From a virus (lineage: Duplodnaviria; Caudoviricetes): DNA of 64,000 nt. The notes under the pieces are model-generated. The model saw only the letters and a program-made list of their open reading frames with translations, had not been told where the DNA came from and did no database searches. Location of the stretch: positions 31,914-95,913 of IMG/VR virus record IMGVR_UViG_3300033075_001508, one strand, 5' to 3'. The position numbers were made by a program, and so were the translations under genes. Of this stretch, positions 1-64,000 are shown in pieces; position 1 is the first letter of the stretch; the number at the start of each line of letters is the position of its first letter.

Positions 1-1
1 T

Positions 2-325
2 AAAACTCTTCGTTTTCCGGCTTTACCAACCATTGAAAGTAAACTGTCATTTCTTTTAGGTTTCTTCGATGGTGACGGCACCATATCCGGTAAACACGTA
101 TACTCCGCAGTCCTTACGTGTGCAAGCTACGATTTTCTTAACGATATAAAACGCACCTTCAGTATCGACTACCAAATTCGTACTCATGGTGCCACGACTC
201 ATCAATGGAGGCTAACTCTGGGCAGCCGGTTATACAGAGCCATGCTCGCTAACTTCGAGTACAGCTTACCTCGCAAGCGCCTCAACTACAAATACAACCT
301 ACCTTTATGGACAGAATGCGCCTGA
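2..325 (+). CDS. LAGLIDADG endonuclease, 5' truncated by the window edge
   Basis: Not in the ORF track. Frame 2 is open from base 2 to TGA at 323-325 and reads KTLRFPALPTIESKLSFLLGFFDGDGTI...YSLPRKR. FLLGFFDGDG is a LAGLIDADG motif. Confidence 0.8.
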   Translation, partial: KTLRFPALPTIESKLSFLLGFFDGDGTISGKHVYSAVLTCASYDFLNDIKRTFSIDYQIRTHGATTHQWRLTLGSRLYRAMLANFEYSLPRKRLNYKYNLPLWTECA

Positions 326-999
326 TAACCAACTTCGGGGATTATTACGATGCTTGGTTCGGCACGGACGGCCCCGAGTTTCGCAGGAGAAGCGACGAGG
401 GGCTATCCAAGCCGGACCAGTTTCGTCTCATGGCCGACGCCGGCTTTCGAACGCCGCCGCACGGTCTTTTTGGCGATATTGCGAATAGCTGGTGGGAAGA
501 AGAAGGTAGACGGGTCAGTTTCCTGGTGGTTTACGACGACCTTTTTGCTCATGCGGGCGAAGGGAAAAGACTCGTGCAGTCATGCTGGGCTCGCTGGGAC
601 GGATGTATCAACCGTATTCAACAATCGCGGGAGCGGAGCAGTATGTTCTGTTCGGCCTACGTTGGCAACGGATTCAACCCAAACCCATGCACATGGCGGC
701 TTCTCCAAGTGGGCCGGCACCGCTTCTGGATTGAATACAGGTCAAACGACCAGGACCAATGGCGCAGCAACTGCGGGGATGTGACTTGCGAGGTCTTGTC
801 GGTCGAACTTGACCATGGAGTGGTTACGCCCATCCCCTACCCTCTTTGGGCCATCGACTTCGCCATAGGCAAGGAACTGTACGCAATCGACTTCAACAAC
901 GCGCCGGGCATTCGGGGCTCGGGCGTGGAACGACACCTACCGCCAAAGCGCGCGGCCGAAGCTATTGAGGAGGCGTATGCTAGACTTGTTCAAGCCTAA
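307..999 (+). CDS. Hypothetical protein, possibly ATP-grasp-like
   Basis: C-terminal WAIDF...YAIDFNNAPG resembles the ATP-grasp D...ExN..PG motif. The true start may be 316. Confidence 0.5.
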   Translation: MDRMRLITNFGDYYDAWFGTDGPEFRRRSDEGLSKPDQFRLMADAGFRTPPHGLFGDIANSWWEEEGRRVSFLVVYDDLFAHAGEGKRLVQSCWARWDGCINRIQQSRERSSMFCSAYVGNGFNPNPCTWRLLQVGRHRFWIEYRSNDQDQWRSNCGDVTCEVLSVELDHGVVTPIPYPLWAIDFAIGKELYAIDFNNAPGIRGSGVERHLPPKRAAEAIEEAYARLVQA

Positions 1000-1534
1000 G
1001 TTGTCTTTTACCATCGGTTTGCCTCGCTCTGGCAAATCCACCTTCTGCGAACAATGGGTACAAAAGAGAGACGACAAGACTGTTAAAGGCACGATGGAGG
1101 CAATGGCATCCCGCGAGTACATCATCTGGAACCGAAATCCTCGGGTTATCGTTTCAGGCGACAGCTTCCGCCGAGCCCTTCACGGCCACTCTTACATAAA
1201 CAACGCCGAAGGAATGGTCTTCGCCAGTATGGATGTAGCCATCAAGGCTCTCCTGCTCAGCGGCCATGACGTAATTGTTGACGAGACCAGCACTACCAAG
1301 GGTACTATTCTTAGATACCTTCGCATCGACATCAACGCGGAACCCATCTGGATTGACACGCCGGCCGAGGTTTGCAAACAGCGAGCAATCGACACCAACA
1401 AACCGTATTTGCTCGGCCCCATCGACCGAATGGCCGCACAGCTTGCCGAGTTGAAAGCCGACTGGCCCAACAACTTCGAGCGGATGAAGCAATACCTGCT
1501 CGACCGCAAAGAAAACGACGTGGTAGCCCTCTGA
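977..1534 (+). CDS. P-loop kinase (AAA_33/polynucleotide kinase-like)
   Basis: Walker A GLPRSGKST, VSGDSFR and VIVDET motifs. GAGGAGG RBS precedes ATG 977. Confidence 0.8.
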   Translation: MLDLFKPKLSFTIGLPRSGKSTFCEQWVQKRDDKTVKGTMEAMASREYIIWNRNPRVIVSGDSFRRALHGHSYINNAEGMVFASMDVAIKALLLSGHDVIVDETSTTKGTILRYLRIDINAEPIWIDTPAEVCKQRAIDTNKPYLLGPIDRMAAQLAELKADWPNNFERMKQYLLDRKENDVVAL

Positions 1535-1980
1535 TGCTTCTCGACCTTCCCGACATCAGGCAGAGCAGCGACTTCGATTGCGGCGCTGCCACAACCAACT
1601 GCGTGTTCACATACCTGGGTTACAACAAACCGCGTAAGTTCTTCCTGCAAATGCTCGGCACCAACGAGATGAACGGGACGGACCCACGCACGCTTGAGGC
1701 GCAGATTCGCAGGGAAGGCTACAAGGTTTTGTCCGGTGACATGGCGATTGAGGACCTCCGGAGCCAAGCCAACCAGGGTCGGCCGGTAATCCTCCTGGTC
1801 ACCCTGCATGGCGGCGGACACTACATCACCAGCCGTGGCGTTCAGCGAGGACGAGTCCATTACCAGGACCCGAGTTGTGGTCCACAAAGCATGAAGGTCA
1901 ACGAGTTCAAGGAAAGATGGAACGACTACGACAGATTTGGGATTACCTACGCGAATTTTGGAATCGCTGTCTGGAACTAG
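1534..1980 (+). CDS. Stand-alone C39-like cysteine peptidase
   Basis: RQSSDFDCGAA (Q and catalytic C), GHY and YQDP motifs. TGATG overlap with the upstream stop. Confidence 0.85.
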   Translation: MLLDLPDIRQSSDFDCGAATTNCVFTYLGYNKPRKFFLQMLGTNEMNGTDPRTLEAQIRREGYKVLSGDMAIEDLRSQANQGRPVILLVTLHGGGHYITSRGVQRGRVHYQDPSCGPQSMKVNEFKERWNDYDRFGITYANFGIAVWN

Positions 1981-1997
1981 CCAGGACGATTGTAGGT

Positions 1998-2198
1998 ATG
2001 CTTCAGAATGCGGACTGGGAGACCATCAACGGTTTCCTGGAGAATCCTCTTGAGTCGCTTCGATGGGGCCTTTACTGGCTAGCCATTCGGCTGAAGTTTC
2101 GGCGTGAGTACAACGAGACCCACGGGATGGTTCCAACCCATCTGGACCGGCTCTTCAAAGTCGTGGAAACAGCGGGATACAGGTACAAGCCAGAATGA
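1998..2198 (+). CDS. Small hypothetical protein
   Basis: Fills the gap between genes; its stop overlaps the next ATG. Confidence 0.55.
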   Translation: MLQNADWETINGFLENPLESLRWGLYWLAIRLKFRREYNETHGMVPTHLDRLFKVVETAGYRYKPE

Positions 2199-2677
2199 TG
2201 GCCGAATTGCCACTTCAGAACACTTATCAAAAAGCTTTGGTTGATGAGGATATCCTTGAACGATTAAGGATATACAAGTGGTATCTGAACAAGGTCACCG
2301 GATACGTGTATGGGTACTTCGGCAATCAAAAGCAAAAGAAGGTGTATTTGCACAGATTCATCCTGGGTCTGCCGGACCGGACTCCAGCTGTTGACCACGC
2401 TGACGGAAATCCTCTAAATTGCACGCGAGATAACCTTCGAGTCTGCACAATAAGACAAAACGCCGGGAACCAGCGTAAGAGGGAAAATGTGTCGGTGACT
2501 TCCAAGTTTAAGGGGGTCTCCTGGGAAAAACGGGTCTCCAAATGGCGAGCCACGATTTTCAAGAACTATAAGCAGATACATATTGGCACATTCGAGTCCG
2601 AGGAAGATGCGGCGAAAGCGTACAACGCTAAAGCCATAGAGGTTTTTGGCGAATTTGCGAGGCTAAACAATGTCTAA
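2195..2677 (+). CDS. HNH homing endonuclease with AP2 domain
   Basis: LHRFI...VDHADGNPLNCTRDNLR (HNH), then SKFKGVSW...IGTFESEEDAAKAYN (AP2). Confidence 0.92.
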   Translation: MMAELPLQNTYQKALVDEDILERLRIYKWYLNKVTGYVYGYFGNQKQKKVYLHRFILGLPDRTPAVDHADGNPLNCTRDNLRVCTIRQNAGNQRKRENVSVTSKFKGVSWEKRVSKWRATIFKNYKQIHIGTFESEEDAAKAYNAKAIEVFGEFARLNNV

Positions 2678-4700
2678 CCCGGTAGCGTCCATTGTTCGTG
2701 CGGCGGTCAGGAAAAAGGGTGAACCTCTTAATATCATCAGTTTTCCTACTCACGAAAGATACCAGAGTGGTTTAGCGAAATGTAACGCCAACTTTTATTT
2801 GCTTCGCGCTGCTGGAATCAAGGATTGGACAACAAAATACGCCCCGCTTCCCGACAACCATATTCTTCTCGACCCCAACAAGGGCGACAAACAACTTCCC
2901 TTGGAAGTCGACTTCGACCTGGTCCTCAGCCAGAACAAGTTCGGCCAATTCCAGTGGGCGCAGGAGTTGTCCAGACGCTACCACCTGCCGCTCGTTTCGC
3001 TGGAACACACGCTTCCTGTTCCGCAATGGGGCAGAAAACGACGAGAAGCTCTCCTGCAAATGCGGGGGCACATCAATGTATTCATCTCGGAGTTTAGCAG
3101 GAAAGAGTGGGGATTCAACGACCAGGACGCTTTGATTGTTCATCATGGGGTTGACACCGACCTGTTTAGCCCTAATGATTTGGTAGTAGACAAGAAACAA
3201 CATGTCTTGTCGGTTGTAAACGATTGGGCTAACAGAGACTGGTGTATGCCTGCCGGACAAAAAATCCTCACAACTCGCGGATACGTTCCTGTCGAGAAAT
3301 TGAAGGTGGGAATGGAGGTATTAACCGACGACGGTACGCCGCACCCCATCACTAAGACATTCGTCCGAGACTATTTTGGCGACATGGTTGTTGTGCGACT
3401 TGACCAAGATACAGAGCTTAGGTTCACTCCTACACATGCTATTCGAGTGCTTCGCGATGGTCAATGGAAGTATGTTGAGGCCAGTCGAGTACGGGCTGGT
3501 GACACCCTCAGATTTCCCGAACATCGGCAAACCGACTTTTCATTTAACGATGAAGAATATGCCTGGTTAATTGGCCTAATTGTTGGTGACGGGTCCGTAA
3601 ACGAATCGGGAAGCCTTTCTATTGCGTTTCACACTGACGAGAGGGAGCGTGCAGAGAAAGCTCTATCTGTTCTGAATAGATGGATTGGAAACGGCAACAT
3701 TTCGGAACGTTATCGGTCGCGGGGCCAAAACGCGATAACCGTTGATGCGACAGCAAGAGTCTTTTGCGAATGGCTTAGACCGCATATCGGAGGAAAGTCC
3801 GCAGAGAAACGACTGCCTGACTTCATCATGAGGGGAAGCTTGCCTGTGCGGCTTGCGGCACTTCGCGGCCTATGGGCTGCGGATGGGTCATTCAAGAATG
3901 GAAAAGGGCATTCGCCGAGAGGATGCTTTTCGACTATCTCTCCATGTCTCGCCGCTCAAGTCAGCGAGCTTCTTATGTCGTTCGGCGCAAAATGCTCGGT
4001 CAGACGTTTTAAGCGGACTACCAATAAATCAAATGGTCAGGTAGTGCCGATATACCGAGTCGTCGCCTACGGTAAGGATAACGTAGAAAGATGTAGGCGT
4101 ATAATTGAATCCGCTCGTTGGGACGAACTCCACTGCGCATTTCGGCCGGTCGTTCAAGACGTTCGCGTTGAAGAAGAATGGGCCGGCAAGGTGTACAACT
4201 GCGAGGTGGCTGATGACCATTCGTATGTTGTAGCTCCAGGTTTTGTGGCTCATAATTGCTGCGGATTCTCTTTGTGGCGAGAAGCAGCCAAAGGGCTTCC
4301 AGTGTTCGTGGTGGGCGACACACCAGGCTTATCCAAGCCGGCCGCGTCCATTCCCGAGCTTGTTATGCGGTATCGCGAGGCCCAGGTCTTCATCAACACC
4401 AGCCTTATCAGCCCCGTCCCAACCGCTCTACTTGAAGCGATGTCTTGTGGGTGCCCGGTGGTATCGACCGCAACGTGCATGATTCCCGAGGTCATCCAAC
4501 ATGGCGTAAATGGGTTCATGTCGAACGACCCCAGAGAGCTTGGAGAATACTGCCGGATTCTGCTGGCCGACGAGAAGCTTCGCGAGCAGATGGGTGCGGC
4601 GGCAAGACAAACCATCCTCGACCGGTTCTCGATGGGCAAGTTCGTGGCCAACTGGAATCGCGTTTTCGAGCAAGCGGCAAACATCGTTTTTACAGGATAG
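2670..4700 (+). CDS. GT-B (GT4-like) glycosyltransferase containing an intein
   Basis: IVHHGVDTDLF and PTALLEAMSCGCPVVST...PEVIQHGVNG GT4 motifs, interrupted by an intein. Confidence 0.9.
   Translation: MSNPVASIVRAAVRKKGEPLNIISFPTHERYQSGLAKCNANFYLLRAAGIKDWTTKYAPLPDNHILLDPNKGDKQLPLEVDFDLVLSQNKFGQFQWAQELSRRYHLPLVSLEHTLPVPQWGRKRREALLQMRGHINVFISEFSRKEWGFNDQDALIVHHGVDTDLFSPNDLVVDKKQHVLSVVNDWANRDWCMPAGQKILTTRGYVPVEKLKVGMEVLTDDGTPHPITKTFVRDYFGDMVVVRLDQDTELRFTPTHAIRVLRDGQWKYVEASRVRAGDTLRFPEHRQTDFSFNDEEYAWLIGLIVGDGSVNESGSLSIAFHTDERERAEKALSVLNRWIGNGNISERYRSRGQNAITVDATARVFCEWLRPHIGGKSAEKRLPDFIMRGSLPVRLAALRGLWAADGSFKNGKGHSPRGCFSTISPCLAAQVSELLMSFGAKCSVRRFKRTTNKSNGQVVPIYRVVAYGKDNVERCRRIIESARWDELHCAFRPVVQDVRVEEEWAGKVYNCEVADDHSYVVAPGFVAHNCCGFSLWREAAKGLPVFVVGDTPGLSKPAASIPELVMRYREAQVFINTSLISPVPTALLEAMSCGCPVVSTATCMIPEVIQHGVNGFMSNDPRELGEYCRILLADEKLREQMGAAARQTILDRFSMGKFVANWNRVFEQAANIVFTG
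3243..4256 (+). mobile_element. 338-aa intein with LAGLIDADG homing endonuclease
   Basis: Block A CMPAGQKILT, block B FTPTH, LAGLIDADG motifs LIGLIVGDG and LRGLWAADG, block F VYNCEV, terminal HN followed by extein Cys. Confidence 0.93.
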
Positions 4701-4702
4701 TC

Positions 4703-5170
4703 ATGAAAATCAACCTCCTCATCAATAACCACGGCGACGTTCGTTCGGGCTACATCAATCTCGACCCGGCCGCTCCGCAGGATTCGCCGGATGGTCGTTT
4801 GCCGGCCGACCTGTCCAATCTGGGCCAGTTCGTTGAAGCGAACGAAGCAACCGAGATTGTGGCTCATGACATTCTCGACGCTTTCCCGGGCGATAAGGTA
4901 GACGAAGCGTTGGATAACTGGGTGAGCAAGCTGGCGCATGGAGGCCGGCTGGTTTTGTCCGTGATTGACTTTCGTGAAGTCAGCCGCTCGTACCTGTCTC
5001 ACATTCTCACCATCGACAAGGTCAACCTTCTTATTCACGGCGAGGGACATCGCCGAAACTGCTCATTGACCCTGGAACAACTTGTGGATGTTCTGAAAAA
5101 CAAGGGCCTCAAGATTCTCATTCGTCGCGTGGAGAACTTCCGTGCAGTAGTCGTAGCAGAGAGACCATAA
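4703..5170 (+). CDS. Class I SAM methyltransferase-like protein (degenerate motif I)
   Basis: GYINLD...EIVAHDILD...W.SKLAHGGRLVLSVIDF pattern; the GxG motif is not intact. Confidence 0.55.
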   Translation: MKINLLINNHGDVRSGYINLDPAAPQDSPDGRLPADLSNLGQFVEANEATEIVAHDILDAFPGDKVDEALDNWVSKLAHGGRLVLSVIDFREVSRSYLSHILTIDKVNLLIHGEGHRRNCSLTLEQLVDVLKNKGLKILIRRVENFRAVVVAERP

Positions 5171-6135
5171 TGGACAATTTTATTTCCGCAGAACAAATGG
5201 AGCTAGCGGCCGAGTCGCTCAAACAAGACCCCTCGGCACAAGCAAACGACGACAATCTAATCGCGAAAGTGCATACCGCCTGCCGCACCTGCGTGTTTGC
5301 CCAGTACGAAGGCTTGACCCAGACCGGCTGCAAAGTCGGTCGAATCGACCAGTACAAAGAGCAAGATGGCGAAGCTGTTGTGGAAGCCTACACGCTCGAC
5401 GGCGGCAAAGAGGTCGAGTTTTACGTCGTCAACGGCCGGCTCTGCAACCTCTTTCGAGACCGCGCCAGCCATTGGGCGAGCGAACACAAGGACAACCACG
5501 AGAAGCAAGCCCGCAAAGAAGTCCGTCTCAAGATGGCGTTTCTGGTCTACCTTGGCGAGGGCCTCACGGTTGAATCTCTGAAAGAAACCGCGAAGAGCAT
5601 CAAGGCCCAGGCTATCCTTCCTCATCTCGTCCTGTTCATCAACAACCAGTCCACCGTAAAGCCCGGGGAAATCAACGTCGCGCTTTGGCAGACGCTCGGC
5701 AATGCCGTGACCTGGAGAATCAACGCGGTGGTTGAACGAGGCGAGAACGGCGCAAGAGTGAGCAGGGAAAGGGCATTGGACATCGCAGCTTTCAGCCTCC
5801 CGAATCCGGCAGTCTCGAAAACGGCCTGTGCGACTTGCTACGCGGTTTTCTATCCAGGCTTCGTCGTTCCGCGAGATTTCATTTCTAGCATCGACCAGGC
5901 CGTCAACGGCAACCTTGACCGGTTCCGCCTGCTGACTCCCCTGGAAGACGGTAACGCTCTTGTCTGCCAGATTTGGATGCACCAACATCCGATGATTGGC
6001 GGGTACGACAACTGGTACGGCCCCAACGGCGAAGTCATCAGCGACTTGGTCGAAAAGGTCAAGGCCTTGAGCGAAGCCCACAACACCCCACACCTCTACA
6101 GGAGCGTCAAGGACGTATGTCCGTCCCTCTCGTAA
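5170..6135 (+). CDS. Hypothetical protein in the glycosylation cluster
   Basis: 321-aa ORF coupled to both neighbours. N-terminal CxxC; the C-terminal half loosely resembles a GT-A fold. Confidence 0.6.
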   Translation: MDNFISAEQMELAAESLKQDPSAQANDDNLIAKVHTACRTCVFAQYEGLTQTGCKVGRIDQYKEQDGEAVVEAYTLDGGKEVEFYVVNGRLCNLFRDRASHWASEHKDNHEKQARKEVRLKMAFLVYLGEGLTVESLKETAKSIKAQAILPHLVLFINNQSTVKPGEINVALWQTLGNAVTWRINAVVERGENGARVSRERALDIAAFSLPNPAVSKTACATCYAVFYPGFVVPRDFISSIDQAVNGNLDRFRLLTPLEDGNALVCQIWMHQHPMIGGYDNWYGPNGEVISDLVEKVKALSEAHNTPHLYRSVKDVCPSLS

Positions 6136-6884
6136 CCGCAGTCATTCCCTGCCATAATCACCGGCTCTGGGTGAACGACGCCGTCGACTCCATTGCTCGC
6201 CAAGACTATCCGGCAAAGCGAATCGTTGTCGTGGACGACGGCTCCAAGGACGACTCGTTTGATGTGGTGGCCCGCCGACTATACAAGCCCCGCCCCCTTG
6301 GGAACGACGGCAGGGGCGTGGTCGGCAAACTGCTCAACACCATGGTCGACATCATGGTTATTCGGCACGAGGTGGCGAAAGGGCCAAGTGCAGCCCGCAA
6401 CTTCGGTATGCGGGCCGGCTGGGAAAACACGTCCGTCTTTGCCTTCCTGGATTCCGACGACCTGTATGAGCCGGGCAAGATTTCCAGGTCGATGACAAAG
6501 TTCGTGGATGCCCCAGACCATATCGGCGTTGTCTACTCGGACTTCGACACGCTCAACCCTTCCGGACTTCGCATCCGCCAATACAAGCCCGGGTTCAGCC
6601 GGGAACTGCTCCTACGTGAGTGCATCGTCAATTGCGACTCGCTCGTGAGCAGGAAAGCTATCGAGGCGGTCGGCGGGTTCGATGAAGAGCTTCGCGTGGC
6701 CGAAGACTACGACCTCTGGCTGAGGATATCGGAAAAGTTCGTTATCTCCCATCTTGCTGAACCGCTCGTCGTGGTTCGAGTTGGTGAACATAGCAGCACA
6801 TCCACCGTCGCCAAAAAGACATGGGAAGCATGCTGGGCGCGCGTGATGCAAAAGGTGCGCGAACGCGCAACGGTCGGACAGTGA
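6117..6884 (+). CDS. GT2 family glycosyltransferase
   Basis: VTAVIPCHN, VVDDGSKD, GPSAARN, FLDSDD and AEDYDLWLR motifs. Confidence 0.93.
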   Translation: MSVPLVTAVIPCHNHRLWVNDAVDSIARQDYPAKRIVVVDDGSKDDSFDVVARRLYKPRPLGNDGRGVVGKLLNTMVDIMVIRHEVAKGPSAARNFGMRAGWENTSVFAFLDSDDLYEPGKISRSMTKFVDAPDHIGVVYSDFDTLNPSGLRIRQYKPGFSRELLLRECIVNCDSLVSRKAIEAVGGFDEELRVAEDYDLWLRISEKFVISHLAEPLVVVRVGEHSSTSTVAKKTWEACWARVMQKVRERATVGQ

Positions 6885-7564
6885 ACCTATCGGTCGTAAT
6901 ACCAGCAGCAGGCCTAGGTCGTAGGATGCGTTCTTACGGCCCTAAATCTCTTTTGAAGGTCGGCAAAGAGCGACTTATCGTCCGTCAACTTCGCATCCTC
7001 AGAGAAGTCTTTCCTGGGTGCGAGGTCGTGGTCGTCCTCGGCTTTGAGGCGGACCGGATTCGGAAGTATTTGCCGTCCTGGGTTCGGGTGGTGTTCAACG
7101 ACGAATATGAGACCACCAACGTAGCCAGGAGTATCGCTATCGGCCTAAAGAGTTGCCGGCACGAACGCGTTCTCGTGGTATATGGCGACCTGGCGTTCGA
7201 CTGCGAAGCCCTAGCCCCTTTCAAAGAGCGGACACGCTCCTGCGTGCTGGTAGATACCCTTGGCTTGATTCGTGACGGCGAAGTTGGGGTGAACGTCGTG
7301 GAAGACCGCGCCCTTTACTTCTCGTACGGTCTCGACGCCAAGTGGGCGCAGCTAGCACTTCTAACCGGCCGCGAAAAACACCTCTTTCAAAAGCTGGCGT
7401 TCGAGTCAGACAAATCTCGCTTCTTCGGTTACGAAATCCTCAACCTGCTACTCGAAGACGACGGCACCAGTCTTGATGCCATCTCTCCTGCCAAAATGGC
7501 AGTCGCCGAAGTTGATTGCACACGCGACCTGGAAAACGCCACCAGCCTATTGACTTCCTGCTAA
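6881..7564 (+). CDS. NTP transferase (LicC/sugar-phosphate nucleotidyltransferase-like)
   Basis: IPAAGLGRRM..GPKSLL, FNDEYETTN, YGDL and EVD..RDL motifs. GTGA overlap start. Confidence 0.85.
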   Translation: MNLSVVIPAAGLGRRMRSYGPKSLLKVGKERLIVRQLRILREVFPGCEVVVVLGFEADRIRKYLPSWVRVVFNDEYETTNVARSIAIGLKSCRHERVLVVYGDLAFDCEALAPFKERTRSCVLVDTLGLIRDGEVGVNVVEDRALYFSYGLDAKWAQLALLTGREKHLFQKLAFESDKSRFFGYEILNLLLEDDGTSLDAISPAKMAVAEVDCTRDLENATSLLTSC

Positions 7565-7612
7565 TCTCGATTAAAGTACGACCAACACTAATTCATAGGA
7601 CCAGGCTATCAA

Positions 7613-8668
7613 ATGAAGGTCATGTGCGTTTACACCCCTGCTGGACCAAGCTATGTGCGTTCCGGCTGGGGGCGAGTTTTTGCCGCGTGCGGTCACAAGT
7701 TTGTTTTCTGGAGGCCCGAAGTCAAGTCGGCGTTCGACGCCTTCAGCGAGCAGGAACCGGACCTTTTCATTGGGACAACGTACGACCTGGACCGAGCGGT
7801 CGCCAAGTGCATCGCCGCGCGTCCGCACATGAAGGTCGCCCTGTTCGGTTCGGCCTGGGGTCCGTACCTGAACGACATCGACCTGCAACGCTATCCCCTG
7901 GTGGTCACCAGTGAGCAGGAAAAGCGTGCAATCGAGCTTCTGAAGAAAGAGACCGGCAAGCCCGACTTGGTCTTCATTCACGCCCATGACCGCTGGCTCG
8001 AAGGAACCATGAGCGGCTGGGGCTCCATTGGAGTCAAGTACGCCGGCATCCTCAACGCGGCCGACACGTTCGTTTACCTCAATGGGCGGCACCGTCCCGA
8101 GCTTGCGTGCGACGTGGCGTTTGTGGGCGGGTACTGGGGCTACAAGGCTCGCAACCTCAACACGCACATGCTGCCGCTCTGCGAGGCCGGGCGTGGACTC
8201 AGAGTGAAAATCTTCGGGAACCAACATTGGCTGGTGGCTCAATACCTCGGCGGGATTGACGACGCGGACGTGAAGGACTTGTTTGTTTCCGCTACCGTTT
8301 GCCCGAACGTAAGCGAACCTCACAGTACGGACAAGGGGCTCGGCTGGGACATCATCGAACGCCCATTCAAAATTGCATCGTCGGGAGGCTTCTGCGTCAG
8401 CGACTACGTCGAGGAAGCGCGAGACCTGTTCGATGAGAACGAACTACCAATGGCGGACACGCCCAGTCGGTTCCATGAACTTGTAAGGTTCTTTGTCGAC
8501 AATCCCGGGTCGCGCGACAACAAGAGGGAGAGGTTTCGTCGAAAGGTCCTGACGGACCACACCTACTTCGAGCGCGTTGCGGACATGCTGGATGCGTTGG
8601 GAATGACGAAGGAAGTGGCGAGAGTGTTGCAGGTGAAGGGTGAGTATTTGAAAGGACAGTTAATTTAG
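7613..8668 (+). CDS. GT-B glycosyltransferase (CgeB/Glyco_trans_1_2-like)
   Basis: DVAFVG, IFG..W, ERPFKIASSGGF.VSD and HTYFER motifs. Confidence 0.8.
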   Translation: MKVMCVYTPAGPSYVRSGWGRVFAACGHKFVFWRPEVKSAFDAFSEQEPDLFIGTTYDLDRAVAKCIAARPHMKVALFGSAWGPYLNDIDLQRYPLVVTSEQEKRAIELLKKETGKPDLVFIHAHDRWLEGTMSGWGSIGVKYAGILNAADTFVYLNGRHRPELACDVAFVGGYWGYKARNLNTHMLPLCEAGRGLRVKIFGNQHWLVAQYLGGIDDADVKDLFVSATVCPNVSEPHSTDKGLGWDIIERPFKIASSGGFCVSDYVEEARDLFDENELPMADTPSRFHELVRFFVDNPGSRDNKRERFRRKVLTDHTYFERVADMLDALGMTKEVARVLQVKGEYLKGQLI

Positions 8669-8670
8669 TT

Positions 8671-8695
8671 TGTTATTGGCTACCCCATAACATTT
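8671..8695 (+). terminator. Weak hairpin/possible terminator
   Basis: TGTTAT(T)GG-CTACC-CCATAACA followed by TTT, just after the GT stop. Confidence 0.3.
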
Positions 8696-8770
8696 CAAGA
8701 GTCGGCTTTTGTATTTGGTGCCGTTCTCGCTAATTGAGCGCTAAATAAGCGTTCTTACACGACACCATAT

Positions 8771-9328
8771 ATGTCTCACGATGTATTCGAGGCGCGTTAT
8801 CACGCCAAAAGAAACGCTGGTATTTCTGCCAAACGGAAGGATGGTAGTTACTGCTCTGCTGAAACAGATAAGCAAGCTGGACATGCAGAGCTATTTGCAG
8901 CAAATGAGTTAGGAGGTGTTGCGAACACCTCGGTTACCGTCACTGGCGACGGTGGATACGATTTCTCTGTTGATGTCATCACATCAAACGGTAGCATAAC
9001 CAAAATGGGCGTAGAAGTGGTGTGGAACGGATTCGCTCCGGGAAAAGACAGGGCACCTCGCGTGGGAGGGACCTTAATCATCAACCCGTTCGAGTTTGAA
9101 CAGCGTTATGGTAATAGTAGCTTGTTCATCTTGGTTGGTGGAACAATTGAATACGGTTTCTCGTTCTTGGGATGGGCAACCATTAAGGACCTAACTAAGA
9201 GACCAACACGGGATTTTGGTTACGGTCCAAGATATTGGGTTCCTGCTAACGAATTACGGCAGATAAACACACTGAAACGCCTTATTGTCAGTTCAAGCGA
9301 AAAGGACGGCGATGGCAAGGCCGCTTAA
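8771..9328 (+). CDS. Hypothetical protein, possible PD-(D/E)XK nuclease
   Basis: G.AE...GDGGYDF...VEV pattern; AT-richer block next to an HNH gene. Confidence 0.45.
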   Translation: MSHDVFEARYHAKRNAGISAKRKDGSYCSAETDKQAGHAELFAANELGGVANTSVTVTGDGGYDFSVDVITSNGSITKMGVEVVWNGFAPGKDRAPRVGGTLIINPFEFEQRYGNSSLFILVGGTIEYGFSFLGWATIKDLTKRPTRDFGYGPRYWVPANELRQINTLKRLIVSSSEKDGDGKAA

Positions 9329-9866
9329 AGTCCTTATCGCTAGGGATGAACTACACGACCTCTACGTCACTCAAAACAAAAGTCTCGCAGAAATTGGCGA
9401 GTTATTTGGTATTTCAGCGGCTAGCGTCCTTTCCCGTTTAAGACAGTTAGGTATACCACGGCGACCACCGATGCTTAGCCATAAAAGTGGCGACAATCAT
9501 CCAAAGTGGAAAGGGTGCGGGGTTGTCCCCGGTTGGTATTGGTGTATGGTTCGCCGAAACGCTGCTCTTCGTGGTATAGCTCTGACTGTAACCATTGAAG
9601 ATATATCAAAGTTGTTTGAGAAGCAACAACATCGCTGCTTTTATACAGGGTTACCAATTTGGTTCGATAGAGCCGACCGCAGGACGAACTCTACCGCATC
9701 TTTAGACAGAATTGATAGTGATGGTGATTACAGTATCACCAACCTTCAATGGGTCCACAAAGATGTTCAACAAATGAAAATGGACCTCTCGCATGAAAGG
9801 TTTGTGGAACTATGCCAGCTAACAGCGGAACAGGCCAAAAGCAAAGTATTTCAGCAAGCATCGTAA
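9312..9866 (+). CDS. HNH homing endonuclease with N-terminal HTH
   Basis: SLAEIGELFG HTH; Q..RCFYTG...SLDRIDS...NLQWVHKDV..MK. Confidence 0.85.
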   Translation: MARPLKVLIARDELHDLYVTQNKSLAEIGELFGISAASVLSRLRQLGIPRRPPMLSHKSGDNHPKWKGCGVVPGWYWCMVRRNAALRGIALTVTIEDISKLFEKQQHRCFYTGLPIWFDRADRRTNSTASLDRIDSDGDYSITNLQWVHKDVQQMKMDLSHERFVELCQLTAEQAKSKVFQQAS

Positions 9867-10702
9867 TAAGCAGCTACAACCGTCTATCCCTGTTTCGCAG
9901 GACGCTCTGGGCTATCGCTAATAGACCACCTTCTTGTCCGTTTGAGGTTGTGGTTGTGGACGACGGGTCAACCGAAGATATTTTCGGTGAACTTAGTCTT
10001 TATTCGTCGGCCTTTCGATGGAAGTTCGTTCGATTCGACGCGGCAAGCTTTGAGAGGGTTACAGGACTCAAGAAATTCCTCAATAATCCATCGGCATCTA
10101 ATAATGTTGGTTTTAGACATACCTCTGGAGACCTCATTTTCCAGCAAGGCAACGAGGTTATTGCTTGGGAGGGGTGCTACGACCAACTTATCGCGGACAA
10201 GCCCGATGCGGACCACTACATGGTCATGTCGACCACCTACGACGTTCCTGCTCAGTATCTGGACCAACTCGACCAGTATGGGTCGAACCTCGACCAACGA
10301 ATTGTAAACGCGTGCGTCCGCTGGCCGCTCCAAAGCAAGCACTACCGGTCGGACGTCACCAACTATATCAGCCTGGCCCCTCGTGCGCTCTGGGAAACTC
10401 TAAACGGATACGACGAACGATATTACGGCGGCATCTCGGCAGAAGACTCCGACTTTGTTCGGCGAGCCCGCTGTCTTCCAGGTTTCAAGCAGGTGATTAG
10501 CGAGGGGATAAGCCTGCACCAATACCACAAGGGTCGGACCACCTATTATTTTCCACCGCCATCCGTGATTACGCGTCAGCGTTGGGATGAGGGGGTGGCC
10601 ATCAACCATGCCATTTATCACGCATGGGACGGCACCTGCCGGAACCCGCAGAAGTGGCCTTGGGGCGAGTTGGGCGTTATGGAGGTTATCACCAACACAT
10701 GA
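9812..10702 (+). CDS. GT2 family glycosyltransferase
   Basis: SIVISSYNR, VVVDDGSTED and GYDERYYGGISAEDSDF motifs. The start is uncertain because it overlaps the HNH 3' end. Confidence 0.88.
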   Translation: MPANSGTGQKQSISASIVISSYNRLSLFRRTLWAIANRPPSCPFEVVVVDDGSTEDIFGELSLYSSAFRWKFVRFDAASFERVTGLKKFLNNPSASNNVGFRHTSGDLIFQQGNEVIAWEGCYDQLIADKPDADHYMVMSTTYDVPAQYLDQLDQYGSNLDQRIVNACVRWPLQSKHYRSDVTNYISLAPRALWETLNGYDERYYGGISAEDSDFVRRARCLPGFKQVISEGISLHQYHKGRTTYYFPPPSVITRQRWDEGVAINHAIYHAWDGTCRNPQKWPWGELGVMEVITNT

Positions 10703-11667
10703 AAATCTTGGTTACTGGCGTCAACGGCTTCCTCGGCTCGCACATCCTTCGCCGGCTTCGGCAAGAAGACCGGGATATGGATATCGTTGGGGTGAGCCGG
10801 CAGTCCTATAAGCATATCTGGGACGTCACCTTAGATGGTGACCACACCCAGCGATATCAGGAAGTGTATTGCGACCTGGAATGCGAGACGATGGTCGCCG
10901 CCCTCCTGCTTCGCTTCAAGCCGGATGTCATCTTCCATATCGCGGCCAATCCGCTGGTCAAGGAAGACGAGAGGGCTCCCTGCAAAGTCTCGCACACCAA
11001 CGTGCTGGCGACTCACCATCTGCTCGCGTACGCCCCGCAAGGCTGTCGGTTCGTCTACTGCTCCAGCGCGACCGTATATGGAGCTTCGCTCCCCACCTTT
11101 CAAAAATGGGAGGAGGGAGACGATACAATTCCTAATTCGGTTTACGGAGCCACCAAACTCGCTTCGGAAATTTTTGTCAACACATTATATGAGCAGGGAA
11201 GGGTCAGTTCGCTCATCTTCCGGCCGGTCGCAAATGTCGGCGCTCACGCCACGCACGGAGTTGTCCTGGACCTGGTTCGGAAGTTAAAGTCCGATAGCCC
11301 CACCCTCGAACTGCTGGGCGAATCTCCGGGCTCAATTAAGCCATACAACCATGCTATCGACACAGCCGAAGCGTTTGTCAAGCTTGGTTTGAACACCAAC
11401 TTTACTGGCGTTTTCAATATCTCGGCTGACGACGAAATCTCCGTTGAGGACCTCGCCAAGACGCTTATGGACGCGACCGGTATCCGCAAGCCAATCACCT
11501 GGGCCGGCAAGTCCTCAGTATGGCGCGGCGACCAGCCAGTTGTTCGTGTCTGCAACAAGTGGCTAAAAGCCAACGGCTGGACCCCCAAATACCCAACTTC
11601 AAAAGAGGCCGTCTTTCAAGCCGGACGCGAATTGAGCGTCCTTTTAGGAGGTAGCAAGGTAGCATAA
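10699..11667 (+). CDS. NAD-dependent epimerase/dehydratase (extended SDR)
   Basis: MKILVTGVNGFLG, SSATVYG and YGATK motifs. ATGA overlap. Confidence 0.92.
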   Translation: MKILVTGVNGFLGSHILRRLRQEDRDMDIVGVSRQSYKHIWDVTLDGDHTQRYQEVYCDLECETMVAALLLRFKPDVIFHIAANPLVKEDERAPCKVSHTNVLATHHLLAYAPQGCRFVYCSSATVYGASLPTFQKWEEGDDTIPNSVYGATKLASEIFVNTLYEQGRVSSLIFRPVANVGAHATHGVVLDLVRKLKSDSPTLELLGESPGSIKPYNHAIDTAEAFVKLGLNTNFTGVFNISADDEISVEDLAKTLMDATGIRKPITWAGKSSVWRGDQPVVRVCNKWLKANGWTPKYPTSKEAVFQAGRELSVLLGGSKVA

Positions 11668-11688
11668 CTTTCTGGTTATTGGCTAATT

Positions 11689-11696
11689 CGGTGTAT
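11689..11696 (+). promoter_or_regulatory. CGGTGTAT candidate phage late-promoter motif
   Basis: The exact 8-mer recurs in five intergenic regions, each in the sense orientation upstream of a gene. Confidence 0.6.
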
Positions 11697-11722
11697 CTCC
11701 TATCGAAGGAGATTAGCCAGTT

Positions 11723-12418
11723 ATGCCGTACCAGCCAGACAGAGCATTTTTACTCAACCAATACGTCGAATTGGAAAAGTCCCAATCAGCGATAGCCAAA
11801 GATATTGGATGTTCACAATCACAGGTTTACCTACTTCTAAAAAAGCACAATATTCCAGCGCGAAGAGAGTGCAACCTTCGCAAGGATATTTCCGGAAAAC
11901 GATTCGGTAAATTAGTTGTCGTTTCTCCTGCCGGCTCAGACAAGAACGGCGCAAAATGGCTTTGCGAATGCGATTGTGGCAACACGAGTATTGTTCGAGG
12001 AAAAAATCTTCGTCGTGGTCTGACCGGCTCATGCGGGTGCGACCGAGGAGTAAGCAGACGACGAACAAAAGGGTATGGACAAATCATAGGCCCTTTGTGG
12101 CATTCCATTGAGCGAGGGGCCAGGATTCGCGGCCACGACTTTTGCATCACCCCTAAGTTCGCCTGGGAACTATTCGAACAGCAAGGCGGAAAGTGCGCAT
12201 TAAGTGGTGTTCCACTTACCCTACCATCAAACAAGAGTGAGTATCTAAGCCGCGAGTGGACCGCCTCTCTTGACCGTATTGATAGTAAACGCGGATACCA
12301 CGACGACAACGTTCAGTGGGTACATAAGACCGCCAACATGATGAAACAGGGACTTACACAAAACGATTTTGCTATATGGTGCGGCATAATCCATAAGCAC
12401 CTAACAACGAGTAGTTGA
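11723..12418 (+). CDS. HNH homing endonuclease
   Basis: GKRFGKLVV...WLCECDCG...SCGC; Q.GKCALSG...SLDRIDS..GY..DNVQWVHK..N.MK. Confidence 0.9.
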   Translation: MPYQPDRAFLLNQYVELEKSQSAIAKDIGCSQSQVYLLLKKHNIPARRECNLRKDISGKRFGKLVVVSPAGSDKNGAKWLCECDCGNTSIVRGKNLRRGLTGSCGCDRGVSRRRTKGYGQIIGPLWHSIERGARIRGHDFCITPKFAWELFEQQGGKCALSGVPLTLPSNKSEYLSREWTASLDRIDSKRGYHDDNVQWVHKTANMMKQGLTQNDFAIWCGIIHKHLTTSS

Positions 12419-12419
12419 T

Positions 12420-13433
12420 ATGTCTACACCTAATGTGTTAGTGACAGGTTGCTGCGGATACATTGGCTCCGTTTTGGTGGGACAACTTCTAAACGCGGGA
12501 TGTCGTGTCATTGGTGTCGACAACCTGTTCTATAAGAACGGCTACGCCGTCCTCCCCTATCTGGGTCATGAGCGTTTCCAGTTTTTCAGAATGGATGTCC
12601 AGGACACCAGAAATCTTGCGTTCCTTGCGGAGCAATGCGACGTCATTATTCCTCTGGCCGCGATGGTCGGAGCGCCCATCTGCGAGAAAGACGAACATCA
12701 TATTCGGTGGGCAACCTCCATCAACTCCTGGTCCATCACCGATTTGGTGGAGAGCCTAAGCCCGAACCAGCGAGTCATCTATCCAAACACCAACTCTGGG
12801 TACGGCCAGACCGAGGGCGACCGGTACGTCACCGAGCATGACTTGCTTGCCCCCATCTCCGTTTACGGAAAGACCAAGTGCGAGGGCGAGAAGGCGGTTC
12901 TCAACCATCCGAACGGCGTCAGCTTGCGACTTGCCACGGTCTTCGGTGCGAGCCCGCGCATGCGGATGGACCTGATGGTGAACGACTTTACGTGGCGGCT
13001 CTTCAACATCCGGCATCGTCTCAATTTGCGCGAATCTGGCAAGACGATTGGTACGACCAAGGCGGACGTACAGCTATCCATTTACGAACCACACTTTAAG
13101 CGAAACTTCGTTCATGTCCGTGACGTGTGCAACGCCTTCCTGTTCATGCTCGGTCGGCATCACCTACGCGGTCCGTACAACCTCGGCTTGCCTACGGCCA
13201 ACCTGACCAAGATGGAACTTGCTCACGCCATCTGCGACATCCTGGGCCTCGACCGCCGCGTTGTGGTCGTCGGGAACGGGGAAGACCCCGACAAGCGCAA
13301 CTATTTGGTAAGCAACGAGAAGATTCTCTCAACAGGATTCTTGTTCAAGCACACCTTGGAAATGGGTGTGCGCGAAGTCGAAACCGTTTGCTCTACTTGT
13401 TCCACGCAACTTGGAGATATGAGGAATTGTTAA
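12420..13433 (+). CDS. NAD-dependent epimerase/dehydratase
   Basis: VLVTGCCGYIGS, YGKTK, LRLATVFG and RNFVHVRD motifs. Confidence 0.9.
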   Translation: MSTPNVLVTGCCGYIGSVLVGQLLNAGCRVIGVDNLFYKNGYAVLPYLGHERFQFFRMDVQDTRNLAFLAEQCDVIIPLAAMVGAPICEKDEHHIRWATSINSWSITDLVESLSPNQRVIYPNTNSGYGQTEGDRYVTEHDLLAPISVYGKTKCEGEKAVLNHPNGVSLRLATVFGASPRMRMDLMVNDFTWRLFNIRHRLNLRESGKTIGTTKADVQLSIYEPHFKRNFVHVRDVCNAFLFMLGRHHLRGPYNLGLPTANLTKMELAHAICDILGLDRRVVVVGNGEDPDKRNYLVSNEKILSTGFLFKHTLEMGVREVETVCSTCSTQLGDMRNC

Positions 13434-13631
13434 ATGCGATGCAGCGAATGCGAGCGTCCCGTTCTGGTAATTCCGCTACGGGGCAGAAAGCGAAGCCGTA
13501 AAGCCCGCGCCGGCATTCCGGTCTCCATTAAAGACCACGACCTTTGTGCCAAATGTTGGGAACGAGCCCAGAACCAGTTTCATGCGGCTCGGCTACTGAG
13601 AGAACAGGAGTTGGAAATAAATGCAGCGTGA
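13434..13631 (+). CDS. Small Zn-finger protein
   Basis: CSEC...CAKC; abuts the upstream stop. Confidence 0.6.
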   Translation: MRCSECERPVLVIPLRGRKRSRKARAGIPVSIKDHDLCAKCWERAQNQFHAARLLREQELEINAA

Positions 13632-13938
13632 CCAGATTCAAGAGCTAGAACTTCCGCATTACACAGCATACACAAAAGACGATACCAGCACGTTCGACTT
13701 TGATAACGACGAACATTTCTTCGTAGACATCAGCAAAGATGGCTCTCACAACAAACCGAGCGGCTTTGTGTCGGCGACTGTGACTTTGTTGTTCTTTCTC
13801 GCCTTCTTGTCTCTTGGCGTCATTACCGGTATCCGGTTTGGGCAAGACCTGGAGCGTGAGCAAGCGATGGCAGCAAAAGTTGGACGCTACATTATCAACG
13901 AAGAAACTGGTACAAAGGCGTTCGTGTACGGACCTTAG
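13621..13938 (+). CDS. Single-pass membrane protein
   Basis: Hydrophobic segment FVSATVTLLFFLAFLSLGVITGI. Confidence 0.6.
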   Translation: MQRDQIQELELPHYTAYTKDDTSTFDFDNDEHFFVDISKDGSHNKPSGFVSATVTLLFFLAFLSLGVITGIRFGQDLEREQAMAAKVGRYIINEETGTKAFVYGP

Positions 13939-13952
13939 CGAGTATTATCTGT

Positions 13953-14981
13953 ATGATAATCTCTCGCACACCAGTTCGTGTATCTTTCCTGGGTGGCGGA
14001 ACAGACTACCCCAGCTGGTTTCTTAAACATGGCGGAATCGTAGTCGGCGGTGCCCTGAACAAGTTTTCCTTCATTTCCGCCCGCTACCTTCCGCCCTTTC
14101 ATACCTATAAGACCCGTGTTGTCTACTCCGACATCGAAACGGTCAACAGTAACAACGCCATTGAACATCGGGCTATTCGCGCCTGCTTGCAACATTTGAA
14201 GCTGGACGGACCAACCTCGCCCGGCTTCGAAATCTTCCACGCAGCAGACCTTCCCGGCCGTTCTGGCACCGGTTCCAGTTCCACCTTCGTCGTAGGACTG
14301 CTCAATGCTCTCTCGGCTATGCAGGGAAGGCTCATGCTGCCCTACGAGCTTGCCGAGGCCGCTATCCACATCGAACAACGCCTGATGGGCGAGACCGTGG
14401 GATGTCAGGACCAGATGTGGGCCGCTCATGGCGGTTTGTCCGTCATCAAGTTCGCGCCAAACGGCGAGATGAACGTGTATCCGCTGGCGCTCCAACATAG
14501 CCAGATTGAAGCGCTGGAGGCACACACCATGCTCTTTTTCACTGGCGTCAACCGAACAAGCAGTGACATTGCCAGCAGCTACGCCCCTTCCCTCGCAGAA
14601 CGCGAACGTGAACAGTGGGCGATGATTCGGCTCGCGGAACAAGGCGTTGAAGCCATCCAGCGGGGCCGCTACGACCGTCTGGGCTGGCTCGTTGACCAGT
14701 CATGGAGAATCAAGGCTGGCTTGAGCGACAAGGTCTCCAGCGAGCATATCTGCAAGCTCTACAACACGGCCCGGGTCTGCGGAGCATTCGGCGGCAAGAT
14801 TACTGGCGCTGGCGGTGGCGGCTGCATGCTGTTGGTTGTTAAGCCCGAGAAGCGAGCCAAGATTATCACCCACCTGGAAGGTCTGGGGGCGGTCCACATC
14901 CCATTTCGTTTTCACCTGGACGGTTCGTCCATCATTTTTTCTGAGAGGGACAATATTCGTGAGTATCGACCTGCGAGGTAA
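13953..14981 (+). CDS. hddA: GHMP sugar kinase, D-glycero-D-manno-heptose-7-phosphate kinase-like
   Basis: MIISRTP.RVSF.GGGTD, DLPGRSGTGSSS, G.QDQ and GGKITGAGGGG motifs. Confidence 0.85.
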   Translation: MIISRTPVRVSFLGGGTDYPSWFLKHGGIVVGGALNKFSFISARYLPPFHTYKTRVVYSDIETVNSNNAIEHRAIRACLQHLKLDGPTSPGFEIFHAADLPGRSGTGSSSTFVVGLLNALSAMQGRLMLPYELAEAAIHIEQRLMGETVGCQDQMWAAHGGLSVIKFAPNGEMNVYPLALQHSQIEALEAHTMLFFTGVNRTSSDIASSYAPSLAEREREQWAMIRLAEQGVEAIQRGRYDRLGWLVDQSWRIKAGLSDKVSSEHICKLYNTARVCGAFGGKITGAGGGGCMLLVVKPEKRAKIITHLEGLGAVHIPFRFHLDGSSIIFSERDNIREYRPAR

Positions 14982-15945
14982 GAAGGTCCTCGTGACCGGA
15001 GGCAACGGCTTTCTTGGGCGGCATCTTTGTAGAGTGTTAGGTGGTTGTGGTGCCATGACCACGTCGTTAAGTAGCGGCAGCAAACTGCATGACCTGGGAT
15101 GTGCGTACAACACCATTTACTCTGATATACCTGATTACGTCTTTCATCTTGCTGGCTACAACGGCGGTATCGAGTTCAATCGCAAAAATCCGGCAGACAT
15201 CTTCTACCGCAACACAGTCATGGGACTCAACGTCCTCGAAGCCTGCCGCCAGGCCGGTGTCAAGAAGGTCGTGAGCGTGGTGGCAAGCTGCGCCTACGGA
15301 GACGACCCGTTGTTTCGCGGACAATTCGCAGGAAGCAACATCGAGGTTACTCAACAAGGCATTCTACACGAAAAGAACTTTTTGGCGGGTCAACCCAACG
15401 ATTCTGTTGCCTGCCACGGCTACGCCAAACGCAACCTCCAACTTGCCTCTCGCTTCTACCGCGACCAGTACGGCTGCAACTTCATCTGCGCCTGCCCGAC
15501 GACCCTGTACGGACCAGGGGACAGCTACGACCCGCAACGCACCAAGGTGATGGGCGGCATGATTAAGCGGTTTGTCGACGCCGCCAACCAGAAGCTGGAC
15601 GAAGTCCAGTGCTGGGGCTCCGGTAACGCGCTCCGCGAATTCCTCTACGTCGAGGACGCCGCGAAGTTGCTCATCAAGGTCATGGAGCGGCACGAAAACA
15701 ACCAAGACCCACTGAATCTTGGAAGCGGCCAGGAAGTGTCTATTCGAGACCTAGCCACGCTGGTAGCCATCCACGCTGGATACGAAGGACGCATTGCCTG
15801 GGACACCAGCAAACCTGATGGGCAGCTTCGCAAGCGATTGGACACAACGCGTCAGGAACGAGTTATCGGCCCATTTGAATTCACTCCGCTCACTGTGGGT
15901 GTCGCAAAGACGGTGGCCGCATATCGAAAAGATTTTTACGCGTAA
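14959..15945 (+). CDS. fcl: GDP-L-fucose synthase-like epimerase/reductase
   Basis: VLVTGGNGFLG, HLAG..GGI..N, LYGPGD, WGSG.A.REFLYVED and WDTSKPDGQ motifs. GTG start at 14959. Confidence 0.85.
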   Translation: MSIDLRGKKVLVTGGNGFLGRHLCRVLGGCGAMTTSLSSGSKLHDLGCAYNTIYSDIPDYVFHLAGYNGGIEFNRKNPADIFYRNTVMGLNVLEACRQAGVKKVVSVVASCAYGDDPLFRGQFAGSNIEVTQQGILHEKNFLAGQPNDSVACHGYAKRNLQLASRFYRDQYGCNFICACPTTLYGPGDSYDPQRTKVMGGMIKRFVDAANQKLDEVQCWGSGNALREFLYVEDAAKLLIKVMERHENNQDPLNLGSGQEVSIRDLATLVAIHAGYEGRIAWDTSKPDGQLRKRLDTTRQERVIGPFEFTPLTVGVAKTVAAYRKDFYA

Positions 15946-16185
15946 AAGTTGACTTTTGCTGTTTTCTGCGTGTAGGGTTATTAGCTAACACGCCAGTAAC
16001 TTAGCGGCTTAACTACTCAAAAAGCTTTCACTTACCACCTTTGGTTTTCAACTATTCGCTAGGTGATGATAAGCAGGGAAGTATTCCTCGGTCTTACCTT
16101 TGGCTCAAACGGTTTTTGATAGTTCAAAGACAAAGCATTAGCAGGGAAAGTCTCATCGGTTAACACTTTCTCCAGAAGGTTTCGA

Positions 16186-16656
16186 ATGAAAATAGGTATA
16201 GGAATAAGTAGCTTAGGTTCTTCGCAACTAAGTTACTACGCAATTAGAAGCGCTAACCAGTTACTTTCTAAAACGTGTGAACACGACATCGTAGCCCTGT
16301 ACGAGAATCCTTCTCCGCACGTTCTTCCCATGCTGTTTGCCTCCATGCAGTTCTCCGAGGCCTGGGCGTTCGACGGGGTGGCGGTCTCCACCAACCTTTC
16401 CACCGCCGAGAAGCTCCTGACCTTTCCCTGCTTAACCAAACGCCTGTTCTATGTCTGGGACCTGGAGTGGTTGCGGCTTCAACCAAAACACTTCCAAAGC
16501 CTACGAGGGATTTACGCCAATCCCGACCACGTACTGGTGGCTAGAAGCAACGAACACTCGCGTATTATCTCTGATGTCTGGAACGTGCCGGTCAACTTCG
16601 TGGTGGAAGACACCAACCTGATTCCGGGTTTAATTGAGGTCGCCGGCCGGATATGA
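16186..16656 (+). CDS. Hypothetical protein, possibly a GT-B N-terminal-like domain
   Basis: 156-aa ORF containing LFYVWDLEW; overlaps the next start. Confidence 0.6.
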   Translation: MKIGIGISSLGSSQLSYYAIRSANQLLSKTCEHDIVALYENPSPHVLPMLFASMQFSEAWAFDGVAVSTNLSTAEKLLTFPCLTKRLFYVWDLEWLRLQPKHFQSLRGIYANPDHVLVARSNEHSRIISDVWNVPVNFVVEDTNLIPGLIEVAGRI

Positions 16657-16898
16657 GAGTGCGCCACTTCCTGTTCACTCAAGAAGGTAAAAAGTTCCTT
16701 CATGAGCAATACATCCTGAAGGAACGAAGCACATACGAAATTGCCGAACAGTTGGAGGTTTACCCAAACATGGTTCGGCGGGCGCTGCAAAGCCACAAGT
16801 TTCCCATTCGCTCAAAAAGCGAAGCTCAGTCCGTTGCCTTGAAAACTGGGCGACACAAACACCCCACGAAAGGAAAGAATGGCAAAAAAGAAAGTTGA
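16653..16898 (+). CDS. Small HTH protein
   Basis: STYEIAEQLEVYPNMVRRAL HTH, similar to the N-termini of the HNH genes. Confidence 0.65.
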   Translation: MRVRHFLFTQEGKKFLHEQYILKERSTYEIAEQLEVYPNMVRRALQSHKFPIRSKSEAQSVALKTGRHKHPTKGKNGKKES

Positions 16899-17742
16899 AA
16901 TCGCCCCTGAAGAAGAGGCGGCGTTGGACAGCGTAAGTTTTGATGGCATCGAAAGCGGCGACACCGCCCTTCCCATCATGTCCTCAGTCGCGGAGATGGA
17001 AGAAGACCCAACCATCGAAAAGGTCCATCCTCGCTTCGGACCGCCAATGTGGTCGGAAAACTGGCAGGATTTCGTTCTGAGCCAGTTCAAGGACGACGAG
17101 AAGGACGACGACGGCAACCCATACGTTCACGGCCTACGTCGCGTGGCTCGCAAGCTTCTTGGCCCCATCGTACATAGCGGTCCCCTGGAGGCCTCTCCTG
17201 CTGAGTTCCTGGGCACTCCAAGAGAAACGGACCTGTATTCGCTCCTGAAACCGGTGACTGTTCGCTACGTGCTTCGCATCCTATGGACGCGGCCGGAAGA
17301 CATCCCTGATGGCGGCGAAGCCTTCATGGTTGAGTACACGGACGTCGCCGATTGTATGCGGAACAACACAGACCCCGAGTTCTTGATTCATCCCAGCGCC
17401 ATGGCCAGTACCCGGGCGGAAGGTCGCTGCCTTCGCAAGGCCTTGCAAATCAAGAAGGTGTCGGCGGAAGAGAAGACCCGAGTTCCGTTGGTTGAAGCCA
17501 GCGCGACCGGCCTTATTCGCGAAAGCGACATCATCTTCATCGAGGCCCTTTGCAGGAGACTCGACATCAACCTTATGAACTACGTCAACGCCGGCTCGAA
17601 GAAGTACGACAGTATCGAGCAAGTGGCGTTGGGTACAGCCGAGAGGATGACGGAGCATCTGAGCATGCTCCAGAACCAAAAGGACAAAATCAAGCCGGAA
17701 TGGAAGGGGTACGACCCCAACTGGCGAGATAACACATTCTAA
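16879..17742 (+). CDS. Putative single-strand annealing/recombination protein
   Basis: AMASTRAEGRCLRKAL resembles the C-terminal helix of phage annealing proteins; inference only. Confidence 0.45.
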   Translation: MAKKKVEIAPEEEAALDSVSFDGIESGDTALPIMSSVAEMEEDPTIEKVHPRFGPPMWSENWQDFVLSQFKDDEKDDDGNPYVHGLRRVARKLLGPIVHSGPLEASPAEFLGTPRETDLYSLLKPVTVRYVLRILWTRPEDIPDGGEAFMVEYTDVADCMRNNTDPEFLIHPSAMASTRAEGRCLRKALQIKKVSAEEKTRVPLVEASATGLIRESDIIFIEALCRRLDINLMNYVNAGSKKYDSIEQVALGTAERMTEHLSMLQNQKDKIKPEWKGYDPNWRDNTF

Positions 17743-17757
17743 TTTCTTTGGAGAACA

Positions 17758-18147
17758 ATGGAAGCGCAACTACGTCTGCCTAACGGAATCGTCCTCAAAG
17801 TGGAGGGTGACACTCAAAAGGAACTGTTCGAGGAAATCGCATCCTCGTATGAGGTTTTTGCTGAGAGCAAATGCGGTCTTTGTCAGTCGACAGACATCAA
17901 GCCGGTCGTTCGAGTATCCGGGGAGTACGACTTCCCTGAATACCACTGCCAGAAGTGCTACGCTCGCCTTAGCCTGGGCCAGAACCAAAAGGGAGGGGGA
18001 CTATTCCCCATCCGTAAGCTCACGCCAGAAGGCAAGCCAGACCGCGAGAAAGGGTCGTTTGGACCCCACAATGGATGGTCGAAGTATAAGGGTGAACCAA
18101 AGACGGGAGAGGAGAAATCCGCTCCTCCTGCAAAGGGTCGCCGGTAA
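17758..18147 (+). CDS. Zn-ribbon hypothetical protein
   Basis: CGLC...CQKC; GGAG RBS; followed by a terminator. Confidence 0.7.
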   Translation: MEAQLRLPNGIVLKVEGDTQKELFEEIASSYEVFAESKCGLCQSTDIKPVVRVSGEYDFPEYHCQKCYARLSLGQNQKGGGLFPIRKLTPEGKPDREKGSFGPHNGWSKYKGEPKTGEEKSAPPAKGRR

Positions 18148-18152
18148 ATAAC

Positions 18153-18188
18153 AAGGGCGGTTCCAACCTAATGGAGCCGCCCTTTTTT
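18153..18188 (+). terminator. Rho-independent terminator
   Basis: AAGGGCGGTTCCA-ACCTAA-TGGAGCCGCCCTT followed by a T-run. Confidence 0.85.
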
Positions 18189-18293
18189 CGCGAAGGTTTT
18201 TGGTAAACCTTTTCATTCTTTATCGGCTTCAAACCCCAGTTCGGGGTATTATTGTATAGACCTTTCCTATGAACACTCAAGGAGTCAAAGCGA

Positions 18294-19103
18294 GTGGCCG
18301 GTAAGAAATGGACAGATGACGAGGTTCAGTTTGTAAAAGACAATTACCTGAACATGTCGTGCGAAGAGATGGCGAACCAATTGCCTGGACGAACAAAAAG
18401 GGCGGTTCAGCACCTGTTCGGACAGCTTGGATTAGAGCGACCCATTCTTGGAGTCGGCGACAAGCATGGCAGGCTTACCATCACAAACACGTTTTACAAG
18501 AACATCGGAAGCCAGAACATACTAATGGCCAATGTGACTTGCGATTGCGGCACACAAAAGGTTGTTAAAGTAGCATCCATGAAACCTGGATTGACGGTAT
18601 CATGTGGATGCTGGAAGAGCGAGCAGGCAAGACGTACCGTTACAGCAAAGAATCTGTCTCACGGAATGAGCAGCCACCCGCTGTACAAAATTTTCAATGG
18701 CATGAAAGCTAGGTGCCTTTACCCTTCCATGCGTCAGTTTAAGAACTATGGTGGACGAGGAATCTCTGTTTGCGAGACATGGAGCAGCGATTACAAGGCG
18801 TTTTATGACTGGGCCGTTCAAAACGGGTGGCAGCCCGGCTTAACTATCGAGCGAAAAGATGTAAACGGCAATTACTGCCCAGAGAACTGCTGTTGGGTAC
18901 CAAGAAGTAAACAGAACGAGAACAAGACCAACAACAGGCTTCTTTCGGCATTTGGAGAGACAAAAGCGGCTGTTTTATGGAGCCAGGACCCGAGGTGTAA
19001 GGCAAGAGATGGAGGTCAGATTCTTGAGAGGGTAGACAAACTGGGGTGGACAGCCGAAGAAGCCATTTCCACCCCGCCTGCTGTTATAGGTATTCGCACG
19101 TAA
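18294..19103 (+). CDS. HNH-type homing endonuclease with Myb-like N-terminus
   Basis: KWTDDE..F...LPGRT, CDCG, SCGC, YGGRGI and TIERKDVNGNYCPENC motifs. Confidence 0.85.
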   Translation: MAGKKWTDDEVQFVKDNYLNMSCEEMANQLPGRTKRAVQHLFGQLGLERPILGVGDKHGRLTITNTFYKNIGSQNILMANVTCDCGTQKVVKVASMKPGLTVSCGCWKSEQARRTVTAKNLSHGMSSHPLYKIFNGMKARCLYPSMRQFKNYGGRGISVCETWSSDYKAFYDWAVQNGWQPGLTIERKDVNGNYCPENCCWVPRSKQNENKTNNRLLSAFGETKAAVLWSQDPRCKARDGGQILERVDKLGWTAEEAISTPPAVIGIRT

Positions 19104-19731
19104 AATAGAGTCCAAATTGCGTCTTGGACCCAATCGTGTCCGGCGAAGGCGAGATGACAATATAGTGGTCGTGCCGTCTGTCCGACCATCCGCCATCATT
19201 ACCGTTTCCTGCATAGAGACCGCTGATGCCAGGACTGGGGCAAAGGTCGAGGTAGTTGCTCCCGGTCGATGCTGGCGTTACCGTGGTCCAGGTCGTGTCT
19301 CCGGAGCCCGTGTTGTCCTGGGTCGTTCCGGGATGGATAACCTCGGCAATCTTACAGGTCACGCCCGAAGCCGGATTGGCGCTGCTGGAGCGGTCGTAAA
19401 TGTAGATGCGACTATTTTGCAATTGAAAAGATGATGCGTCATCCGATTCAACCCGGATGTTGAGGGTTGCCTTGTAGTTCGGGATGCAGGTCAGGGCGAT
19501 TCCCGTGCCGGCCTGGCCCAGGATTCCCGACCCTAGGTTTAGGTACTTGACGTTGTCGACCTCCGGACCCTCGGTCGTGCCCGCGCCGTTGGTGATGAAC
19601 GTCCTGCCTTGGTAATCGCCGACGCGTACCGAGCGGCCGAAGCCGTCAGAGTGAAAGAACCCAAGTCCAGACCCAGAAAGGTCTTGGATTTGGAAGTCTT
19701 CGCCCGCGAAAAAAGATACATCAACTGCCAT
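19084..19731 (-). CDS. Putative virion structural protein
   Basis: 215-aa G/S/T-rich ORF at the end of the tail block, preceded by the CGGTGTAT motif. Confidence 0.6.
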   Translation of the reverse strand: MAVDVSFFAGEDFQIQDLSGSGLGFFHSDGFGRSVRVGDYQGRTFITNGAGTTEGPEVDNVKYLNLGSGILGQAGTGIALTCIPNYKATLNIRVESDDASSFQLQNSRIYIYDRSSSANPASGVTCKIAEVIHPGTTQDNTGSGDTTWTTVTPASTGSNYLDLCPSPGISGLYAGNGNDGGWSDRRHDHYIVISPSPDTIGSKTQFGLYFTCEYL

Positions 19732-19768
19732 GGTTGGTTATTTCCTTTTGGATAAGTGTCAGTATTGA

Positions 19769-19776
19769 ATACACCG
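19769..19776 (-). promoter_or_regulatory. CGGTGTAT candidate late promoter
   Basis: ATACACCG on the + strand, 38 nt upstream of the 19731 start. Confidence 0.6.
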
Positions 19777-19783
19777 AAGCCTA

Positions 19784-19811
19784 TTGACAGGACAGACTTG
19801 CGAGTTAAAAT
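19784..19811 (+). promoter_or_regulatory. Sigma70-type promoter
   Basis: TTGACA-16 nt-TAAAAT upstream of ATG 19847. Confidence 0.65.
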
Positions 19812-19846
19812 GTGTTGGTGGAGAAAACCTGTTTGGGAGAACAGAC

Positions 19847-20380
19847 ATGTTCCTAAAAATGCTCGTCGTCGTCATGCTTGTGGGGACTGTGACAAACACA
19901 TCAACTGCGCAAGCTAGAAAAATCTCTGGCAAACGTGGGGAGTCGTACGGATTTCACGACCTAGCCATCAAAGACATCAAGGCCACGATGGATGGAAGCA
20001 AATTGACGATGGATGTCACCTTTGATTTCTCTAAGTGGCCATCGAAAGACGATGAGTACCGAACATCTTGGGACCTTTATCCGCCGACTACCAAGTCTAT
20101 TCAAGTCGCACTTTACGACGAGAATGGGCAATACCTGAGTGCCTTTCGAACCAAGTCCTCTTTTTCTCCGCATCCAGCGGCTATCAAGTTTCTGAGAAAC
20201 CGAAAGTACCGCCCGATGACAAGCGCCTACTGGATTCCCATGGTGTCTCGATTTGTTTTCGATATAAGTAAGCGGGACGCAGAATACGTCAGCGAAGCCC
20301 GTATAGTGTTCGGCTTTCCTAGCGACTACCTTTCTGCGGAGATTTACGATATCGAAAGCGTTGTGTTAAGACGCCCGTAA
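19847..20380 (+). CDS. Secreted/periplasmic protein (moron-like, antisense to the tail genes)
   Basis: Signal peptide MFLKMLVVVMLVGTVTNTSTAQA; GGGAG RBS; own promoter. Confidence 0.7.
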   Translation: MFLKMLVVVMLVGTVTNTSTAQARKISGKRGESYGFHDLAIKDIKATMDGSKLTMDVTFDFSKWPSKDDEYRTSWDLYPPTTKSIQVALYDENGQYLSAFRTKSSFSPHPAAIKFLRNRKYRPMTSAYWIPMVSRFVFDISKRDAEYVSEARIVFGFPSDYLSAEIYDIESVVLRRP

Positions 20381-20689
20381 TCACCACTTGCTCGCTGGAC
20401 ACTTCTGAGTTGCCCAGCGAGCCTTTATTTTCAGGTTGCAGCCACAAAGTTTACATGCGTCCCCGTTCAGGTTCGGACACTCGCCGCAAATACGCATCCG
20501 CTCTTCGAACACTTCATCTGAAACCTTGGCGAATCCGCTGGCGGCGTGGCTAACAACAGCTTTGCCAAATGATATCGCCTTAGTAAGCAGGGAAGGCTTC
20601 ATACCCCATAACTTTTGATACCTTGGGTCGTTTTGGGCCAACCAACATTTCCTACATCCGTCTATTGGAGGATTGTGTCCGCACCACAT
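20381..20689 (-). CDS. Cys-rich small protein
   Basis: R..IC..C...C..CGC....K......CP..KW pattern. Confidence 0.7.
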   Translation of the reverse strand: MWCGHNPPIDGCRKCWLAQNDPRYQKLWGMKPSLLTKAISFGKAVVSHAASGFAKVSDEVFEERMRICGECPNLNGDACKLCGCNLKIKARWATQKCPASKW

Positions 20690-20695
20690 TTTTGT

Positions 20696-21088
20696 TTATT
20701 CCGTAATAGAAATATCCACTGTAGCAGCAGAGCCGCAACATGCTGTGTCCAGAATAAATGCGCCTGTACCGACATCAAGAGGGTCACAACTTCCTCCGCT
20801 AAGAGGGAGCCCTCCCATAGTTGAATGGCAATTGCTAAGCGAAAGCATAAAGGTGTTTGGTGTACCTTCAGCGCACCAGAATTCTACATCTAAGACTCCA
20901 GCGGACAGAATAACTGAGCCGAGCCATTTCTGAGAGCTAGAGTCCCAGATAAGACTCCCTGTACCATCACATCCACCTCCAGACAAGGTTATGTATAAGG
21001 TGGTAGGCAAGGTGTTTGCGCAACAAGCGACTGTCGCTTCGCTCCCGCAGCAACTACAATCCGCATAGGTTACGATGGTCATTACCAT
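20696..21088 (-). CDS. Cys-rich putative tail-tip protein
   Basis: CSCCG...CC...LP.TL; overlaps the end of the large tail gene. Confidence 0.6.
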   Translation of the reverse strand: MVMTIVTYADCSCCGSEATVACCANTLPTTLYITLSGGGCDGTGSLIWDSSSQKWLGSVILSAGVLDVEFWCAEGTPNTFMLSLSNCHSTMGGLPLSGGSCDPLDVGTGAFILDTACCGSAATVDISITE

Positions 21089-24000
21089 TCACCTATAAGA
21101 AGGCCACGGTCGAACGTCATTTGCCTGTATGTCACTTCAAGTCCGCCTGTTCCGCAAGTTACATTGCTCACATATTCGATAGTCTGGGATATGCCACCGG
21201 AGCCCATACCCCAGGCAAGGTACACGTTATTAGCGTCATAGGAGTCAACAACCAACACCTGTCCTGTTGCGAACGGATTGCCGCTTGGCAGGAAGATGTG
21301 GACGTTTGTGTCGCGTCTACGCGTCTTCAGATAGGTTCGCGAAGACCCACCTTCTCCTGCTAACGCCACAAACCCGTCTGTTGCCGTGTCGCCAAGATAT
21401 ACGCCGGTAATCGTGGGCGTAGCAGACCAGACATTGCTGCCTCCGCTCTTATGAAGCACAGTGTTGTTTAGGCCGGCAGGCAGGTTGTATTCCGGATGCA
21501 AGTCGCCAGCGACAAACACCGGGTGTTCGTGAGAGTGGTCCGACCTGGCAAACGACTCTTCCACTCCGTCGTCGTTGACAGCGCCGATACTTTGAATGCT
21601 GGTGCCCCACACCGCCTCAACGGTCCGAGGGCCATCGCCATTAACATCGAATTCCGCGCCGAACGTGTAGATGTACTCTGGGTGCAAATTGCCGCTGTCG
21701 AAGACCGGATGTTCGTGAACATGGTCCACTCGTGCGAAATACTCTCCGCTTCCCTCGTCGTTCGCCCAACCAACCGGCAAAATACCTGTGCCCCACTCGG
21801 CCGAGATATGAAAATTACCATCGGTCTCATCAACCGTGAACTCTGGAGAATCGAACGTATAGGTAGCCCCACTGCCACTTGAGGACCCGCCAGAATCTGG
21901 GATTATCACATACCATTTTCGGTCATGCGCGACAAACAGTCCCATGAGCCGCTGCCCGCTTACAACAGGATTTGTCCATGTGTAAACAAGCTGCTCTTTT
22001 ACAGTATGTTCGGTGTTGTCAGGCTTGCGAAACTTGACTTCGACATATCCAGACCCACCGATAGGGATGTATCCCGTTGCTTCGCAACGAATGATATCGT
22101 GAACGGTCCAGACGCCTCGCTCGCGGTCAAAAAGCATATCGACCGGACCTGCTTTCCACCAGTCAGAGCGGTTCAAGTAGCCGCTTGCAAACCCCCCGTC
22201 CTGCTCGATGAGAGTATTGCCGTCTGTCAGATTCGGGACAGGACCGCCATCGGTGTCATACCCCCAACCAACCAATACGAGCGGACCACGAAGACCAAGA
22301 GCTTTGACGCCCTTTGTGCTGATATCCGGCGTTCGCCGATGTGCATTGAGTCCTTCGTAAGTTTCGCCCCAGGAGTAAATGTCGATGTCGTTTTGCCGCT
22401 TCCATGGGTCAAGTTGCTTTTGACTGAATCCTGTAACGCCGGTTATTTCCGGAAGAGGTGTAACGTAACCTGGAAGAAGGTAGGCGAGCGACGGTTTGGT
22501 AGCGAACGGACGAACCAATCCAGCCATACTCATAACAGCGCCGGATTTGTAATTGGTCTCCGAGTCCGCCTTCATAAATGGGACAGCTTCGATATACGTG
22601 GACGTGGAAGCGCCGACACGGACCCCGCTTGTGTAGGGGTCCATCACGTTTCTCGCAATCAACACCTCATGGGGAGTGTGCGGGTCCATCGCAGGCGGGG
22701 CACCACCCATGAATCGTCTGGCGTTTACCGCCCTCGCTATCGCGATGTTTGTTACTTCCGCCTCTCTTGAGGACGCGCGTAGTGCCCGGCGAAGCTCGTT
22801 GGTAGTTTGGCCCAGCTTCTTCATGCGTTCGGCCTGGCCCTTACTAAACACGCCGAAACGAGGCGTATAGGTGGCGAACTGGTAGCTGGTTGTGACCCCT
22901 TGTGTACCAAACGACACTTGCATATTGGTCACGTTTGGTCCGCCGCTTTGCATGGTGTCGCCAAGCGAATATAGCGGAGCGCCGGCAAGCTCAAGAGAGC
23001 CAACTTCTCCTACTTGCATGTTGGTGACAGATTGAATCACACGAGCGGTGCCCACCTGGTCCATGATGGAATAGCCGCCGTATTCCCACGGCACCAGGGT
23101 TGGGTCGACCTCAAAACGAACCTTCCCTACTGCTCCCTGCGCATACCACGGACCGTAGGTCAGGATGTTGGAGCGAAGGGGGACTGCCGCGCCAGAGGGA
23201 TTGCGTTGAGCAGGAAAGACTCGCGCCATGGTCGAGCCGAAAGGTCGCCTATCTTCGAAAAATGCTCTAGCTTCAGCTGGAGTTCTCAATAGGACGCCAG
23301 CAATCACATCTACGCTGCCCAGAACATCAACTGGCCGGTCAAACAGCCCTTCTGGCACCGTAATCACAACGGCTGGCGAGGGAACAAATACCAGATTGGG
23401 GTCGACCTGAACGGCCTGATAAAGGACACCGTCTTCAACAACGCTGTCGTTTGGGCTGATATTGGCGAGGTCTGCTCCGGTCAGATTACTGAAGGTGACA
23501 AACGCCCGAAACGTGCCGTCCTGGTTCTTAAATGTGTCTTCGTTGAACGTGGACAGACCAAGAGGGGTCGAGCCTTCAGGAAGATAGCCGCCATCGGCGA
23601 CGTCATAGCTGGTGGAAACGACAAGAGTTTCCGGGTCCTGCTTATGAAGAACGAACGGGACGCTCGCCACATACTTCTTGCCAAGGTAGGTCTGGGCAAT
23701 CGCGCGAACGAACTCGTAAACGGTTTGTTGTCTTGCAAAGACTTCGCCAGACACAAACGCGGCACCAACCAATTCAGCTAGAAGCGGAGCATCTCCTACC
23801 AGGTCTGGCGGAAACATCAACGCATCCCCCACTAACGGATTGATGAGCGGGCTGTACAAGTTCAAGGCGGTGGCGATATCTGGCCGATGATGCCACAAAA
23901 AAGCAGACCAGCTTTGAAAGTCGATGAGCGCAAGCCGCATTTCCAAAGTGGAACAAGTGTAGCTCACTGTGCCAATCAGGTCCGCAATCTTGCTCGAATT

Positions 24001-25179
24001 CAGATTGGCGTATTCTGTTGGCGTGCTACCCCAACAATAAACAGCTTGAGCTAAATTTGCGTGAGCTTGTGCTGTTGACCCGAACGCTCCACGCTCACAT
24101 TTGTACTTGTATACAACGCCCACAGTCCCAAGAAACTGCGTGCATTTGATGATTTCCGAGCCGATACGAACATAAAACGGAATGGCGGATGGCCAACCTG
24201 TTGCCGCAGCTGGCCAGGTAAAGTTTGCTAGCCAAAGCTCCGTGTCTGTCGCCGTGTGGTCGCCGTACAAGCTGGCCAAATATCTGGAGTCGACAAAGTC
24301 GAAGCGTCCCGAGGTGCCAAGAATCGGATTGCCAGCAACATCATATCCCCAGAACGAAGTTAGACTGGTCGTTTGGTGGAGAGTCGAGACCTGACCACCA
24401 ACCAGGAACGCCGAGGTCGTCTCGTTACGAAGCTCAAGACCGTTGTGGCTACGAACAACAGTTCCGCCCCAGTTCGTGTTGGCGATGGCCGAGATGGTGC
24501 CGAGTGGAGGCTGGTTCGCTCTGCTTACCGTGCGAATCCTGATGGTGGTTCCCACCAACTCCACGAAGAAGTCGCAGCCGCCATCATCGCAGATTTGGGA
24601 AAGAAGGTCGAGCAAACCAATGGACGCGCCGCCGCCCACGCGATAGTACGCAGGAGGATTAGGGACTTGACTCAGGTCGATGGCGTACTTGACGCCACGG
24701 AACGTAATGGGGCCGCCGTATGTCGTGTAAGTTGGTTGATTGACAACCGCTTTGATTGCATCGCGAACCCGAGCCCAAGTCATGCCCGAATTGTTCGCTC
24801 CCGAATTGCCGTAGCCCGTATTCTCCCAATAGCCGTAGGCGTTGACGACGTTCTGAACTTCAGCCACCGAACCGGAATACTGACCGATGACGACCTGGAT
24901 GCCTTCCAGAAGCTCGCGGGGGTCGACAACCACGGCTTCATACGTGGGCAGACCCTGTGTCTCGTTTTTCTTTTCCCACTTCTGGAGCAAGCCAGAAAAG
25001 CGAAAGCTGCCGAACGTGAAATGTACGGGCGTGCCAACATCCGGAGGACTAAAGGTGTCTCCGTTGGCCGCGTCTTCGACTAATTGTACAGAGAGGGAGC
25101 TTTGGTTTGCGTTCCATCCGATGGATGTGTTGAATCCACGGACGGACGCGCCCAGAAAACTAACCCGGGTGAACGCCAC
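21082..25179 (-). CDS. Large tail-tip/central fibre protein (1365 aa)
   Basis: Located downstream of the tape measure; contains ARxDHxH fibre-type repeats and an IGSEII...RG.FGS.A..H segment. Confidence 0.75.
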   Translation of the reverse strand: MAFTRVSFLGASVRGFNTSIGWNANQSSLSVQLVEDAANGDTFSPPDVGTPVHFTFGSFRFSGLLQKWEKKNETQGLPTYEAVVVDPRELLEGIQVVIGQYSGSVAEVQNVVNAYGYWENTGYGNSGANNSGMTWARVRDAIKAVVNQPTYTTYGGPITFRGVKYAIDLSQVPNPPAYYRVGGGASIGLLDLLSQICDDGGCDFFVELVGTTIRIRTVSRANQPPLGTISAIANTNWGGTVVRSHNGLELRNETTSAFLVGGQVSTLHQTTSLTSFWGYDVAGNPILGTSGRFDFVDSRYLASLYGDHTATDTELWLANFTWPAAATGWPSAIPFYVRIGSEIIKCTQFLGTVGVVYKYKCERGAFGSTAQAHANLAQAVYCWGSTPTEYANLNSSKIADLIGTVSYTCSTLEMRLALIDFQSWSAFLWHHRPDIATALNLYSPLINPLVGDALMFPPDLVGDAPLLAELVGAAFVSGEVFARQQTVYEFVRAIAQTYLGKKYVASVPFVLHKQDPETLVVSTSYDVADGGYLPEGSTPLGLSTFNEDTFKNQDGTFRAFVTFSNLTGADLANISPNDSVVEDGVLYQAVQVDPNLVFVPSPAVVITVPEGLFDRPVDVLGSVDVIAGVLLRTPAEARAFFEDRRPFGSTMARVFPAQRNPSGAAVPLRSNILTYGPWYAQGAVGKVRFEVDPTLVPWEYGGYSIMDQVGTARVIQSVTNMQVGEVGSLELAGAPLYSLGDTMQSGGPNVTNMQVSFGTQGVTTSYQFATYTPRFGVFSKGQAERMKKLGQTTNELRRALRASSREAEVTNIAIARAVNARRFMGGAPPAMDPHTPHEVLIARNVMDPYTSGVRVGASTSTYIEAVPFMKADSETNYKSGAVMSMAGLVRPFATKPSLAYLLPGYVTPLPEITGVTGFSQKQLDPWKRQNDIDIYSWGETYEGLNAHRRTPDISTKGVKALGLRGPLVLVGWGYDTDGGPVPNLTDGNTLIEQDGGFASGYLNRSDWWKAGPVDMLFDRERGVWTVHDIIRCEATGYIPIGGSGYVEVKFRKPDNTEHTVKEQLVYTWTNPVVSGQRLMGLFVAHDRKWYVIIPDSGGSSSGSGATYTFDSPEFTVDETDGNFHISAEWGTGILPVGWANDEGSGEYFARVDHVHEHPVFDSGNLHPEYIYTFGAEFDVNGDGPRTVEAVWGTSIQSIGAVNDDGVEESFARSDHSHEHPVFVAGDLHPEYNLPAGLNNTVLHKSGGSNVWSATPTITGVYLGDTATDGFVALAGEGGSSRTYLKTRRRDTNVHIFLPSGNPFATGQVLVVDSYDANNVYLAWGMGSGGISQTIEYVSNVTCGTGGLEVTYRQMTFDRGLLIGEW
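21488..21885 (-). repeat. Two tandem ~63-aa repeats in the tail protein
   Basis: YTF..EF.V...WGT.I...ND.G..E.FAR.DH.HEHPVF..G.LHPEY occurs twice. Confidence 0.85.
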
Positions 25180-25192
25180 TTGTCCTTATCCT

Positions 25193-26608
25193 TTACTGCC
25201 AGGTGTATGCGGTGGTCCTAGAATACCGTCCTGAATGAGTGGACCAAGACTCCTCGTCTTGCTCCAAGAAAACCTGCGTGCCGACTGGAATCAGGCTTAA
25301 CACAACTGCGTCGGTGTCGGGTGCCGAAGGCGTGTAGCTCTGAGTTTTCGCACGCATCACCACTTCGATTTGAATGGTTCGCTTCTTTGTCGATACTGTT
25401 CCGATGTCTTGCAAAACAGGGCCGGCCGCGCGACCCAGAACCGGAATTGCCGCAAAGATGTCCGTTGCGTGATGATTAACCACGGTGATGCTTTCGCTGA
25501 TAGCACCAACGGTGTCAGTGTTTGCTCGGTCGTCGTATTCGTACTGATACGAAATTGTGCCAGCCTTCTCGTTTTTCCCGATAGATGTGTTGACCGGCTG
25601 AGTGTGTAGTGTCACTCCGCTTATCGTTGTGGCCCTGGAGTACAACTCAGGCTGTACGTAGGTTGTCCACTTGGCGGCAGCGTTTGTGTACCGACTACTT
25701 GTCAGAGTCCTGGTACTGGTGTTACGAACCTCAAGGCCAGTGATGGTGCCCTCAATACTTACGGTTGTTCGTCCTTCTTGATTAGTGCGAACATTGACCG
25801 TATATTCATCGAGAGCAGGAGACTCATCGCCAGGGTCGTAACAAAGCCAGGTTTCGGTAACTTGATAGGTGCCACCAAGTTCGTTCACGTTCTCCGTGCG
25901 AACATAATTAAAGGCTTGAAGGCTGTCGTTGTCTAACACATCCTCAGCAACCATTCGAGCGTTGGAGATTCCCAAACCTAGCACGTTTAGAACATACAGA
26001 CGGGCCTGCTCCCACGCTTCTCGTTCAAGCTCGTTTTCTTCGGTATAGAATCGTTTGCCGGTAGCCGAAACGGAATGGGTCAGCCGCCAGGTGTTGTGCT
26101 TCTCGTCAGCCTGTTCGATGTTCCATTCTTCGTTTGCCTTGGAAATCTTGTAGGTGTCGAGGTTGCCGGTCTCCTCGAAAGGGTACATCTTGTCGGCTTC
26201 AAGGGTGATGATGTAATCGCACTTATCGACCCAACTCACCCTGCCCTGCCCGCCTTCCGGAAACTCAATTCTCTTGACGCGAGGGTTGCATTTCATTGGC
26301 GTGGAGCCGCCAACAGACTGGATTTCTAGCGTCAACCCTTCATTCTTAAACAGGCTACGAATAGCTTCCTGCTTACGAAGAATGGCTGCAAGCTTGTCAT
26401 CCGCAGAAATCGTCTCGTCCGGAGGGTAGTCCGAGAGCGCCCAGAAGGTTCCGTCCGTTTTTGGAGAACCTCTATCCGCGATTATCGTGCCCTTGAGAGT
26501 GATAACGAAGATGGTCCCGATAATCTTGCCGTCGTCGGTTGTTTGGTATTCTTTGGTGATGGAGACGAACGGGGCTGGGATGAGCTTCTTGTTGTCGTAT
26601 ATGACCAT
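25193..26608 (-). CDS. Tail protein (distal tail/baseplate-like)
   Basis: 471-aa beta-rich ORF between the tape measure and the tip protein. Confidence 0.65.
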   Translation of the reverse strand: MVIYDNKKLIPAPFVSITKEYQTTDDGKIIGTIFVITLKGTIIADRGSPKTDGTFWALSDYPPDETISADDKLAAILRKQEAIRSLFKNEGLTLEIQSVGGSTPMKCNPRVKRIEFPEGGQGRVSWVDKCDYIITLEADKMYPFEETGNLDTYKISKANEEWNIEQADEKHNTWRLTHSVSATGKRFYTEENELEREAWEQARLYVLNVLGLGISNARMVAEDVLDNDSLQAFNYVRTENVNELGGTYQVTETWLCYDPGDESPALDEYTVNVRTNQEGRTTVSIEGTITGLEVRNTSTRTLTSSRYTNAAAKWTTYVQPELYSRATTISGVTLHTQPVNTSIGKNEKAGTISYQYEYDDRANTDTVGAISESITVVNHHATDIFAAIPVLGRAAGPVLQDIGTVSTKKRTIQIEVVMRAKTQSYTPSAPDTDAVVLSLIPVGTQVFLEQDEESWSTHSGRYSRTTAYTWQ

Positions 26609-27174
26609 CAGATTCCGTGGGTGTATAAGCGTACCGAATCGTCTACAAACCCAACAGCGTCCGGAATGACGAACGGAATTGTGCCAGAAGTGGGTGCCGC
26701 ACCATGGACGAACAAATTAGTCGATAGGTTTCCAGTGGTGCCGGGTCCGCAAATGTAAAGCGGACAAGCCGCAGCTGGATTACGGCGCAAGAACAAATTC
26801 ATGCCGCGAGATACGGGTATACACCCTTCAGTTGTGCCAGAACCTTCGATAAATAGCGTGGCCGACTGGGTTGCCCCAGACTGCTCATTCCACACCACTA
26901 GGTCCATTCCAAGAGAGACGGGATTGCCACAGCCCTCCACGAACAGATTCATCCCTCTTTCGAGGTCGTCGGATGTTGGACCTAAAACTGTGAGCGGCAG
27001 GACGCCACTGAAGATGTTTCCCTCTCCGCTCGCGCATTGAACAAACAAATCGACGCCGCCAGTGAGTCCACTGTTACTGACGCCATGAACAACCAGGTCG
27101 ACTCCACCGTTTAATTCGGATGGCTCGTCAACCTGGATGAATAACACGAATCCTTTATTTAGTGCTGTGGGCAT
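26608..27174 (-). CDS. Putative tail protein with short beta repeats
   Basis: Repeated (G)xxL(F/V)(V/I)xG units. Confidence 0.6.
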   Translation of the reverse strand: MPTALNKGFVLFIQVDEPSELNGGVDLVVHGVSNSGLTGGVDLFVQCASGEGNIFSGVLPLTVLGPTSDDLERGMNLFVEGCGNPVSLGMDLVVWNEQSGATQSATLFIEGSGTTEGCIPVSRGMNLFLRRNPAAACPLYICGPGTTGNLSTNLFVHGAAPTSGTIPFVIPDAVGFVDDSVRLYTHGI

Positions 27175-27190
27175 AAGTCCTCAACAAACA

Positions 27191-27198
27191 ATACACCG
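27191..27198 (-). promoter_or_regulatory. CGGTGTAT candidate late promoter
   Basis: Directly after the tape measure stop and 17 nt upstream of the next start. Confidence 0.6.
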
Positions 27199-30100
27199 TT
27201 ACTCAAGGTTCAAACCGGCGTCTGGGAACTTGTCTCGGAACACCTGGTTGAGGTACTCTTTGATTTTCGCCACAGCCATCTTCTCGAAGGCCGGGGTAAT
27301 CGACGCCAACACTTCCGCGCCGTTGAAGATGAACTCGTGGGTTTGACGTCCAACGACTTCCAATCTGGATGGGAAGTTCGACAAGGCTCGGGACAACTCT
27401 TGAGCGACAGTGCCGAAGGCCGTCATGGCATTCACCAACCCGCTCGAAGACGGACCGAACCCATTCATGGCCGCAGCCAATTCCGGAGCCCCGTCAATCT
27501 TGCTGGAGGTTTGAGCAGGAAGGGTTCCCGTCTGCTGACGTTGTGCCGGCGTTCCACCAACTGGTCCACCAGAAGCGAATCGTTGCACGTTGGCGTAGCC
27601 ACCCATGTTCTGGATAGCTCTCCTGCTTAACACGAACTCGCCAGGTGTCAACAATGCCGGGACATTATCTCGGTCTCCAACCCCACCGACACGACCACCT
27701 TCTGCGAAACCCGCGACTCCCGTCCCGATTAGCCCGCCTAGGCCACGGTTATTCAGGAACCTCTGACGAGCAATCCGGCCCCGAATTTGGGTCTCGAACA
27801 GATTCTGCTGGCTGAGCCGGTCACGACTTTGTTGGCGACCTTGCAGCAAGCTTTGGTTGACACCCGCTTGCGTCTGGCTATCAGCACGGCGTAGCCCGAA
27901 TGCCGCAAACGCATTCCCTCGCTGAACCTCAAGTTGACGTTCCCGCAAATTAGATTGGGCACCGTAGTCGCGACGAACAGACGAGCGCGCGTCGGCAATG
28001 GACACCGACTGACGTTGTAGTGCGTCTCGCTCTTCACGAGTCAATCGGCGTCCCAATCGTTCTTCCTCGCGAGCTACCGCTTGTTCGAAGAGCCTGTCTC
28101 GCGTACGTTCGTTGAAGGCTACACTACCAAGCGCGCCAAACGGGTCGGCGGCTGCTAAACGGCCGTATAAACCGCTACTTGAAATCAAATGCGTAGCTTC
28201 GCGGATGTCAGCTATTTGCCGTGCCACTACCATTCGGCGTGCATGCGCTCGGTCCGCTTCTTCAGCAATAGGCGTGTTACCCGCAATCCATTCCTCTTCC
28301 TCCGCTCTTCGGCGTCTACTTTCTTCCTCTTCCAGTGCTGTCGCGTGGGCGTCTACCGCCCTGCTACGAAAATCGAAGAAGCCACCGCCTGCGAGGTAAA
28401 CGGGACCGTTCGCGTTGTTGATACGGTTGAGCAGGGAACGGTTGTGTTGTGCCGCCTCGCGACGAACCACAAATTCACCCGGACTCAGCATCGCCGGGAC
28501 CGTGTCCGTGCCTTGTGCGCGGAACGTCCGTGGGTCCGGAGTCCTACCCCCAAACCGGAATGGCGTAGCCCCGACCGAGCCGCCAGACGCAAACCCTGTA
28601 GGCGCAGGCGCAGGGGAGTCTGTAACAGGATTGAACGCTCGGTAGATTTCAAGAAACTCATTGAACCGACGAACTTTCAAGAGGAAGTCGCTCGGACTCA
28701 ATCTGTTTGTCCCTCTTTCGTGAAGCTGTAGCTCTCCTGCGTAGGTGCGAAGCAGTCTGGTGCTAGAGTCTTCTCCGACATAGTCGTTACGGTTGTACGC
28801 CATCCGGATGCTCTCCCACTCCATCCGGTTGGAGAACAAGTCTTGTAGCTGGGAGTACAACCGGAGGTTGTCATGCCGTCCCAACAGGTCAACACCGCTA
28901 CTCATCGACTGAAGCGAAGCCACCTCCCGCTCGGTTTCGCTTAATGCCTGTATCCTCGCACTCAACCTTTCCTGCTCACCCATGAAGCTTGGCGGAAGGA
29001 AAGTTGCCGGGTCTGTCAATTCGATGACGGACTGAACGACAGCAGCATCTCGTATCGCCCGTAATTCCGCCAACTGGTTCACAACTGGGCGCACACTGGT
29101 TCTCGCGCCAGTACGCTCTTCCAAGCGCCTGGTCGCCGCTTCTTCTTCTGCTGCCGCTCGCCTTCTGCCTTCAGCTATCTCGGGAGTGTCATCACGACGC
29201 AAGATGGACTCGGCGAGCCAGACTGCCGGACGTAAACCTTCGGCCACTAAGTCTCCACCAACACTGACCGTGCTGGCCGTGAAATCCGTTACGGTGCCGA
29301 GAACTTCTCCAACTGGGCCACGAACATCCTCTCGTACACGACGGCCGGAATCGGCAAAAGTGCTGCGAAGGCCAGACTCGTCGCTGAAGCGGGCTCTGCC
29401 GGTAAGGGAGGAAAGCCCGCTCAAGCCAAGGTCGGCTAACGCCACTCCAAATCCTAAACCGCCTGTACCATAGCCAACGGCAAGGTCGGTTGCCGCTCTG
29501 GTTGTTGCCGGAATCGCTCCCCTCTCGGCGGTGTCGCGAATCAAGTTGTAGGTGGTTAATGCCGTTCCACCAATACGGACCGCCCTACCAAACGCGCTAC
29601 CTCGTGCCGCAGGCTCGGGTGCGGGTCTTTCTGGAAGTGGGGTACGACCAGTGCTTGGGCGAGCGGTTACCGCCTCCTCCATGAAGTACCGCTCAAAGGA
29701 ACTGCCTCCGGTTGGAGACGCCGGACGAACCGGACTCAAGGTCGGAGCCGTTCCCGTTCCCCAACCACCAGTAGGGGTCGCAACCGCCAATCTGGACAGC
29801 GACTCGGCCGTAATAGCCGGCGCAGTAGGGGTCCGACCAAACAAACCGCTGAATAATCCTCGAATCGTAGTGCGAGGACTAGAGCTTGTTGCTGGGGTAG
29901 TCGCAGGCGCTGGTGCCGGCGTTGTCGCTGGAGCCCCGAAGCTCGTCCTGGTGAACGGAACCGGAGCGGGCGCTGTTGCAGGAGTTGCTACGCGTCTGGT
30001 GGCATCGTCTGCCCACAACGTACGCAATCTATCCAGGAAACCGCGTCTTGCTGCTGCCGGCGTCGAGGTAGCTGGGGCGGGAGCGGGAGTCGCGACCGGC

Positions 30101-33100
30101 GCAGGCGTTGCCACCGGAGTTGGTCTTGCGGCACGCCATCTATCCAAACCCTCAGTTCCCAACGTGGCTGTGGTTGTCACGCCACGAGGAGTTCCGGTTG
30201 GAGTCGCTGTGCGCAGAATGCGTGCGGCTACATCATCAGCTGTTTCGCCAGCGGCAGGAAGACGACTTAATACTCGGCTGCGAAATTCTTCGGCAACACT
30301 ACGGAGTCCAGGTCTAGAGTCTGCTCTTCCAGTAGCTACGTCAGAAAACAAGTCCGCGAAGCCTTCAGCCCAAATAGACGAAGGCGTGCGATAACGAGCC
30401 TCGATTCTAGCTAACGGCCTTAATGAATCGCGACCCGACAGGTAACGCTCTGCAATCGTTCGGTCGATGCCTGGTCCGCTAGAACTGAATCGCGTAGCAA
30501 GGCCAGCCTCCCTCGCCAGCAGTCGGTCCGCACCGTGTCCAAGTTCGTGGGACAAGACCGTCATAAGCCGTTCGTAACTGTCGATACCGGTTCTGGACAA
30601 ACTGATGGTGCCACTCGTTAGTCCATATCGACCCGTAGTTGTACCCGGCAACGAACTGGTGAGCCGAATTCGGCTGTATAGCGACCTGGTGTCGACCCCC
30701 GTTGCAGAACGGATATCGGCAAGCGCCCTACGAATGGTGTCAGAGTTCAGAACGAACCCGCCACCTTCCAAGTAGACGGGGCCGCGAGAATTATTCACCC
30801 TTTGCAGGAGAGCAGAATTCGCTCTCGCGCTTTCGCGGTTCACCACAAACTCGCCAGGGGTGAGCATTGCGGGAACAACATCAGTGCCGCGAGGACGAAA
30901 CATCGACCCGGCCACGCCACCGCCAGCCCTGGTCTCAACTGGGAGACTGAGAGCGGTGCGTGTCGAAGCAATCGCGCGAGCCGTTTCCGCCAACTCGTTG
31001 TTGACGGCCGTTATGCGTCCCGGGAGGCTCTCCAGGCTGTTTGCCGCTCCATCAAAGGCTTGAAGTGCCCTAGTAATGGATTCTCCGTTTAACGACGACA
31101 ACGAAGATGTATCAAAACCAAGCTCTTGCAATCTTCCAGCAGCCGCATTGCGACGACGTACAGCGTCACCAGCAACGGTTCCTGCCGCGCCGCCGACTTC
31201 AGCCTGGATAGCTCTTTGCAGATGCGGAAGGAGGAACTCGACCTGTTCGCCAAATCCACGCGTGCGACCACGGGCCGGGTCGTTTCCAACGTTCTGTTGA
31301 GTCCTCCTGATAATCGAATTGCGTTGCTCGACGTTAAGGTTCGAGAACACCCCCTCTTGCAGAAACGAGTTCAGTCTGCCTTGCAAATCGGTAGACAGAT
31401 TTCGCCCAGAGAAGAAGTTGTTCGGTGCGGTACCACTTAGAGCGCCGCGAAGGTTGTTACGAGCATATCTGCCACCATCGACTTGAACGCCTTGCGTGTT
31501 GGTGAAGACAGAATTGTTTTCGAAGTAGGTGCGGAACAAATCGAGATTGTTACGTGCAAGTTCAGCCTGGCTGTTGTTTCGAATTCCCAATCTGCCAAGC
31601 AGGTCTCTCTGCGCACCTTGTGCGGTCAACCTACCACGGTCTGTTTCCAGTTGGCCTCGGCGGTTGTTGAGAGAAATCAGGTTGTTCTGACCCAGTTCAC
31701 GAGACAGTCTTGCAAAGAACGTATCGTGTTGCCGCTGAAGATTGTCCCTTATTTGTGTCGCAGACTCACGTTGTGCGGCAGCAGATTCGCGCAAAGCTGT
31801 TTCGGCTGTTCTGAGGTTGCCAATAAGCTCTGCTTGCAAACGGTCACGCTCGCCAGTTTCCGACGCGGTCAAGCCGGCAGCTGCCCCGTAGGTGTTACGG
31901 AACAACTGGTCAACAACATCATTTCCGGTTCGTCCACCCAACAATGGATAAGATGCGGAGCCAATGCTTCGCCCGACATCGCGAGCCGAGCTAATTTGCT
32001 CAGAACTGTAGCCAGCAAAGTTTCCTTGTTGATTCGCCCGAATGAGCAGGGAAAGTCCACGGAGCAGTTCGGACTGTTGCTCTGGATTCGACGTCGCAAC
32101 TCTCTCAACAAACGACAGGCGGGCCTGACCTTGCTGCTGAAGGTGGTTTAATCGCTCCTGGATAGCGGTGTTTCTTTGCGAGGCGTCGGCCAGGTTTTGC
32201 AAAGCCCGGTTCGCATCGGACGCCCGCTGTCTCAGATTGACCAGTTCGCGGGTCGCGCTTTCAAATGCAGGTCCTTGGCCTCCTGTTGCCTGGAAGACCT
32301 GCTGTTGACGCTCCGCAGCGTCTTGAATCCGCGAATACAAACCGCGAAGCTGTCCGCCAATTGCGGTCGGGTCTGTCGCAGCAGCGCCACGCAGCCCACT
32401 CAACCTCTCCTGCCGAGCTTGGAAATCGGATTGCAGGAAAGAAATGGGTATGCGCGAGGTTGCATTCGAGTCGAACGAATTCTGTCCGGCAAACTCGACT
32501 TGAGTGCGATAGGTTTGAATCCTTGCCGTGTTCGCCCTGTCCAGGGTTTCCGCAACCTGGCTCATCCTGGCCGAAAACTCAGCCACGCCAGTGATGAACT
32601 TGTTCGCCTGCTCTTCGAGTTGCTTGGCGATTCTCGTTCCGGCTTCCTTGAGCGGGTCGGCAAAAGGCGCAATGAGTTTGTCGGCAAGCTTCGTGGCGTC
32701 AACCTGAAGCTCACGGTAAATGTTCTCGATGCCGCCCGACTTGGTCAACTGATTGAGTTGGTTGACCACCGTGTTGATGACCGACCCAATCTGCTGGTTG
32801 CCCTGAACAACAGCGTCCCCACCAAATGCAGTCGTCAACGCGTTGCGAACAGATGTGCCGAAATCTTCCTCGCTCGAAGGGCTGTTCGAGGCAACCTGCG
32901 AGAGGATACTCGGGAGAAGTTGAGCGGCTCGTGTAGCCACCGAACCTGTTTCGTACAGGCTTGCGCCGGCGTTACCACCTACAGCACGGATTGTGCTGAG
33001 CGTCTCAAACACCCCGCTGTCGTTCCTGCCAAGTTGGGTTAGACGGCCCGCGTTCGCCGAGACCTTCACGGCCCCGAGGGTGCCGTTTAGTACATCAGCC

Positions 33101-36100
33101 AGGGCGTCAACGCGAGTCTGCAACAAGCCCATGCTATCGCCAGCCGACTCCACCGCTAGAGCAAACCGTCCAAACGTGTTGACGTTTCGCTCTTCACCAC
33201 TACGGGCTCGGGCGTCTTCTTGCGCGAACCTTGCAGACTTCTGAGCCTCCTGGATGACCTTTTCAAACTCTTTGGTTACCTGAGCAAGCGAAAGCCCACG
33301 AATATCCGCTAAGACGCGGAGCATTGCCTGGTTAAGGCCAGCCCCGCCCGAAACCAACCGTCGCGAAAGAGACTCGACCGAGGCAGACAGGTTGCTCTTG
33401 CCAATCTCCTCAGCTTGTTTGTTCAGTGCCTGGGCAATGCTAGGCAAAGAACCGCCAAAGTCTTGTCGCAGACTTTTAGCTCTCGCGGCTTGCAAACCGG
33501 CAAGGTCCTTGCTACCCACCTCTTTGAGAAGTTTCTCTTCAGTTTCCTTTTGAATCGACTGAAACGCGGACAGGGCGGCTGCGGCCGTACCGGGAGCGGC
33601 GTTGCCACCAGCCTGAGCCAGTGTGGCAATCTTGTCGGCAAAATCTGTAATTGCCTTATTGATTTTCGCCTGGCGGATATCCTTTTCCGCTTCATTCAAC
33701 GAGGTTACGAACCCGTAGACTGCCCCACCAAACGCTCCGATAACACCACCGAGCGGTCCGGCAATCGAAGCCCCGATTGTTCCACCAAGAACGGCACCCT
33801 GAAGCCCACCAGAAATACCCTTTCTAGTGCTGTATCCGCCAGAAAGAAATGCTCCCGTTTCTCCGCGAGTCGCTGCCTCGTCGGCGGAACCGGACTCCTT
33901 TTCAATCATTCCGGATAAAAGTGGGAGACCAAACAGGGTGGCACCTCCAAGACCAGTTCCGGTAAAAGCAGACCCCAGCCTGGAAATTCCGCGAGCGGTA
34001 GCTCCAATGCCGCGAGTAAACTTGTTGGAGTTTGGAGAATTGCCGTACTGCGTCAACGGGGTCGAAAAGAACTCGCCTACCCGGTCGGTAACTGGCGACA
34101 ACCGGTTTTGCAGCCTGGTAAACCAGTACGCGCCAGGAGCGTTTACGCCACGGCTTGCCGCCTCCACTACAGTATCTTGCAGCCCAAGAATTCGTCCTTG
34201 ATTATTGCGAACGATTTTCTTTTTGGAGTCCTTCATCGCCTCCGTGACTTGCTCGGTCGCAATATTGTTGCGTTCGTAAGCCGAGATAGTCGGATAGAGT
34301 TTGCTCAGCAACTCCTTTTGCGCAGACAACAACTCGCGACCAATTTGAGCTTCCTGGCTCTTGGTCACACGAGCAGTAATCGCACCTTTTGTTTCCAAGC
34401 TAAGCAAGTCGCTTCCACCACGACGACTAATCTCTGGCTGGATTCTCTTTTGGGACTGGCGTTCAAGCAGAGCCTCGAAAGAGGCGGTGACGTTTCCGCC
34501 AGCGTTTGTGGTGGGCGTCTGAACTGGAACCCTTTCGCCCTTGTCGTTTGTGTAATATTCGATTCTGCCAGGCTTTGGTAGAAGCAACGCCTCTTCTTCT
34601 TGCTTTGCAAGTTGACGCGCACGAAGTCCGGCCGCCCCAGCTTGTTGTCGAGCCAAAAGAGGGTCGACAGAAGGAGTAAGTTCGATAAGACCAAGTCCGC
34701 CTTCTTCTACGAGCGGGTTATTTGCAAGAGAGCCATCTGGCCTACGATACGCTTGTCCGGAACGCTTGGCTTCACGCTCGCGAATACGCTCACGGAACCT
34801 GTCTCGGTAGCTTGCATCCTGTAGACTTCTGTTCTGATACTCCTCTTCCTTGGTTGGAAGAACGACAGGGTCAGGAATCAAGCCAAGCCCGCTTCCGCCC
34901 AAATCGAGGTTCCGAATATCTTCCCTGCTTAATCCTTGCTGACGCAAACGTCTGTAGGCGTCAAGTTGTGCCTGCGCTTGACGAGCTTCTTCTTCCGCCC
35001 TGGTGAACCGAGTGTCACCTTGAGAGCTTCGGAACCTAAATGGCTTCCTCTTTTCCCCGGAAAACGCGGTTGGTCTGGCTCCGGATGCAGGAACATAGTC
35101 TTCTGGCAAGAATCCAGGCGCACCGTATCTGTGGCTCTCATCCGTAAGCAGGAGAGGCTTCTTGACAATCTCAAACTCCGCGTCTACGGCGGGGTCTGGA
35201 TACCTTTCCCGAGTACGAGTCGACTCATCGAGTCGGACTCGGTAGGGCACCAGGCTTGTTGCGTCCGGAAGATACGTAAGACGCTTCAAGCCATCATCGG
35301 GGCCAGTTTGTGCAGCGCGTAACGACAGAGTAGCCGCTTCCCGCAAAGGCATGGTGGTTACCACCGGAGAGGCTGTCGCCTTCTTTGCACGCATTCGCTC
35401 CAAAAGCGAAGCTGTCTTGCTCGAACCACCCTTTCCGGTTAGTCCTCTCTTCTTCCGGTACTCGTCCACTGCCGCTTGTTCAGCTGCAAGCTCTTCCCGT
35501 TTGATAACCGATTCTTCTACTTCACTGGCTTTCAGTTCGGTTCCACCCGCAAGGATTGGACTTTCCGAACGAGCGTTGGGCACTACAGACAGGAAGCTCG
35601 GTAAATCGTCGTCATCGCTTCCGCCTTCTCCCTCTTGACGCTGAACCTTGCCAGTTCTGAGATACTCCTGAAGCTTATCATGACCAGATTTAACTTGATT
35701 CCTGAAAATCGCTGTGCGGGCAAACGACCCTAGGACTCGCTTAAACGCTGCCTCGGCTCCTTCGTTCGCTTTGGGAGATATTTGGCTCTCATCAAATGTG
35801 CCAACCACATTTTTGATGCCGCGATAAATATGTTGTTCAGCCCTGTCGGGAGCATAAGCACTTAATACCTGATACTCCTTTTCGTTCCTTACTCTCTCAA
35901 CCTCCTTGTTGATTACCTCAAGATACTTCGGCTGATTGAGTCTTGCCTTTTCCTGCTCAGTAAACGCGCCGTCGTACTTACCAGTTTCTCGAAACGTCAA
36001 CGCTTGGCTCGCGTCACGAGCAGTGGCATTCATCACCTGTGGAGCAGTATCTTTAAAACCAATTTGCTCCTCAAATCGCTTCATCGCATCTTGCAATTGC

Positions 36101-38040
36101 TCGGCCGTTTTAATAATTCCAGCAAACGCTTTTGCGCCGGTCTTCTCAAAATCAACGAAAACGCCAACGATACCATTGGCTGCATCGCCCAATTTAGCAA
36201 TCTCTTTGAAAATATCTGGGAAGTCCTCCCGCGAAAGCTGGTTGAGACCTACAGGAGTAGCAGACCCAGAAGCTAACCGGATTGGTCCATGCAACCCAAC
36301 CATTCCGCCCGTATTATAACCCTGGCCGAAGTTCATCCGGTGAAGGCGTGCCGCCCCAATACGAGCAACCGCCCGCTTGTTGAGAACGTACTCGCCCGGG
36401 GTCAGATAAGCAGGGACAGTGTCGTGGTCACCTTCCCCTGGAACAAGGCCTCCGGTCGCCAGCCGCCTTGGAGCGTTTGTGGTTGTACCGTAGACTCCCC
36501 TGCTCACCGCATTGGCGGCGAATGTACCGATTCCCTGGAACACCTTGATGGTTGCCAAGGTGGTCAAAATCGGCAGAAGCGGACGAGCGAAGTCTAAAAG
36601 TTGCGCGAAGCTCTTCGCAATGTTCAGTATGTTGTCGGCGAGAGACTTGAAGCCCTCGGACTGCGTAAGAGCCCGAAAGAATTTGAGATACTCTTCCCTG
36701 ACCTTGGCGGTCTTGTTGAGCAACCCATCCTGGGCCTTTTCAGCCTGGATTTGCAAAGTGATTTGGCCGGTCTGGGCAACGTTCACCGCCTTCTGGGCTT
36801 CCGCGAACTGCTGAATAAGGGGAATAACCTTCGAAATCTGGCGGTAGCCACCCAACTCTTCGATGATGGCCGAATATCGTGTGTCCGTTGGACGAAGGCC
36901 TCGCAAACCCTCCGAAATACGCTTGACCGCCTCGAACGCCCCAACAAACTGATTCTGGAGATTCGCGCCCGTTCCGTTTGCTAGACGAGACGCTTCTTCC
37001 CGAGTGTAACGCAGGTTGACCTGGAGAGCCTTCAAGGCGTCTACAGTTTCGGAACGTTGGAGACGGGTAAAGATGGTCCGTAAACCAGTCGAAATAGTTT
37101 CGGCCGACTCACGAGTGGTCGAACGAACGGCGGTAAACAATCCTAAAAGCTCGTTGAGGTCGCCACCTGTTTGCTTGAACGCTCCACCAGACTTTCGGAT
37201 AACTTCAACTAAGTCAGACGCTTCCGTTGCAAATTGTCCAGCCACAGCGGCGACGGAGCCTAGGTTCCCTTTTAGATTGCCGACATTTTTGTCGAACTGT
37301 TGGATGATGGCGATGGAGCCTTCCAGGATTTCATTCATCGACCCAAAGTTCGGGGACAACGAAGCCTGAGCAACCGCCTCTAAAGCGACAGATGTGTCGT
37401 CAGCGGCAATGCCGGCTTGCCGAAACAAGATGGCCGCGTTCGCCAATTCTTTGCTGGACACGCCCAGGCTGGTCGACAACCTGTTGATTGTGGACTCAAT
37501 TGCCTTGATTTTATTTGGGGTATCACCGGACACCTGAGCAATCTTAATCATCGACTGCTCAAACTGTATCGCTTCGCCGACGCCCGACCGTACGCCTTGG
37601 ACAAATCGGACCATAGCTCCAGCAGCAACCGTAAATGCTACGAATCTACGAGCAGCTAAACCGGCCGTAGAGCCGAACTGAGCAATCGCGCTGGAACCAA
37701 GCTGCGCATGCTCTCTAGCGACCTTCAGGGTCTGGTTGGCTGTTGCGACGGCTGTGTTGAGCGAGCCAACGGACGCGGCGGACGTACGGGCTCCTTGTCC
37801 AATGCCGCCAATACCCTGCGTCAACGCAAAGGTAGAACCTTGGACTTCTCGCATGTTGGCACGCAACGAATTCATACGAGAGTTCAGGTCATCCAGTGTA
37901 CGTAGGGAAGCAGTCGACACTCGCACGTTGACGTCGATGCCTTGGCTCTTGAAGGCATGATGAACCTGCTGTACCGCTTCCCGAAGTCCAACAACTCGCT
38001 GAATGTAAAGCTGAGAGTTGATATTGAATGGCTGCGACAT
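27199..38040 (-). CDS. Tape measure protein (3613 aa) with accessory domains
   Basis: N-terminal TP901/PhageMin_Tail-like region (FEQSMIKIAQV...RESAETISTGLRTIFTRL), long helical stretches, Gly-rich hydrophobic segments; follows the tube and chaperone genes. Confidence 0.93.
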   Translation of the reverse strand: MSQPFNINSQLYIQRVVGLREAVQQVHHAFKSQGIDVNVRVSTASLRTLDDLNSRMNSLRANMREVQGSTFALTQGIGGIGQGARTSAASVGSLNTAVATANQTLKVAREHAQLGSSAIAQFGSTAGLAARRFVAFTVAAGAMVRFVQGVRSGVGEAIQFEQSMIKIAQVSGDTPNKIKAIESTINRLSTSLGVSSKELANAAILFRQAGIAADDTSVALEAVAQASLSPNFGSMNEILEGSIAIIQQFDKNVGNLKGNLGSVAAVAGQFATEASDLVEVIRKSGGAFKQTGGDLNELLGLFTAVRSTTRESAETISTGLRTIFTRLQRSETVDALKALQVNLRYTREEASRLANGTGANLQNQFVGAFEAVKRISEGLRGLRPTDTRYSAIIEELGGYRQISKVIPLIQQFAEAQKAVNVAQTGQITLQIQAEKAQDGLLNKTAKVREEYLKFFRALTQSEGFKSLADNILNIAKSFAQLLDFARPLLPILTTLATIKVFQGIGTFAANAVSRGVYGTTTNAPRRLATGGLVPGEGDHDTVPAYLTPGEYVLNKRAVARIGAARLHRMNFGQGYNTGGMVGLHGPIRLASGSATPVGLNQLSREDFPDIFKEIAKLGDAANGIVGVFVDFEKTGAKAFAGIIKTAEQLQDAMKRFEEQIGFKDTAPQVMNATARDASQALTFRETGKYDGAFTEQEKARLNQPKYLEVINKEVERVRNEKEYQVLSAYAPDRAEQHIYRGIKNVVGTFDESQISPKANEGAEAAFKRVLGSFARTAIFRNQVKSGHDKLQEYLRTGKVQRQEGEGGSDDDDLPSFLSVVPNARSESPILAGGTELKASEVEESVIKREELAAEQAAVDEYRKKRGLTGKGGSSKTASLLERMRAKKATASPVVTTMPLREAATLSLRAAQTGPDDGLKRLTYLPDATSLVPYRVRLDESTRTRERYPDPAVDAEFEIVKKPLLLTDESHRYGAPGFLPEDYVPASGARPTAFSGEKRKPFRFRSSQGDTRFTRAEEEARQAQAQLDAYRRLRQQGLSREDIRNLDLGGSGLGLIPDPVVLPTKEEEYQNRSLQDASYRDRFRERIREREAKRSGQAYRRPDGSLANNPLVEEGGLGLIELTPSVDPLLARQQAGAAGLRARQLAKQEEEALLLPKPGRIEYYTNDKGERVPVQTPTTNAGGNVTASFEALLERQSQKRIQPEISRRGGSDLLSLETKGAITARVTKSQEAQIGRELLSAQKELLSKLYPTISAYERNNIATEQVTEAMKDSKKKIVRNNQGRILGLQDTVVEAASRGVNAPGAYWFTRLQNRLSPVTDRVGEFFSTPLTQYGNSPNSNKFTRGIGATARGISRLGSAFTGTGLGGATLFGLPLLSGMIEKESGSADEAATRGETGAFLSGGYSTRKGISGGLQGAVLGGTIGASIAGPLGGVIGAFGGAVYGFVTSLNEAEKDIRQAKINKAITDFADKIATLAQAGGNAAPGTAAAALSAFQSIQKETEEKLLKEVGSKDLAGLQAARAKSLRQDFGGSLPSIAQALNKQAEEIGKSNLSASVESLSRRLVSGGAGLNQAMLRVLADIRGLSLAQVTKEFEKVIQEAQKSARFAQEDARARSGEERNVNTFGRFALAVESAGDSMGLLQTRVDALADVLNGTLGAVKVSANAGRLTQLGRNDSGVFETLSTIRAVGGNAGASLYETGSVATRAAQLLPSILSQVASNSPSSEEDFGTSVRNALTTAFGGDAVVQGNQQIGSVINTVVNQLNQLTKSGGIENIYRELQVDATKLADKLIAPFADPLKEAGTRIAKQLEEQANKFITGVAEFSARMSQVAETLDRANTARIQTYRTQVEFAGQNSFDSNATSRIPISFLQSDFQARQERLSGLRGAAATDPTAIGGQLRGLYSRIQDAAERQQQVFQATGGQGPAFESATRELVNLRQRASDANRALQNLADASQRNTAIQERLNHLQQQGQARLSFVERVATSNPEQQSELLRGLSLLIRANQQGNFAGYSSEQISSARDVGRSIGSASYPLLGGRTGNDVVDQLFRNTYGAAAGLTASETGERDRLQAELIGNLRTAETALRESAAAQRESATQIRDNLQRQHDTFFARLSRELGQNNLISLNNRRGQLETDRGRLTAQGAQRDLLGRLGIRNNSQAELARNNLDLFRTYFENNSVFTNTQGVQVDGGRYARNNLRGALSGTAPNNFFSGRNLSTDLQGRLNSFLQEGVFSNLNVEQRNSIIRRTQQNVGNDPARGRTRGFGEQVEFLLPHLQRAIQAEVGGAAGTVAGDAVRRRNAAAGRLQELGFDTSSLSSLNGESITRALQAFDGAANSLESLPGRITAVNNELAETARAIASTRTALSLPVETRAGGGVAGSMFRPRGTDVVPAMLTPGEFVVNRESARANSALLQRVNNSRGPVYLEGGGFVLNSDTIRRALADIRSATGVDTRSLYSRIRLTSSLPGTTTGRYGLTSGTISLSRTGIDSYERLMTVLSHELGHGADRLLAREAGLATRFSSSGPGIDRTIAERYLSGRDSLRPLARIEARYRTPSSIWAEGFADLFSDVATGRADSRPGLRSVAEEFRSRVLSRLPAAGETADDVAARILRTATPTGTPRGVTTTATLGTEGLDRWRAARPTPVATPAPVATPAPAPATSTPAAARRGFLDRLRTLWADDATRRVATPATAPAPVPFTRTSFGAPATTPAPAPATTPATSSSPRTTIRGLFSGLFGRTPTAPAITAESLSRLAVATPTGGWGTGTAPTLSPVRPASPTGGSSFERYFMEEAVTARPSTGRTPLPERPAPEPAARGSAFGRAVRIGGTALTTYNLIRDTAERGAIPATTRAATDLAVGYGTGGLGFGVALADLGLSGLSSLTGRARFSDESGLRSTFADSGRRVREDVRGPVGEVLGTVTDFTASTVSVGGDLVAEGLRPAVWLAESILRRDDTPEIAEGRRRAAAEEEAATRRLEERTGARTSVRPVVNQLAELRAIRDAAVVQSVIELTDPATFLPPSFMGEQERLSARIQALSETEREVASLQSMSSGVDLLGRHDNLRLYSQLQDLFSNRMEWESIRMAYNRNDYVGEDSSTRLLRTYAGELQLHERGTNRLSPSDFLLKVRRFNEFLEIYRAFNPVTDSPAPAPTGFASGGSVGATPFRFGGRTPDPRTFRAQGTDTVPAMLSPGEFVVRREAAQHNRSLLNRINNANGPVYLAGGGFFDFRSRAVDAHATALEEEESRRRRAEEEEWIAGNTPIAEEADRAHARRMVVARQIADIREATHLISSSGLYGRLAAADPFGALGSVAFNERTRDRLFEQAVAREEERLGRRLTREERDALQRQSVSIADARSSVRRDYGAQSNLRERQLEVQRGNAFAAFGLRRADSQTQAGVNQSLLQGRQQSRDRLSQQNLFETQIRGRIARQRFLNNRGLGGLIGTGVAGFAEGGRVGGVGDRDNVPALLTPGEFVLSRRAIQNMGGYANVQRFASGGPVGGTPAQRQQTGTLPAQTSSKIDGAPELAAAMNGFGPSSSGLVNAMTAFGTVAQELSRALSNFPSRLEVVGRQTHEFIFNGAEVLASITPAFEKMAVAKIKEYLNQVFRDKFPDAGLNLE

Positions 38041-38177
38041 TTATCCAGTCTGTTCTGTAAATAGAAAAAGGTCACACAATGAGGGCGTACGCCCCTGCTG
38101 TGAGGGGTGAACGATGAACCCTTATTGAGTAACCTTGTGCTTTCCGTTTCAGTTTATACGGCACTGAGAGCCATCTG

Positions 38178-39008
38178 TTACGCCGCGTTCAAGTCGTCAA
38201 TGAACTCAACGAAGTCGACCTTGTACTCGCCAGATTCCGTGAGCAAGTTTCCTTCGTCGTCAACCAGTTCGCCCTTCTCGTTGATGAGCCGCCCCTTCTC
38301 GTCCACTCGACGGCCCTTGGCGTCAACCAAGTCCTTCGTCTTGGGGTCGATGAGATGGAGGTCACCCTCGCGAGCGAAACCGTACTTGAGCAGAAACTTG
38401 TTCTCTGGGAGGCCGGCCTCGAAGTTGTCGTCCAAACCGTAGAGCAACTGCCCTAACGTTTGTGCCGCCTTTTGGGCAGCCGGTTCGACGGCTCGATTGA
38501 CGTAGTCTTCGACGCTCTTGAAAAACGGCTTGCCACCATCTGTATACACCGTGCAGGAGGATACGTAGTAGTTAAACCGTGCCTGTTCTGCTTGAGCCTC
38601 GGCCGTATTGATGTCGAGAGAATTGCGGTCGATGAGAAGTTGGCGAAGCTCAAATCGGTCACGGCGCATTTGCACCGCAAGCTCCCTAGCTTCAGACAAC
38701 TTGATGCCGCCCTTGGCGAGCTTCTTCTCTGTTTGCAGGAGAGACTCGTTCAGGCTGTCCCACTTGGCCTGCTTGGCGTCATCCCACAATCCCTGCTTGC
38801 GCAAGACATTCTCAAGGGCCGGCCGGGTAATGGCGTTAGGTTCGCCCGTATCCGGATTGGGCCTTACCAGACGACAGAACTCGCCGCTGTAGACGATTTG
38901 TCCCTGCTGTTGTGTCTTCAGGTCGGGTCGCTTGACGGCCAATTCGATATCTTTGCCGTCGACCTCTACTTTGAACACACGCTTGTTGTCAAACTTGACT
39001 TCAGACAC
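38178..39008 (-). CDS. Putative tail assembly chaperone
   Basis: Immediately upstream of the tape measure; C-terminal D/NxxG hairpin repeats. Confidence 0.5.
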   Translation of the reverse strand: MSEVKFDNKRVFKVEVDGKDIELAVKRPDLKTQQQGQIVYSGEFCRLVRPNPDTGEPNAITRPALENVLRKQGLWDDAKQAKWDSLNESLLQTEKKLAKGGIKLSEARELAVQMRRDRFELRQLLIDRNSLDINTAEAQAEQARFNYYVSSCTVYTDGGKPFFKSVEDYVNRAVEPAAQKAAQTLGQLLYGLDDNFEAGLPENKFLLKYGFAREGDLHLIDPKTKDLVDAKGRRVDEKGRLINEKGELVDDEGNLLTESGEYKVDFVEFIDDLNAA

Positions 39009-39055
39009 TGAACTACTTCCTCCTTTGTTGTTCCTTACCGATTAACTGATAATAC

Positions 39056-39430
39056 TCACTTAGAGTTTGGGTCGACCGGTTTTAGAACGGTTTGATAGCC
39101 ATGCCACCAACACTCGTATTGTTGAAGCTCTTGCTGGATGGCACGAATCTGATTGTTTCCGTTGTTCAACACCTCTGTGCGAGCTTCGACCCAGAGGTCT
39201 CGCCACGCCAACTCATTCTCCGTCAATTCGGACTCGTCTTTACCGTGTCCCCAAAGACTGCCAAACAACGCCTCAAATCGAGCCAACGCGCCAATAAAAG
39301 ACGTAGTCAACTTCTTCTCCAGAATCTTCTGGAGCCGACGCCGACTTCCATCTCCATATCTGCGGGCTTGTCCCTCTTGAGACAGTTTGTTCTGCTGCGA
39401 AGCCGCAGCGAATTGGTCTCTCCCGTTCAT
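39056..39430 (-). CDS. Hypothetical protein (tail module)
   Basis: 124-aa helical ORF within the operon. Confidence 0.65.
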   Translation of the reverse strand: MNGRDQFAAASQQNKLSQEGQARRYGDGSRRRLQKILEKKLTTSFIGALARFEALFGSLWGHGKDESELTENELAWRDLWVEARTEVLNNGNNQIRAIQQELQQYECWWHGYQTVLKPVDPNSK

Positions 39431-39433
39431 TCA

Positions 39434-40525
39434 CTATCCTTTCTTGCCGCTTTGTACCGTATCCATGAACTGACTGTGCGTCTGAGCCCGAAGGTTTTGC
39501 TTCGTATCAGGCATATCGCTTTCGCTGACAGTTCCCTTCTTTTTCAAGTGTTCAAACCGTCGCTTCTTTATGCTCTTTGCGTGTGGGTCGTTGAGGTTAT
39601 CCACCTTTTCGGCGTCCTTGATGGTTTCCGCCACCAAGAAGACCTCCGACGAATTGCGAATCTTCTCGTTCCCAATAAGGTCCTCGGCCGACACCTTATT
39701 GACACGCTTCTCCTGCTCACGGCGTTGCTCAATCAGCCAACCGTCGAGGGCGTCGTTGTCTTCAATGATGTCATCAGCTGGACGCTCTGGGTGTTCGTAG
39801 ACCGAATCGTAAAGCAGCGACCAGCCGATGAGGCCCCGTTGCTCTTCCGTATAATCCACGGACGGGACGCCAAACAAAGATGGTTCCGATTTTCTAGTCG
39901 ACCAAATGGAGCGCCACGGGTCTGTCCTGGCGATTTCCCGAAACGCGTCCTCTCCAATTCGCTCCTTGGACCAGGCCTTCATTGCGTGGTCGAGCAATTC
40001 GCAAGATTCTTCCCAAAACTCGTCGTGATTGAAAACGGGTGCCCCGTTCGTCCAATAAAGCGAACACCCCATTAGGTAGCGAGACCTGGCCATGCCCGCC
40101 ACTCCTGCGCAAGAGAGGTGGTCCCACTTGTGGCGCTCTTCAAGGGTCCGATAGAGTGCGGACCTTGCGGCGTCCAAGTAAAGGCGAATGGTCTTTTTCT
40201 CCTCCGACCGAAAGGTGGCTCGGAAGAGCTTGATTTTCCATTCTTCGATATCTTTGGGGAGAGTGGTGAGAAGTTTCTGCTTGCTCGCGTCCCAATTGCC
40301 TTCTTCGTACATCCACTCCAGAAGTGCTTCTTCGGTGAATGCGCCTTGAAGTTCGGCCTCTCGCATTTGCTCAAGGTAGATTTCTTGAGCGATGTAGACT
40401 TGTTCGCGAGTTGGGCGTTTAAGCAGGAGAGTCGTCGGCCTGGCTTTTCCTGGTAAGTGTACGTGAAGGCGCACAATGCCAGCGCAGACGCGAGCTACGA
40501 TTAGCTCTTTTGTTCCGCCATCCAT
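39434..40525 (-). CDS. Hypothetical protein, possible tail chaperone
   Basis: 363-aa helical ORF directly after the tube gene. Confidence 0.6.
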   Translation of the reverse strand: MDGGTKELIVARVCAGIVRLHVHLPGKARPTTLLLKRPTREQVYIAQEIYLEQMREAELQGAFTEEALLEWMYEEGNWDASKQKLLTTLPKDIEEWKIKLFRATFRSEEKKTIRLYLDAARSALYRTLEERHKWDHLSCAGVAGMARSRYLMGCSLYWTNGAPVFNHDEFWEESCELLDHAMKAWSKERIGEDAFREIARTDPWRSIWSTRKSEPSLFGVPSVDYTEEQRGLIGWSLLYDSVYEHPERPADDIIEDNDALDGWLIEQRREQEKRVNKVSAEDLIGNEKIRNSSEVFLVAETIKDAEKVDNLNDPHAKSIKKRRFEHLKKKGTVSESDMPDTKQNLRAQTHSQFMDTVQSGKKG

Positions 40526-40538
40526 CCCTTAGAATCCT

Positions 40539-40572
40539 AACAAATGGGGACCGAACATGTCCGGCCCCCATT
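40539..40572 (-). terminator. Terminator-like hairpin after the tail tube gene
   Basis: Minus strand AATGGGGGCCGGA-CATG-TTCGGTCCCCATT followed by TGTT. Confidence 0.7.
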
Positions 40573-40587
40573 CGATATTACCCACTA

Positions 40588-41622
40588 TTACGGACGCAAC
40601 GCTGTGGTTGGGTCCTTCGGGTGGTAAACGGACAGGTCGTTGAAGTTACGATAGCTGTAGGTGCAGCTTGCGTTTCCACCGTTCTGTCCAGCGTTCGCAC
40701 CACCGTAGGTGACCTGCTGGAGACGGTTGCGGGTGCCCAGGTCGAGTTCCAGACCTTCGTGCATCATGATGTAGATTTTGCGGTCGGAGAGGTTCGACTC
40801 GGCGTCTTCGAGAGCGGTGACGTCATCGCCGTACTCGCTCGCCATAACCTCGATGTCGCACTGGACCTCGATAGGGAACGTGACGAAGCGGTGGAACGGA
40901 CCACGCCGGCCAAGCTCGAACAACTGCTCACGGCCGAGGTTGCACGACACGCGAACGGATTGAACGTGAGCGCCGAATCCGTCGTTGCCTTGTTCGTTGG
41001 TGCCGCTGCTCGTGATGCCGGGGATGTCGATGGGCAATAGCGTCTTGCTTGGGTTTGTCGTGTCGGACGCACCAAACAGGATATCTTGACGTTGCTGTGT
41101 TCCACCGGAGCCAGAGATAGCTTGCGGGCTGTCGTTGTTGTCGAAGGCGCTGGCGGTAAAGGTGTTATCCCAGACCTTGTTGTTGCCGACCGCTGTAACG
41201 GACTCAGTAGCGTTGCCCTGAACTTGAATGTTGTAGGACACGTTGCTGATGTACATGCCGGACATCGTGCATTGCGACAGCGGGGTACCGGACGCGGAGT
41301 CCTGCACGTCGCTGTAAATGCTCAGGCCGATGGTCGACTTGACATTGGAACGACCAGTCAACGAAGCGGTTGCTGCGCCGTTGGTTGCCAAAAGGTAAAT
41401 GGGCGGATAACCGTCAAGTACCTTTTCGAGCGTGACCTCGACGTCGGGGATGGCCTCGATGTTCTCGTAAATCGCAAGTTGGCCAATCTCGAACACCTGT
41501 TCCAGGTTGAACCGAGTATTGATGCCAACGGATTGAAGGCCGTGAATGCTTGTGAAGGTATTTTCGCCGCACTTGGAAACTCCAACCTGCTGGACGGCAT
41601 AAAATACGCGCTTATTGGCCAT
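40588..41622 (-). CDS. Major tail tube protein
   Basis: Beta-rich 344 aa with strong codon bias, own promoter motif, CAACAGGAG RBS and downstream hairpin. Two EQxFExG hairpin motifs. Located between the neck genes and the tape measure. Confidence 0.8.
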   Translation of the reverse strand: MANKRVFYAVQQVGVSKCGENTFTSIHGLQSVGINTRFNLEQVFEIGQLAIYENIEAIPDVEVTLEKVLDGYPPIYLLATNGAATASLTGRSNVKSTIGLSIYSDVQDSASGTPLSQCTMSGMYISNVSYNIQVQGNATESVTAVGNNKVWDNTFTASAFDNNDSPQAISGSGGTQQRQDILFGASDTTNPSKTLLPIDIPGITSSGTNEQGNDGFGAHVQSVRVSCNLGREQLFELGRRGPFHRFVTFPIEVQCDIEVMASEYGDDVTALEDAESNLSDRKIYIMMHEGLELDLGTRNRLQQVTYGGANAGQNGGNASCTYSYRNFNDLSVYHPKDPTTALRP

Positions 41623-41666
41623 TTAGTTTCTCTCCTGTTGATTGAACCTTGTGTGGTCAACAGGAG

Positions 41667-41674
41667 ATACACCG
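41667..41674 (-). promoter_or_regulatory. CGGTGTAT candidate late promoter
   Basis: 45 nt upstream of the tube start, preceded by an A-tract on the - strand. Confidence 0.65.
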
Positions 41675-41702
41675 GGATTTGACCAACCCGTTTTTTTTGG
41701 TT

Positions 41703-42653
41703 TTACGGCAAATCTATTTCGAATGTGCCTCTAACTGTCGCCATATAAAGAGGAACGGTGGCTTGAAAGGGCTGGGGGGTGCCGATAGCATCCACAAAGG
41801 ACACGCGCTTCCACTCGTACTCCTGGACCAACTCTGGGTACATCAGCCCGCTCTGAGCAGGAGAGCCATCGATGTCGAGCCCGTATCTTTGGTCCTTCAA
41901 AACATCATTCTTCTCAAACGCAACGATACGTTTATCCTGCTGATAGGTGATGGCGTCGTGCAGCTTACCAAGGTCGTAGGGCGTCTCGGAGATGATGTGG
42001 AACAAGACATCCTGACGAACCACATGACGCAGGTTTCCCACCTCGGCCCCATACCGTCTCGCGTTCGGAACGGCCTGGACTATAACGTGAGGTAGAGCGA
42101 CACGATTTTCAGCCAGTACGCCCCACGCGCCCGAACCCGCCTGAAGGAAGGTGGACTGGTCTACTCGGTAGGTGTCAATTTGGAATTGTTTCCACCAACC
42201 AACACTCGCCTGGGAGAACGCGTGTGTCCGATAAGAGAACTCGCAGGTTACGGCCGCGCCGGTGCTGATGGGGCTGTCGAAAATGATTTGGCCGTGCTTG
42301 TAGTCGATGGTATGCGCGTACGTGCCCACGCCCGTGACGGGCTGGAACGACCCGTTCACAAAGACGCCGGACACGCGGATGGGCTGACGACTATATTCAA
42401 CCCCTGTCTCCCACACCCAATCGCCACGAAAACCTTCCCAGACCTGACCGTTCGTGTAACTGGGGTCGGCGACCGGACGCAAACGATGGAAGTGTCCACC
42501 GTAAAGTCCGGACGACGGAATGGTTACGTTCCAGAAGGCTCCCTTGCCCAGAAGGCCCCACTGGAAAAACGCGCAGATATTCGATTCAAGTTGGTCAGAC
42601 AACAGGCTGTCGCCTATATTGTCGAACCCTTTTAGAGACGTATGGTCAGCCAT
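41703..42653 (-). CDS. Putative tail terminator/neck protein
   Basis: Position immediately before the tube gene. Confidence 0.55.
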   Translation of the reverse strand: MADHTSLKGFDNIGDSLLSDQLESNICAFFQWGLLGKGAFWNVTIPSSGLYGGHFHRLRPVADPSYTNGQVWEGFRGDWVWETGVEYSRQPIRVSGVFVNGSFQPVTGVGTYAHTIDYKHGQIIFDSPISTGAAVTCEFSYRTHAFSQASVGWWKQFQIDTYRVDQSTFLQAGSGAWGVLAENRVALPHVIVQAVPNARRYGAEVGNLRHVVRQDVLFHIISETPYDLGKLHDAITYQQDKRIVAFEKNDVLKDQRYGLDIDGSPAQSGLMYPELVQEYEWKRVSFVDAIGTPQPFQATVPLYMATVRGTFEIDLP

Positions 42654-43300
42654 TACCTAAGAGCCCTCAACACTTCTTCCTGTACCGCAATCCTTACCAA
42701 GGGACTTGCCGCATCTAACGCCCGTGTAAGCCAGTTGTCGTTGACGGTACCAGAATACGCAGATGGCACTTTGAAGTTTCCGCCCTTAAACATAAGGCCA
42801 AGGCCGGTACGAGACGTCCGGTACGCCCCTCTTGCGAAATGAAACTCGTCCACAACGATTGCGTCACCATCCACGAGCAACCATTTCAGCCACGGAATCT
42901 CGATTCCGCTTTTTTCGGACACGAACCTTGCCTCGGGAATGGTCAAGACGTCGGACATGTCTTGTCGAAGGATTCCAATTTTGATTCCTCCAGACACTCC
43001 CTCTCCCATAACCGAAAAGGGAACAAAGACAAGCGAGATGTTGTTTTGGAGGGCCGTAATAACCGCCTTGACGGCCGACTCCGGGTCTTGCACGCCCAAC
43101 TCGCCATGAAGCCCGGCACCCGTCAGAGCGGCCGTTTCTGCGGATTGCAACACGGCATCCGAGATTATTTTCTGGAGTCGACTCTTGAGTCGGGGCTCTG
43201 CCTTCGGAACATTTCTATTCAAATGGTCCACCAACCCCTGCAAGATTGCTTGCTTCGCTTGGGGCTGGTCGATGATGATAGAAATATCAAAGCGGGCCAT
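42653..43300 (-). CDS. Putative tail completion/neck protein
   Basis: Position; IPWL.WLL..G...GT..DNWLTRAL resembles HK97 gp10-like C-termini. Confidence 0.5.
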   Translation of the reverse strand: MARFDISIIIDQPQAKQAILQGLVDHLNRNVPKAEPRLKSRLQKIISDAVLQSAETAALTGAGLHGELGVQDPESAVKAVITALQNNISLVFVPFSVMGEGVSGGIKIGILRQDMSDVLTIPEARFVSEKSGIEIPWLKWLLVDGDAIVVDEFHFARGAYRTSRTGLGLMFKGGNFKVPSAYSGTVNDNWLTRALDAASPLVRIAVQEEVLRALR

Positions 43301-43301
43301 T

Positions 43302-43832
43302 TTACCCTACTCTCTCCCAGAGGCAAACGAAGTATCTGTCTTGAATGATGTTGGACACGTCGTTTGGCTCGCCCGCCAACTTGTATCGCCGTGGACCCAG
43401 GCCGGCAAGAGTCTTCTGGTAAAGAAGGTAGTCGCACTTCTCCACCTTGGGCCAGTCCTTGATGAAGCCCTTGGTTTGCAGGAGAGCATCCGGCTGACGA
43501 TTGCCAAGCAACAACCCGGGAACTGGAACCGTGAATTTCTTCGGATTCAGTTCGCACAGCAATTCCACATCTTCCGTGGTCTCTGTCGCAATTCGTCCAC
43601 GTCCGTTGCAGTATGGGCAAATCGACCCATCCGCGAATTCAATCGGACCTCCCGCTCGATAGCGGTTGCTCGACTTCTCGCTCATCGGGTCATACAAACA
43701 GTTCGGACAAGACTCGTATCGGCTGGGCGGGTAAACCAGCGTACAAGTCTTGCCAAGTTCTGTAATGAGGTCGTCCAACCCATCCTGGATGATGGCCTTG
43801 ACCTCATCGTCAATACTAAAAAGTTGCCCCAT
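43302..43832 (-). CDS. Putative head closure protein with Zn motif
   Basis: Position after the adaptor; CPNC...CPYCNGRG. Confidence 0.55.
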   Translation of the reverse strand: MGQLFSIDDEVKAIIQDGLDDLITELGKTCTLVYPPSRYESCPNCLYDPMSEKSSNRYRAGGPIEFADGSICPYCNGRGRIATETTEDVELLCELNPKKFTVPVPGLLLGNRQPDALLQTKGFIKDWPKVEKCDYLLYQKTLAGLGPRRYKLAGEPNDVSNIIQDRYFVCLWERVG

Positions 43833-43835
43833 TCA

Positions 43836-44027
43836 TTACTCCCAGGTGCCGCTGGGGCCGTTCTTGTAACGGTTGTCCAAAACGGTGGTCATCGTCAGGC
43901 TGTCGATGTTGGTGAAAGACTGAGCCCGGTCGTTGTAATTTTGCGTGCCTTCACCATTGCAGACGGTCACGCCGCCATTAACAACAGGATTGGCCGAGAC
44001 TGCTTTCGAGTAGATTGCCATGAACAC
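43836..44027 (-). CDS. Small hypothetical virion protein
   Basis: AGGAG RBS; fills the operon gap. Confidence 0.55.
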   Translation of the reverse strand: MFMAIYSKAVSANPVVNGGVTVCNGEGTQNYNDRAQSFTNIDSLTMTTVLDNRYKNGPSGTWE

Positions 44028-44036
44028 TTCTCCTGC

Positions 44037-44552
44037 TTATGTTGGACTTCGGTCGGCGTCGAAGACGTAAACCGCTCGTCCGTCGCTGGACGCCCAGGTT
44101 CTGAATGGAGTCATGACCGCTGCGCCAGCAATAGGGGTCTGACCCATTTGGTATTCGAGCTTCGCCTTCTCGTAGGCGGCTCTCCAACCCTTTTCCAAGA
44201 GCTTGAGCCAACCAGCAAGCGGACCTCGCAAGTCAATGGCCGAAGACCCGTCCCGAACCGAAATCGCCCGCCTTGCCGCAAGAATGGCGGCTCCGTGGTC
44301 AGCGATGGAAGCAGCTTTCAAACACACCAAGTTGATGAACGACTCGTCTTTGGTAGCTTCCAAGGTAGGGTCAGGTGAAATGGTCTCGTCTGAAATACTC
44401 ACCGTATAAGTCTGGGTGAACGAACACTCCATTTTCACCTGAAAGGCAGCAACCAGAATTAGCTCGGTCAGGCTTGCGTCAGTATAAACGGTGCTAGACG
44501 GGTCGTTCACCATGACCCGTACGATAGTCACCATGTCGTCGTCCCATGCCAT
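44037..44552 (-). CDS. Putative head-tail adaptor
   Basis: VR..VND....YTD..L pattern typical of adaptor N-termini; position. Confidence 0.6.
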   Translation of the reverse strand: MAWDDDMVTIVRVMVNDPSSTVYTDASLTELILVAAFQVKMECSFTQTYTVSISDETISPDPTLEATKDESFINLVCLKAASIADHGAAILAARRAISVRDGSSAIDLRGPLAGWLKLLEKGWRAAYEKAKLEYQMGQTPIAGAAVMTPFRTWASSDGRAVYVFDADRSPT

Positions 44553-44869
44553 TAGAGGTTAGCCTTTACTTTGAATTTGACCACTTCGGAGTACCATTCG
44601 GCGGAACCGATGCTAACAAACACTTGGGCTCTCCAGGTTCCAGCATCGTCGTTGTCCATATCGCCGGCTTGCGTCAGATACTGAATAATGCCGTCCGTAC
44701 CATCCGTGTAGAGGGAGGCCGTTTTTGTCAGCTTGGTGCCATCCGGCTTCTGGAGTATCACCTGGAGCGCATCAGCCGAAGACAGGTCAACGGTCGCGCC
44801 ATCGAGGTCCTTGACGGTGAATCTTAATGCTGTCCCGATGTTCTCTGTTTGTATGACAATATCTGCCAT
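44552..44869 (-). CDS. BppU-N-like Ig-fold virion protein
   Basis: VDLS....V...KPDG...G.I.Y....GD....GTW.AQV pattern. Confidence 0.65.
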   Translation of the reverse strand: MADIVIQTENIGTALRFTVKDLDGATVDLSSADALQVILQKPDGTKLTKTASLYTDGTDGIIQYLTQAGDMDNDDAGTWRAQVFVSIGSAEWYSEVVKFKVKANL

Positions 44870-44872
44870 TAT

Positions 44873-46195
44873 TTACCCGATTACGACAGTATGGCTCGGT
44901 GTTGTTCCCACCTTTACCGCCTTCAATACCACTTGACCCACCTCCACACCGAAGAGCGCAGCGAGCGCCAACTCGACTTCAAAATGAGCAATCGACTTCG
45001 GGTCACGAACGACGACATTTACGTCAAGACCCCCGACATTTGCAACAAATGTAAGAGGTGCGGCCAAACTAAACACAGCGTTCGCCGCGAACTGGGTAGT
45101 TACTCGATGAGAAAGTGGGTTGATGACAAGCCCACGACTCGCCATGGTCTCGCCCTGCACCCCAAGGTCAACCGATAGGTCTGTAGCTACTCCCCTGGTC
45201 GCGATTCCACCGCTCGTCACGCCAATAGGCAACAACAAACCGGATGCGACCCGACGATACCCGACAATGCCAGCAGTGACGTAAATCGGGAGGCTTACTA
45301 CCACTCCGCTATGTCTTAATACACCGCTATTGGCGCTCACCCCGACGCTTAATGGTATAGCCAAGGCTGTCGAGGCAACCTTTCCTGCTAACGCCGCGAG
45401 AGACATTGTTAGGTAGCAGTCCGCCTCCCCTACCAAAAGTCGGCCATTTTCTGTGCTGGCTGTAAGCAGGAGAATCGCATTTCCGGACATGTTTCCGGAC
45501 GCAACGCGACCCGCTCGTGCCGCTGTTGCCAACGAGTGGGTCATTGCCAATGATGTAGACCGTACGCCGACCGCACCAGCGTTGGTGTTTAGAGCGACCA
45601 CAGGCGACCATGTCGCGGGCTGAATTCGGTAAGCACCGGAACTGTATACTAGAGCTAATGCCGTGGCAAACGCGGTCTGTCTGGTCCTTACGGACTGGAA
45701 CGACGACGCGTCAATTGCTAACACAACTCCCGCTTGTCCGCCAGCAACCTTTTGAGGGTTGCCGCTAACAACTATCGAAATTGTTGGGGTCGCATCAGCT
45801 AGAAGTATCTTGCTCGCAGAATATGTGTTCGTAAGAACCAGCGAGTGCGAGGATTCTACGAGACTTGTTCGTAAAGCGGAAGCGGCCGGGTCGATTGCGA
45901 ATACTAAAGCTGAGTTGACAGAAGACGCTTTGCTTGTAGCGCACGAATCAGTCAACGCGACAGATAGACCTGCGTCTACAAACGAAGCCTTCCTGCAAAC
46001 CTGAGTGGTTGCTACCACGATGGAGCCGGTAGCAGCTACAGACCGTACCGCTCTCGCTTCGCTCGCGTCAGATATGACTATCGAAAGTATAGCACCTCCT
46101 TGATGGACAATGCCGCTTGGAGCGGACGCCCCAAAAACAGAAGGGCGTCTTCTCCGTAGCGGTTTTTTGTACCACGTCCTACGAAAGACGCCCAT
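44873..46195 (-). CDS. Ala/Ser/Val-rich putative fibre protein
   Basis: 440 aa of low-complexity beta repeats with a basic N-terminus. Confidence 0.6.
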   Translation of the reverse strand: MGVFRRTWYKKPLRRRRPSVFGASAPSGIVHQGGAILSIVISDASEARAVRSVAATGSIVVATTQVCRKASFVDAGLSVALTDSCATSKASSVNSALVFAIDPAASALRTSLVESSHSLVLTNTYSASKILLADATPTISIVVSGNPQKVAGGQAGVVLAIDASSFQSVRTRQTAFATALALVYSSGAYRIQPATWSPVVALNTNAGAVGVRSTSLAMTHSLATAARAGRVASGNMSGNAILLLTASTENGRLLVGEADCYLTMSLAALAGKVASTALAIPLSVGVSANSGVLRHSGVVVSLPIYVTAGIVGYRRVASGLLLPIGVTSGGIATRGVATDLSVDLGVQGETMASRGLVINPLSHRVTTQFAANAVFSLAAPLTFVANVGGLDVNVVVRDPKSIAHFEVELALAALFGVEVGQVVLKAVKVGTTPSHTVVIG

Positions 46196-46198
46196 ACT

Positions 46199-46672
46199 TT
46201 ATAGCTCCTCAAACACGAGCGTGCCGCTCAAAGTAATTGCGTCCGCCGGCGCGGTTATCGAGACGACACACGCCTCGGCGGGTAGAAATAAAATTCTTTG
46301 TTCGGGTGGCGGAAGGTACTGGTACCCCGCCTGCACGTTCCATGCCTCGACGCGAATAGTTGTTAACGCGCCAGTGCCTGCTGACGCTTGTGTTGTGTTG
46401 TTTGTTTCTGCTGTCGGACCTGCCGACGCGTCATTTGTCAGATGTTTGGCGGGTGTCGCTGTTGACCCACCAGAGCCGGAAGTGTAGGAGCCAGTCGCTC
46501 TTTTTATCAAAACCTGCAAGCCTTCCGCCGCTGCGTCTCCGTAGTCAGACGATTGAGCGATGACGACTTCATGTAAGACGAACGGTTTTCCTGCCGACGC
46601 TAACACTTCAAATACGTCGACTGCTGCACTCACCGAGACAGCCGAAAAAGACACACTGTAAAACCTACCCAT
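46199..46672 (-). CDS. Putative virion accessory protein
   Basis: 157-aa beta-rich ORF in the head-neck block. Confidence 0.6.
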   Translation of the reverse strand: MGRFYSVSFSAVSVSAAVDVFEVLASAGKPFVLHEVVIAQSSDYGDAAAEGLQVLIKRATGSYTSGSGGSTATPAKHLTNDASAGPTAETNNTTQASAGTGALTTIRVEAWNVQAGYQYLPPPEQRILFLPAEACVVSITAPADAITLSGTLVFEEL

Positions 46673-46681
46673 TTTGCTATG

Positions 46682-47236
46682 TTACATCCTTAAAAGATTG
46701 GATACGCGAGTTGATTTGCGGCGGTGGACCATGCCGCCAGCGGCGACGGTGTAGTAAATAGTCACGCGCACGAAATCCACCCACGCCTGACCCGCTGAAC
46801 TGTCATACTTCCATTTAATTTCAACCATCACGCCGTCAATCGTCGCGCCGGTCGTCACGGAAAAGCCGAGATTAGTTACGTCTAGCTTGTCCGTGTTATT
46901 CGAGAACGTCTGCATCCTGATGCGGACGCCAAAGGTGCTACTGTTGACAATGCTTGCGGTCAGCGTGGCTCCCCAAAGACTGCTTGCTCCTCCATAGGTT
47001 CGATAGGCGAAAGATGAGCCTAACGCGCTGTTAATCGCCTGATTGGTGCCGATAAGCGACCCGCTACTTAATAACTGAATTGTTTGGTCGCGGTAGGCGT
47101 CTCCAAAATTGCCAGTAGTATTCGCATAGGTGCCGTTGTCGCTGCCTAAGTGCGAGGCGTCCACGTTAGCCCAACTAATCACACCGTCTAGTGCTGTGGT
47201 GAAAGTTCCGCCAGCATTAGGCCCCTGACTCGCCAC
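46682..47236 (-). CDS. Putative virion accessory protein
   Basis: YGG.S.LWG.T.T....N...FG motif; S/T/G-rich. Confidence 0.6.
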   Translation of the reverse strand: MASQGPNAGGTFTTALDGVISWANVDASHLGSDNGTYANTTGNFGDAYRDQTIQLLSSGSLIGTNQAINSALGSSFAYRTYGGASSLWGATLTASIVNSSTFGVRIRMQTFSNNTDKLDVTNLGFSVTTGATIDGVMVEIKWKYDSSAGQAWVDFVRVTIYYTVAAGGMVHRRKSTRVSNLLRM

Positions 47237-47246
47237 GCCTTACCTC

Positions 47247-47678
47247 TTAGCTAATCGCCGCTATTAAGCTATTCAGCTGCGTCCTCAATCCAGCTGTTGC
47301 CGCTGTACTAAACGTCTTGGTTGACACGCCAGACGTCGCAAACGTCACCCAACCAGTCGTACTGACATTAGCAATCAACCAGTCGCGTACTGCGGCAATC
47401 GCATTTGTCATTGCCGTGAACTCGGTCGCCGCGTTGTAGGTGTTATCGTTTTCCTGCGATTGTGCGTAAGCAGAGATTCCAGGAATGGCGGCAATTGCAA
47501 GAAAACGCGCACGGTCTGAAATCAGCCGTTCGTGTAGAGCAATAGCGAGATTGCCACTAATAGGTCCAGCTTCCGTTGCTGCTTTTACGTCCTGGCAATA
47601 CGACTTTAAGTCGTTCGCCAATCTCTTAGCTTCGGTATACCCGTCAGACTGGACTTGGTTTGATGCTCGAAAAGCCAT
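47247..47678 (-). CDS. Hypothetical protein
   Basis: 143-aa ORF in the operon. Confidence 0.6.
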   Translation of the reverse strand: MAFRASNQVQSDGYTEAKRLANDLKSYCQDVKAATEAGPISGNLAIALHERLISDRARFLAIAAIPGISAYAQSQENDNTYNAATEFTAMTNAIAAVRDWLIANVSTTGWVTFATSGVSTKTFSTAATAGLRTQLNSLIAAIS

Positions 47679-47692
47679 TATTTAACACCCTC

Positions 47693-48118
47693 TTATGCGA
47701 AAGTGACAGCGATTCCACTCACCGGAATCTCAAGCCTGTCATTTATGTCGATATTTTTTGGGGTACTTAACGAACCGTGCGCCCAGGCGTTACCCGCTCC
47801 ATATGTCGCCGAGTCGCAGATAAGTACTCCAGATACCCAGCCCCAATTGGCTGTCGCAGTCGGGAATGTTAGGACGGAGAGGTTGTAACAAACGCCCCCA
47901 ACACCAACCGGGTCAGTCCAGTTTGTTGCAGACGGATTAAGGCTTTGACGGGCGTACGCTCCCGAGTTCGCAAGTTCTTTGCTCGATGCGCCAGTATCAG
48001 TGTCATCCGGCGTGTTCTTAGTAAGCGCGATTGCGATAACCGAAGGCTTACTTAAAGTGCCAGAGCCGAAGATGTGACTAGCAAGATTTCTCTCCAGCCA
48101 GTCGCTCATATTTGCCAC
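47693..48118 (-). CDS. Small fibre-associated structural protein
   Basis: MS.WLE....H.F...E....YARQ...FPTATANWG.V pattern common in phage fibre-associated proteins. Confidence 0.65.
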   Translation of the reverse strand: MANMSDWLERNLASHIFGSGTLSKPSVIAIALTKNTPDDTDTGASSKELANSGAYARQSLNPSATNWTDPVGVGGVCYNLSVLTFPTATANWGWVSGVLICDSATYGAGNAWAHGSLSTPKNIDINDRLEIPVSGIAVTFA

Positions 48119-48136
48119 GAATTTGCTCCTATTAAG

Positions 48137-48174
48137 AAAAAGGGGCTGCCGGCCGTGTATCAGCCAACAGCCCC
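48137..48174 (-). terminator. Rho-independent terminator after the capsid gene
   Basis: Minus strand GGGGCTGTTGGCTG-ATACA-CGGCCGGCAGCCCC followed by TTTTT. Confidence 0.85.
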
Positions 48175-48205
48175 ATTGAATTTGCTAGGCTTGTCCTATG
48201 GCCTC

Positions 48206-49213
48206 TTACAGAGCGCCAAGAAGGACGCGACGGTTGTCGAGGACGGTGAAACCGTGTTCCCTCCAACCATACATGCCGGCTCGTCCAGCACGGTGGAAGG
48301 TTGGGTCCTCGAAGATTTCGACTTCCTTGCGAACCGGGTTCACAAAGCTGTCGTTGTTTTCGAGGTCGAGGCCGACCACGATTTCAACCTTGTCGGAAGG
48401 CATGGTGCCGCCGAGGGTCGACTCGTAGTAGGTCTGGAACTCTTGGTCTTCGCCAAGCTCGTCAATGTCGTGCAGACGAACGCGGCCGATTCGGGCAACG
48501 CCACCCGTTTCCCAGTTCTGGTAGATGGTCTGGCGGACCGCCTCGGGAATCTGGGTCAAGTCCCAGCTAAGAACGTCGCCTTGTGCTTCTGGGGAGTGGA
48601 ACATGTCCGTCAACTTGCCACGGTTGATGGAGGTGCTGTTGCCACCTGCGCGACGACGCATCATCTGCTCCAGGAGCGACACGAGTCGCTTGGTGAACAG
48701 ACCAGCAATCGCCTGCTCATCGTACGCAACCAGGTTGCGGTTCGCGGCAGCCGTCAACAGCGTATGCCAGCCGTCACGGTTTGCCTTCAGGATGAAACCG
48801 GCTTCCAACACCTGGAGGGCGCGGCCGATAACGTCCCAGCGAGCGTTCTCGCTGTACCGGATGTCCCAGTCGATGCTGTTACCGACCCGGTAAGTCGGAA
48901 CCATGATGTAATCACCCTCGATGTGCCGTTCGGGAATCCGACCGACGTTCGGGATGGTGTACGCCACATGGCGACCTTCAGTGCCAGGGGTCAAGAAGTC
49001 GAGAGGGAACTCGACGGTCTGACCGGGCAGGAAGTTGATGACCTCGAAAATGCCAGAAAGGATGTCGCCCTTCAGCACGCCCTGCTTGAGAGGCAGAGTC
49101 AAAGCCTTTGCGAGTTCGCGTTGGGCAGCGCGGGCAATCGACTCGTCCGCATGACCAGAACGCTTCAGAAGCGCGGTTTCTTCAGCCGTTGGCTGACGCA
49201 TCATCTTATACAT
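48206..49213 (-). CDS. Major capsid protein (HK97 fold)
   Basis: Gene order after protease and decoration; strong codon bias; CAACAGGAG RBS before ATG 49213; downstream terminator. Confidence 0.85.
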   Translation of the reverse strand: MYKMMRQPTAEETALLKRSGHADESIARAAQRELAKALTLPLKQGVLKGDILSGIFEVINFLPGQTVEFPLDFLTPGTEGRHVAYTIPNVGRIPERHIEGDYIMVPTYRVGNSIDWDIRYSENARWDVIGRALQVLEAGFILKANRDGWHTLLTAAANRNLVAYDEQAIAGLFTKRLVSLLEQMMRRRAGGNSTSINRGKLTDMFHSPEAQGDVLSWDLTQIPEAVRQTIYQNWETGGVARIGRVRLHDIDELGEDQEFQTYYESTLGGTMPSDKVEIVVGLDLENNDSFVNPVRKEVEIFEDPTFHRAGRAGMYGWREHGFTVLDNRRVLLGAL

Positions 49214-49270
49214 GTCTGAGTATTTACTCCTGTTGTTTGCTAGGGTGTTCTTATGGCCCACCCATCGTTA

Positions 49271-49750
49271 TTACACGATGGGGAGATTGACCTCGACGCA
49301 GATAAAGCCGCTCTCGTCCTTCAGGCCCTTGAACTCGCCAACCTTCGGCGTGGCGACGATACCGCCGCTCGCGTCTGCGCTGGAGCGGAGCGTACCGCTG
49401 GAGGTCAAGTACGCGGTGCTACCGTCCGTAGGAGAGTAGCCTGCGTGAAGCTTGTCGGTGGTGACTACGCCATGACGAAGCAAACGAACGCGTTCGCCGG
49501 TCTTCTGCTCGTCCTTGTGGAAATTGCGGTGGTAGCGAGTTTCGTCGACGCTCACAACGTCGCCGAGCAACATGCCCGCAACCTTGTAACCGGACGGATT
49601 CGATGCGAGGGTGGCAACACCAGCGGACTCACCGAGAGCCACGCCAGAGCCAGCCGTCGACACAACCAGGGTCGAGCCACGCTCAGCGACTACGTCGCAG
49701 GTGTACTTGATGGTGTCCTGGTAGATTTCACGGTCTTCACGAAGTGCCAT
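49271..49750 (-). CDS. Head decoration/cement protein
   Basis: Located between scaffold and capsid; G-rich 159 aa; AACAGGAG RBS. Confidence 0.7.
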   Translation of the reverse strand: MALREDREIYQDTIKYTCDVVAERGSTLVVSTAGSGVALGESAGVATLASNPSGYKVAGMLLGDVVSVDETRYHRNFHKDEQKTGERVRLLRHGVVTTDKLHAGYSPTDGSTAYLTSSGTLRSSADASGGIVATPKVGEFKGLKDESGFICVEVNLPIV

Positions 49751-49788
49751 GAGTATTAGGTCTCCTGTTTATTTCTTTGTGTTTGTTG

Positions 49789-50499
49789 TTACTGAGCCGC
49801 CGATTCGTCCTTTGCGCCGAACAGTCCGGCGATGGACTGACGCAACTTGGTCACGCTGTCTTCCTCAGAAGCAACTGCGGACAGGTCCGCGCTGTTCTCT
49901 GGAGTCACGTTTTCAAGTGCAGTCGCGTCGGCGTTTTCTGCGCCTTCGTCTTCGGACGCCTTGCCACCCATCGGGGCGGGCTTGTTGGTCGCCTTCGGAG
50001 CGAGAGGTGCGGGAGTTTGCTTGGGTGCGAGAGGGGCCGGCGTGAACTTGGCCTGCGTCTCGATGAACTTCTCGAAGGCCTCGTCGCTCAGAGCCGCAAG
50101 CGACTCATTCAGCGTTTCGACAGACTTCAGCGCATCGGCGTCTTCAGGATTGACCTTCAGGGCGCTCTTGAGCTTGTTAAGACGTTCGATTGTCTTCTTC
50201 TCGACTTCAATCGCTTCGAGCTTCGAGGCGAGAGTCTTGGCTTCCTCTTCCTTTGCGGAAAGAGCGGTCTTGACAGTATCAAGCTCGACCTTGAACTTGG
50301 CGGCTTCCGCCGTCTCGGTCTCAAGGGCCTTGCTGAGTTCCTCAACCCGAGTCTTCAGCGAAACAGCAATCGCTTCAGTCGATTCAAGGGTGGCTTGAAT
50401 CTTCTTCACGTCGTTATCGCGAGCTTGCGCTTCCAGCGTGGCGATTTTTGCAAGAGCAGCTTCAAGCTGCTTTTGGAGTTCGTTTACTTCTACAGTCAT
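49789..50499 (-). CDS. Nested in-frame scaffolding protein (236 aa)
   Basis: Internal CAACAGGAG RBS (50512-50520) before ATG 50499, with TGGGGTAT promoter variant at 50536-50543. Confidence 0.6.
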   Translation of the reverse strand: MTVEVNELQKQLEAALAKIATLEAQARDNDVKKIQATLESTEAIAVSLKTRVEELSKALETETAEAAKFKVELDTVKTALSAKEEEAKTLASKLEAIEVEKKTIERLNKLKSALKVNPEDADALKSVETLNESLAALSDEAFEKFIETQAKFTPAPLAPKQTPAPLAPKATNKPAPMGGKASEDEGAENADATALENVTPENSADLSAVASEEDSVTKLRQSIAGLFGAKDESAAQ

Positions 50500-51369
50500 G
50501 TTTGTTTTTTGCTCCTGTTGTTGGGGCATCGTTTCATACCCCAAAGATTTTGAATGCGAAAAAATTTCCTCAATATTTGCCTGAGCAGGCCGGAATTCCT
50601 CCGAAGCCTCGGCAAATATGATGCTTTCAGGATTAGCCGGCTTAGCAACCAACCCTTTGCCTGAAAAAACGATGTTGCGCAGCAACCGACCGACCTTAAA
50701 CTCGCCGTATTGACCGGTGCCGCCGTATGCTCGAAGATGTTTTGTCAGAAACGCGGTCTGCTCATTGCGAGCGACGATTTTCGCCTGACCATCCTTGCCG
50801 AGCATTGCATAGTCGAATCCACGGAAGTAACACTCCATGGAAACGAACCATTTTCCTTCCTCAATTTCTGCGAGGATTTTGTCCATCCGGTCTTGCAATT
50901 CGGGCTTGTCCCAAATCTTGTAAAGAACGGCGGACGTGACGATGTGGAACTTAGCAGGAAGGTCATCAATCGTGCTGTCGTCAGCAATCACATTGCCGTT
51001 GACGTCGATGACGTAGTTGCCCGTGATATGCCCAATGATTTGGTCAGACTGATGTTCGTAGTTAAACGGCGTGTCTTCCGGACTGTGCCTGGCTCCCCAG
51101 GTCTCCAGCAAATCAAACACGTCGTCGTTCTTGTTCCAACCAGTCGAAACCAAAATGGTCTTCAGGTAGTGCAGCACCAAGTCGTTTTGGCCGGCCGCAC
51201 TAGCCTTGGACTTCGCCAACGTACGGACCAACTGCGCCATGGCCTTATCCGAAACCTCGAAAGGTTCGGTCGAGCCAACTTGGGCCAGGTACGCGATGGA
51301 GGCGTTCGAGCGAATCAGTTGCTCTAGCCCCGCTTCTCGCTCAGCTTTGAAGACGGGTGGAGTGAACAC
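49789..51369 (-). CDS. Prohead protease fused to coiled-coil scaffold
   Basis: WNKNDD.F, FNYEH....IIGH, VSMEC and F.G.GLV.KPAN motifs; C-terminal coiled coil. Confidence 0.85.
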   Translation of the reverse strand: MFTPPVFKAEREAGLEQLIRSNASIAYLAQVGSTEPFEVSDKAMAQLVRTLAKSKASAAGQNDLVLHYLKTILVSTGWNKNDDVFDLLETWGARHSPEDTPFNYEHQSDQIIGHITGNYVIDVNGNVIADDSTIDDLPAKFHIVTSAVLYKIWDKPELQDRMDKILAEIEEGKWFVSMECYFRGFDYAMLGKDGQAKIVARNEQTAFLTKHLRAYGGTGQYGEFKVGRLLRNIVFSGKGLVAKPANPESIIFAEASEEFRPAQANIEEIFSHSKSLGYETMPQQQEQKTNMTVEVNELQKQLEAALAKIATLEAQARDNDVKKIQATLESTEAIAVSLKTRVEELSKALETETAEAAKFKVELDTVKTALSAKEEEAKTLASKLEAIEVEKKTIERLNKLKSALKVNPEDADALKSVETLNESLAALSDEAFEKFIETQAKFTPAPLAPKQTPAPLAPKATNKPAPMGGKASEDEGAENADATALENVTPENSADLSAVASEEDSVTKLRQSIAGLFGAKDESAAQ

Positions 51370-51371
51370 GA

Positions 51372-51701
51372 TTAACCTTTGGGCTTGGACTGGAACAGAC
51401 CGGACAGACTCTTTTGAAGACGGCTAATCTTCTGAGCCACGGTAACGAACTCGGGATGGTCCGCGCTTTGGACCCCATCCCCTGCCTTTCCCTGCTCACT
51501 TTCCGAGGCGACCAAACGAGTAATCGAATGGATGTCGTTCTCTTCGTCGTGAGAGGCCGTCATGATTTCACAACGGAACTTCTCTTCGTCGTAGTAATCC
51601 TTGGAAAGGTATGCCCCGACCACGTTCTCAACGGCTTTCCCGTCGAGCATGAGGGCGAAGCTCTTTTCCTTGGTGTCAAACTCAAGACTGATTTTTGCCA
51701 T
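51372..51701 (-). CDS. Hypothetical head-module protein
   Basis: AACAGGAGG RBS; AGGTGTAT motif variant at 51727-51734. Confidence 0.7.
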   Translation of the reverse strand: MAKISLEFDTKEKSFALMLDGKAVENVVGAYLSKDYYDEEKFRCEIMTASHDEENDIHSITRLVASESEQGKAGDGVQSADHPEFVTVAQKISRLQKSLSGLFQSKPKG

Positions 51702-51709
51702 TTCGGTAA

Positions 51710-52465
51710 TTACCTCCTGTTAGGCCATACACCTGAAAACAGATTTCTCATCCAATCCCACACCCGGAGGTACCACCGTTTGCGGCCAACTATGAACAAG
51801 CCAATGCCAACGCCCGCACGTTGCGGCTTAAAGAGTTCGGGTTCTTGATTCTCGGATTCGTGTGAGTGAACGAAGGACTTGTTGCGATTGTTGTGCCAAG
51901 CAAAGATGCCTGGTAAGGCTCTCTTCTTTAGTTGCAGGCCCCATTTCCGCTCTAAGATGTCCTGGTCTCCCTGCTCAGAAAGCGGTGGCCAGTAGTTCTC
52001 GTCCAGACAAACACAGAAGAAGTTAGTGTGCCAGATATCGGAATGCACAATGTTGGTAGGCAACAAGAACAGAACAGCCTTATCTCCTTCCCGCATCTTT
52101 TCATCCATCATGCGGTAAATGCCAGGCTTGGGCTGAACGTCGGCGGCTTGGCCTATCACGTAGCAGTTTTCGCCGTAATGCTCGCGAACAAACTCAAGGC
52201 CCTTACGCAAAGAATGTGACTCTGGGTAAGTCGTAGCTACCCCGTCGACCTCTCCTGGCAACGCGGGTCGTCCGACCACATGATGGATAAGACCTTCGGC
52301 CATCAACTCTTGGAAGAGCCATAACCGACCGATTTCCGGCCGAGCCCAAACAACGACCACCTGGGGCGGTTCAGCAAATTCGCTCGCCCTTTCCCAGATG
52401 GCCTTGATGTTTTTGCGAAGCTCGTAATACCTACGACACACGGTCAGAACTATGACCGGTTTCAT
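51710..52465 (-). CDS. Hypothetical protein, possibly GT-A-like
   Basis: VIVLTVCRRY.EL...VVVV...SLRKGLE...YVI...ADV follows a GT-A-like order. GAGG RBS before ATG 52465. Confidence 0.5.
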   Translation of the reverse strand: MKPVIVLTVCRRYYELRKNIKAIWERASEFAEPPQVVVVWARPEIGRLWLFQELMAEGLIHHVVGRPALPGEVDGVATTYPESHSLRKGLEFVREHYGENCYVIGQAADVQPKPGIYRMMDEKMREGDKAVLFLLPTNIVHSDIWHTNFFCVCLDENYWPPLSEQGDQDILERKWGLQLKKRALPGIFAWHNNRNKSFVHSHESENQEPELFKPQRAGVGIGLFIVGRKRWYLRVWDWMRNLFSGVWPNRR

Positions 52466-54647
52466 CCTCGACCTCTCCTCGGTACATCGCAAAGATGGAT
52501 GCTTGATAACGGCGAACAACCTCAACGGCAGGCTCTTTGCCGTACTTCTCGATATGTTGCGCGACTGTCACTTTGAGCAAGCGGGCGACGTGAGCAGGAA
52601 GAGGCATCGGCTGCTGTAAGAAAGCAGCAACCTTCTCTTCGGTCACATCCTCGCCCAGTTGGAACTGGCAAAGCAGGTGGAACTTGAGCGACTCAAAATC
52701 TTTTGTTTCCTGGTCGGTTAGTTCGCGGCCGGTCTTTTTGCCAACAGACTTCAATAGCACAGGGTTCACCAACCTGGAGACCTTGGTCAGCATGTCCTCG
52801 GCAACCGCCAGGTTCTTGATGAAATTGGCAGTCGCTTTCGTTCGAGGCTTGACGACCTTCTTCTTCCGTTTGGTTGAATCCTTCTTGCTCTTCGGACGGC
52901 CCTGGCCCGGTTGTCCCTTGGGCTTGGAGCCGGCCGGCGCAGCCTTCGGAACGGCGTACTTCTTACCCCACTCCGCTTGCTTCTCGGCGGGCGGCTTATC
53001 GCCCTCTTTGGCTTCGCCTACCTCGACACCAAACTGGTCCGGCGAATACGCACCGGTGCCGGCGAAGAGCTTGGTCAAGTCGTCTTTCACCATCGGCGAG
53101 TGGAATGGCGAGGCCTTTGCGGGCATCTGACCTTCCTTGCGACGACGAGCTTCGCGGCGCTGGCGAACCGAAATGATGTCTGGGTCAAACCCCATCTCTT
53201 CCTGCACAGTTTCCGCGTCGAGCAGGTCGCGGTCGACCATGTTCAGGAGGATTTGGCGTTCGCTAGCCTCGTCCGTGAGCATGTTGTCAAACACGATTTT
53301 CGCTGGGAAGCGGAAGCCCATTGCCTTCTGAACCAGGGCGATTTCCGCCTCCCAGAAGTCGCGTAGTACAGAGCGGCCGTATTCCAGTCGCTCCGTCAGT
53401 GTCTTGAGGGAGATGTAGTTGTTGGTAAACCCGGTTGCGGTTTCCGACCCCGTCAGGGTTTGCGGAATGCCCAAGCCCGAATAGATGGCTTGCAAGATGG
53501 GGGCGTACTTGGTCGCACCCAGGAAGCGGTGGACTTCGGTCGAAGTCTCGGTCAGTTCGAGGTCAGGCCCCCAAACCAAGTCCATCACGCCGCCGCCGAT
53601 GTTGTTTGTCAACATTCGGGCGAGGCGAAGCATATTGTTTGGGTGCGGCATCACCCCATGTTCGAGGGAGCCCAGCTTCCAAACGCGAATACAGCTGATA
53701 GCGCCGTCCAGGGCCGCGATGTCGGCGAGCTTGAGCTTCTCAAGCATCGCCAGGTCCTTGAGAATCGGAGCCAGCATGGGACGCGCCCACGCACGCCAGT
53801 CATCTCGCTTGTACCAGTGAACGGAGACCTTGTCTGGGTCTAGCGGAAGAAGTGTGTCGCCCTTCTGGATTGCCTTACGTACGTCTTCCGGAAGGCGGGA
53901 AACCATCAGCTTCTCGCCCGAAGTCTTCGGATTCTTGACGACGTTCGTGATGTCTTTGGGGACCTTCACGCCAAAGATGAAGCCGTCCGGCCCCACGAAG
54001 GGAGCCATGTGTTCGGCGACAAGCTCGACCGCGCAAGGATGCAAAAACGTGTATCGCCACGGCACCTCCCGCTTCATCGGTTGTGGAGGCGGGGTGACGT
54101 CGATATCCGGGTCTGCCTGGGCTCGCTTCAGATTCTTTTCGTCGCGAACCTTCAGCTTTGCTGTATGACGACGAACAATGACGTTTCCGTGCAAATACAG
54201 GTAGTAAGCGAGGCGTTCGGACACCCGCTTCATTCCGACCTTCTTCGCCCAGGTCTTGAAGAACTTCTCGATGCGTTCGTTGGGATGGACAATGTCGATG
54301 CCCTTGGCGGTGAAGTCCGCCATCAGGCTCATAACGTTTGCAACAATACCGTTGTTTTCAACAGCGTTGTCGCACGCACGGACAAGGTCTTTTGCTTTCT
54401 TGGGTACAGCTTCGCCAGGCCGAAATGAGTCGTAGTCCCTACGCGAAAAACTGTCTCGGATGTGGACCGAGTTCGGCGCGGAGTTCAGGTAAATATCCGT
54501 GCCGTAGGACCGGACAACGGGCTGAATGTTTTGTAGGGCCTCGCCTACCTGGTGCATGGCCAGGGCACGCTTTTCGTCGTCCCCTTTTGCCCAGGTGATG
54601 TAGCCGGCATCCGCTGCCTGAACAGGCTTTTTCTTGTTGTTCGCCAC
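52431..54647 (-). CDS. Portal protein
   Basis: Follows the terminase; helical 738 aa with Y.L.GNV, KRDDW..WA.P and GLGIP motifs; basic C-terminal extension. Confidence 0.85.
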   Translation of the reverse strand: MANNKKKPVQAADAGYITWAKGDDEKRALAMHQVGEALQNIQPVVRSYGTDIYLNSAPNSVHIRDSFSRRDYDSFRPGEAVPKKAKDLVRACDNAVENNGIVANVMSLMADFTAKGIDIVHPNERIEKFFKTWAKKVGMKRVSERLAYYLYLHGNVIVRRHTAKLKVRDEKNLKRAQADPDIDVTPPPQPMKREVPWRYTFLHPCAVELVAEHMAPFVGPDGFIFGVKVPKDITNVVKNPKTSGEKLMVSRLPEDVRKAIQKGDTLLPLDPDKVSVHWYKRDDWRAWARPMLAPILKDLAMLEKLKLADIAALDGAISCIRVWKLGSLEHGVMPHPNNMLRLARMLTNNIGGGVMDLVWGPDLELTETSTEVHRFLGATKYAPILQAIYSGLGIPQTLTGSETATGFTNNYISLKTLTERLEYGRSVLRDFWEAEIALVQKAMGFRFPAKIVFDNMLTDEASERQILLNMVDRDLLDAETVQEEMGFDPDIISVRQRREARRRKEGQMPAKASPFHSPMVKDDLTKLFAGTGAYSPDQFGVEVGEAKEGDKPPAEKQAEWGKKYAVPKAAPAGSKPKGQPGQGRPKSKKDSTKRKKKVVKPRTKATANFIKNLAVAEDMLTKVSRLVNPVLLKSVGKKTGRELTDQETKDFESLKFHLLCQFQLGEDVTEEKVAAFLQQPMPLPAHVARLLKVTVAQHIEKYGKEPAVEVVRRYQASIFAMYRGEVEDETGHSSDRVS

Positions 54648-54694
54648 GGTCTTCCGCTAATAGGAATGCGATTTGAATTGTTTCCCATTAGCGG

Positions 54695-54702
54695 ATACAC
54701 CG
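54695..54702 (-). promoter_or_regulatory. CGGTGTAT candidate late promoter
   Basis: In the terminase-portal gap, 48 nt upstream of the portal start. Confidence 0.65.
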
Positions 54703-54706
54703 TCTT

Positions 54707-56788
54707 TTACATTCTCCGGACAATCGTCCCGTAATTTGGGTCAAGAGCCACCTTCGTATACCAATCCGGATTTTGGTGGTCCTCTTGAATCAAGCTCAAT
54801 GTTTGCTGTTCCGTCATTTCGTGTGCGAAACCGCCCATTGTGGAATACCTTGGGCCTGACGGAGTCATCTGCATCATGCGACCAACCGCGTTGGCCATGA
54901 GCAGGGCAGAGTAGCGGTCTTTGCGGAGCCGGCCCTTCTTGCCGCCAGGAAGCTTGGTTTCCGGCGTGTCCCACCGGTCGCGCATAGAGGTTCCCGTCTG
55001 CGAATGCACGATAGTCGCTAACTCATCCTTGAGTTCCTCAATGTTCCAGACGCAGTCTTCCAACGTGTCGTAAACGTCAACGTCCCCGTCGTCCGTCATC
55101 TTGACGCGACCGGTGACTCTGTCTTCAACGTGCGCGAGACCCAACTCGGCCGGGTTCATGACCGGGAAGAGAAGAGCCTTATCCTCGAAATCTTTACGCA
55201 TGCCGTGGTTGGCAAACGCCACCCAATCCGCCTTCGCGAAGGTGATAAGCTCGATGATGTGTTCACCGGGCTTGTTGTCGGTATCCTTGGGGTTGTCGCG
55301 GTCAACGACCGGGAGGATTGCACGCTCGCCGGGATTCATGTGTTTGGCACTGCCCAACGCTTCGATGACGGCCACACCACCGCCCTGCGTGTCAATCGCG
55401 ATACGTTCGCAGGGAAACAGCTTGTGTAAATCTCGAATCTTTCGAGCCGCGTAGGCGTAAAAGTCATCTTCCTGCACAAGCCCCTTGGCGAGCTTTGCCT
55501 TGAAACGACTTCGGGTGGTCGTCCAACAATGAACGATACGACGATGGTCTTCTCGAAGCTCAAGAATGCAGATTGAAAAGTTGTCCTTCTCGGACGCCGG
55601 GTCGACCGCCATGACATACTTCATCAGCGGGTCGCCGCGCATCATCGCGGAGAACACCACTTCCCCGCAGCTTGTCATGTAAATGGGGTGCCTGGGATTG
55701 CCGACAACGCACGACTCAATCAGGCTGCGCCGGAAGAAGCCATTGCTGTCCAGGGCAAAGCAAGCCCCGTACTCCATTTGGTACTGACCGATATGGATGG
55801 TCGCACGCGCCTTGGCAACGTGCTTGGCGTCCATGAAGTCTTCGGGGAGCAGCTTGACGGGAATCCGGATGACGCAGTAGTCGCGCCAGTTGAACTTGTC
55901 GGGGACCTCGCCATGGAAGATTTCTTCCAGTCTTTGTTGGTCTCCCCGAGATTCGATAATCGCCTTCCACCGCTTCCAGTAATCGGCGAAGTGATTGAAA
56001 CCATAATAGGCGGTACCAGACAAAATGGTCTGGTTGGAGTTCATCCCCGGCACGGACGGGACGTTTCCGTCATCATCCTTCAATAGGCCGAGCCGCCTCA
56101 TCGCCCGACGACGCGCAGCCGACTTGACCTTTTCAGCAGGAGAGAGATTGACGGCAGCGAAACCGGCGACGACGTTTTCGAAGATGTCGACGGGAATCGA
56201 AGCGAATTCGTCCGCGATGATTATGTTTGCGCGCTGACCACGAATCTTGGTGCCGTCGCCCAGAGGCAACGCAATAATCATGCTCTCGCCCATACGAAGC
56301 CGATAAACGTCGGTTTCATGTTTTGGGCCGTTGTTGTGGTCGTTGCCGACGATGTCGCGGAGAATGGGGGCACCACGCCAGATTTCTTCGCAATACTCGA
56401 AGATAACCTTGGCTTGGCGAAAGGCCGCACCGACGATGACAATTTTCGAGCCAGGGCATAGCAAGGCTCGCAACATCGCGTAGACGGCGAGGATGAAGGA
56501 TTTGCCCATGCCACGGCTGCCGATAAGCATGGGGAACGGACGGGTCCACAACTCGGTCAGAATCGCGAGTTGGAAAGGCAGCAACTGCTTATTAAGGACG
56601 TGCTTACAGGTGAACGCGAAGTTCTTTGGCTGCCGCATGAGATTGAGCAAATGGACATGGGGCAATTCCGTGTCCTCTTTGGTCTTCTCATCAAATGGGT
56701 TGTTGACCTCAAGCTCGCTTGTGTCTCCTAACCCCAGCCACTCTTCTTCGATTAACTGCTGGATTCGTCTGTCAAACTGTTTCGACAA
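54707..56788 (-). CDS. terL: Terminase large subunit
   Basis: Q motif LLPFQ, Walker A GSRGMGKS, Walker B IIIADE, nuclease motifs AVDPA and KDRYSA. Confidence 0.93.
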   Translation of the reverse strand: MSKQFDRRIQQLIEEEWLGLGDTSELEVNNPFDEKTKEDTELPHVHLLNLMRQPKNFAFTCKHVLNKQLLPFQLAILTELWTRPFPMLIGSRGMGKSFILAVYAMLRALLCPGSKIVIVGAAFRQAKVIFEYCEEIWRGAPILRDIVGNDHNNGPKHETDVYRLRMGESMIIALPLGDGTKIRGQRANIIIADEFASIPVDIFENVVAGFAAVNLSPAEKVKSAARRRAMRRLGLLKDDDGNVPSVPGMNSNQTILSGTAYYGFNHFADYWKRWKAIIESRGDQQRLEEIFHGEVPDKFNWRDYCVIRIPVKLLPEDFMDAKHVAKARATIHIGQYQMEYGACFALDSNGFFRRSLIESCVVGNPRHPIYMTSCGEVVFSAMMRGDPLMKYVMAVDPASEKDNFSICILELREDHRRIVHCWTTTRSRFKAKLAKGLVQEDDFYAYAARKIRDLHKLFPCERIAIDTQGGGVAVIEALGSAKHMNPGERAILPVVDRDNPKDTDNKPGEHIIELITFAKADWVAFANHGMRKDFEDKALLFPVMNPAELGLAHVEDRVTGRVKMTDDGDVDVYDTLEDCVWNIEELKDELATIVHSQTGTSMRDRWDTPETKLPGGKKGRLRKDRYSALLMANAVGRMMQMTPSGPRYSTMGGFAHEMTEQQTLSLIQEDHQNPDWYTKVALDPNYGTIVRRM

Positions 56789-57270
56789 GGCTCTACATGC
56801 TCCGCTATCCGCTTAAAGAGACTGGAGGCGAACTCGCGACCATGACTGCCGGCAAACACGAAATGCACATTCGGGTATTGGACCTGGAAATCATTGATGC
56901 GTTTCATTAGAAATTGCGGGCTAATCCGCAAGCTACGCCACTTGTCCTTCGGGATGCCACTGTTGTAAGGAAACGATACTATGTCACTAATTGTGAATTC
57001 CAGCACAACAAAGGCGTAACGGAATCCTTTAAGTCTTTCCAGTTCCCGCTCAAAGCGCGATTGCACGATGTTCGCCGCAAACTCGCCTGTAGAACCTTTC
57101 CGCTCGATTACGAAAACGTCTTCGTATCCCTTGAGTGTGTAATCTCCTGTTTTCAAAGTCCCAACGACGGTGCCCAGGCAAGGGTCGGATGCTGGGAACA
57201 CCCACCCTTCCTGCTCACGCGTGTCTCGAATGACCTCGTATTGAGGTCCTTTATTGACTGCCCTGGCCAT
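56752..57270 (-). CDS. ERCC4-domain nuclease
   Basis: IRDTREQ, L.TGDY and IERK motifs. Confidence 0.88.
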   Translation of the reverse strand: MARAVNKGPQYEVIRDTREQEGWVFPASDPCLGTVVGTLKTGDYTLKGYEDVFVIERKGSTGEFAANIVQSRFERELERLKGFRYAFVVLEFTISDIVSFPYNSGIPKDKWRSLRISPQFLMKRINDFQVQYPNVHFVFAGSHGREFASSLFKRIAEHVEPCRNSLTDESSS

Positions 57271-58571
57271 TAAACAACCAACTCTCCGATTGGCCGTCCG
57301 TCCGAAATCATCGGAGTCGGCCTGCCAGTGTGGTCGTTGTAATGGAGGTCTTGCGGCATCCCCAGGACATTGAAGACGGTTGCCATCAGGTCCTGCGGCG
57401 TGACCGGCCGGCTACGAGGAGCCTCGGCCTTGCTGGTGGATTCACCAACAATCAAGCCTTCGCGAAGCCCACCACCAGACAGAGCCAGGGTGGAAAGACC
57501 CGGCCAGTGGTCGCGGCCAGAATCCGCGTTGATGCGTGGGGTGCGGCCAAACTCGCCCGTAATCACCAAAAGAACGTCGTTCTCAAGACCTCGCTGGTGG
57601 ATGTCTTCGATGAAGGCGGCAATAGCCCGGTCGATGGGCCACACATGGTTGTTCATCTGGTCAAAGATGTTGCTGTGCATGTCCCACCCACCATGATGGA
57701 TGGTGACAAACCCAACACCGGCCTCAACCAGGCGACGAGCCATCAAAAGTTGTCGCCCAATCGTAGGGTCGCCGTATGCTCGCCTGATATGCTCGGGCTC
57801 GCGGAAAATATCGAAAGCCTCGCGTGCGTTACCGGTCAACAAGCCAAAGGCCTGTCGCTCAAAGTCGTCCATGGCGTTGGCCACCCCGCTTCGGTCCGCG
57901 TCCGCTCGGAAGCCGTCAAAGGCACGGAGCAACGAACGCCGGTCGCGAGCCGTATTCTCGGCCACGCTCATGTTGAGGTTTCGCGAGGCTTCGCCATTCA
58001 TATCGAAGGGTGCGTAGGACGCTCCAAGGAAAGAGGGGCCGTCCCCGAGAATCCCGCTTGTCTTGACGTAGGTCGGTAAGCCATTCTGGGTGGTCGCACC
58101 GCGATGTCGGGCAAGAATCGCCCCGAGGCCAGGACGGGTGGGAGACCCACCATTATCCACCATCTGGTTGTCGTATCCTGTCATCAGCCAATGCGTGCCA
58201 CCGCTGTGACCCGCATTACGATGGGTAAAGCTCCGCACGATAGCGAGTTTATCCGCAACGCCGGCCAGACGCCGCCAATTACCGCCAACCTGGATACCAG
58301 GCACATTGGTGTTGATAGCCCCTGTCACCGACCGGAACTCCTCCGGAGCTTCAGGTTTAGGGTCGAAAGTTTCGACATGGGTCGCGCCGCCGCCGAGCCA
58401 AAGCCAAACAACCGACTTGTTCCGACTGGCCCGACCTGCTTCCTGCGCATGGAGAAGTTGGGGCAAGCCCAACGCTCCCATTCCCAAAGCTCCGACCCGG
58501 AGAAAATCACGACGACTTACTCCGTCACAGCTTCGGCTTCGCCTACCACTAACGATATTGACCGTAGACAC
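57270..58571 (-). CDS. DUF1501 family protein with Tat-like signal
   Basis: SRRDFLRVG, WL.GG.TH.ETFDPKP, ARRLVEAGV, GGWDMH, GEFGRTPRIN and GRDHWP motifs. Confidence 0.92.
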   Translation of the reverse strand: MSTVNIVSGRRSRSCDGVSRRDFLRVGALGMGALGLPQLLHAQEAGRASRNKSVVWLWLGGGATHVETFDPKPEAPEEFRSVTGAINTNVPGIQVGGNWRRLAGVADKLAIVRSFTHRNAGHSGGTHWLMTGYDNQMVDNGGSPTRPGLGAILARHRGATTQNGLPTYVKTSGILGDGPSFLGASYAPFDMNGEASRNLNMSVAENTARDRRSLLRAFDGFRADADRSGVANAMDDFERQAFGLLTGNAREAFDIFREPEHIRRAYGDPTIGRQLLMARRLVEAGVGFVTIHHGGWDMHSNIFDQMNNHVWPIDRAIAAFIEDIHQRGLENDVLLVITGEFGRTPRINADSGRDHWPGLSTLALSGGGLREGLIVGESTSKAEAPRSRPVTPQDLMATVFNVLGMPQDLHYNDHTGRPTPMISDGRPIGELVV

Positions 58572-58578
58572 GCGTTAG

Positions 58579-58896
58579 CTAGCCTTTCTTGTGTAGCATC
58601 AGCAATACAGAAATTGCATCGGCTGACTTTGAGTTGATGATGTTCCGAAACGTGGTCTCGTATTCGTTTTCGCGTCCCCAAATACTGCGATGGCAGGTGC
58701 GACAAAGCGTGATGCCGTTGGACACCACAAACCTAAGCTCTGGGAATTCTGCCCAGCGTTGAATGTGATGGGCGTTCAAACTCGCTTTCTTGCGAGTACA
58801 CCCCGGCATCTGACACTTGTACTTATCTCGTTTGTAAACAGCGTCTCGCCACTTCTTGTATTCGGGGCTATCGTAATCACGAGGGCTTGAGCCCAT
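58579..58896 (-). CDS. Small HNH endonuclease (packaging-associated type)
   Basis: WR..V.KRD...CQ...C...AHHI...NGITLC..CH. Confidence 0.9.
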   Translation of the reverse strand: MGSSPRDYDSPEYKKWRDAVYKRDKYKCQMPGCTRKKASLNAHHIQRWAEFPELRFVVSNGITLCRTCHRSIWGRENEYETTFRNIINSKSADAISVLLMLHKKG

Positions 58897-60148
58897 AACT
58901 TGCCTTTAGCTGACTGGCGTACTCTTCTCCGCACACTTCCGCAATGTCTGCATACACCATTCGCTCAACTAATTGCTCAAAACCGACTTGCGGCTTCCAA
59001 CCAAGCTTGTCGAGAGCTTTGGTCGCATCTCCCTTGAGGAAAGGAACCTCGCAGGGCCGGAATAGGTTGGGGTCAACCTCAAGGACTTCGTCCAAGTCGG
59101 TGATGCCGACCTTCGCAAACGCGAGTTGAGCAAACTCCCGCACGGAGTGGGCTTCGCCGGTCGCCAGCACATAATCGTCTGGCGTACCCTGCTGGAGCAT
59201 CATCCACATGCCACGGACATAGTCTTCAGCGTGACCCCAGTCGCGCTTCGCGTCCAAGTTGCCGAGCCGCAGCTTCGCTGGCGGTTCATCAGAACGAAAC
59301 ATGCGGTTTTGTAGGTCCGCGATATATCGCGTAATCTTCCGCGTAACAAACGTCTCGCCTCGCCGTTCGGATTCGTGGTTGAAGAGGATGCCGCTGCACG
59401 CAAAGATTCCGTAACTGTCGCGGTAAACCCGGCATAGGTGGTGAGCGGCGAGCTTGGCGATGGCGTAGGGCGAGTTGGGAAGAAATGGGGTGTTCTCGTC
59501 CTGAAATGGTAACGGAAAATGTTCTGAGCCAACACCATACTTTTCCAGGTCTTCCTTCAAACGGCGACGAATGTATTCTTTGTCGTCCCGCCCACAATAG
59601 TTTGACGTCCAAAGGTCTTCCACCTTTGTTGTGTTGAAGTCAAAGTGTTCAACGATGCAATACCTATCGTAGTCGCGTGGCATGCTGTATGCCGACCCGA
59701 ACATCTCGCTCGAAGACGCCTGGTAGAACCGAACGTATCCGTCGAACCCATTTCGACGCGGCAGCAATAAACGAATCGCTTCGAGGATGTTCAAACATCC
59801 CTTGTATGTCACATCCGTTGTTAGCGAGGCTTGGTCGAAGGACACCCCAACATGGCTTTGCGCGGCCAGGTTGTAAATTTCGTACCGAATCCCATCGAAG
59901 GCGTCAGTGGTAGGTTCTTGAGCAAGCGGGTCGTACTCGTAAATGATGCCAGCAACAGACGCTGGGTCAGTCACGTCGCCCAGGACGTATCGGAAGTTGG
60001 GGTTAACGAACAAATGTTTGATTCGCTCGTAATTTGGGGAGGATGTTCGTCTACCGACCCCAACTACCTTGTAGCCCTTCGAAAGCAAAAGCTCGGCAAG
60101 GTAGGACCCGTCCTGACCCGTAACGCCGAAGATAACCGCCGTCTTCAC
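58877..60148 (-). CDS. gmd: GDP-mannose 4,6-dehydratase with loop insertion
   Basis: GVTGQDGSYLAE, YNLAAQSHV, YQASSSEMFG, SPYA.AK, LFNHES.RRG..FVTRKI and LGNLDAKRDWG motifs. Confidence 0.93.
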   Translation of the reverse strand: MKTAVIFGVTGQDGSYLAELLLSKGYKVVGVGRRTSSPNYERIKHLFVNPNFRYVLGDVTDPASVAGIIYEYDPLAQEPTTDAFDGIRYEIYNLAAQSHVGVSFDQASLTTDVTYKGCLNILEAIRLLLPRRNGFDGYVRFYQASSSEMFGSAYSMPRDYDRYCIVEHFDFNTTKVEDLWTSNYCGRDDKEYIRRRLKEDLEKYGVGSEHFPLPFQDENTPFLPNSPYAIAKLAAHHLCRVYRDSYGIFACSGILFNHESERRGETFVTRKITRYIADLQNRMFRSDEPPAKLRLGNLDAKRDWGHAEDYVRGMWMMLQQGTPDDYVLATGEAHSVREFAQLAFAKVGITDLDEVLEVDPNLFRPCEVPFLKGDATKALDKLGWKPQVGFEQLVERMVYADIAEVCGEEYASQLKASYGLKPS

Positions 60149-60363
60149 TAAGTCCTCTTTCCCTTTTTCGTTTGTTCGTACTTGATGGCGATGAACCAGT
60201 TCCTCAGATGAACCCGAATAAACCGTTCGGCTTTTTCAGGCGGCACGCCATGCCTCTCAATCCCGTTTACCACCCTGTCGACGTACGTCGCTTGGCAAAC
60301 CTCAAGGCTATATCGCTCGGCTAGTTCAGCTGCGACCTTACGGGCAAGCAGTGTGTAATCCAT
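60148..60363 (-). CDS. Small hypothetical protein
   Basis: Start MDYTLL at 60363 overlaps the upstream stop (TGATG). Confidence 0.55.
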   Translation of the reverse strand: MDYTLLARKVAAELAERYSLEVCQATYVDRVVNGIERHGVPPEKAERFIRVHLRNWFIAIKYEQTKKGKRT

Positions 60364-60824
60364 CACGACGACCCACAAAACATTGGCATACACACGATTA
60401 TTTGCGGAAACCCGCAATGGGGACAGTTGGTGCTGGTCCCGTAGTCGGCCGGAAGTTCTACCCAGCAAACGGAACAGTGGTTATGCGGCCCCTTGGACGA
60501 TTCCATGCCGGGAACAGGGAGAGGTCTTTCGACTTGCGGTCCAATTGGGGGGACACCAACCATTCTCTCCGTATCAATCTGCGTCCATCCGTACCTCTGA
60601 GCGAGTATCTCTCTCGCAACGTCTGGCTCGGCGAAGACTGACCAAGGACCACAAGTGCCGCCTTTCGCCAGGAATTTGAAGACATTAGCAGGGAAGCATT
60701 CCATGAGTCTCTTGTACTCATTGTGCGCTGTCCCGTAGGACGGCCAGGAAAACACTTCCACGAAGCCCTCGGGCGGCACGAACGTGTAGGGGCCTGGAAT
60801 CAGAATCTCTTCCGGATTAAGCAT
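60363..60824 (-). CDS. Hypothetical protein with C-terminal Zn ribbon
   Basis: CSVC...CPHCG. Confidence 0.6.
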   Translation of the reverse strand: MLNPEEILIPGPYTFVPPEGFVEVFSWPSYGTAHNEYKRLMECFPANVFKFLAKGGTCGPWSVFAEPDVAREILAQRYGWTQIDTERMVGVPPIGPQVERPLPVPGMESSKGPHNHCSVCWVELPADYGTSTNCPHCGFPQIIVCMPMFCGSS

Positions 60825-61197
60825 TCAACCACTCCACGCCATCATCATCGGCCCGAAAAGGAATCTCCCCACGACCGACGCGGGTGAGAAACGCCTCCAT
60901 GATTTTGGCTCCAACCAACGCCTGTTCTTGAGTAAGACGATACAACTCACTGCTAAAGTCGACCATTAGGCCAAACTGCTCACCATCATAGTTGATGAGA
61001 AGTCCGAAGTTATGTCTTCCTTTTTGGTTGTTATAACCCACCGCCAAACAGTTGATTTTGTCGTGAAACCAACTCTTTCGTACGAACATGTGCGCCAGGT
61101 CTGTGGAAATTACCTGAAGTGCCCGAGCAAACACGTCCTGTCTGGTGCCTTGGAGGGCGGGCACATCAAACAGCTTCATAAGACTATCAATCTTCAC
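60817..61197 (-). CDS. Hypothetical protein
   Basis: Overlapping neighbours in the operon. Confidence 0.55.
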   Translation of the reverse strand: MKIDSLMKLFDVPALQGTRQDVFARALQVISTDLAHMFVRKSWFHDKINCLAVGYNNQKGRHNFGLLINYDGEQFGLMVDFSSELYRLTQEQALVGAKIMEAFLTRVGRGEIPFRADDDGVEWLNA

Positions 61198-62044
61198 TTT
61201 CGTCCTCTAAATCCACCGTGTCTGGGGAAAGAATTGGCCTATCAATAATACCGTCTTCAAAAGTGTGGAGCCTACCGAGCCGCTGGTACTCCTTGTCGCC
61301 GGCCATTTTCATCAACCCGGCCTCGCGACCTTCTCGTTCGGCGATATCTTTTTGCATGAGGCTTTTCAACAAACCTAAGAACGACACCTTACCCGTTTCG
61401 ACGTCCTTGATGCGTTGGGCGCGGGTCGCCTTCAGGTCGTTCATCAGGCGGTCGTAACGTTCTTGGAGTTTAACGAACTCGTTTGTTTTGTTTTGCTCGG
61501 CCGACCGAAGCTCGACCAACTTGCTTTCAAGACTGAGGTAGAAGTTCCGCGCGCTTTCATCCCACATGGCAGCGTCGTCGCCATTGGTCTTCATGAACGT
61601 TTCCTGCTGACGTTCCAAGCGGGCGATGTCTTCGCGAGCCCTTCGCCGTTCGATGAGGTTGCGGCTTTTGAGGAGGTCGACCTTGATTGCGTCGAAGATT
61701 TGACTTTCTTCCGAGGCTTGGACGTTGTTGTCGAACTGGCTGACCAGCTTGATGAACTCTTCCTCGAAGTAGCGAATCTCGTCGGTCGTAAGCTCTTGCT
61801 TCAGTCGACGCCACTTTTCAGAGGCGCGAAGCTCTTCCCTGATTTCAATTTGTTTGGTGACACCCACGCTCGATACGACCGGTGCCTGTTTGGTGACCAC
61901 CAACCGGTTCTTCCGGATAAAGTCCGTCACCGTCTCCGGTGTGCGGTTCAACTTGACCGCAATTTCAGCAGGAGAGAGTAGGTCGGCCTTGTCCAGAATG
62001 AACTTCCGCTCCCTCTCGCTGAGTCTACCCCTCTTCGACATCAA
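61187..62044 (-). CDS. HTH plus coiled-coil protein, candidate terminase small subunit
   Basis: N-terminal LSPAEIAVKLNRTPETV HTH, then coiled coil; upstream of the packaging genes. Confidence 0.45.
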   Translation of the reverse strand: MMSKRGRLSERERKFILDKADLLSPAEIAVKLNRTPETVTDFIRKNRLVVTKQAPVVSSVGVTKQIEIREELRASEKWRRLKQELTTDEIRYFEEEFIKLVSQFDNNVQASEESQIFDAIKVDLLKSRNLIERRRAREDIARLERQQETFMKTNGDDAAMWDESARNFYLSLESKLVELRSAEQNKTNEFVKLQERYDRLMNDLKATRAQRIKDVETGKVSFLGLLKSLMQKDIAEREGREAGLMKMAGDKEYQRLGRLHTFEDGIIDRPILSPDTVDLEDESED

Positions 62045-62642
62045 TATCTCCCTTCAGAATATCTTGCACTGCTTGTATGACCAGGCGGCGCTTAGACTTA
62101 GGGACTGAGACGCCCGCCTTCATCTGGAGGTACACCGAACGTAGCTCGATAGGGAGTTTCTCGTCCACAAGACGGATAAGTTCGGCCTGTTCCGCATCCT
62201 GTTCGACCGACGACTCGGTTCTGGCTTTACTTTCCTGTTCCTCGGAAAGATGTTCGATATCCCGAGGCGACATCAGATTCGCCTTGGCAGAGTTGCGTTG
62301 CAGCCATGATGCGTACTTGTTGCAGTACGCGCCGTCCGCCTGGCATGCCGTGCCGGAATGACACTTCTTGCAAGGTGGGTCGTTGCGCCTGAGCTTGTTG
62401 CGGATTAAATTGCAGAGTCGATTGCGGATGTGCGTGTAGACGAAGTTGTCGAGCGGCCGAACGTTGTCGTAGCCTTCCATGGCTTCCAACCCCATAATCC
62501 TGGCTTCCTGCTGAATGTCTTCCAGCGAATAGTAGCCAAAGACGAATGTAGGGGCGAGAATACGAACTGCTTTTTCGATGGATTCGAGGACGTCTTTCTC
62601 GGTCTTTCCAGGCGGGACCTGGAACTTGTAATCATTACTCAT
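62025..62642 (-). CDS. Phage-encoded sigma70-family factor
   Basis: Region 2: YSLEDIQQEARIMGLEAMEGYD...LDNFVYTHIRNRLCNL. Truncated region 4-like segment: L...LR.VY. Confidence 0.8.
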   Translation of the reverse strand: MSNDYKFQVPPGKTEKDVLESIEKAVRILAPTFVFGYYSLEDIQQEARIMGLEAMEGYDNVRPLDNFVYTHIRNRLCNLIRNKLRRNDPPCKKCHSGTACQADGAYCNKYASWLQRNSAKANLMSPRDIEHLSEEQESKARTESSVEQDAEQAELIRLVDEKLPIELRSVYLQMKAGVSVPKSKRRLVIQAVQDILKGDIDVEEG

Positions 62643-63006
62643 CTTGTCTTGGATTGTTTGCTTGTTGTTCGTCCTTCCAAAATTTAGGGTGATAACGGAC
62701 GATGTCGGTTACGTTTGAGAGGTTGTAACGGTCAATGTTTAAGGCGGGGAAAAACACCACCGCGTTCATGTTATGTATCACGAAGCCGAACCCGGCTCCC
62801 CGGGCCTCCTCGGCCTCCTTGCGATTCAACTTGGCCGGCAAAAGAAGCTTCAATCTTCGAGACAACTCGAAAATTGGGCAATCAACATAAACCACCCTGC
62901 CGCCAAGGGCTCCGCTTTCCTTATCGCGCAGGAATTTGAGCAGGAGAGCCAGCACATCCTCTTCCTGCTCAAGGTGGTGTTCTCGAATTTCGGGGGCGAA
63001 GCTCAT
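62635..63006 (-). CDS. Hypothetical protein
   Basis: Overlaps the sigma start. Confidence 0.55.
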   Translation of the reverse strand: MSFAPEIREHHLEQEEDVLALLLKFLRDKESGALGGRVVYVDCPIFELSRRLKLLLPAKLNRKEAEEARGAGFGFVIHNMNAVVFFPALNIDRYNLSNVTDIVRYHPKFWKDEQQANNPRQDE

Positions 63007-63009
63007 GGA

Positions 63010-63261
63010 TTACCAACATCCTGTTGCGCCAGGAGGCGGCAAATAACAGCCGCTTCCTTGAAACTCGGCACCCTCCACAAAAAAGCCGTCGAGGCTGAGA
63101 CGCCTAGCAGAAGTCGGCGAGGAGGAGCCGTCGCCTTTGCTCCGGGTCGGCCGGGAGGAGGGCGAGGGAGATTTCGAAGGCGAGGTCTCGCCCTTCGGTG
63201 GTTCCTGATTGAACGGGATGAAGTTGGTCAAGTCTGATTTGTTCGCTTCCGGTTTTTTCAT
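63010..63261 (-). CDS. Ser/Pro-rich small protein
   Basis: Fits the operon gap; low complexity. Confidence 0.45.
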   Translation of the reverse strand: MKKPEANKSDLTNFIPFNQEPPKGETSPSKSPSPSSRPTRSKGDGSSSPTSARRLSLDGFFVEGAEFQGSGCYLPPPGATGCW

Positions 63262-63272
63262 TTTCGTGCTTA

Positions 63273-63584
63273 TTATCCATTATTGATGACATCGAACTGT
63301 TCCCCGGTTTGGTTTCCTGCGTACACATCAGCCACGAACCCAGCGGCCTTCTCGCGAAGCTTTCGCTTGGCGTACTCTTCGGTTTCCCGTCGCCACTGAT
63401 TCGTGCGCACTTGGCCGACAATCACCTCGTACGAATCCGGCATCTGCGCCTCGTGGAGTCGGCCGGCCTCAGCTAAGGCCTTGAACCGGCGTCGGCGGGT
63501 AATTCTCGCCTCTTCATTGTTGAGTCGGTCCACAAACCTCGCTTCGCTTCGGCTGTCGACTACGACAAAGATTTCCTCTACCAC
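63273..63584 (-). CDS. Hypothetical protein
   Basis: GGAGG RBS then GTG at 63584, just after the upstream stop. The ORF-track start at 63803 is probably overextended. Confidence 0.55.
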   Translation of the reverse strand: MVEEIFVVVDSRSEARFVDRLNNEEARITRRRRFKALAEAGRLHEAQMPDSYEVIVGQVRTNQWRRETEEYAKRKLREKAAGFVADVYAGNQTGEQFDVINNG

Positions 63585-63586
63585 TT

Positions 63587-64000
63587 TCAGTTTCCTCCGG
63601 GCGTTACCGCCCCGCGTTGTTTCTCGTAGATTTCCAATGCTTGCTTTGCCAAAACCAAGAGGGTCGCGCCGTCCAGGTGCTGACCATCCAACTCGAACAC
63701 ATCTCCCGAATGAATTTCCTTGAATGCCCAACCGAGGTGAATGAGCAGGGAGCCATTGTTGTCGAACGGCAACCCGAGTCGCCAGCAGTTGCATTTGGTA
63801 CACAACGCCGCTAAAGATAAATGCTTAAACCCCGGATTGGCAACCGCATAGAACTCGATGCCCCACTTGAGAGGGGCTTTGCAGCAGCCGGATTCGCCGT
63901 GTTGCGGATGGACCGGGACCTCGACCGGGAAGTTTACATACCGGTGATAGGGGCCTTGCCGACCCAACTCAAATAACTCTTTCCTGCTCAGGTCCTTGAC
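63587..64000 (-). CDS. Protein with a tail-tube-like 26-aa segment and Cys-rich domain, 5' truncated
   Basis: Frame is open to the window edge: VKDLSRKELFELGRQGPYHRYVNFPVEV...GCCK...CTKCNC. Confidence 0.7.
   Translation of the reverse strand, partial: VKDLSRKELFELGRQGPYHRYVNFPVEVPVHPQHGESGCCKAPLKWGIEFYAVANPGFKHLSLAALCTKCNCWRLGLPFDNNGSLLIHLGWAFKEIHSGDVFELDGQHLDGATLLVLAKQALEIYEKQRGAVTPGGN

Follow-up and report, generated by a model that had tools for sequence, protein, structure and literature searches.

A conserved junction module repeated four times in the giant tape measure protein of an uncultured 96-kb phage

The tape measure protein and its gene

Why should a single tape measure protein (TMP) contain the same short module four times, at irregular distances? 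This question is raised by a virus of the class Caudoviricetes known only as an IMG/VR record (IMGVR_UViG_3300033075_001508), whose genome comprises 95,913 bp (95.9 kb). The window analysed here is a 64,000-nt stretch of that record (positions 31,914 to 95,913), and all coordinates below refer to it. The TMP gene reads through uninterrupted, and genes for terminase (54707-56788) and portal (52431-54647) lie upstream of it on the same strand. Residues 184-398 of the protein matched the Pfam family PF10145 (PhageMin_Tail; E 5e-18, 66.1 bits against a cut-off of 33.2) and residues 146-460 matched the NCBIfam family TIGR01760 (tape_meas_TP901; E 2e-21, 76.6 bits against a cut-off of 28.8). With both families above their curated cut-offs, the open reading frame is a TMP of the TP901/PhageMin_Tail type. 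Eight of the ten PHROG families that it matched are annotated as tail length tape measure protein; TIGR01541 was not among its NCBIfam matches at E <= 1, and PF10145 was the only Pfam match in the entire protein. None of the 10 neighbouring genes had a PHROG match and none of the eight that were put to Pfam had a Pfam match, so that no protease candidate was recognised among them by these searches.

The gene and the segments of its product, from the N-terminus to the C-terminus, are as follows.

27199..38040, minus strand: TMP gene (P0001), a single open frame of 3,613 aa
36487..38040, minus strand: N-terminal conserved ruler core, residues 1-518, with BLASTP matches from 33-52 of 54 relatives
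36295..36486, minus strand: module 1, residues 519-582, with flanks LATGG and YNTGG (profile E 2e-24)
34441..36294, minus strand: variable segment 1, residues 583-1200, containing a stretch once described as sigma-like
30946..34440, minus strand: conserved block 2, residues 1201-2365, with BLASTP matches from 6-23 of 54 relatives; no PHROG match
30748..30945, minus strand: module 2, residues 2366-2431, of the subtype F-x-P-R-G-T-D...G-P-V-Y-L-x-G-G-G (profile E 6e-18)
30121..30741, minus strand: putative zincin-like cassette, residues 2434-2640, with HELGH at about 2498-2502
28597..30120, minus strand: unique Pro/Thr/Ala-rich and other sequence, residues 2641-3148; no PHROG match
28339..28596, minus strand: module 3, residues 3149-3234, with N-flank FASGG and C-flank YLAGGG (profile E 3e-18)
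27730..28338, minus strand: variable charged segment, residues 3235-3437, with runs of E and R in the translation; no PHROG match
27541..27729, minus strand: module 4, residues 3438-3500, with flanks FAEGG and FASGG (profile E 9e-16)
27202..27540, minus strand: C-terminal tail-tip end, residues 3501-3613, conserved in 39 relatives

Within conserved block 2 a hydrophobic stretch rich in Gly and Ala lies near residues 1405-1450, with a long polar stretch behind it; the only 19-aa windows of the TMP with a hydropathy of at least 1.5 began here, at residues 1416 and 1430. The position of the C-terminal 113 aa agrees with that of the tip-docking TMP ends of lambda and T5 (PMC10721106, PMC10038345), and module 4 together with this end has the same layout as in lambda gpH.

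A module of about 65 aa with glycine-rich flanks

The module consists of a core, D-T-V-P-A-x-L-T-P-G-E-F-V, and a short helix. In generalised form it is an acidic residue, V-P-A-x-L-x-P-G-E-F-V and a short helix ending in L-x-x-x-N; P-A-x-h-x-x-G-E-F-V and a helix with G...L...N are present in all four copies. The strict core pattern matched the TMP exactly four times (residues 540-552, 2387-2399, 3179-3191 and 3458-3470), with one match in each of the four ranges where a sequence-only reading of the DNA had placed a copy (residues 527-554, 2370-2427, 3149-3220 and 3444-3471). A profile HMM of the kind which that reading had proposed was made from 144 module sequences and run against all six frames of the complete 95,913-bp genome. 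It found the four TMP copies (E 2e-24 to 9e-16) as the sole copies, the other three rows being noise (E >= 6.9). The spacing of the copies within the TMP is irregular and ranges from about 215 to 1,780 aa.

On both sides the core is accompanied by a flank motif, aromatic-A-x-G-G-x-V. All the short motifs that had been noted around the modules were located: LATGG at residue 527, YNTGG at 575, FASGG at 3150 and again at 3488, and FAEGG at 3445. Copies 2 and 3 have the variants RAGGG, YLEGGG and YLAGGG, and they do share the extension ascribed to them, which ends in YLEGGG in one and YLAGGG in the other. Sequence logos of 1,015 pattern-defined instances showed the flanks as Gly-rich linkers on both sides of the core. 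Flank motifs also occurred alone, without a core, in 54 copies as opposed to 4.9 expected by shuffling.

The module was not detected by Pfam or NCBIfam, and no paper naming it, or describing TMPs with several modules, was found in the literature searched, most subscription journals lying outside that search. It is an ancient, unnamed junction module of TMPs. Taken by itself, the identity of the module together with its role at segment borders, described below, can be held with high confidence.

Occurrence in other phages

The suggestion that the motif occurs in other phage TMPs was borne out. When copy 2 was compared with 50,697 phage records by tblastn, all 16 records that matched did so under a feature annotated as TMP. 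Searched against PDB sequences, the module profile matched only two chains at E <= 1 and both are TMPs, namely Douge gp16 (E 8e-12, two copies) and lambda gpH (E 9.4e-6). Module 1 matched residues 754-790 of lambda gpH by BLASTP (E 2e-5), and hhalign aligned the module with gpH residues 730-789 (probability 96.1%, E 3e-9). Module 1 also matched phrog_24, the family of the lambda protein, at profile positions 933-992 (E 5e-6), which are positions shared with lambda; module 4 matched phrog_24 and phrog_934, both of them TMP families. In TM4 gp17 one module was found at residues 700-769 (E 2.6e-11).

Lambda gpH has the same module once (residues 730-789), and an aromatic-A-T-G-G motif flanks it on either side. 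It differs from the TMP studied here in having one copy in 853 aa rather than four in 3,613 aa, three of which are internal, and in its N-terminal family, which is TMP_2 in lambda and PhageMin_Tail here. The Pfam family Tape_meas_lam_C covers gpH residues 627-701 and not the module. TM4 gp17 (1,229 aa) and Douge gp16 (1,699 aa) contain one and two copies, those of Douge being internal, as compared with four here, and their core differs (S-I/M-L-A-R...N-G-E-F).

Among cluster representatives the module was present in 17,567 at E <= 1e-3, and the best 150 of these measured 2,123-7,872 aa and had 4-10 copies. In IMG/VR candidate stretches it was confirmed in 521 of 588. In ordinary TMPs, as in lambda gpH and those of a Burkholderia phage and TM4, the module is single and usually close to the C-terminal end, and giant TMPs such as the one described here have 2-10 copies. 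In 60 complete ORFs the copy number correlated with TMP length (r = 0.71), and all six ORFs shorter than 1,500 aa had a single copy. The module is common to phages of Proteobacteria, Actinobacteria and Cyanobacteria.

Two further ideas were considered and rejected. A short TMP is not the ancestor of the N-terminal core, because the short TMPs of IMG/VR share the module only and not this core. Nor did we find genes split at modules: in one locus (L022) two module-bearing ORFs adjoin each other, and the break between them is not at a module. As regards the ends of individual ORFs, P0086 and P0122 have no initial Met and seem to be truncated at the 5' end, P0187 starts within the core of a module, and about 60 residues precede a module in P0094.

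Conserved blocks end at modules

In the family of 54 giant relatives each module closes a conserved block and is followed by lineage-variable sequence. Of 3,335 C-terminal ends of homology blocks, 57% fell in the interval from -20 to +80 aa around a module end, as against 10.3% by chance (200 randomisations, maximum 11.7%), and for internal blocks only the figures were 52% of 628 and 10.4%; part of this enrichment follows from the module being an island of conservation, and relatives compared in pairs are not independent of one another. Starts of blocks were not enriched at starts of modules (6% compared with 10%). The sequence behind module 1 illustrates the pattern: 41 of the 54 relatives matched at residues 551-600, then 11, and 0-4 from residue 651 onwards. 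Residues 2641-3148 were covered by 0-1 of the 54 relatives up to residue 3100 and by 6 at residues 3101-3150, residues 2641-3156 had no BLASTP match among about 630 relatives and locus ORFs, and residues 3251-3400 of the charged segment were matched by 2-4 of the 54. The subtype represented by module 2 ends the equivalent conserved block in P0004, P0006, P0007, P0010 and P0016.

The proposal that modules are joints at which segments are swapped agreed with the comparison of relatives, in which borders are conserved and the segments right behind modules differ or have been exchanged. P0021 and P0023 are 100% identical up to residue 613, then unrelated for about 800-900 aa and then 92% identical; these close relatives have swapped a segment right behind a module. 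It might be thought that the modules are nothing but scars of such events, homology patches with no biochemical role at which TMP genes recombined or were fused end to end. The segment swaps fit this explanation, as does the position of the module near the C-terminus of ordinary TMPs, whereby internal copies could mark old gene ends. However, four residues were invariant and about a dozen nearly so in 144 diverged copies, and all four copies in the TMP scored E < 1e-15, which amounts to purifying selection on each copy. Moreover, lambda and actinophages still share the module, although the remainder of the protein can no longer be aligned. We regard pure scars as the least probable of the explanations considered here.

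Content of the segments between modules

Recognisable enzymes between modules are rare, and most inter-module sequence has no recognisable domain. None of the four inter-module segments had a PHROG match. One candidate is the cassette that starts directly after the C-flank of module 2. It contains HELGH and, further on, E-G-F-A-D-L-F, that is, HExxH plus a downstream Glu, and both elements recur in four homologous cassettes that occupy other slots (P0150, P0107, P0023 and P0078). In three or four of the five proteins the cassette stands behind a module or a lone flank motif. A zincin immediately after copy 2 had been predicted from the DNA, and as far as the motif and its place are concerned this is correct; the Pfam matches were below cut-off in every case (SprT-like, E 0.042, 14.2 bits against 25.6; Peptidase_M48, E 0.086, 13.1 bits against 20.3; M66, E 0.38, 10.1 bits against 20.6) and comparison of the segment with PDB sequences gave only noise. 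It is the motif that makes the cassette a putative zincin, no curated zincin family having matched above its cut-off.

For the stretch in variable segment 1 that had been called sigma-like this name found no support: no sigma-70 region family or any other family matched it in Pfam (E <= 0.1), NCBIfam (E <= 1) or PHROGs. That different cargo follows the modules holds for some proteins. In P0016 an ADP-ribosyltransferase domain (residues 588-734) lies behind module 1 (484-539); precomputed Pfam annotation shows such a domain in 2 of the 54 relatives. In TM4 gp17 the experimentally active peptidoglycan-hydrolase motif mt3, placed at about residues 796-910 from the published 114 residues centred on W853, begins about 30 aa after the module, so the order of module and enzyme is that of module 2 and the zincin-like cassette. 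To speak of the tail lumen as an effector-delivery device is an over-generalisation: a Pfam scan of 11 giant relatives found the TMP domain and one weak Aminopep match, and otherwise no effector family in any of the 11.

Two groups of proteins invite comparison. One is that of the polyvalent proteins, which phages and conjugative elements encode (Iyer et al. 2017). These large multi-domain proteins are injected, contain zincin-like peptidases and ADP-ribosyltransferases, and are proposed to be processed (PMC5512222). Their phage examples are head-packaged, and the word 'tape' does not occur in that paper (0 occurrences). They are defined by several unrelated effector or enzyme domains in one injected polypeptide; we found one zincin-like cassette here and the ADP-ribosyltransferase in those two relatives. 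Sle1-type effectors of contractile injection systems (CIS), which are related to TMPs, combine a TMP-like N-terminal part with a variable C-terminal functional domain (PMC13277306). In contrast to both groups, recognisable effector domains are rare in this TMP and its relatives.

Much of the inter-module sequence is probably plain ruler. The cultured Nodularia phage 2AV2 (vB_NpeS-2AV2) has a module-bearing TMP of 3,404 aa and a tail of 795 nm. Even embedded 'cargo' appears to behave as ruler during assembly, since deletion of the mt3 motif shortens the tail of TM4 by about 20 nm.

The module as a proposed flexible joint

AlphaFold2 gave little indication of a stable fold. For module 4 (79 aa, alignment of 144 sequences) the pLDDT was 60, with flanks below 50, and for module 4 with the C-terminus (183 aa, 28 sequences) it was 58. 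In the C-terminal end two helices were predicted (model residues 103-124 and 153-174; block-mean pLDDT 59 to 82), with the highest values (76-82) over the last helix. We infer from these models that the module is not an autonomous fold and would act as a flexible joint. A hydrophobic stretch before the module, as in lambda and T5, was rejected as a general rule: it is true of first modules only (21.5%, compared with 4.5% at random, 0.5% for middle and 0% for last modules).

Such a joint might be recognised by a partner or by other TMP chains, and it need not be cut. The module could be a structural node where 3 or 6 TMP chains come together or hold on to the tube wall, the chaperone or the hub, so that a long ruler is kept in register and the variable sequence is a fast-evolving spacer. 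The rise of copy number with TMP length is in keeping with this, as are the very long tails of phages with giant module-bearing TMPs, of which 2AV2 is an example, and the scarcity of domain matches between modules; a module predicted to be unfolded as a monomer is also what one would expect of a partner-pairing strand. Against it, the spacing is irregular, and the region is absent from the resolved parts of the two cryo-EM structures: lambda gpH has no resolved density at about 690-817 (PMC12617516), and of Douge gp16 only residues 1658-1699, outside the module region, have been modelled. A node also leaves unexplained why enzymes start right behind a flank motif and why conserved blocks end, rather than begin, at modules. 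On balance we think this explanation rather unlikely.

Alternatively, the module might serve after ejection to dock on a factor of the host or the phage, which could be a chaperone of the periplasm, a protein of the membrane or the cell wall, and might aid refolding or insertion of the segments. With its strongly conserved non-globular core within disorder it resembles a linear motif. To judge by the title of a 2015 study by Cumby et al., injection by HK97 reportedly needs host factors connected with the TMP. Furthermore, gpH* of lambda exits from the tail and makes a channel across the periplasm (PMC12617516). But the envelopes of Proteobacteria, Actinobacteria and Cyanobacteria, whose phages all have the module, are very different, so a common host partner is unlikely, and docking in the host seems to us improbable.

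Precedents for cleavage

We favour a flexible joint at which the TMP would also be cut, and the reason lies in lambda. Lambda gpH loses a C-terminal piece of about 14 kDa through a cut in a glycine-rich region, which yields gpH* and gpHC, and this takes place only after the tail has been assembled (PMC12617516). The lambda module is situated in the unresolved N-terminal part of gpHC, where it adjoins the glycine-rich cut zone and precedes the gpI-docking helix of the C-terminus (PMC12617516, PMC10721106). A cut before A734 would, by calculation, give 79.8 kDa and 12.5 kDa. The published estimate for the cut (about 78 kDa, about residue 710; PMC12617516) tells against a cut at the module, as it falls upstream of the flank motif by some 20 residues.

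T5 offers a looser parallel. Its TMP, pb2, is cut after R1127 during tail morphogenesis into pb2* and pb2C, which parts the ruler from a C-terminal piece that is muralytic and is retained in the tip (PMC10038345). A-E-G-G follows the site directly (R|AEGG), and these four residues also occur in the N-flank of module 4. As a homologue of the module pb2 was rejected: it has no module core by any profile test, failing both module profiles, PHROG co-membership and hhalign (probability 0.06%), and is not a member of the module family. The link to T5 is therefore a four-residue resemblance. Relatives of pb2C among the 120 matches listed were all at least 95% identical. The accessible part of the P1 virion paper gives no TMP cleavage site. 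For TM4 gp17, processing is only suggested in the paper describing it.

How might such a cut be made? One answer is that the module cleaves itself: assembly of the TMP chains would bring the core's invariant Asp and Glu together, these would cut the flexible flank, and cleavage would thereby be tied to completion of the tail. D27 and E37 of the module alignment are indeed invariant in the 144 copies, and Gly-rich flanks are available on both sides. A phage tail appendage protein is known to cleave itself in an Asp/Glu-dependent manner. The timing of the lambda cut, after assembly, is also as expected. On the other hand, the lambda copy has no Asp at that position and no fold was predicted. In T5, a role of the host in cleaving tail proteins is reportedly the subject of a 1973 paper by Zweig and Cummings, going by its title. 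Taken together these points leave self-cleavage a slender chance.

By analogy with lambda gpH, then, cleavage at the modules is plausible. The giant TMP may be a segmented polyprotein which, while whole, would act as ruler for a very long tail, estimated by scaling at roughly 0.5-0.85 micrometres. Most likely it would be cut at the modules after the tail is built or on ejection, and would then fall into pieces, a minority of them enzymes, here the zincin-like cassette. As a whole, cut included, we judge this statement to fall somewhat short of an even chance. A bolder version makes the module a general maturation element of TMPs. It would be the determinant of the lambda cut from gpH to gpH*, possibly self-catalysed on chain assembly, and giant TMPs would be tail-lumen polyproteins cut at every module into injected pieces, with cargo slots exchanged like cassettes (zincin-like, ADP-ribosyltransferase, TM4 peptidoglycan hydrolase). 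We consider this doubtful and offer it tentatively.

Significance

Where the lambda TMP is cut, by what mechanism, and what its C-terminal piece does have been in question for some 40 years (PMC12617516). A conserved module of about 65 aa beside the cut zone is a concrete element to mutate and map. Lambda, actinophages and cyanophages all share this module, and thousands of giant TMPs of uncultured phages have it in multiple copies, up to ten. Should the modules be cut, the tube lumen of siphophage tails would hold injected proteins that can be exchanged, and delivery would take a route distinct from that of head-packaged ejection proteins. If they are not, the modules would still represent a family-wide architectural rule for the rulers of micrometre-scale tails.

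The tape measure gene and its surroundings

The window makes up the right-hand 64 kb of one contig (95,913 bp), and the genes that matter here lie in one operon on its minus strand:

54707-56788, minus strand: large terminase, upstream end of the operon leading to the TMP ORF
52431-54647, minus strand: portal, in the same operon as the terminase and the TMP ORF
27199..38040, minus strand: gene of P0001, the tape measure protein (TMP) under study, one 10.8-kb ORF of 3,613 aa

P0001 is a tape measure protein. PhageMin_Tail (Pfam PF10145) covers residues 184-398 (E 5e-18), tape_meas_TP901 (NCBIfam TIGR01760) covers residues 146-460, and eight of the ten PHROG families matched are annotated as tail length tape measure protein. 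The gene had no megablast match among 50,697 phage records. All ten TMP neighbours tested (window 21082-27174 and 38178-46195, minus strand) were without a PHROG match and the eight neighbour ORFs also run against Pfam were without a match there (8/8); by sequence, the tail module around the TMP is otherwise unrecognisable. The genome also carries a block of sugar-nucleotide genes (window 2670-15945, plus strand, and 58877-60148, minus strand): three of its ORFs match 'nucleotide-sugar epimerase' (PHROG 540; E 3e-32 to 4e-64), and another matches a glycosyltransferase.

Four copies of a module shared with lambda

The sequence-only reading had described P0001 as punctuated by four copies of a conserved module with xxGG motifs at its flanks, and this description holds. 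A strict core pattern matched the protein exactly four times (residues 540-552, 2387-2399, 3179-3191 and 3458-3470), once within each range in which a copy had been placed, and the flanking motifs are present. In a six-frame genome scan with a 144-sequence profile, copies 1-4 gave domain E values of 2e-24, 6e-18, 3e-18 and 9e-16; there were no further copies, the other rows being three noise rows (E >= 6.9). The C-terminal part is longer in copies 2 and 3 and common to both, as had been noticed, and among the relatives listed this F-x-P-R-G-T-D ... G-P-V-Y-L-x-G-G-G subtype ends the equivalent conserved block. The module HMM that had been suggested was built, and recovers the four copies together with lambda gpH and Douge gp16.

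That the motif occurs in other phage TMPs was likewise confirmed. Lambda gpH has a single module at about residues 730-789, preceded by F-A-T-G-G and followed by Y-A-T-G-G; module 1 aligns with gpH 754-790 (E 2e-5, BLASTP of whole proteins) and hhalign gave 96.1% probability (E 3e-9). All PDB chain sequences were searched with a four-sequence profile and then with the 144-sequence profile. The latter found just two sequences at E <= 1, both TMPs: mycobacteriophage Douge gp16 (E 8e-12; copies at 958-1028 and 1411-1466) and lambda gpH 730-789 (E 9.4e-6). One module each was found in TM4 gp17 (700-769, E 2.6e-11) and in the 940-aa TMP of a lambda-like Burkholderia phage (807-874). Modules 1, 2 and 4 jointly matched 19 PHROG families, 12 of them annotated TMP, mostly near the C-terminal end of the profile; modules 1 and 4 match phrog_24, the family of lambda, at profile positions shared with the C-terminal part of lambda. 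No Pfam or NCBIfam family was reported over the P0001 modules, and Pfam Tape_meas_lam_C corresponds to gpH 627-701, upstream of the gpH module.

RefSeq NC_003387 labels TM4 gp17 (L086, the TM4 locus, 3185-6874) 'endolysin'; the protein is the 1,229-aa TMP of PMC1796659. The only strongly hydrophobic windows of P0001 fall inside a Gly/Ala-rich stretch (window 33691-33903, minus strand; residues ~1380-1450) far from all modules, which resembles the glycine-rich hydrophobic part preceding the lambda gpH module.

Both flanks carry one common motif, as seen in logos from 1,015 distinct pattern-defined instances, in which G, E and several core positions are preset by the pattern:

Upstream flank: aromatic position F 38%, L 11%, Y 8%; next A 62%, S 14%, N 10%; then x-G-G-x; following position V 50%, I 27%
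Downstream flank: aromatic position Y 36%, F 25%; next A 35%, N 25%, S 18%; then x-G-G-x; following position V 65%, I 11%

The profile-based alignment of 144 sequences has four invariant positions (D27, G36, E37 and V39), and conservation is at least 90% in about a dozen more. The flank motif occurs 332 times in P0001 and its relatives (55 proteins): 278 occurrences lie no more than 25 aa from a module and 54 stand alone, against 4.9 lone motifs expected from shuffled sequence. AlphaFold2 predicted one short helix for the module (144-sequence alignment; mean pLDDT 60, pTM 0.20). When the C-terminal 113 aa were added (28 sequences), the flanks fell below 50 and the core reached 66-73, and two C-terminal helices were predicted with block-mean pLDDT of 59-82, highest (76-82) over the last helix. 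Our reading of these models is that the module is a linear, conserved element with a flexible linker on each side, and that it would become structured solely with a partner or with the other TMP chains.

Copy number follows protein length

Among 1.84 billion cluster representatives, 17,567 matched a profile of the four copies at E <= 1e-3, 4,355 at <= 1e-10 and 837 at <= 1e-30; the best 150 of the 17,567 are all 2,123-7,872 aa long with 4-10 matched stretches each. In IMG/VR, at least 521 of at least 588 pattern-matched stretches were confirmed as module, and the 80 loci kept have module-bearing ORFs of 568-4,813 aa with 1-6 copies. Copy number correlates with ORF length (r = 0.71, n=60 ORFs complete at both ends): complete ORFs below 1,500 aa had one copy (6/6), those of 1,500-2,500 aa a mean of 2.4 (n=29) and those of 2,500-3,500 aa a mean of 3.2 (n=24). 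At one locus, L022, modules occur in each of two neighbouring ORFs that lie in different frames (7625-12319, 1,565 aa with two copies; 12568-14895, at least 776 aa with one). Either the TMP gene is split here or the assembly has a frameshift, and the break does not coincide with a module.

Variable segments behind the modules

A whole-length search gave 54 relatives of P0001 (2,263-6,288 aa). Every one has modules, with 2-8 stretches each when weak ones of the first profile are included; the larger profile found 212 copies in the 55 proteins at domain E <= 1e-3.

Relatives (of 54) matching along P0001; counts on modules include cross-matches among non-equivalent copies
Residues 1-100, N-terminal end: 33-37
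Residues 101-550, N-core and most of module 1: 48-52
Residues 551-600, end of module 1: 41
Residues 601-650, behind module 1: 11
Residues 651-1200, variable segment 1: 0-4
Residues 1201-2350, conserved block 2: 6-23
Residues 2351-2450, module 2: 30-34
Residues 2451-3100, zincin-like and Pro/Thr-rich: 0-4
Residues 3101-3150, before module 3: 6
Residues 3151-3250, module 3: 25-39
Residues 3251-3400, charged segment: 2-4
Residues 3401-3613, module 4 and C-terminus: 15-43

Despite the cross-matches, coverage collapses directly behind modules 1, 2 and 3. Inter-module regions invariant across relatives, which together with an unprocessed TMP would have spoken against the sequence-only reading, were not found: several segments are matched by 0-4 of 54.

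The cargo proposed for these segments fared less uniformly. The 'sigma-like' stretch after copy 1 was not borne out, the segment that holds it (583-1200) having no match in Pfam, NCBIfam or PHROG. For the zincin after copy 2 the position stands and the family assignment is weak: HELGH, with E-G-F-A-D-L-F later, lies in a segment that starts right behind the Y-L-E-G-G-G of module 2, the Pfam matches are all sub-threshold (SprT-like E 0.042, M48 0.086, M66 0.38) and there was no match in PDB sequences. Residues 2641-3156, a Pro/Thr/Ala-rich stretch and more, had no BLASTP match among the relatives collected. Of the charged helical domain after copy 3, an E- and R-rich stretch behind module 3 is present.

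The zincin-like cassette occupies other slots in four more giant TMPs: P0150 (at 588), P0107 (822), P0023 (1414) and P0078 (1234). It starts directly behind the module C-flank in P0001 and P0078 and ~30 aa behind it in P0150; it is preceded by two lone flank motifs in P0107 and has no module nearby in P0023. Another relative, P0016, has an ADP-ribosyltransferase domain (PF03496, 588-734, E 3.6e-10) behind its module 1 (484-539), and precomputed annotation of the 54 relatives places PF03496 in one further protein. In TM4 the mt3 peptidoglycan-hydrolase motif comprises 114 residues centred on W853 (PMC1796659), so we place its start ~30 aa behind the module-closing R-F-A-G-G-G. In Pfam, 11 giant TMPs (3,811-4,941 aa) matched just PhageMin_Tail (9/11) and, weakly, one Aminopep family. 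The proposed effector delivery is thus true, at best, for a minority of segments. In P0150, residues 1315-1347 gave two sub-threshold SAP-domain matches (E 0.001 and 0.003), which may hint at a DNA-binding insert in a giant TMP.

Modules as segment borders

When the 55 proteins were compared all against all by BLASTP (matches of at least 250 aa), 57% of 3,335 match C-ends fell between -20 and +80 aa from a module end, against 10.3% at randomised positions (SD 0.5, maximum 11.7%, 200 runs). Without the N-terminal block the figures were 52% of 628 against 10.4% (maximum 13.7%), and 33% of 271 distinct, collapsed breakpoints against 10.1% (maximum 17.3%, 500 runs). The protein pairs are interdependent, and match ends will by themselves gather wherever divergent sequence follows a conserved island. 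The informative part is the asymmetry: match N-starts show no enrichment at the starts of modules (6.0% of 1,664 against 10.4%), so blocks end, and do not begin, at modules.

Alignment of P0004 with P0006 breaks off where modules 1 and 2 end and resumes where module 3 starts. P0021 and P0023 have the same sequence in residues 1-613 (100% identity) and are 92% identical in their last ~1,800 aa, up to the end; in the 800-900 aa between, they share just one module-sized match (59%). This middle part looks like a recent cassette replacement that would start ~50 aa downstream of module 1, where a weak second module-like element ends. The suggestion that cargo is swapped at module boundaries is supported by this pair and by the enrichment of block ends. 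At the level of aligned sequence, then, the comparisons show modules as segment borders and swap points; this part of the earlier interpretation stands, and its effector delivery is the part that does so for few segments at best. Pure recombination scars are unlikely to account for the modules, because every copy is conserved.

Are the modules processing sites?

According to PMC12617516, the lambda fragment gpHC remains in the virion, gpH residues 818-849 are resolved and about 690-817 are not, and cleavage is estimated from ~78 kDa to be near residue 710. The lambda module sits within the unresolved part, and cleavage directly ahead of A734 would yield 79.8 kDa and 12.5 kDa; these data are compatible with cleavage at the flank and do not require it. 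In T5, pb2 is cleaved behind R1127 (PMC10038345), and A-E-G-G comes next, the same four residues as in the N-flank of P0001 module 4. Since no module core was detected in pb2 (module profiles, PHROG co-membership, hhalign), this is a resemblance and not homology. For TM4 gp17 processing has been suggested only (PMC1796659). Putative processing at the modules would be the likeliest mechanism, held tentatively; its nearest rival, a structural or registration node that stays uncut, is somewhat less likely.

Giant tape measures as rulers

The tail of vB_NpeS-2AV2 measures 795 nm (PMC6293099, Table 1) and its annotated TMP gene of 10,215 nt encodes 3,404 aa; the related TMP of Nodularia phage kac65v151 (3,282 aa) has two module cores (884-933, 957-989). 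Giant TMPs that bear modules are thus true rulers. In the kac65v151 protein (locus L083, 9349-19197) the two cores are ~70 aa apart, with Y-A-S-G-G at about residue 1075, and the profile matches begin at the core, leaving the usual N-flank uncovered. Embedded domains count as part of the ruler, because deletion of mt3 in TM4 makes the tail ~20 nm shorter (PMC1796659). With a scaling of 0.15-0.23 nm per residue, we infer that the tail of the phage studied here would be ~0.5-0.85 micrometres long.

Follow-up and report, generated by a model that had tools for sequence, protein, structure and literature searches.

At one end of a viral DNA stretch of 64,000 nucleotides, analysed here as a whole and called the window, an open reading frame on the minus strand (63587–64000; the edge ORF) carries a copy of a conserved hairpin of the tail tube encoded elsewhere in the same window. 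Judged from its sequence and surroundings, what this ORF represents is the 3′ part of a gene for a small accessory protein and not of a tube gene, and it very probably belongs to a family of small proteins, called carriers here, that hold the hairpin module within otherwise unrelated sequence. The tube-hairpin carriers form, as far as sequence comparison can define one, a previously undescribed family of small accessory proteins of phages. The pattern of residue and codon changes indicates that their hairpin copy is kept by selection. The best reading overall, to which we give slightly less than an even chance, combines this family membership with a role as competitive mimics of conserved virion surfaces, most likely towards a host sensor.

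The tube of the window is a 344-aa protein encoded on the minus strand at 40588–41622. It has no match in Pfam or PHROGs, and it is by its predicted fold that it is a T5-type duplicated tail tube. An AlphaFold2 model computed from an alignment of 25 relatives is all-beta (pLDDT 73.7, pTM 0.78) and its top Foldseek matches are T5 pb6, the tubes of DT57C and P74-26 and the major tail protein of SH-Ab15497 (E 5e-8 to 1e-6). The gene lies where a tube gene is expected, between head genes and a tape-measure-sized gene: the minus-strand order runs from TerL and the portal gene to a probable capsid gene further along, then to the tube, the gene for a 363-aa protein directly after it and, beyond this, a 3613-aa ORF. 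The latter, a single frame of 3,613 codons that lies downstream of both genes at 27199–38040, occupies the tape measure position and, if it is a tape measure gene, is unusually long.

In the tube model, a strand (residues 220–228), a protruding hairpin (231–246) and a further strand (252–260) all belong to the second tube domain. The segment shared with the edge ORF maps to this predicted strand-hairpin-strand, structure prediction of the tube having been among the checks suggested by the original prediction. The hairpin motif is repeated within the tube (residues 38–68 and 228–258). The tube has 79 viral relatives, and few blocks of the family alignment are as strongly conserved as the hairpin module. 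The conserved tube hairpin is reported to form the interface between stacked tube rings (PMC13581612). Two side observations concern other members of the tube family. One contig encodes two full-length tube paralogues in tandem (L072:3001–3948 and 3973–4935; 315 and 320 aa). A full family tube gene also occurs in a chromosome of 4.9 Mb that bears the label of a Heimdallarchaeota MAG (L144, CP070695.1:42226–54354); a provirus, the mis-binning of a contig or contamination could explain this.

The edge ORF contains 137 codons and a stop, and its frame, which had been described as running off the right edge, is indeed open to the window end. The window ends with the 95,913-base viral contig (CheckV completeness 63%), and the 5′ end of the gene is missing because the contig stops there. 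Within the first 28 residues lies the 26-residue module copy, DLSRKELFELGRQGPYHRYVNFPVEV (63917–63994, minus strand), which aligns without gaps with tube residues 228–253 (40864–40941). Seventeen of the 26 residues are identical and 24 are positive (BLASTP, pairwise E 2e-11), in agreement with the original count of identities and with its statement that the other positions are mostly conservative. At the DNA level, 51 of 78 bases are identical, the longest identical run being 9 bases, and a recount agrees that 11 of the 17 identical residues are specified by different codons. It had also been pointed out that the listed start at 63967 hides half of the match; this start is the first TTG within the motif, at the Leu of ELG. 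Past the hairpin, the sequence expected of a tube (an EVTC-EIEV strand, GD-V-A, GGDAGGGN and TYSY-FN) is absent. After FPVEV the protein is Cys-rich for 109 residues and bears no relation to the tube, as had been stated from the first.

Attempts to retrieve more of the gene covered both DNA and protein collections. An exact 30-mer from the window end has no match in metagenome contigs, and the small shares of Logan runs X1 and X2 that were covered hold nothing over the edge ORF itself; a Logan contig of run X3 continues 1,104 bases past the window end. Protein searches of the 5.8-billion-cluster collection at near and longer lengths returned no fuller version of the edge ORF, and a length-limited protein search found no relatives of 241–2000 aa. 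By codon usage the frame of the edge ORF is coding-like and the other frames are not.

The Cys-rich C-terminal extension (63590–63916, minus strand; 109 aa) is an orphan. Its codon-usage score (0.126) compares with 0.235 ± 0.109 for true frames and −0.41 for off frames, and it is probably zinc-binding. It has no relative among 1.84 billion representatives, in the 5.8-billion-cluster collection, in Pfam (where nothing matches at E up to 1), in PHROGs or at any carrier locus; the Atlas gives only weak zinc-ribbon or Lar-like leads, all with scores below 0.9. The junction between the motif and the Cys-rich part is spanned by the original assembly only. Independent Logan contigs, all from one run, agree with it base for base and break, with 30-base overlaps, at exactly 63888–63917 and 63585–63614. 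These breaks at both ends of the Cys-rich part may reflect a population variant in which this cassette is missing or swapped. The stretch between the two overlaps measures 273 bases (91 codons, in frame).

The TGA stop of the edge ORF lies 2 bases ahead of the GTG start of the next gene (63273–63584, minus strand; 103 aa), which has a GGAGGA 8 bases upstream of that start. This neighbour is also a partial copy. Its residues 4–61 (63402–63575) match residues 294–351 of the 363-aa tail-module protein (39434–40525, minus strand; copied segment 39473–39646), with 19 of 58 residues identical and 36 positive (BLASTP, E 8e-11). The copied region is thus a C-terminal segment of the protein encoded directly after the tube. 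The 363-aa protein has no Pfam or PHROG match and falls in the Atlas among unnamed viral clusters only; its position makes it a candidate tail assembly chaperone. That the copied block might be the most conserved part of its family was considered and rejected: its conservation is average, ranking 171st among 306 windows in the family alignment.

About 1 kb downstream of the carrier lies a sigma-70-like gene (62025–62642, minus strand; a weak match to Pfam Sigma70_r2), which provided an anchor for synteny. Its product has a DPPCKKCH...C...C cluster between the region-2-like and C-terminal parts that is kept in all seven aligned sequences, and the pattern DPPCK[KL]C helped to find 66 viral loci with a sigma-like gene. 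At none of these loci is a carrier present within 4 kb.

A related contig provides a complete counterpart of the region. L131, a Logan contig of 29,964 bases, is collinear with window positions 40–64 kb, the two sharing 54% identity in the sigma-like protein (L131:4090–4710), 41% in a 285-aa protein and 49% in TerL. At the position of the edge ORF, L131 has a complete gene whose 81-aa product, P0007, carries the hairpin module: about 30 unrelated residues, which include no leader, precede the copied segment, residues 30–74 match the tube, and the stop follows 17 residues after the motif. The Cys-rich extension is absent from this syntenic orthologue. L131 also encodes a full tube of 330 aa, which P0007 matches at 27 of 45 residues (E 7e-20). 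An AlphaFold2 model of the P0007 monomer shows no confident fold (pLDDT 62.7, pTM 0.26).

In both the window and L131 the carrier stands among a few small genes that lie immediately upstream of the sigma-like gene, and in both these genes carry copied pieces of successive virion proteins. The L131 counterpart of the 103-aa gene (L131:3079–3702) matches residues 256–345 of the window 363-aa protein (E 3e-12). In addition to the tube hairpin and this post-tube piece, the L131 block contains a portal piece (14 of 25 residues identical, E 8e-8) and two pieces, in shuffled order, of a 338-aa head protein (E 3e-8 and 8e-6). With the product of window 48206–49261 the head protein shares 65% identity, and both are probably capsid proteins, as suggested by their position and a weak PDB match to a capsid protein. 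The pieces copied are thus, in the window, the tube hairpin followed by the post-tube segment and, in L131, portal, capsid, tube and post-tube pieces.

Similar proteins are found well beyond these two contigs. A phmmer search of 1.84 billion representatives gave 12 matches, all through the motif only, 11 of them being proteins of 69–203 aa with unrelated flanks. After a profile search the set comprised 18 carriers besides the edge ORF, of 67–238 aa and again with unrelated flanks. The carriers that were examined are all complete genes, packed closely among other small genes outside the structural modules of large phages, and adjoin replication, nucleotide-metabolism or glycosyltransferase genes; this accessory-array setting is seen in the window and in L131, L101, L115/G007, L128, L141, L142 and L143. 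Twelve carriers compared with Pfam and PHROGs had no family match, and we found no description of stand-alone tube-hairpin proteins in the literature. The idea of a separate small protein that does not stem from a recent DNA duplication, central to the original prediction, is therefore supported indirectly, by the 81-aa positional orthologue and the 18 other carriers, and also by the failure to find a tube-length version and by the absence of post-motif tube sequence. The search for non-tube carriers of the peptide that it had advised is the one that yielded these 18. Homologues lacking the segment in related phages were to have counted against it; the sole positional homologue found keeps the segment, and most relatives are without the gene.

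Compared with tubes of the T5 pb6 type (DT57C, P74-26, SH-Ab15497), in which the second-domain strand-hairpin-strand is homologous to the module and the same residues are conserved, carriers hold the module only (about 24–45 residues), without the surrounding beta-sandwich. Their 67–238 residues include flanks unrelated to tubes, and their genes lie outside the tail module. The flanks appear to be freely exchanged: a Cys-rich orphan sequence in the window and, elsewhere, zinc ribbons, blocks of the probable capsid protein or twin-arginine leaders. The window module shares the carrier consensus DLGREELFELGRKGPYHRYVNFPVE and is 18–23/26 identical to the carriers compared, reaching 23/26 with carrier P0001; the module profile matches the edge ORF with an E value of 1.4e-17, and in the module tree the window module falls among the carriers. 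A tube and a carrier occur in one genome in three cases (the window, the L131 contig and G007). In G007, the carrier P0001 matches its own tube at 32 of 52 residues, and the stretch HRYVNFPVEVRC is identical in both, including positions that are variable within the family. The window module and the tube of the G007 phage are identical at 20 of 28 aligned residues.

The distribution of carriers is sporadic. The gene is absent from five close relatives, three of them complete. Two DNA patterns for the motif found 36 loci in viral contigs, 35 of which are tubes and one a carrier. A carrier-specific pattern recovered one already known contig and nothing further from metagenome contigs, and a scan of genome contigs gave full tubes only, in three MAGs.

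Several further features of individual carriers and their loci were observed. P0001 (residues ~50–66) and P0011 (residues ~78–94) have a common Cys motif, CxCS-x5-L/F-x3-GCxCG, in their C-terminal parts past the hairpin, and differing Cys clusters recur in the leaderless P0003 and P0010 and in the edge ORF, whose N-terminus lies beyond the contig end. HNH endonuclease genes directly adjoin carriers in two contigs (L142:10521–11192 and L143:9103–9651) and have no sequence link to the carriers. The Cys-rich part of the edge ORF was compared with these HNH genes as a possible relative and this was rejected, there being no similarity. L143 is a 131-kb phage contig; in its replication module, the gene that immediately follows RecA (12867–13898; 343 aa) encodes a full-length distant homologue of the window probable capsid protein (23% identity over 352 aa, E 1e-8).

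Comparison of the carriers with one another points to selection on the hairpin. Between carriers, 15–23 of the 26 residues are identical and only 6–16 of the 26 third codon positions agree, and synonymous sites are, on this measure, saturated; the higher third-position agreement in L131 results from its 68% GC. Set against 80 tubes, carriers show stronger conservation in the hairpin core and weaker conservation in the strands on either side. The residues ELG, P-Y and F-P, conserved in tubes, are likewise conserved in carriers. In a tree of the module, based on a short alignment of 45 residues, carriers cluster together (3 changes, compared with 17.7 for shuffled labels), and a single carrier clade is not rejected (AU p 0.945), which with so short an alignment is weak evidence. 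Recent gene conversion between tubes and carriers was considered separately and rejected, the longest identical DNA runs being 8–16 bases.

Half of the carriers with known N-termini (9 of 18) begin with [KR]RR[NS]F followed by a hydrophobic stretch, as in export leaders of the twin-arginine type. The TIGR01409 and PF10518 models detect the leader in five of these nine, with only P0002 above the curated cut-off. After the predicted cleavage of its leader, P0051, the smallest carrier, would retain little beyond the hairpin. In five carriers (P0002, P0012, P0054, P0056 and P0057) the hairpin is joined to blocks of the probable capsid protein, and a gene adjoining P0012 carries a portal piece (E 6e-13). 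With the recurrent family, the export leaders and the copy in the neighbouring gene, the picture moves from that of one mimic of a tube loop to that of a set of mimics of virion pieces.

A mechanism of mimicry, taken in general terms, has in our view somewhat better than an even chance of being right. Small proteins of this kind would display one conserved surface of a virion protein but not the remainder of the subunit, and this surface would occupy the partner that normally binds its counterpart in the virion. The likeliest partner would be a host pattern-recognition sensor of conserved virion proteins. Since the carrier gene lies ahead of the late genes and in the same direction of transcription, the carrier may be made before the tube, and a mimic made before the tube would blunt sensing. 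The set as a whole would present portal, capsid, tube-hairpin and post-tube surfaces, some strung together and some tagged for export.

Sensors with the appropriate specificity exist. The STAND sensor Avs16 is reported to contact the conserved inter-ring hairpin of the tube, and portal, capsid, chaperone and tape measure proteins are sensed by further Avs families (PMC13581612); what carriers copy is the very structural element described as the Avs16 epitope. DSR2 senses the tube protein, and its inhibitor DSAD1 is a precedent for a small phage protein that counters tube sensing (PMC11087589). No report of DSAD1 as a copy of the tube was found in the literature. We know of no anti-defence protein that acts by copying the epitope that is sensed. 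The Gol peptide of the T4 major capsid protein activates the Lit protease. There, a short stretch from inside a structural protein suffices on its own for recognition by a host defence, as a carrier would. Unlike the carriers, Gol has no gene of its own but lies within the capsid gene, and its effect is to trigger defence, not to block it.

That the partner is specifically a host sensor, with carriers as its decoys, is a tentative proposition which we hold with less than even confidence. Several observations sit uneasily with it. A copied epitope that is sensed might trigger the sensor and not block it. Twin-arginine leaders in half of the family suit the periplasm and are a poor match to cytoplasmic sensors. 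The carrier is rare, being absent from the five close relatives and the 66 sigma-like loci. The copied post-tube segment is not especially conserved. Finally, the junction of the motif with the Cys-rich part is present in the original assembly only, and P0007 was modelled as a monomer without a confident fold. Against these stand mosaics made of several pieces, a gene position that precedes the late genes, a sporadic distribution and flanks that change fast, for which anti-defence decoys are the best fit, if still a doubtful one. The more far-reaching version, in which the carriers are a polyvalent decoy set that blinds host receptors for the core phage proteome and thereby the first anti-defence strategy based on copying epitopes, is in our estimation rather unlikely.

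The partner might instead be the tube itself. A free hairpin could dock in the groove in which a tube-fold ring normally takes up the hairpin of its neighbour, and could cap or delay polymerisation of the phage's own tube, poison the tails of co-infecting relatives or couple the state of assembly to the sigma-like factor. The module is, after all, the inter-ring contact of tubes, both in the tube model and in published work (PMC13581612), and the conservation of ELG, P-Y and F-P in tubes and carriers alike suggests the same contact. The agreement of the G007 carrier with its own tube at family-variable positions (HRYVNFPVEVRC) points in the same direction, as does the location of the genes, which in two genomes come immediately before the sigma-like gene and the late operon. 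An optional gene, absent from most relatives, is however not a core assembly factor, and the window carrier is closer to the tube of another phage (20/28 aligned residues) than to its own (17/26). Mosaics of capsid blocks and tube hairpins would moreover cross-link unrelated assemblies, and export leaders are unsuited to assembly in the cytoplasm. Multi-piece mosaics suit a decoy better than an assembly role. Interference with or control of assembly is judged improbable.

Export leaders invite another interpretation, in which the carrier, provided that its missing N-terminus has a leader, is exported and meets the parts of incoming related phages in the periplasm, where it would block DNA entry in the manner of T4 Imm or TP-J34 Ltp. 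The leader-type N-termini of nine of the 18 carriers, five of them detected by the models, are consistent with this, as is P0051, which cleavage would reduce almost to the hairpin. The target of known exclusion proteins is the tape measure protein, which is located inside the tube (10.64898/2026.03.06.709160; PMC3952083). T4 Imm and TP-J34 Ltp are likewise small, optional phage proteins that act at the envelope on tail components, and half of the carriers have export-type leaders. They differ from carriers in that they are not copies of virion proteins, and the orthologue of the edge ORF, P0007, has no leader. The Cys-rich extension is more in keeping with a zinc protein of the cytoplasm, nothing in the periplasm is an obvious target for capsid and portal pieces, and the surfaces on which a hairpin would dock are buried in the intact tail of an incoming phage. 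We regard exclusion at the envelope as quite improbable.

Whether the carriers have a function at all must also be considered. They could be leftovers, that is, decaying remnants of a partial duplication or illegitimate recombination of late genes or, for the edge ORF, an assembly chimera at the contig end. The order of the L131 pieces (portal, capsid, tube, post-tube) follows that of the late genes, as in a collapsed duplicate, HNH endonuclease genes adjoin carriers in L142 and L143, and the Cys-rich part is an orphan at both ends of which Logan contigs break. Yet synonymous sites are saturated and the hairpin is still more conserved than in real tubes, carriers fall in one cluster and are not each nested beside the local tube, and their genes are complete from start to stop and translationally coupled. 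The position is kept between two phages whose shared proteins are 41–54% identical. The Cys-rich part has coding-like codon usage, and identical DNA runs of at most 8–16 bases argue against recent conversion. Given this pattern of conservation, a decayed late-gene duplicate is unlikely, and non-functional leftovers of any kind are very improbable.

Finally, a truncated or fused second tube paralogue, with some 220 tube residues beyond the contig end and a swapped C-terminus, would fit a motif located at tube residue 228 and has a parallel in the tandem tube paralogues of some relatives (L072), but it is an exceedingly remote prospect given a positional orthologue of only 81 aa whose copied segment follows about 30 unrelated residues, no relative of 241–2000 aa found, a module that resembles small carriers (up to 23/26) more than it does tubes, a gene placed in a small-gene block and not in the tail module, and an edge ORF without the post-hairpin tube sequence.

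Mimicry of virion surfaces thus being the preferred reading, its significance follows from what has recently been shown of bacterial immune receptors, namely that they recognise conserved virion cores, including the tube hairpin, surfaces which phages cannot mutate. A selected family that copies exactly those surfaces would be a direct candidate for the phage answer to such receptors, and its members would provide testable reagents. If carriers act on tails instead, they would represent a new weapon between phages and a natural tool for the control of tube polymerisation. In either case, it would be wrong to write off short pieces of structural genes in phage genomes as debris.
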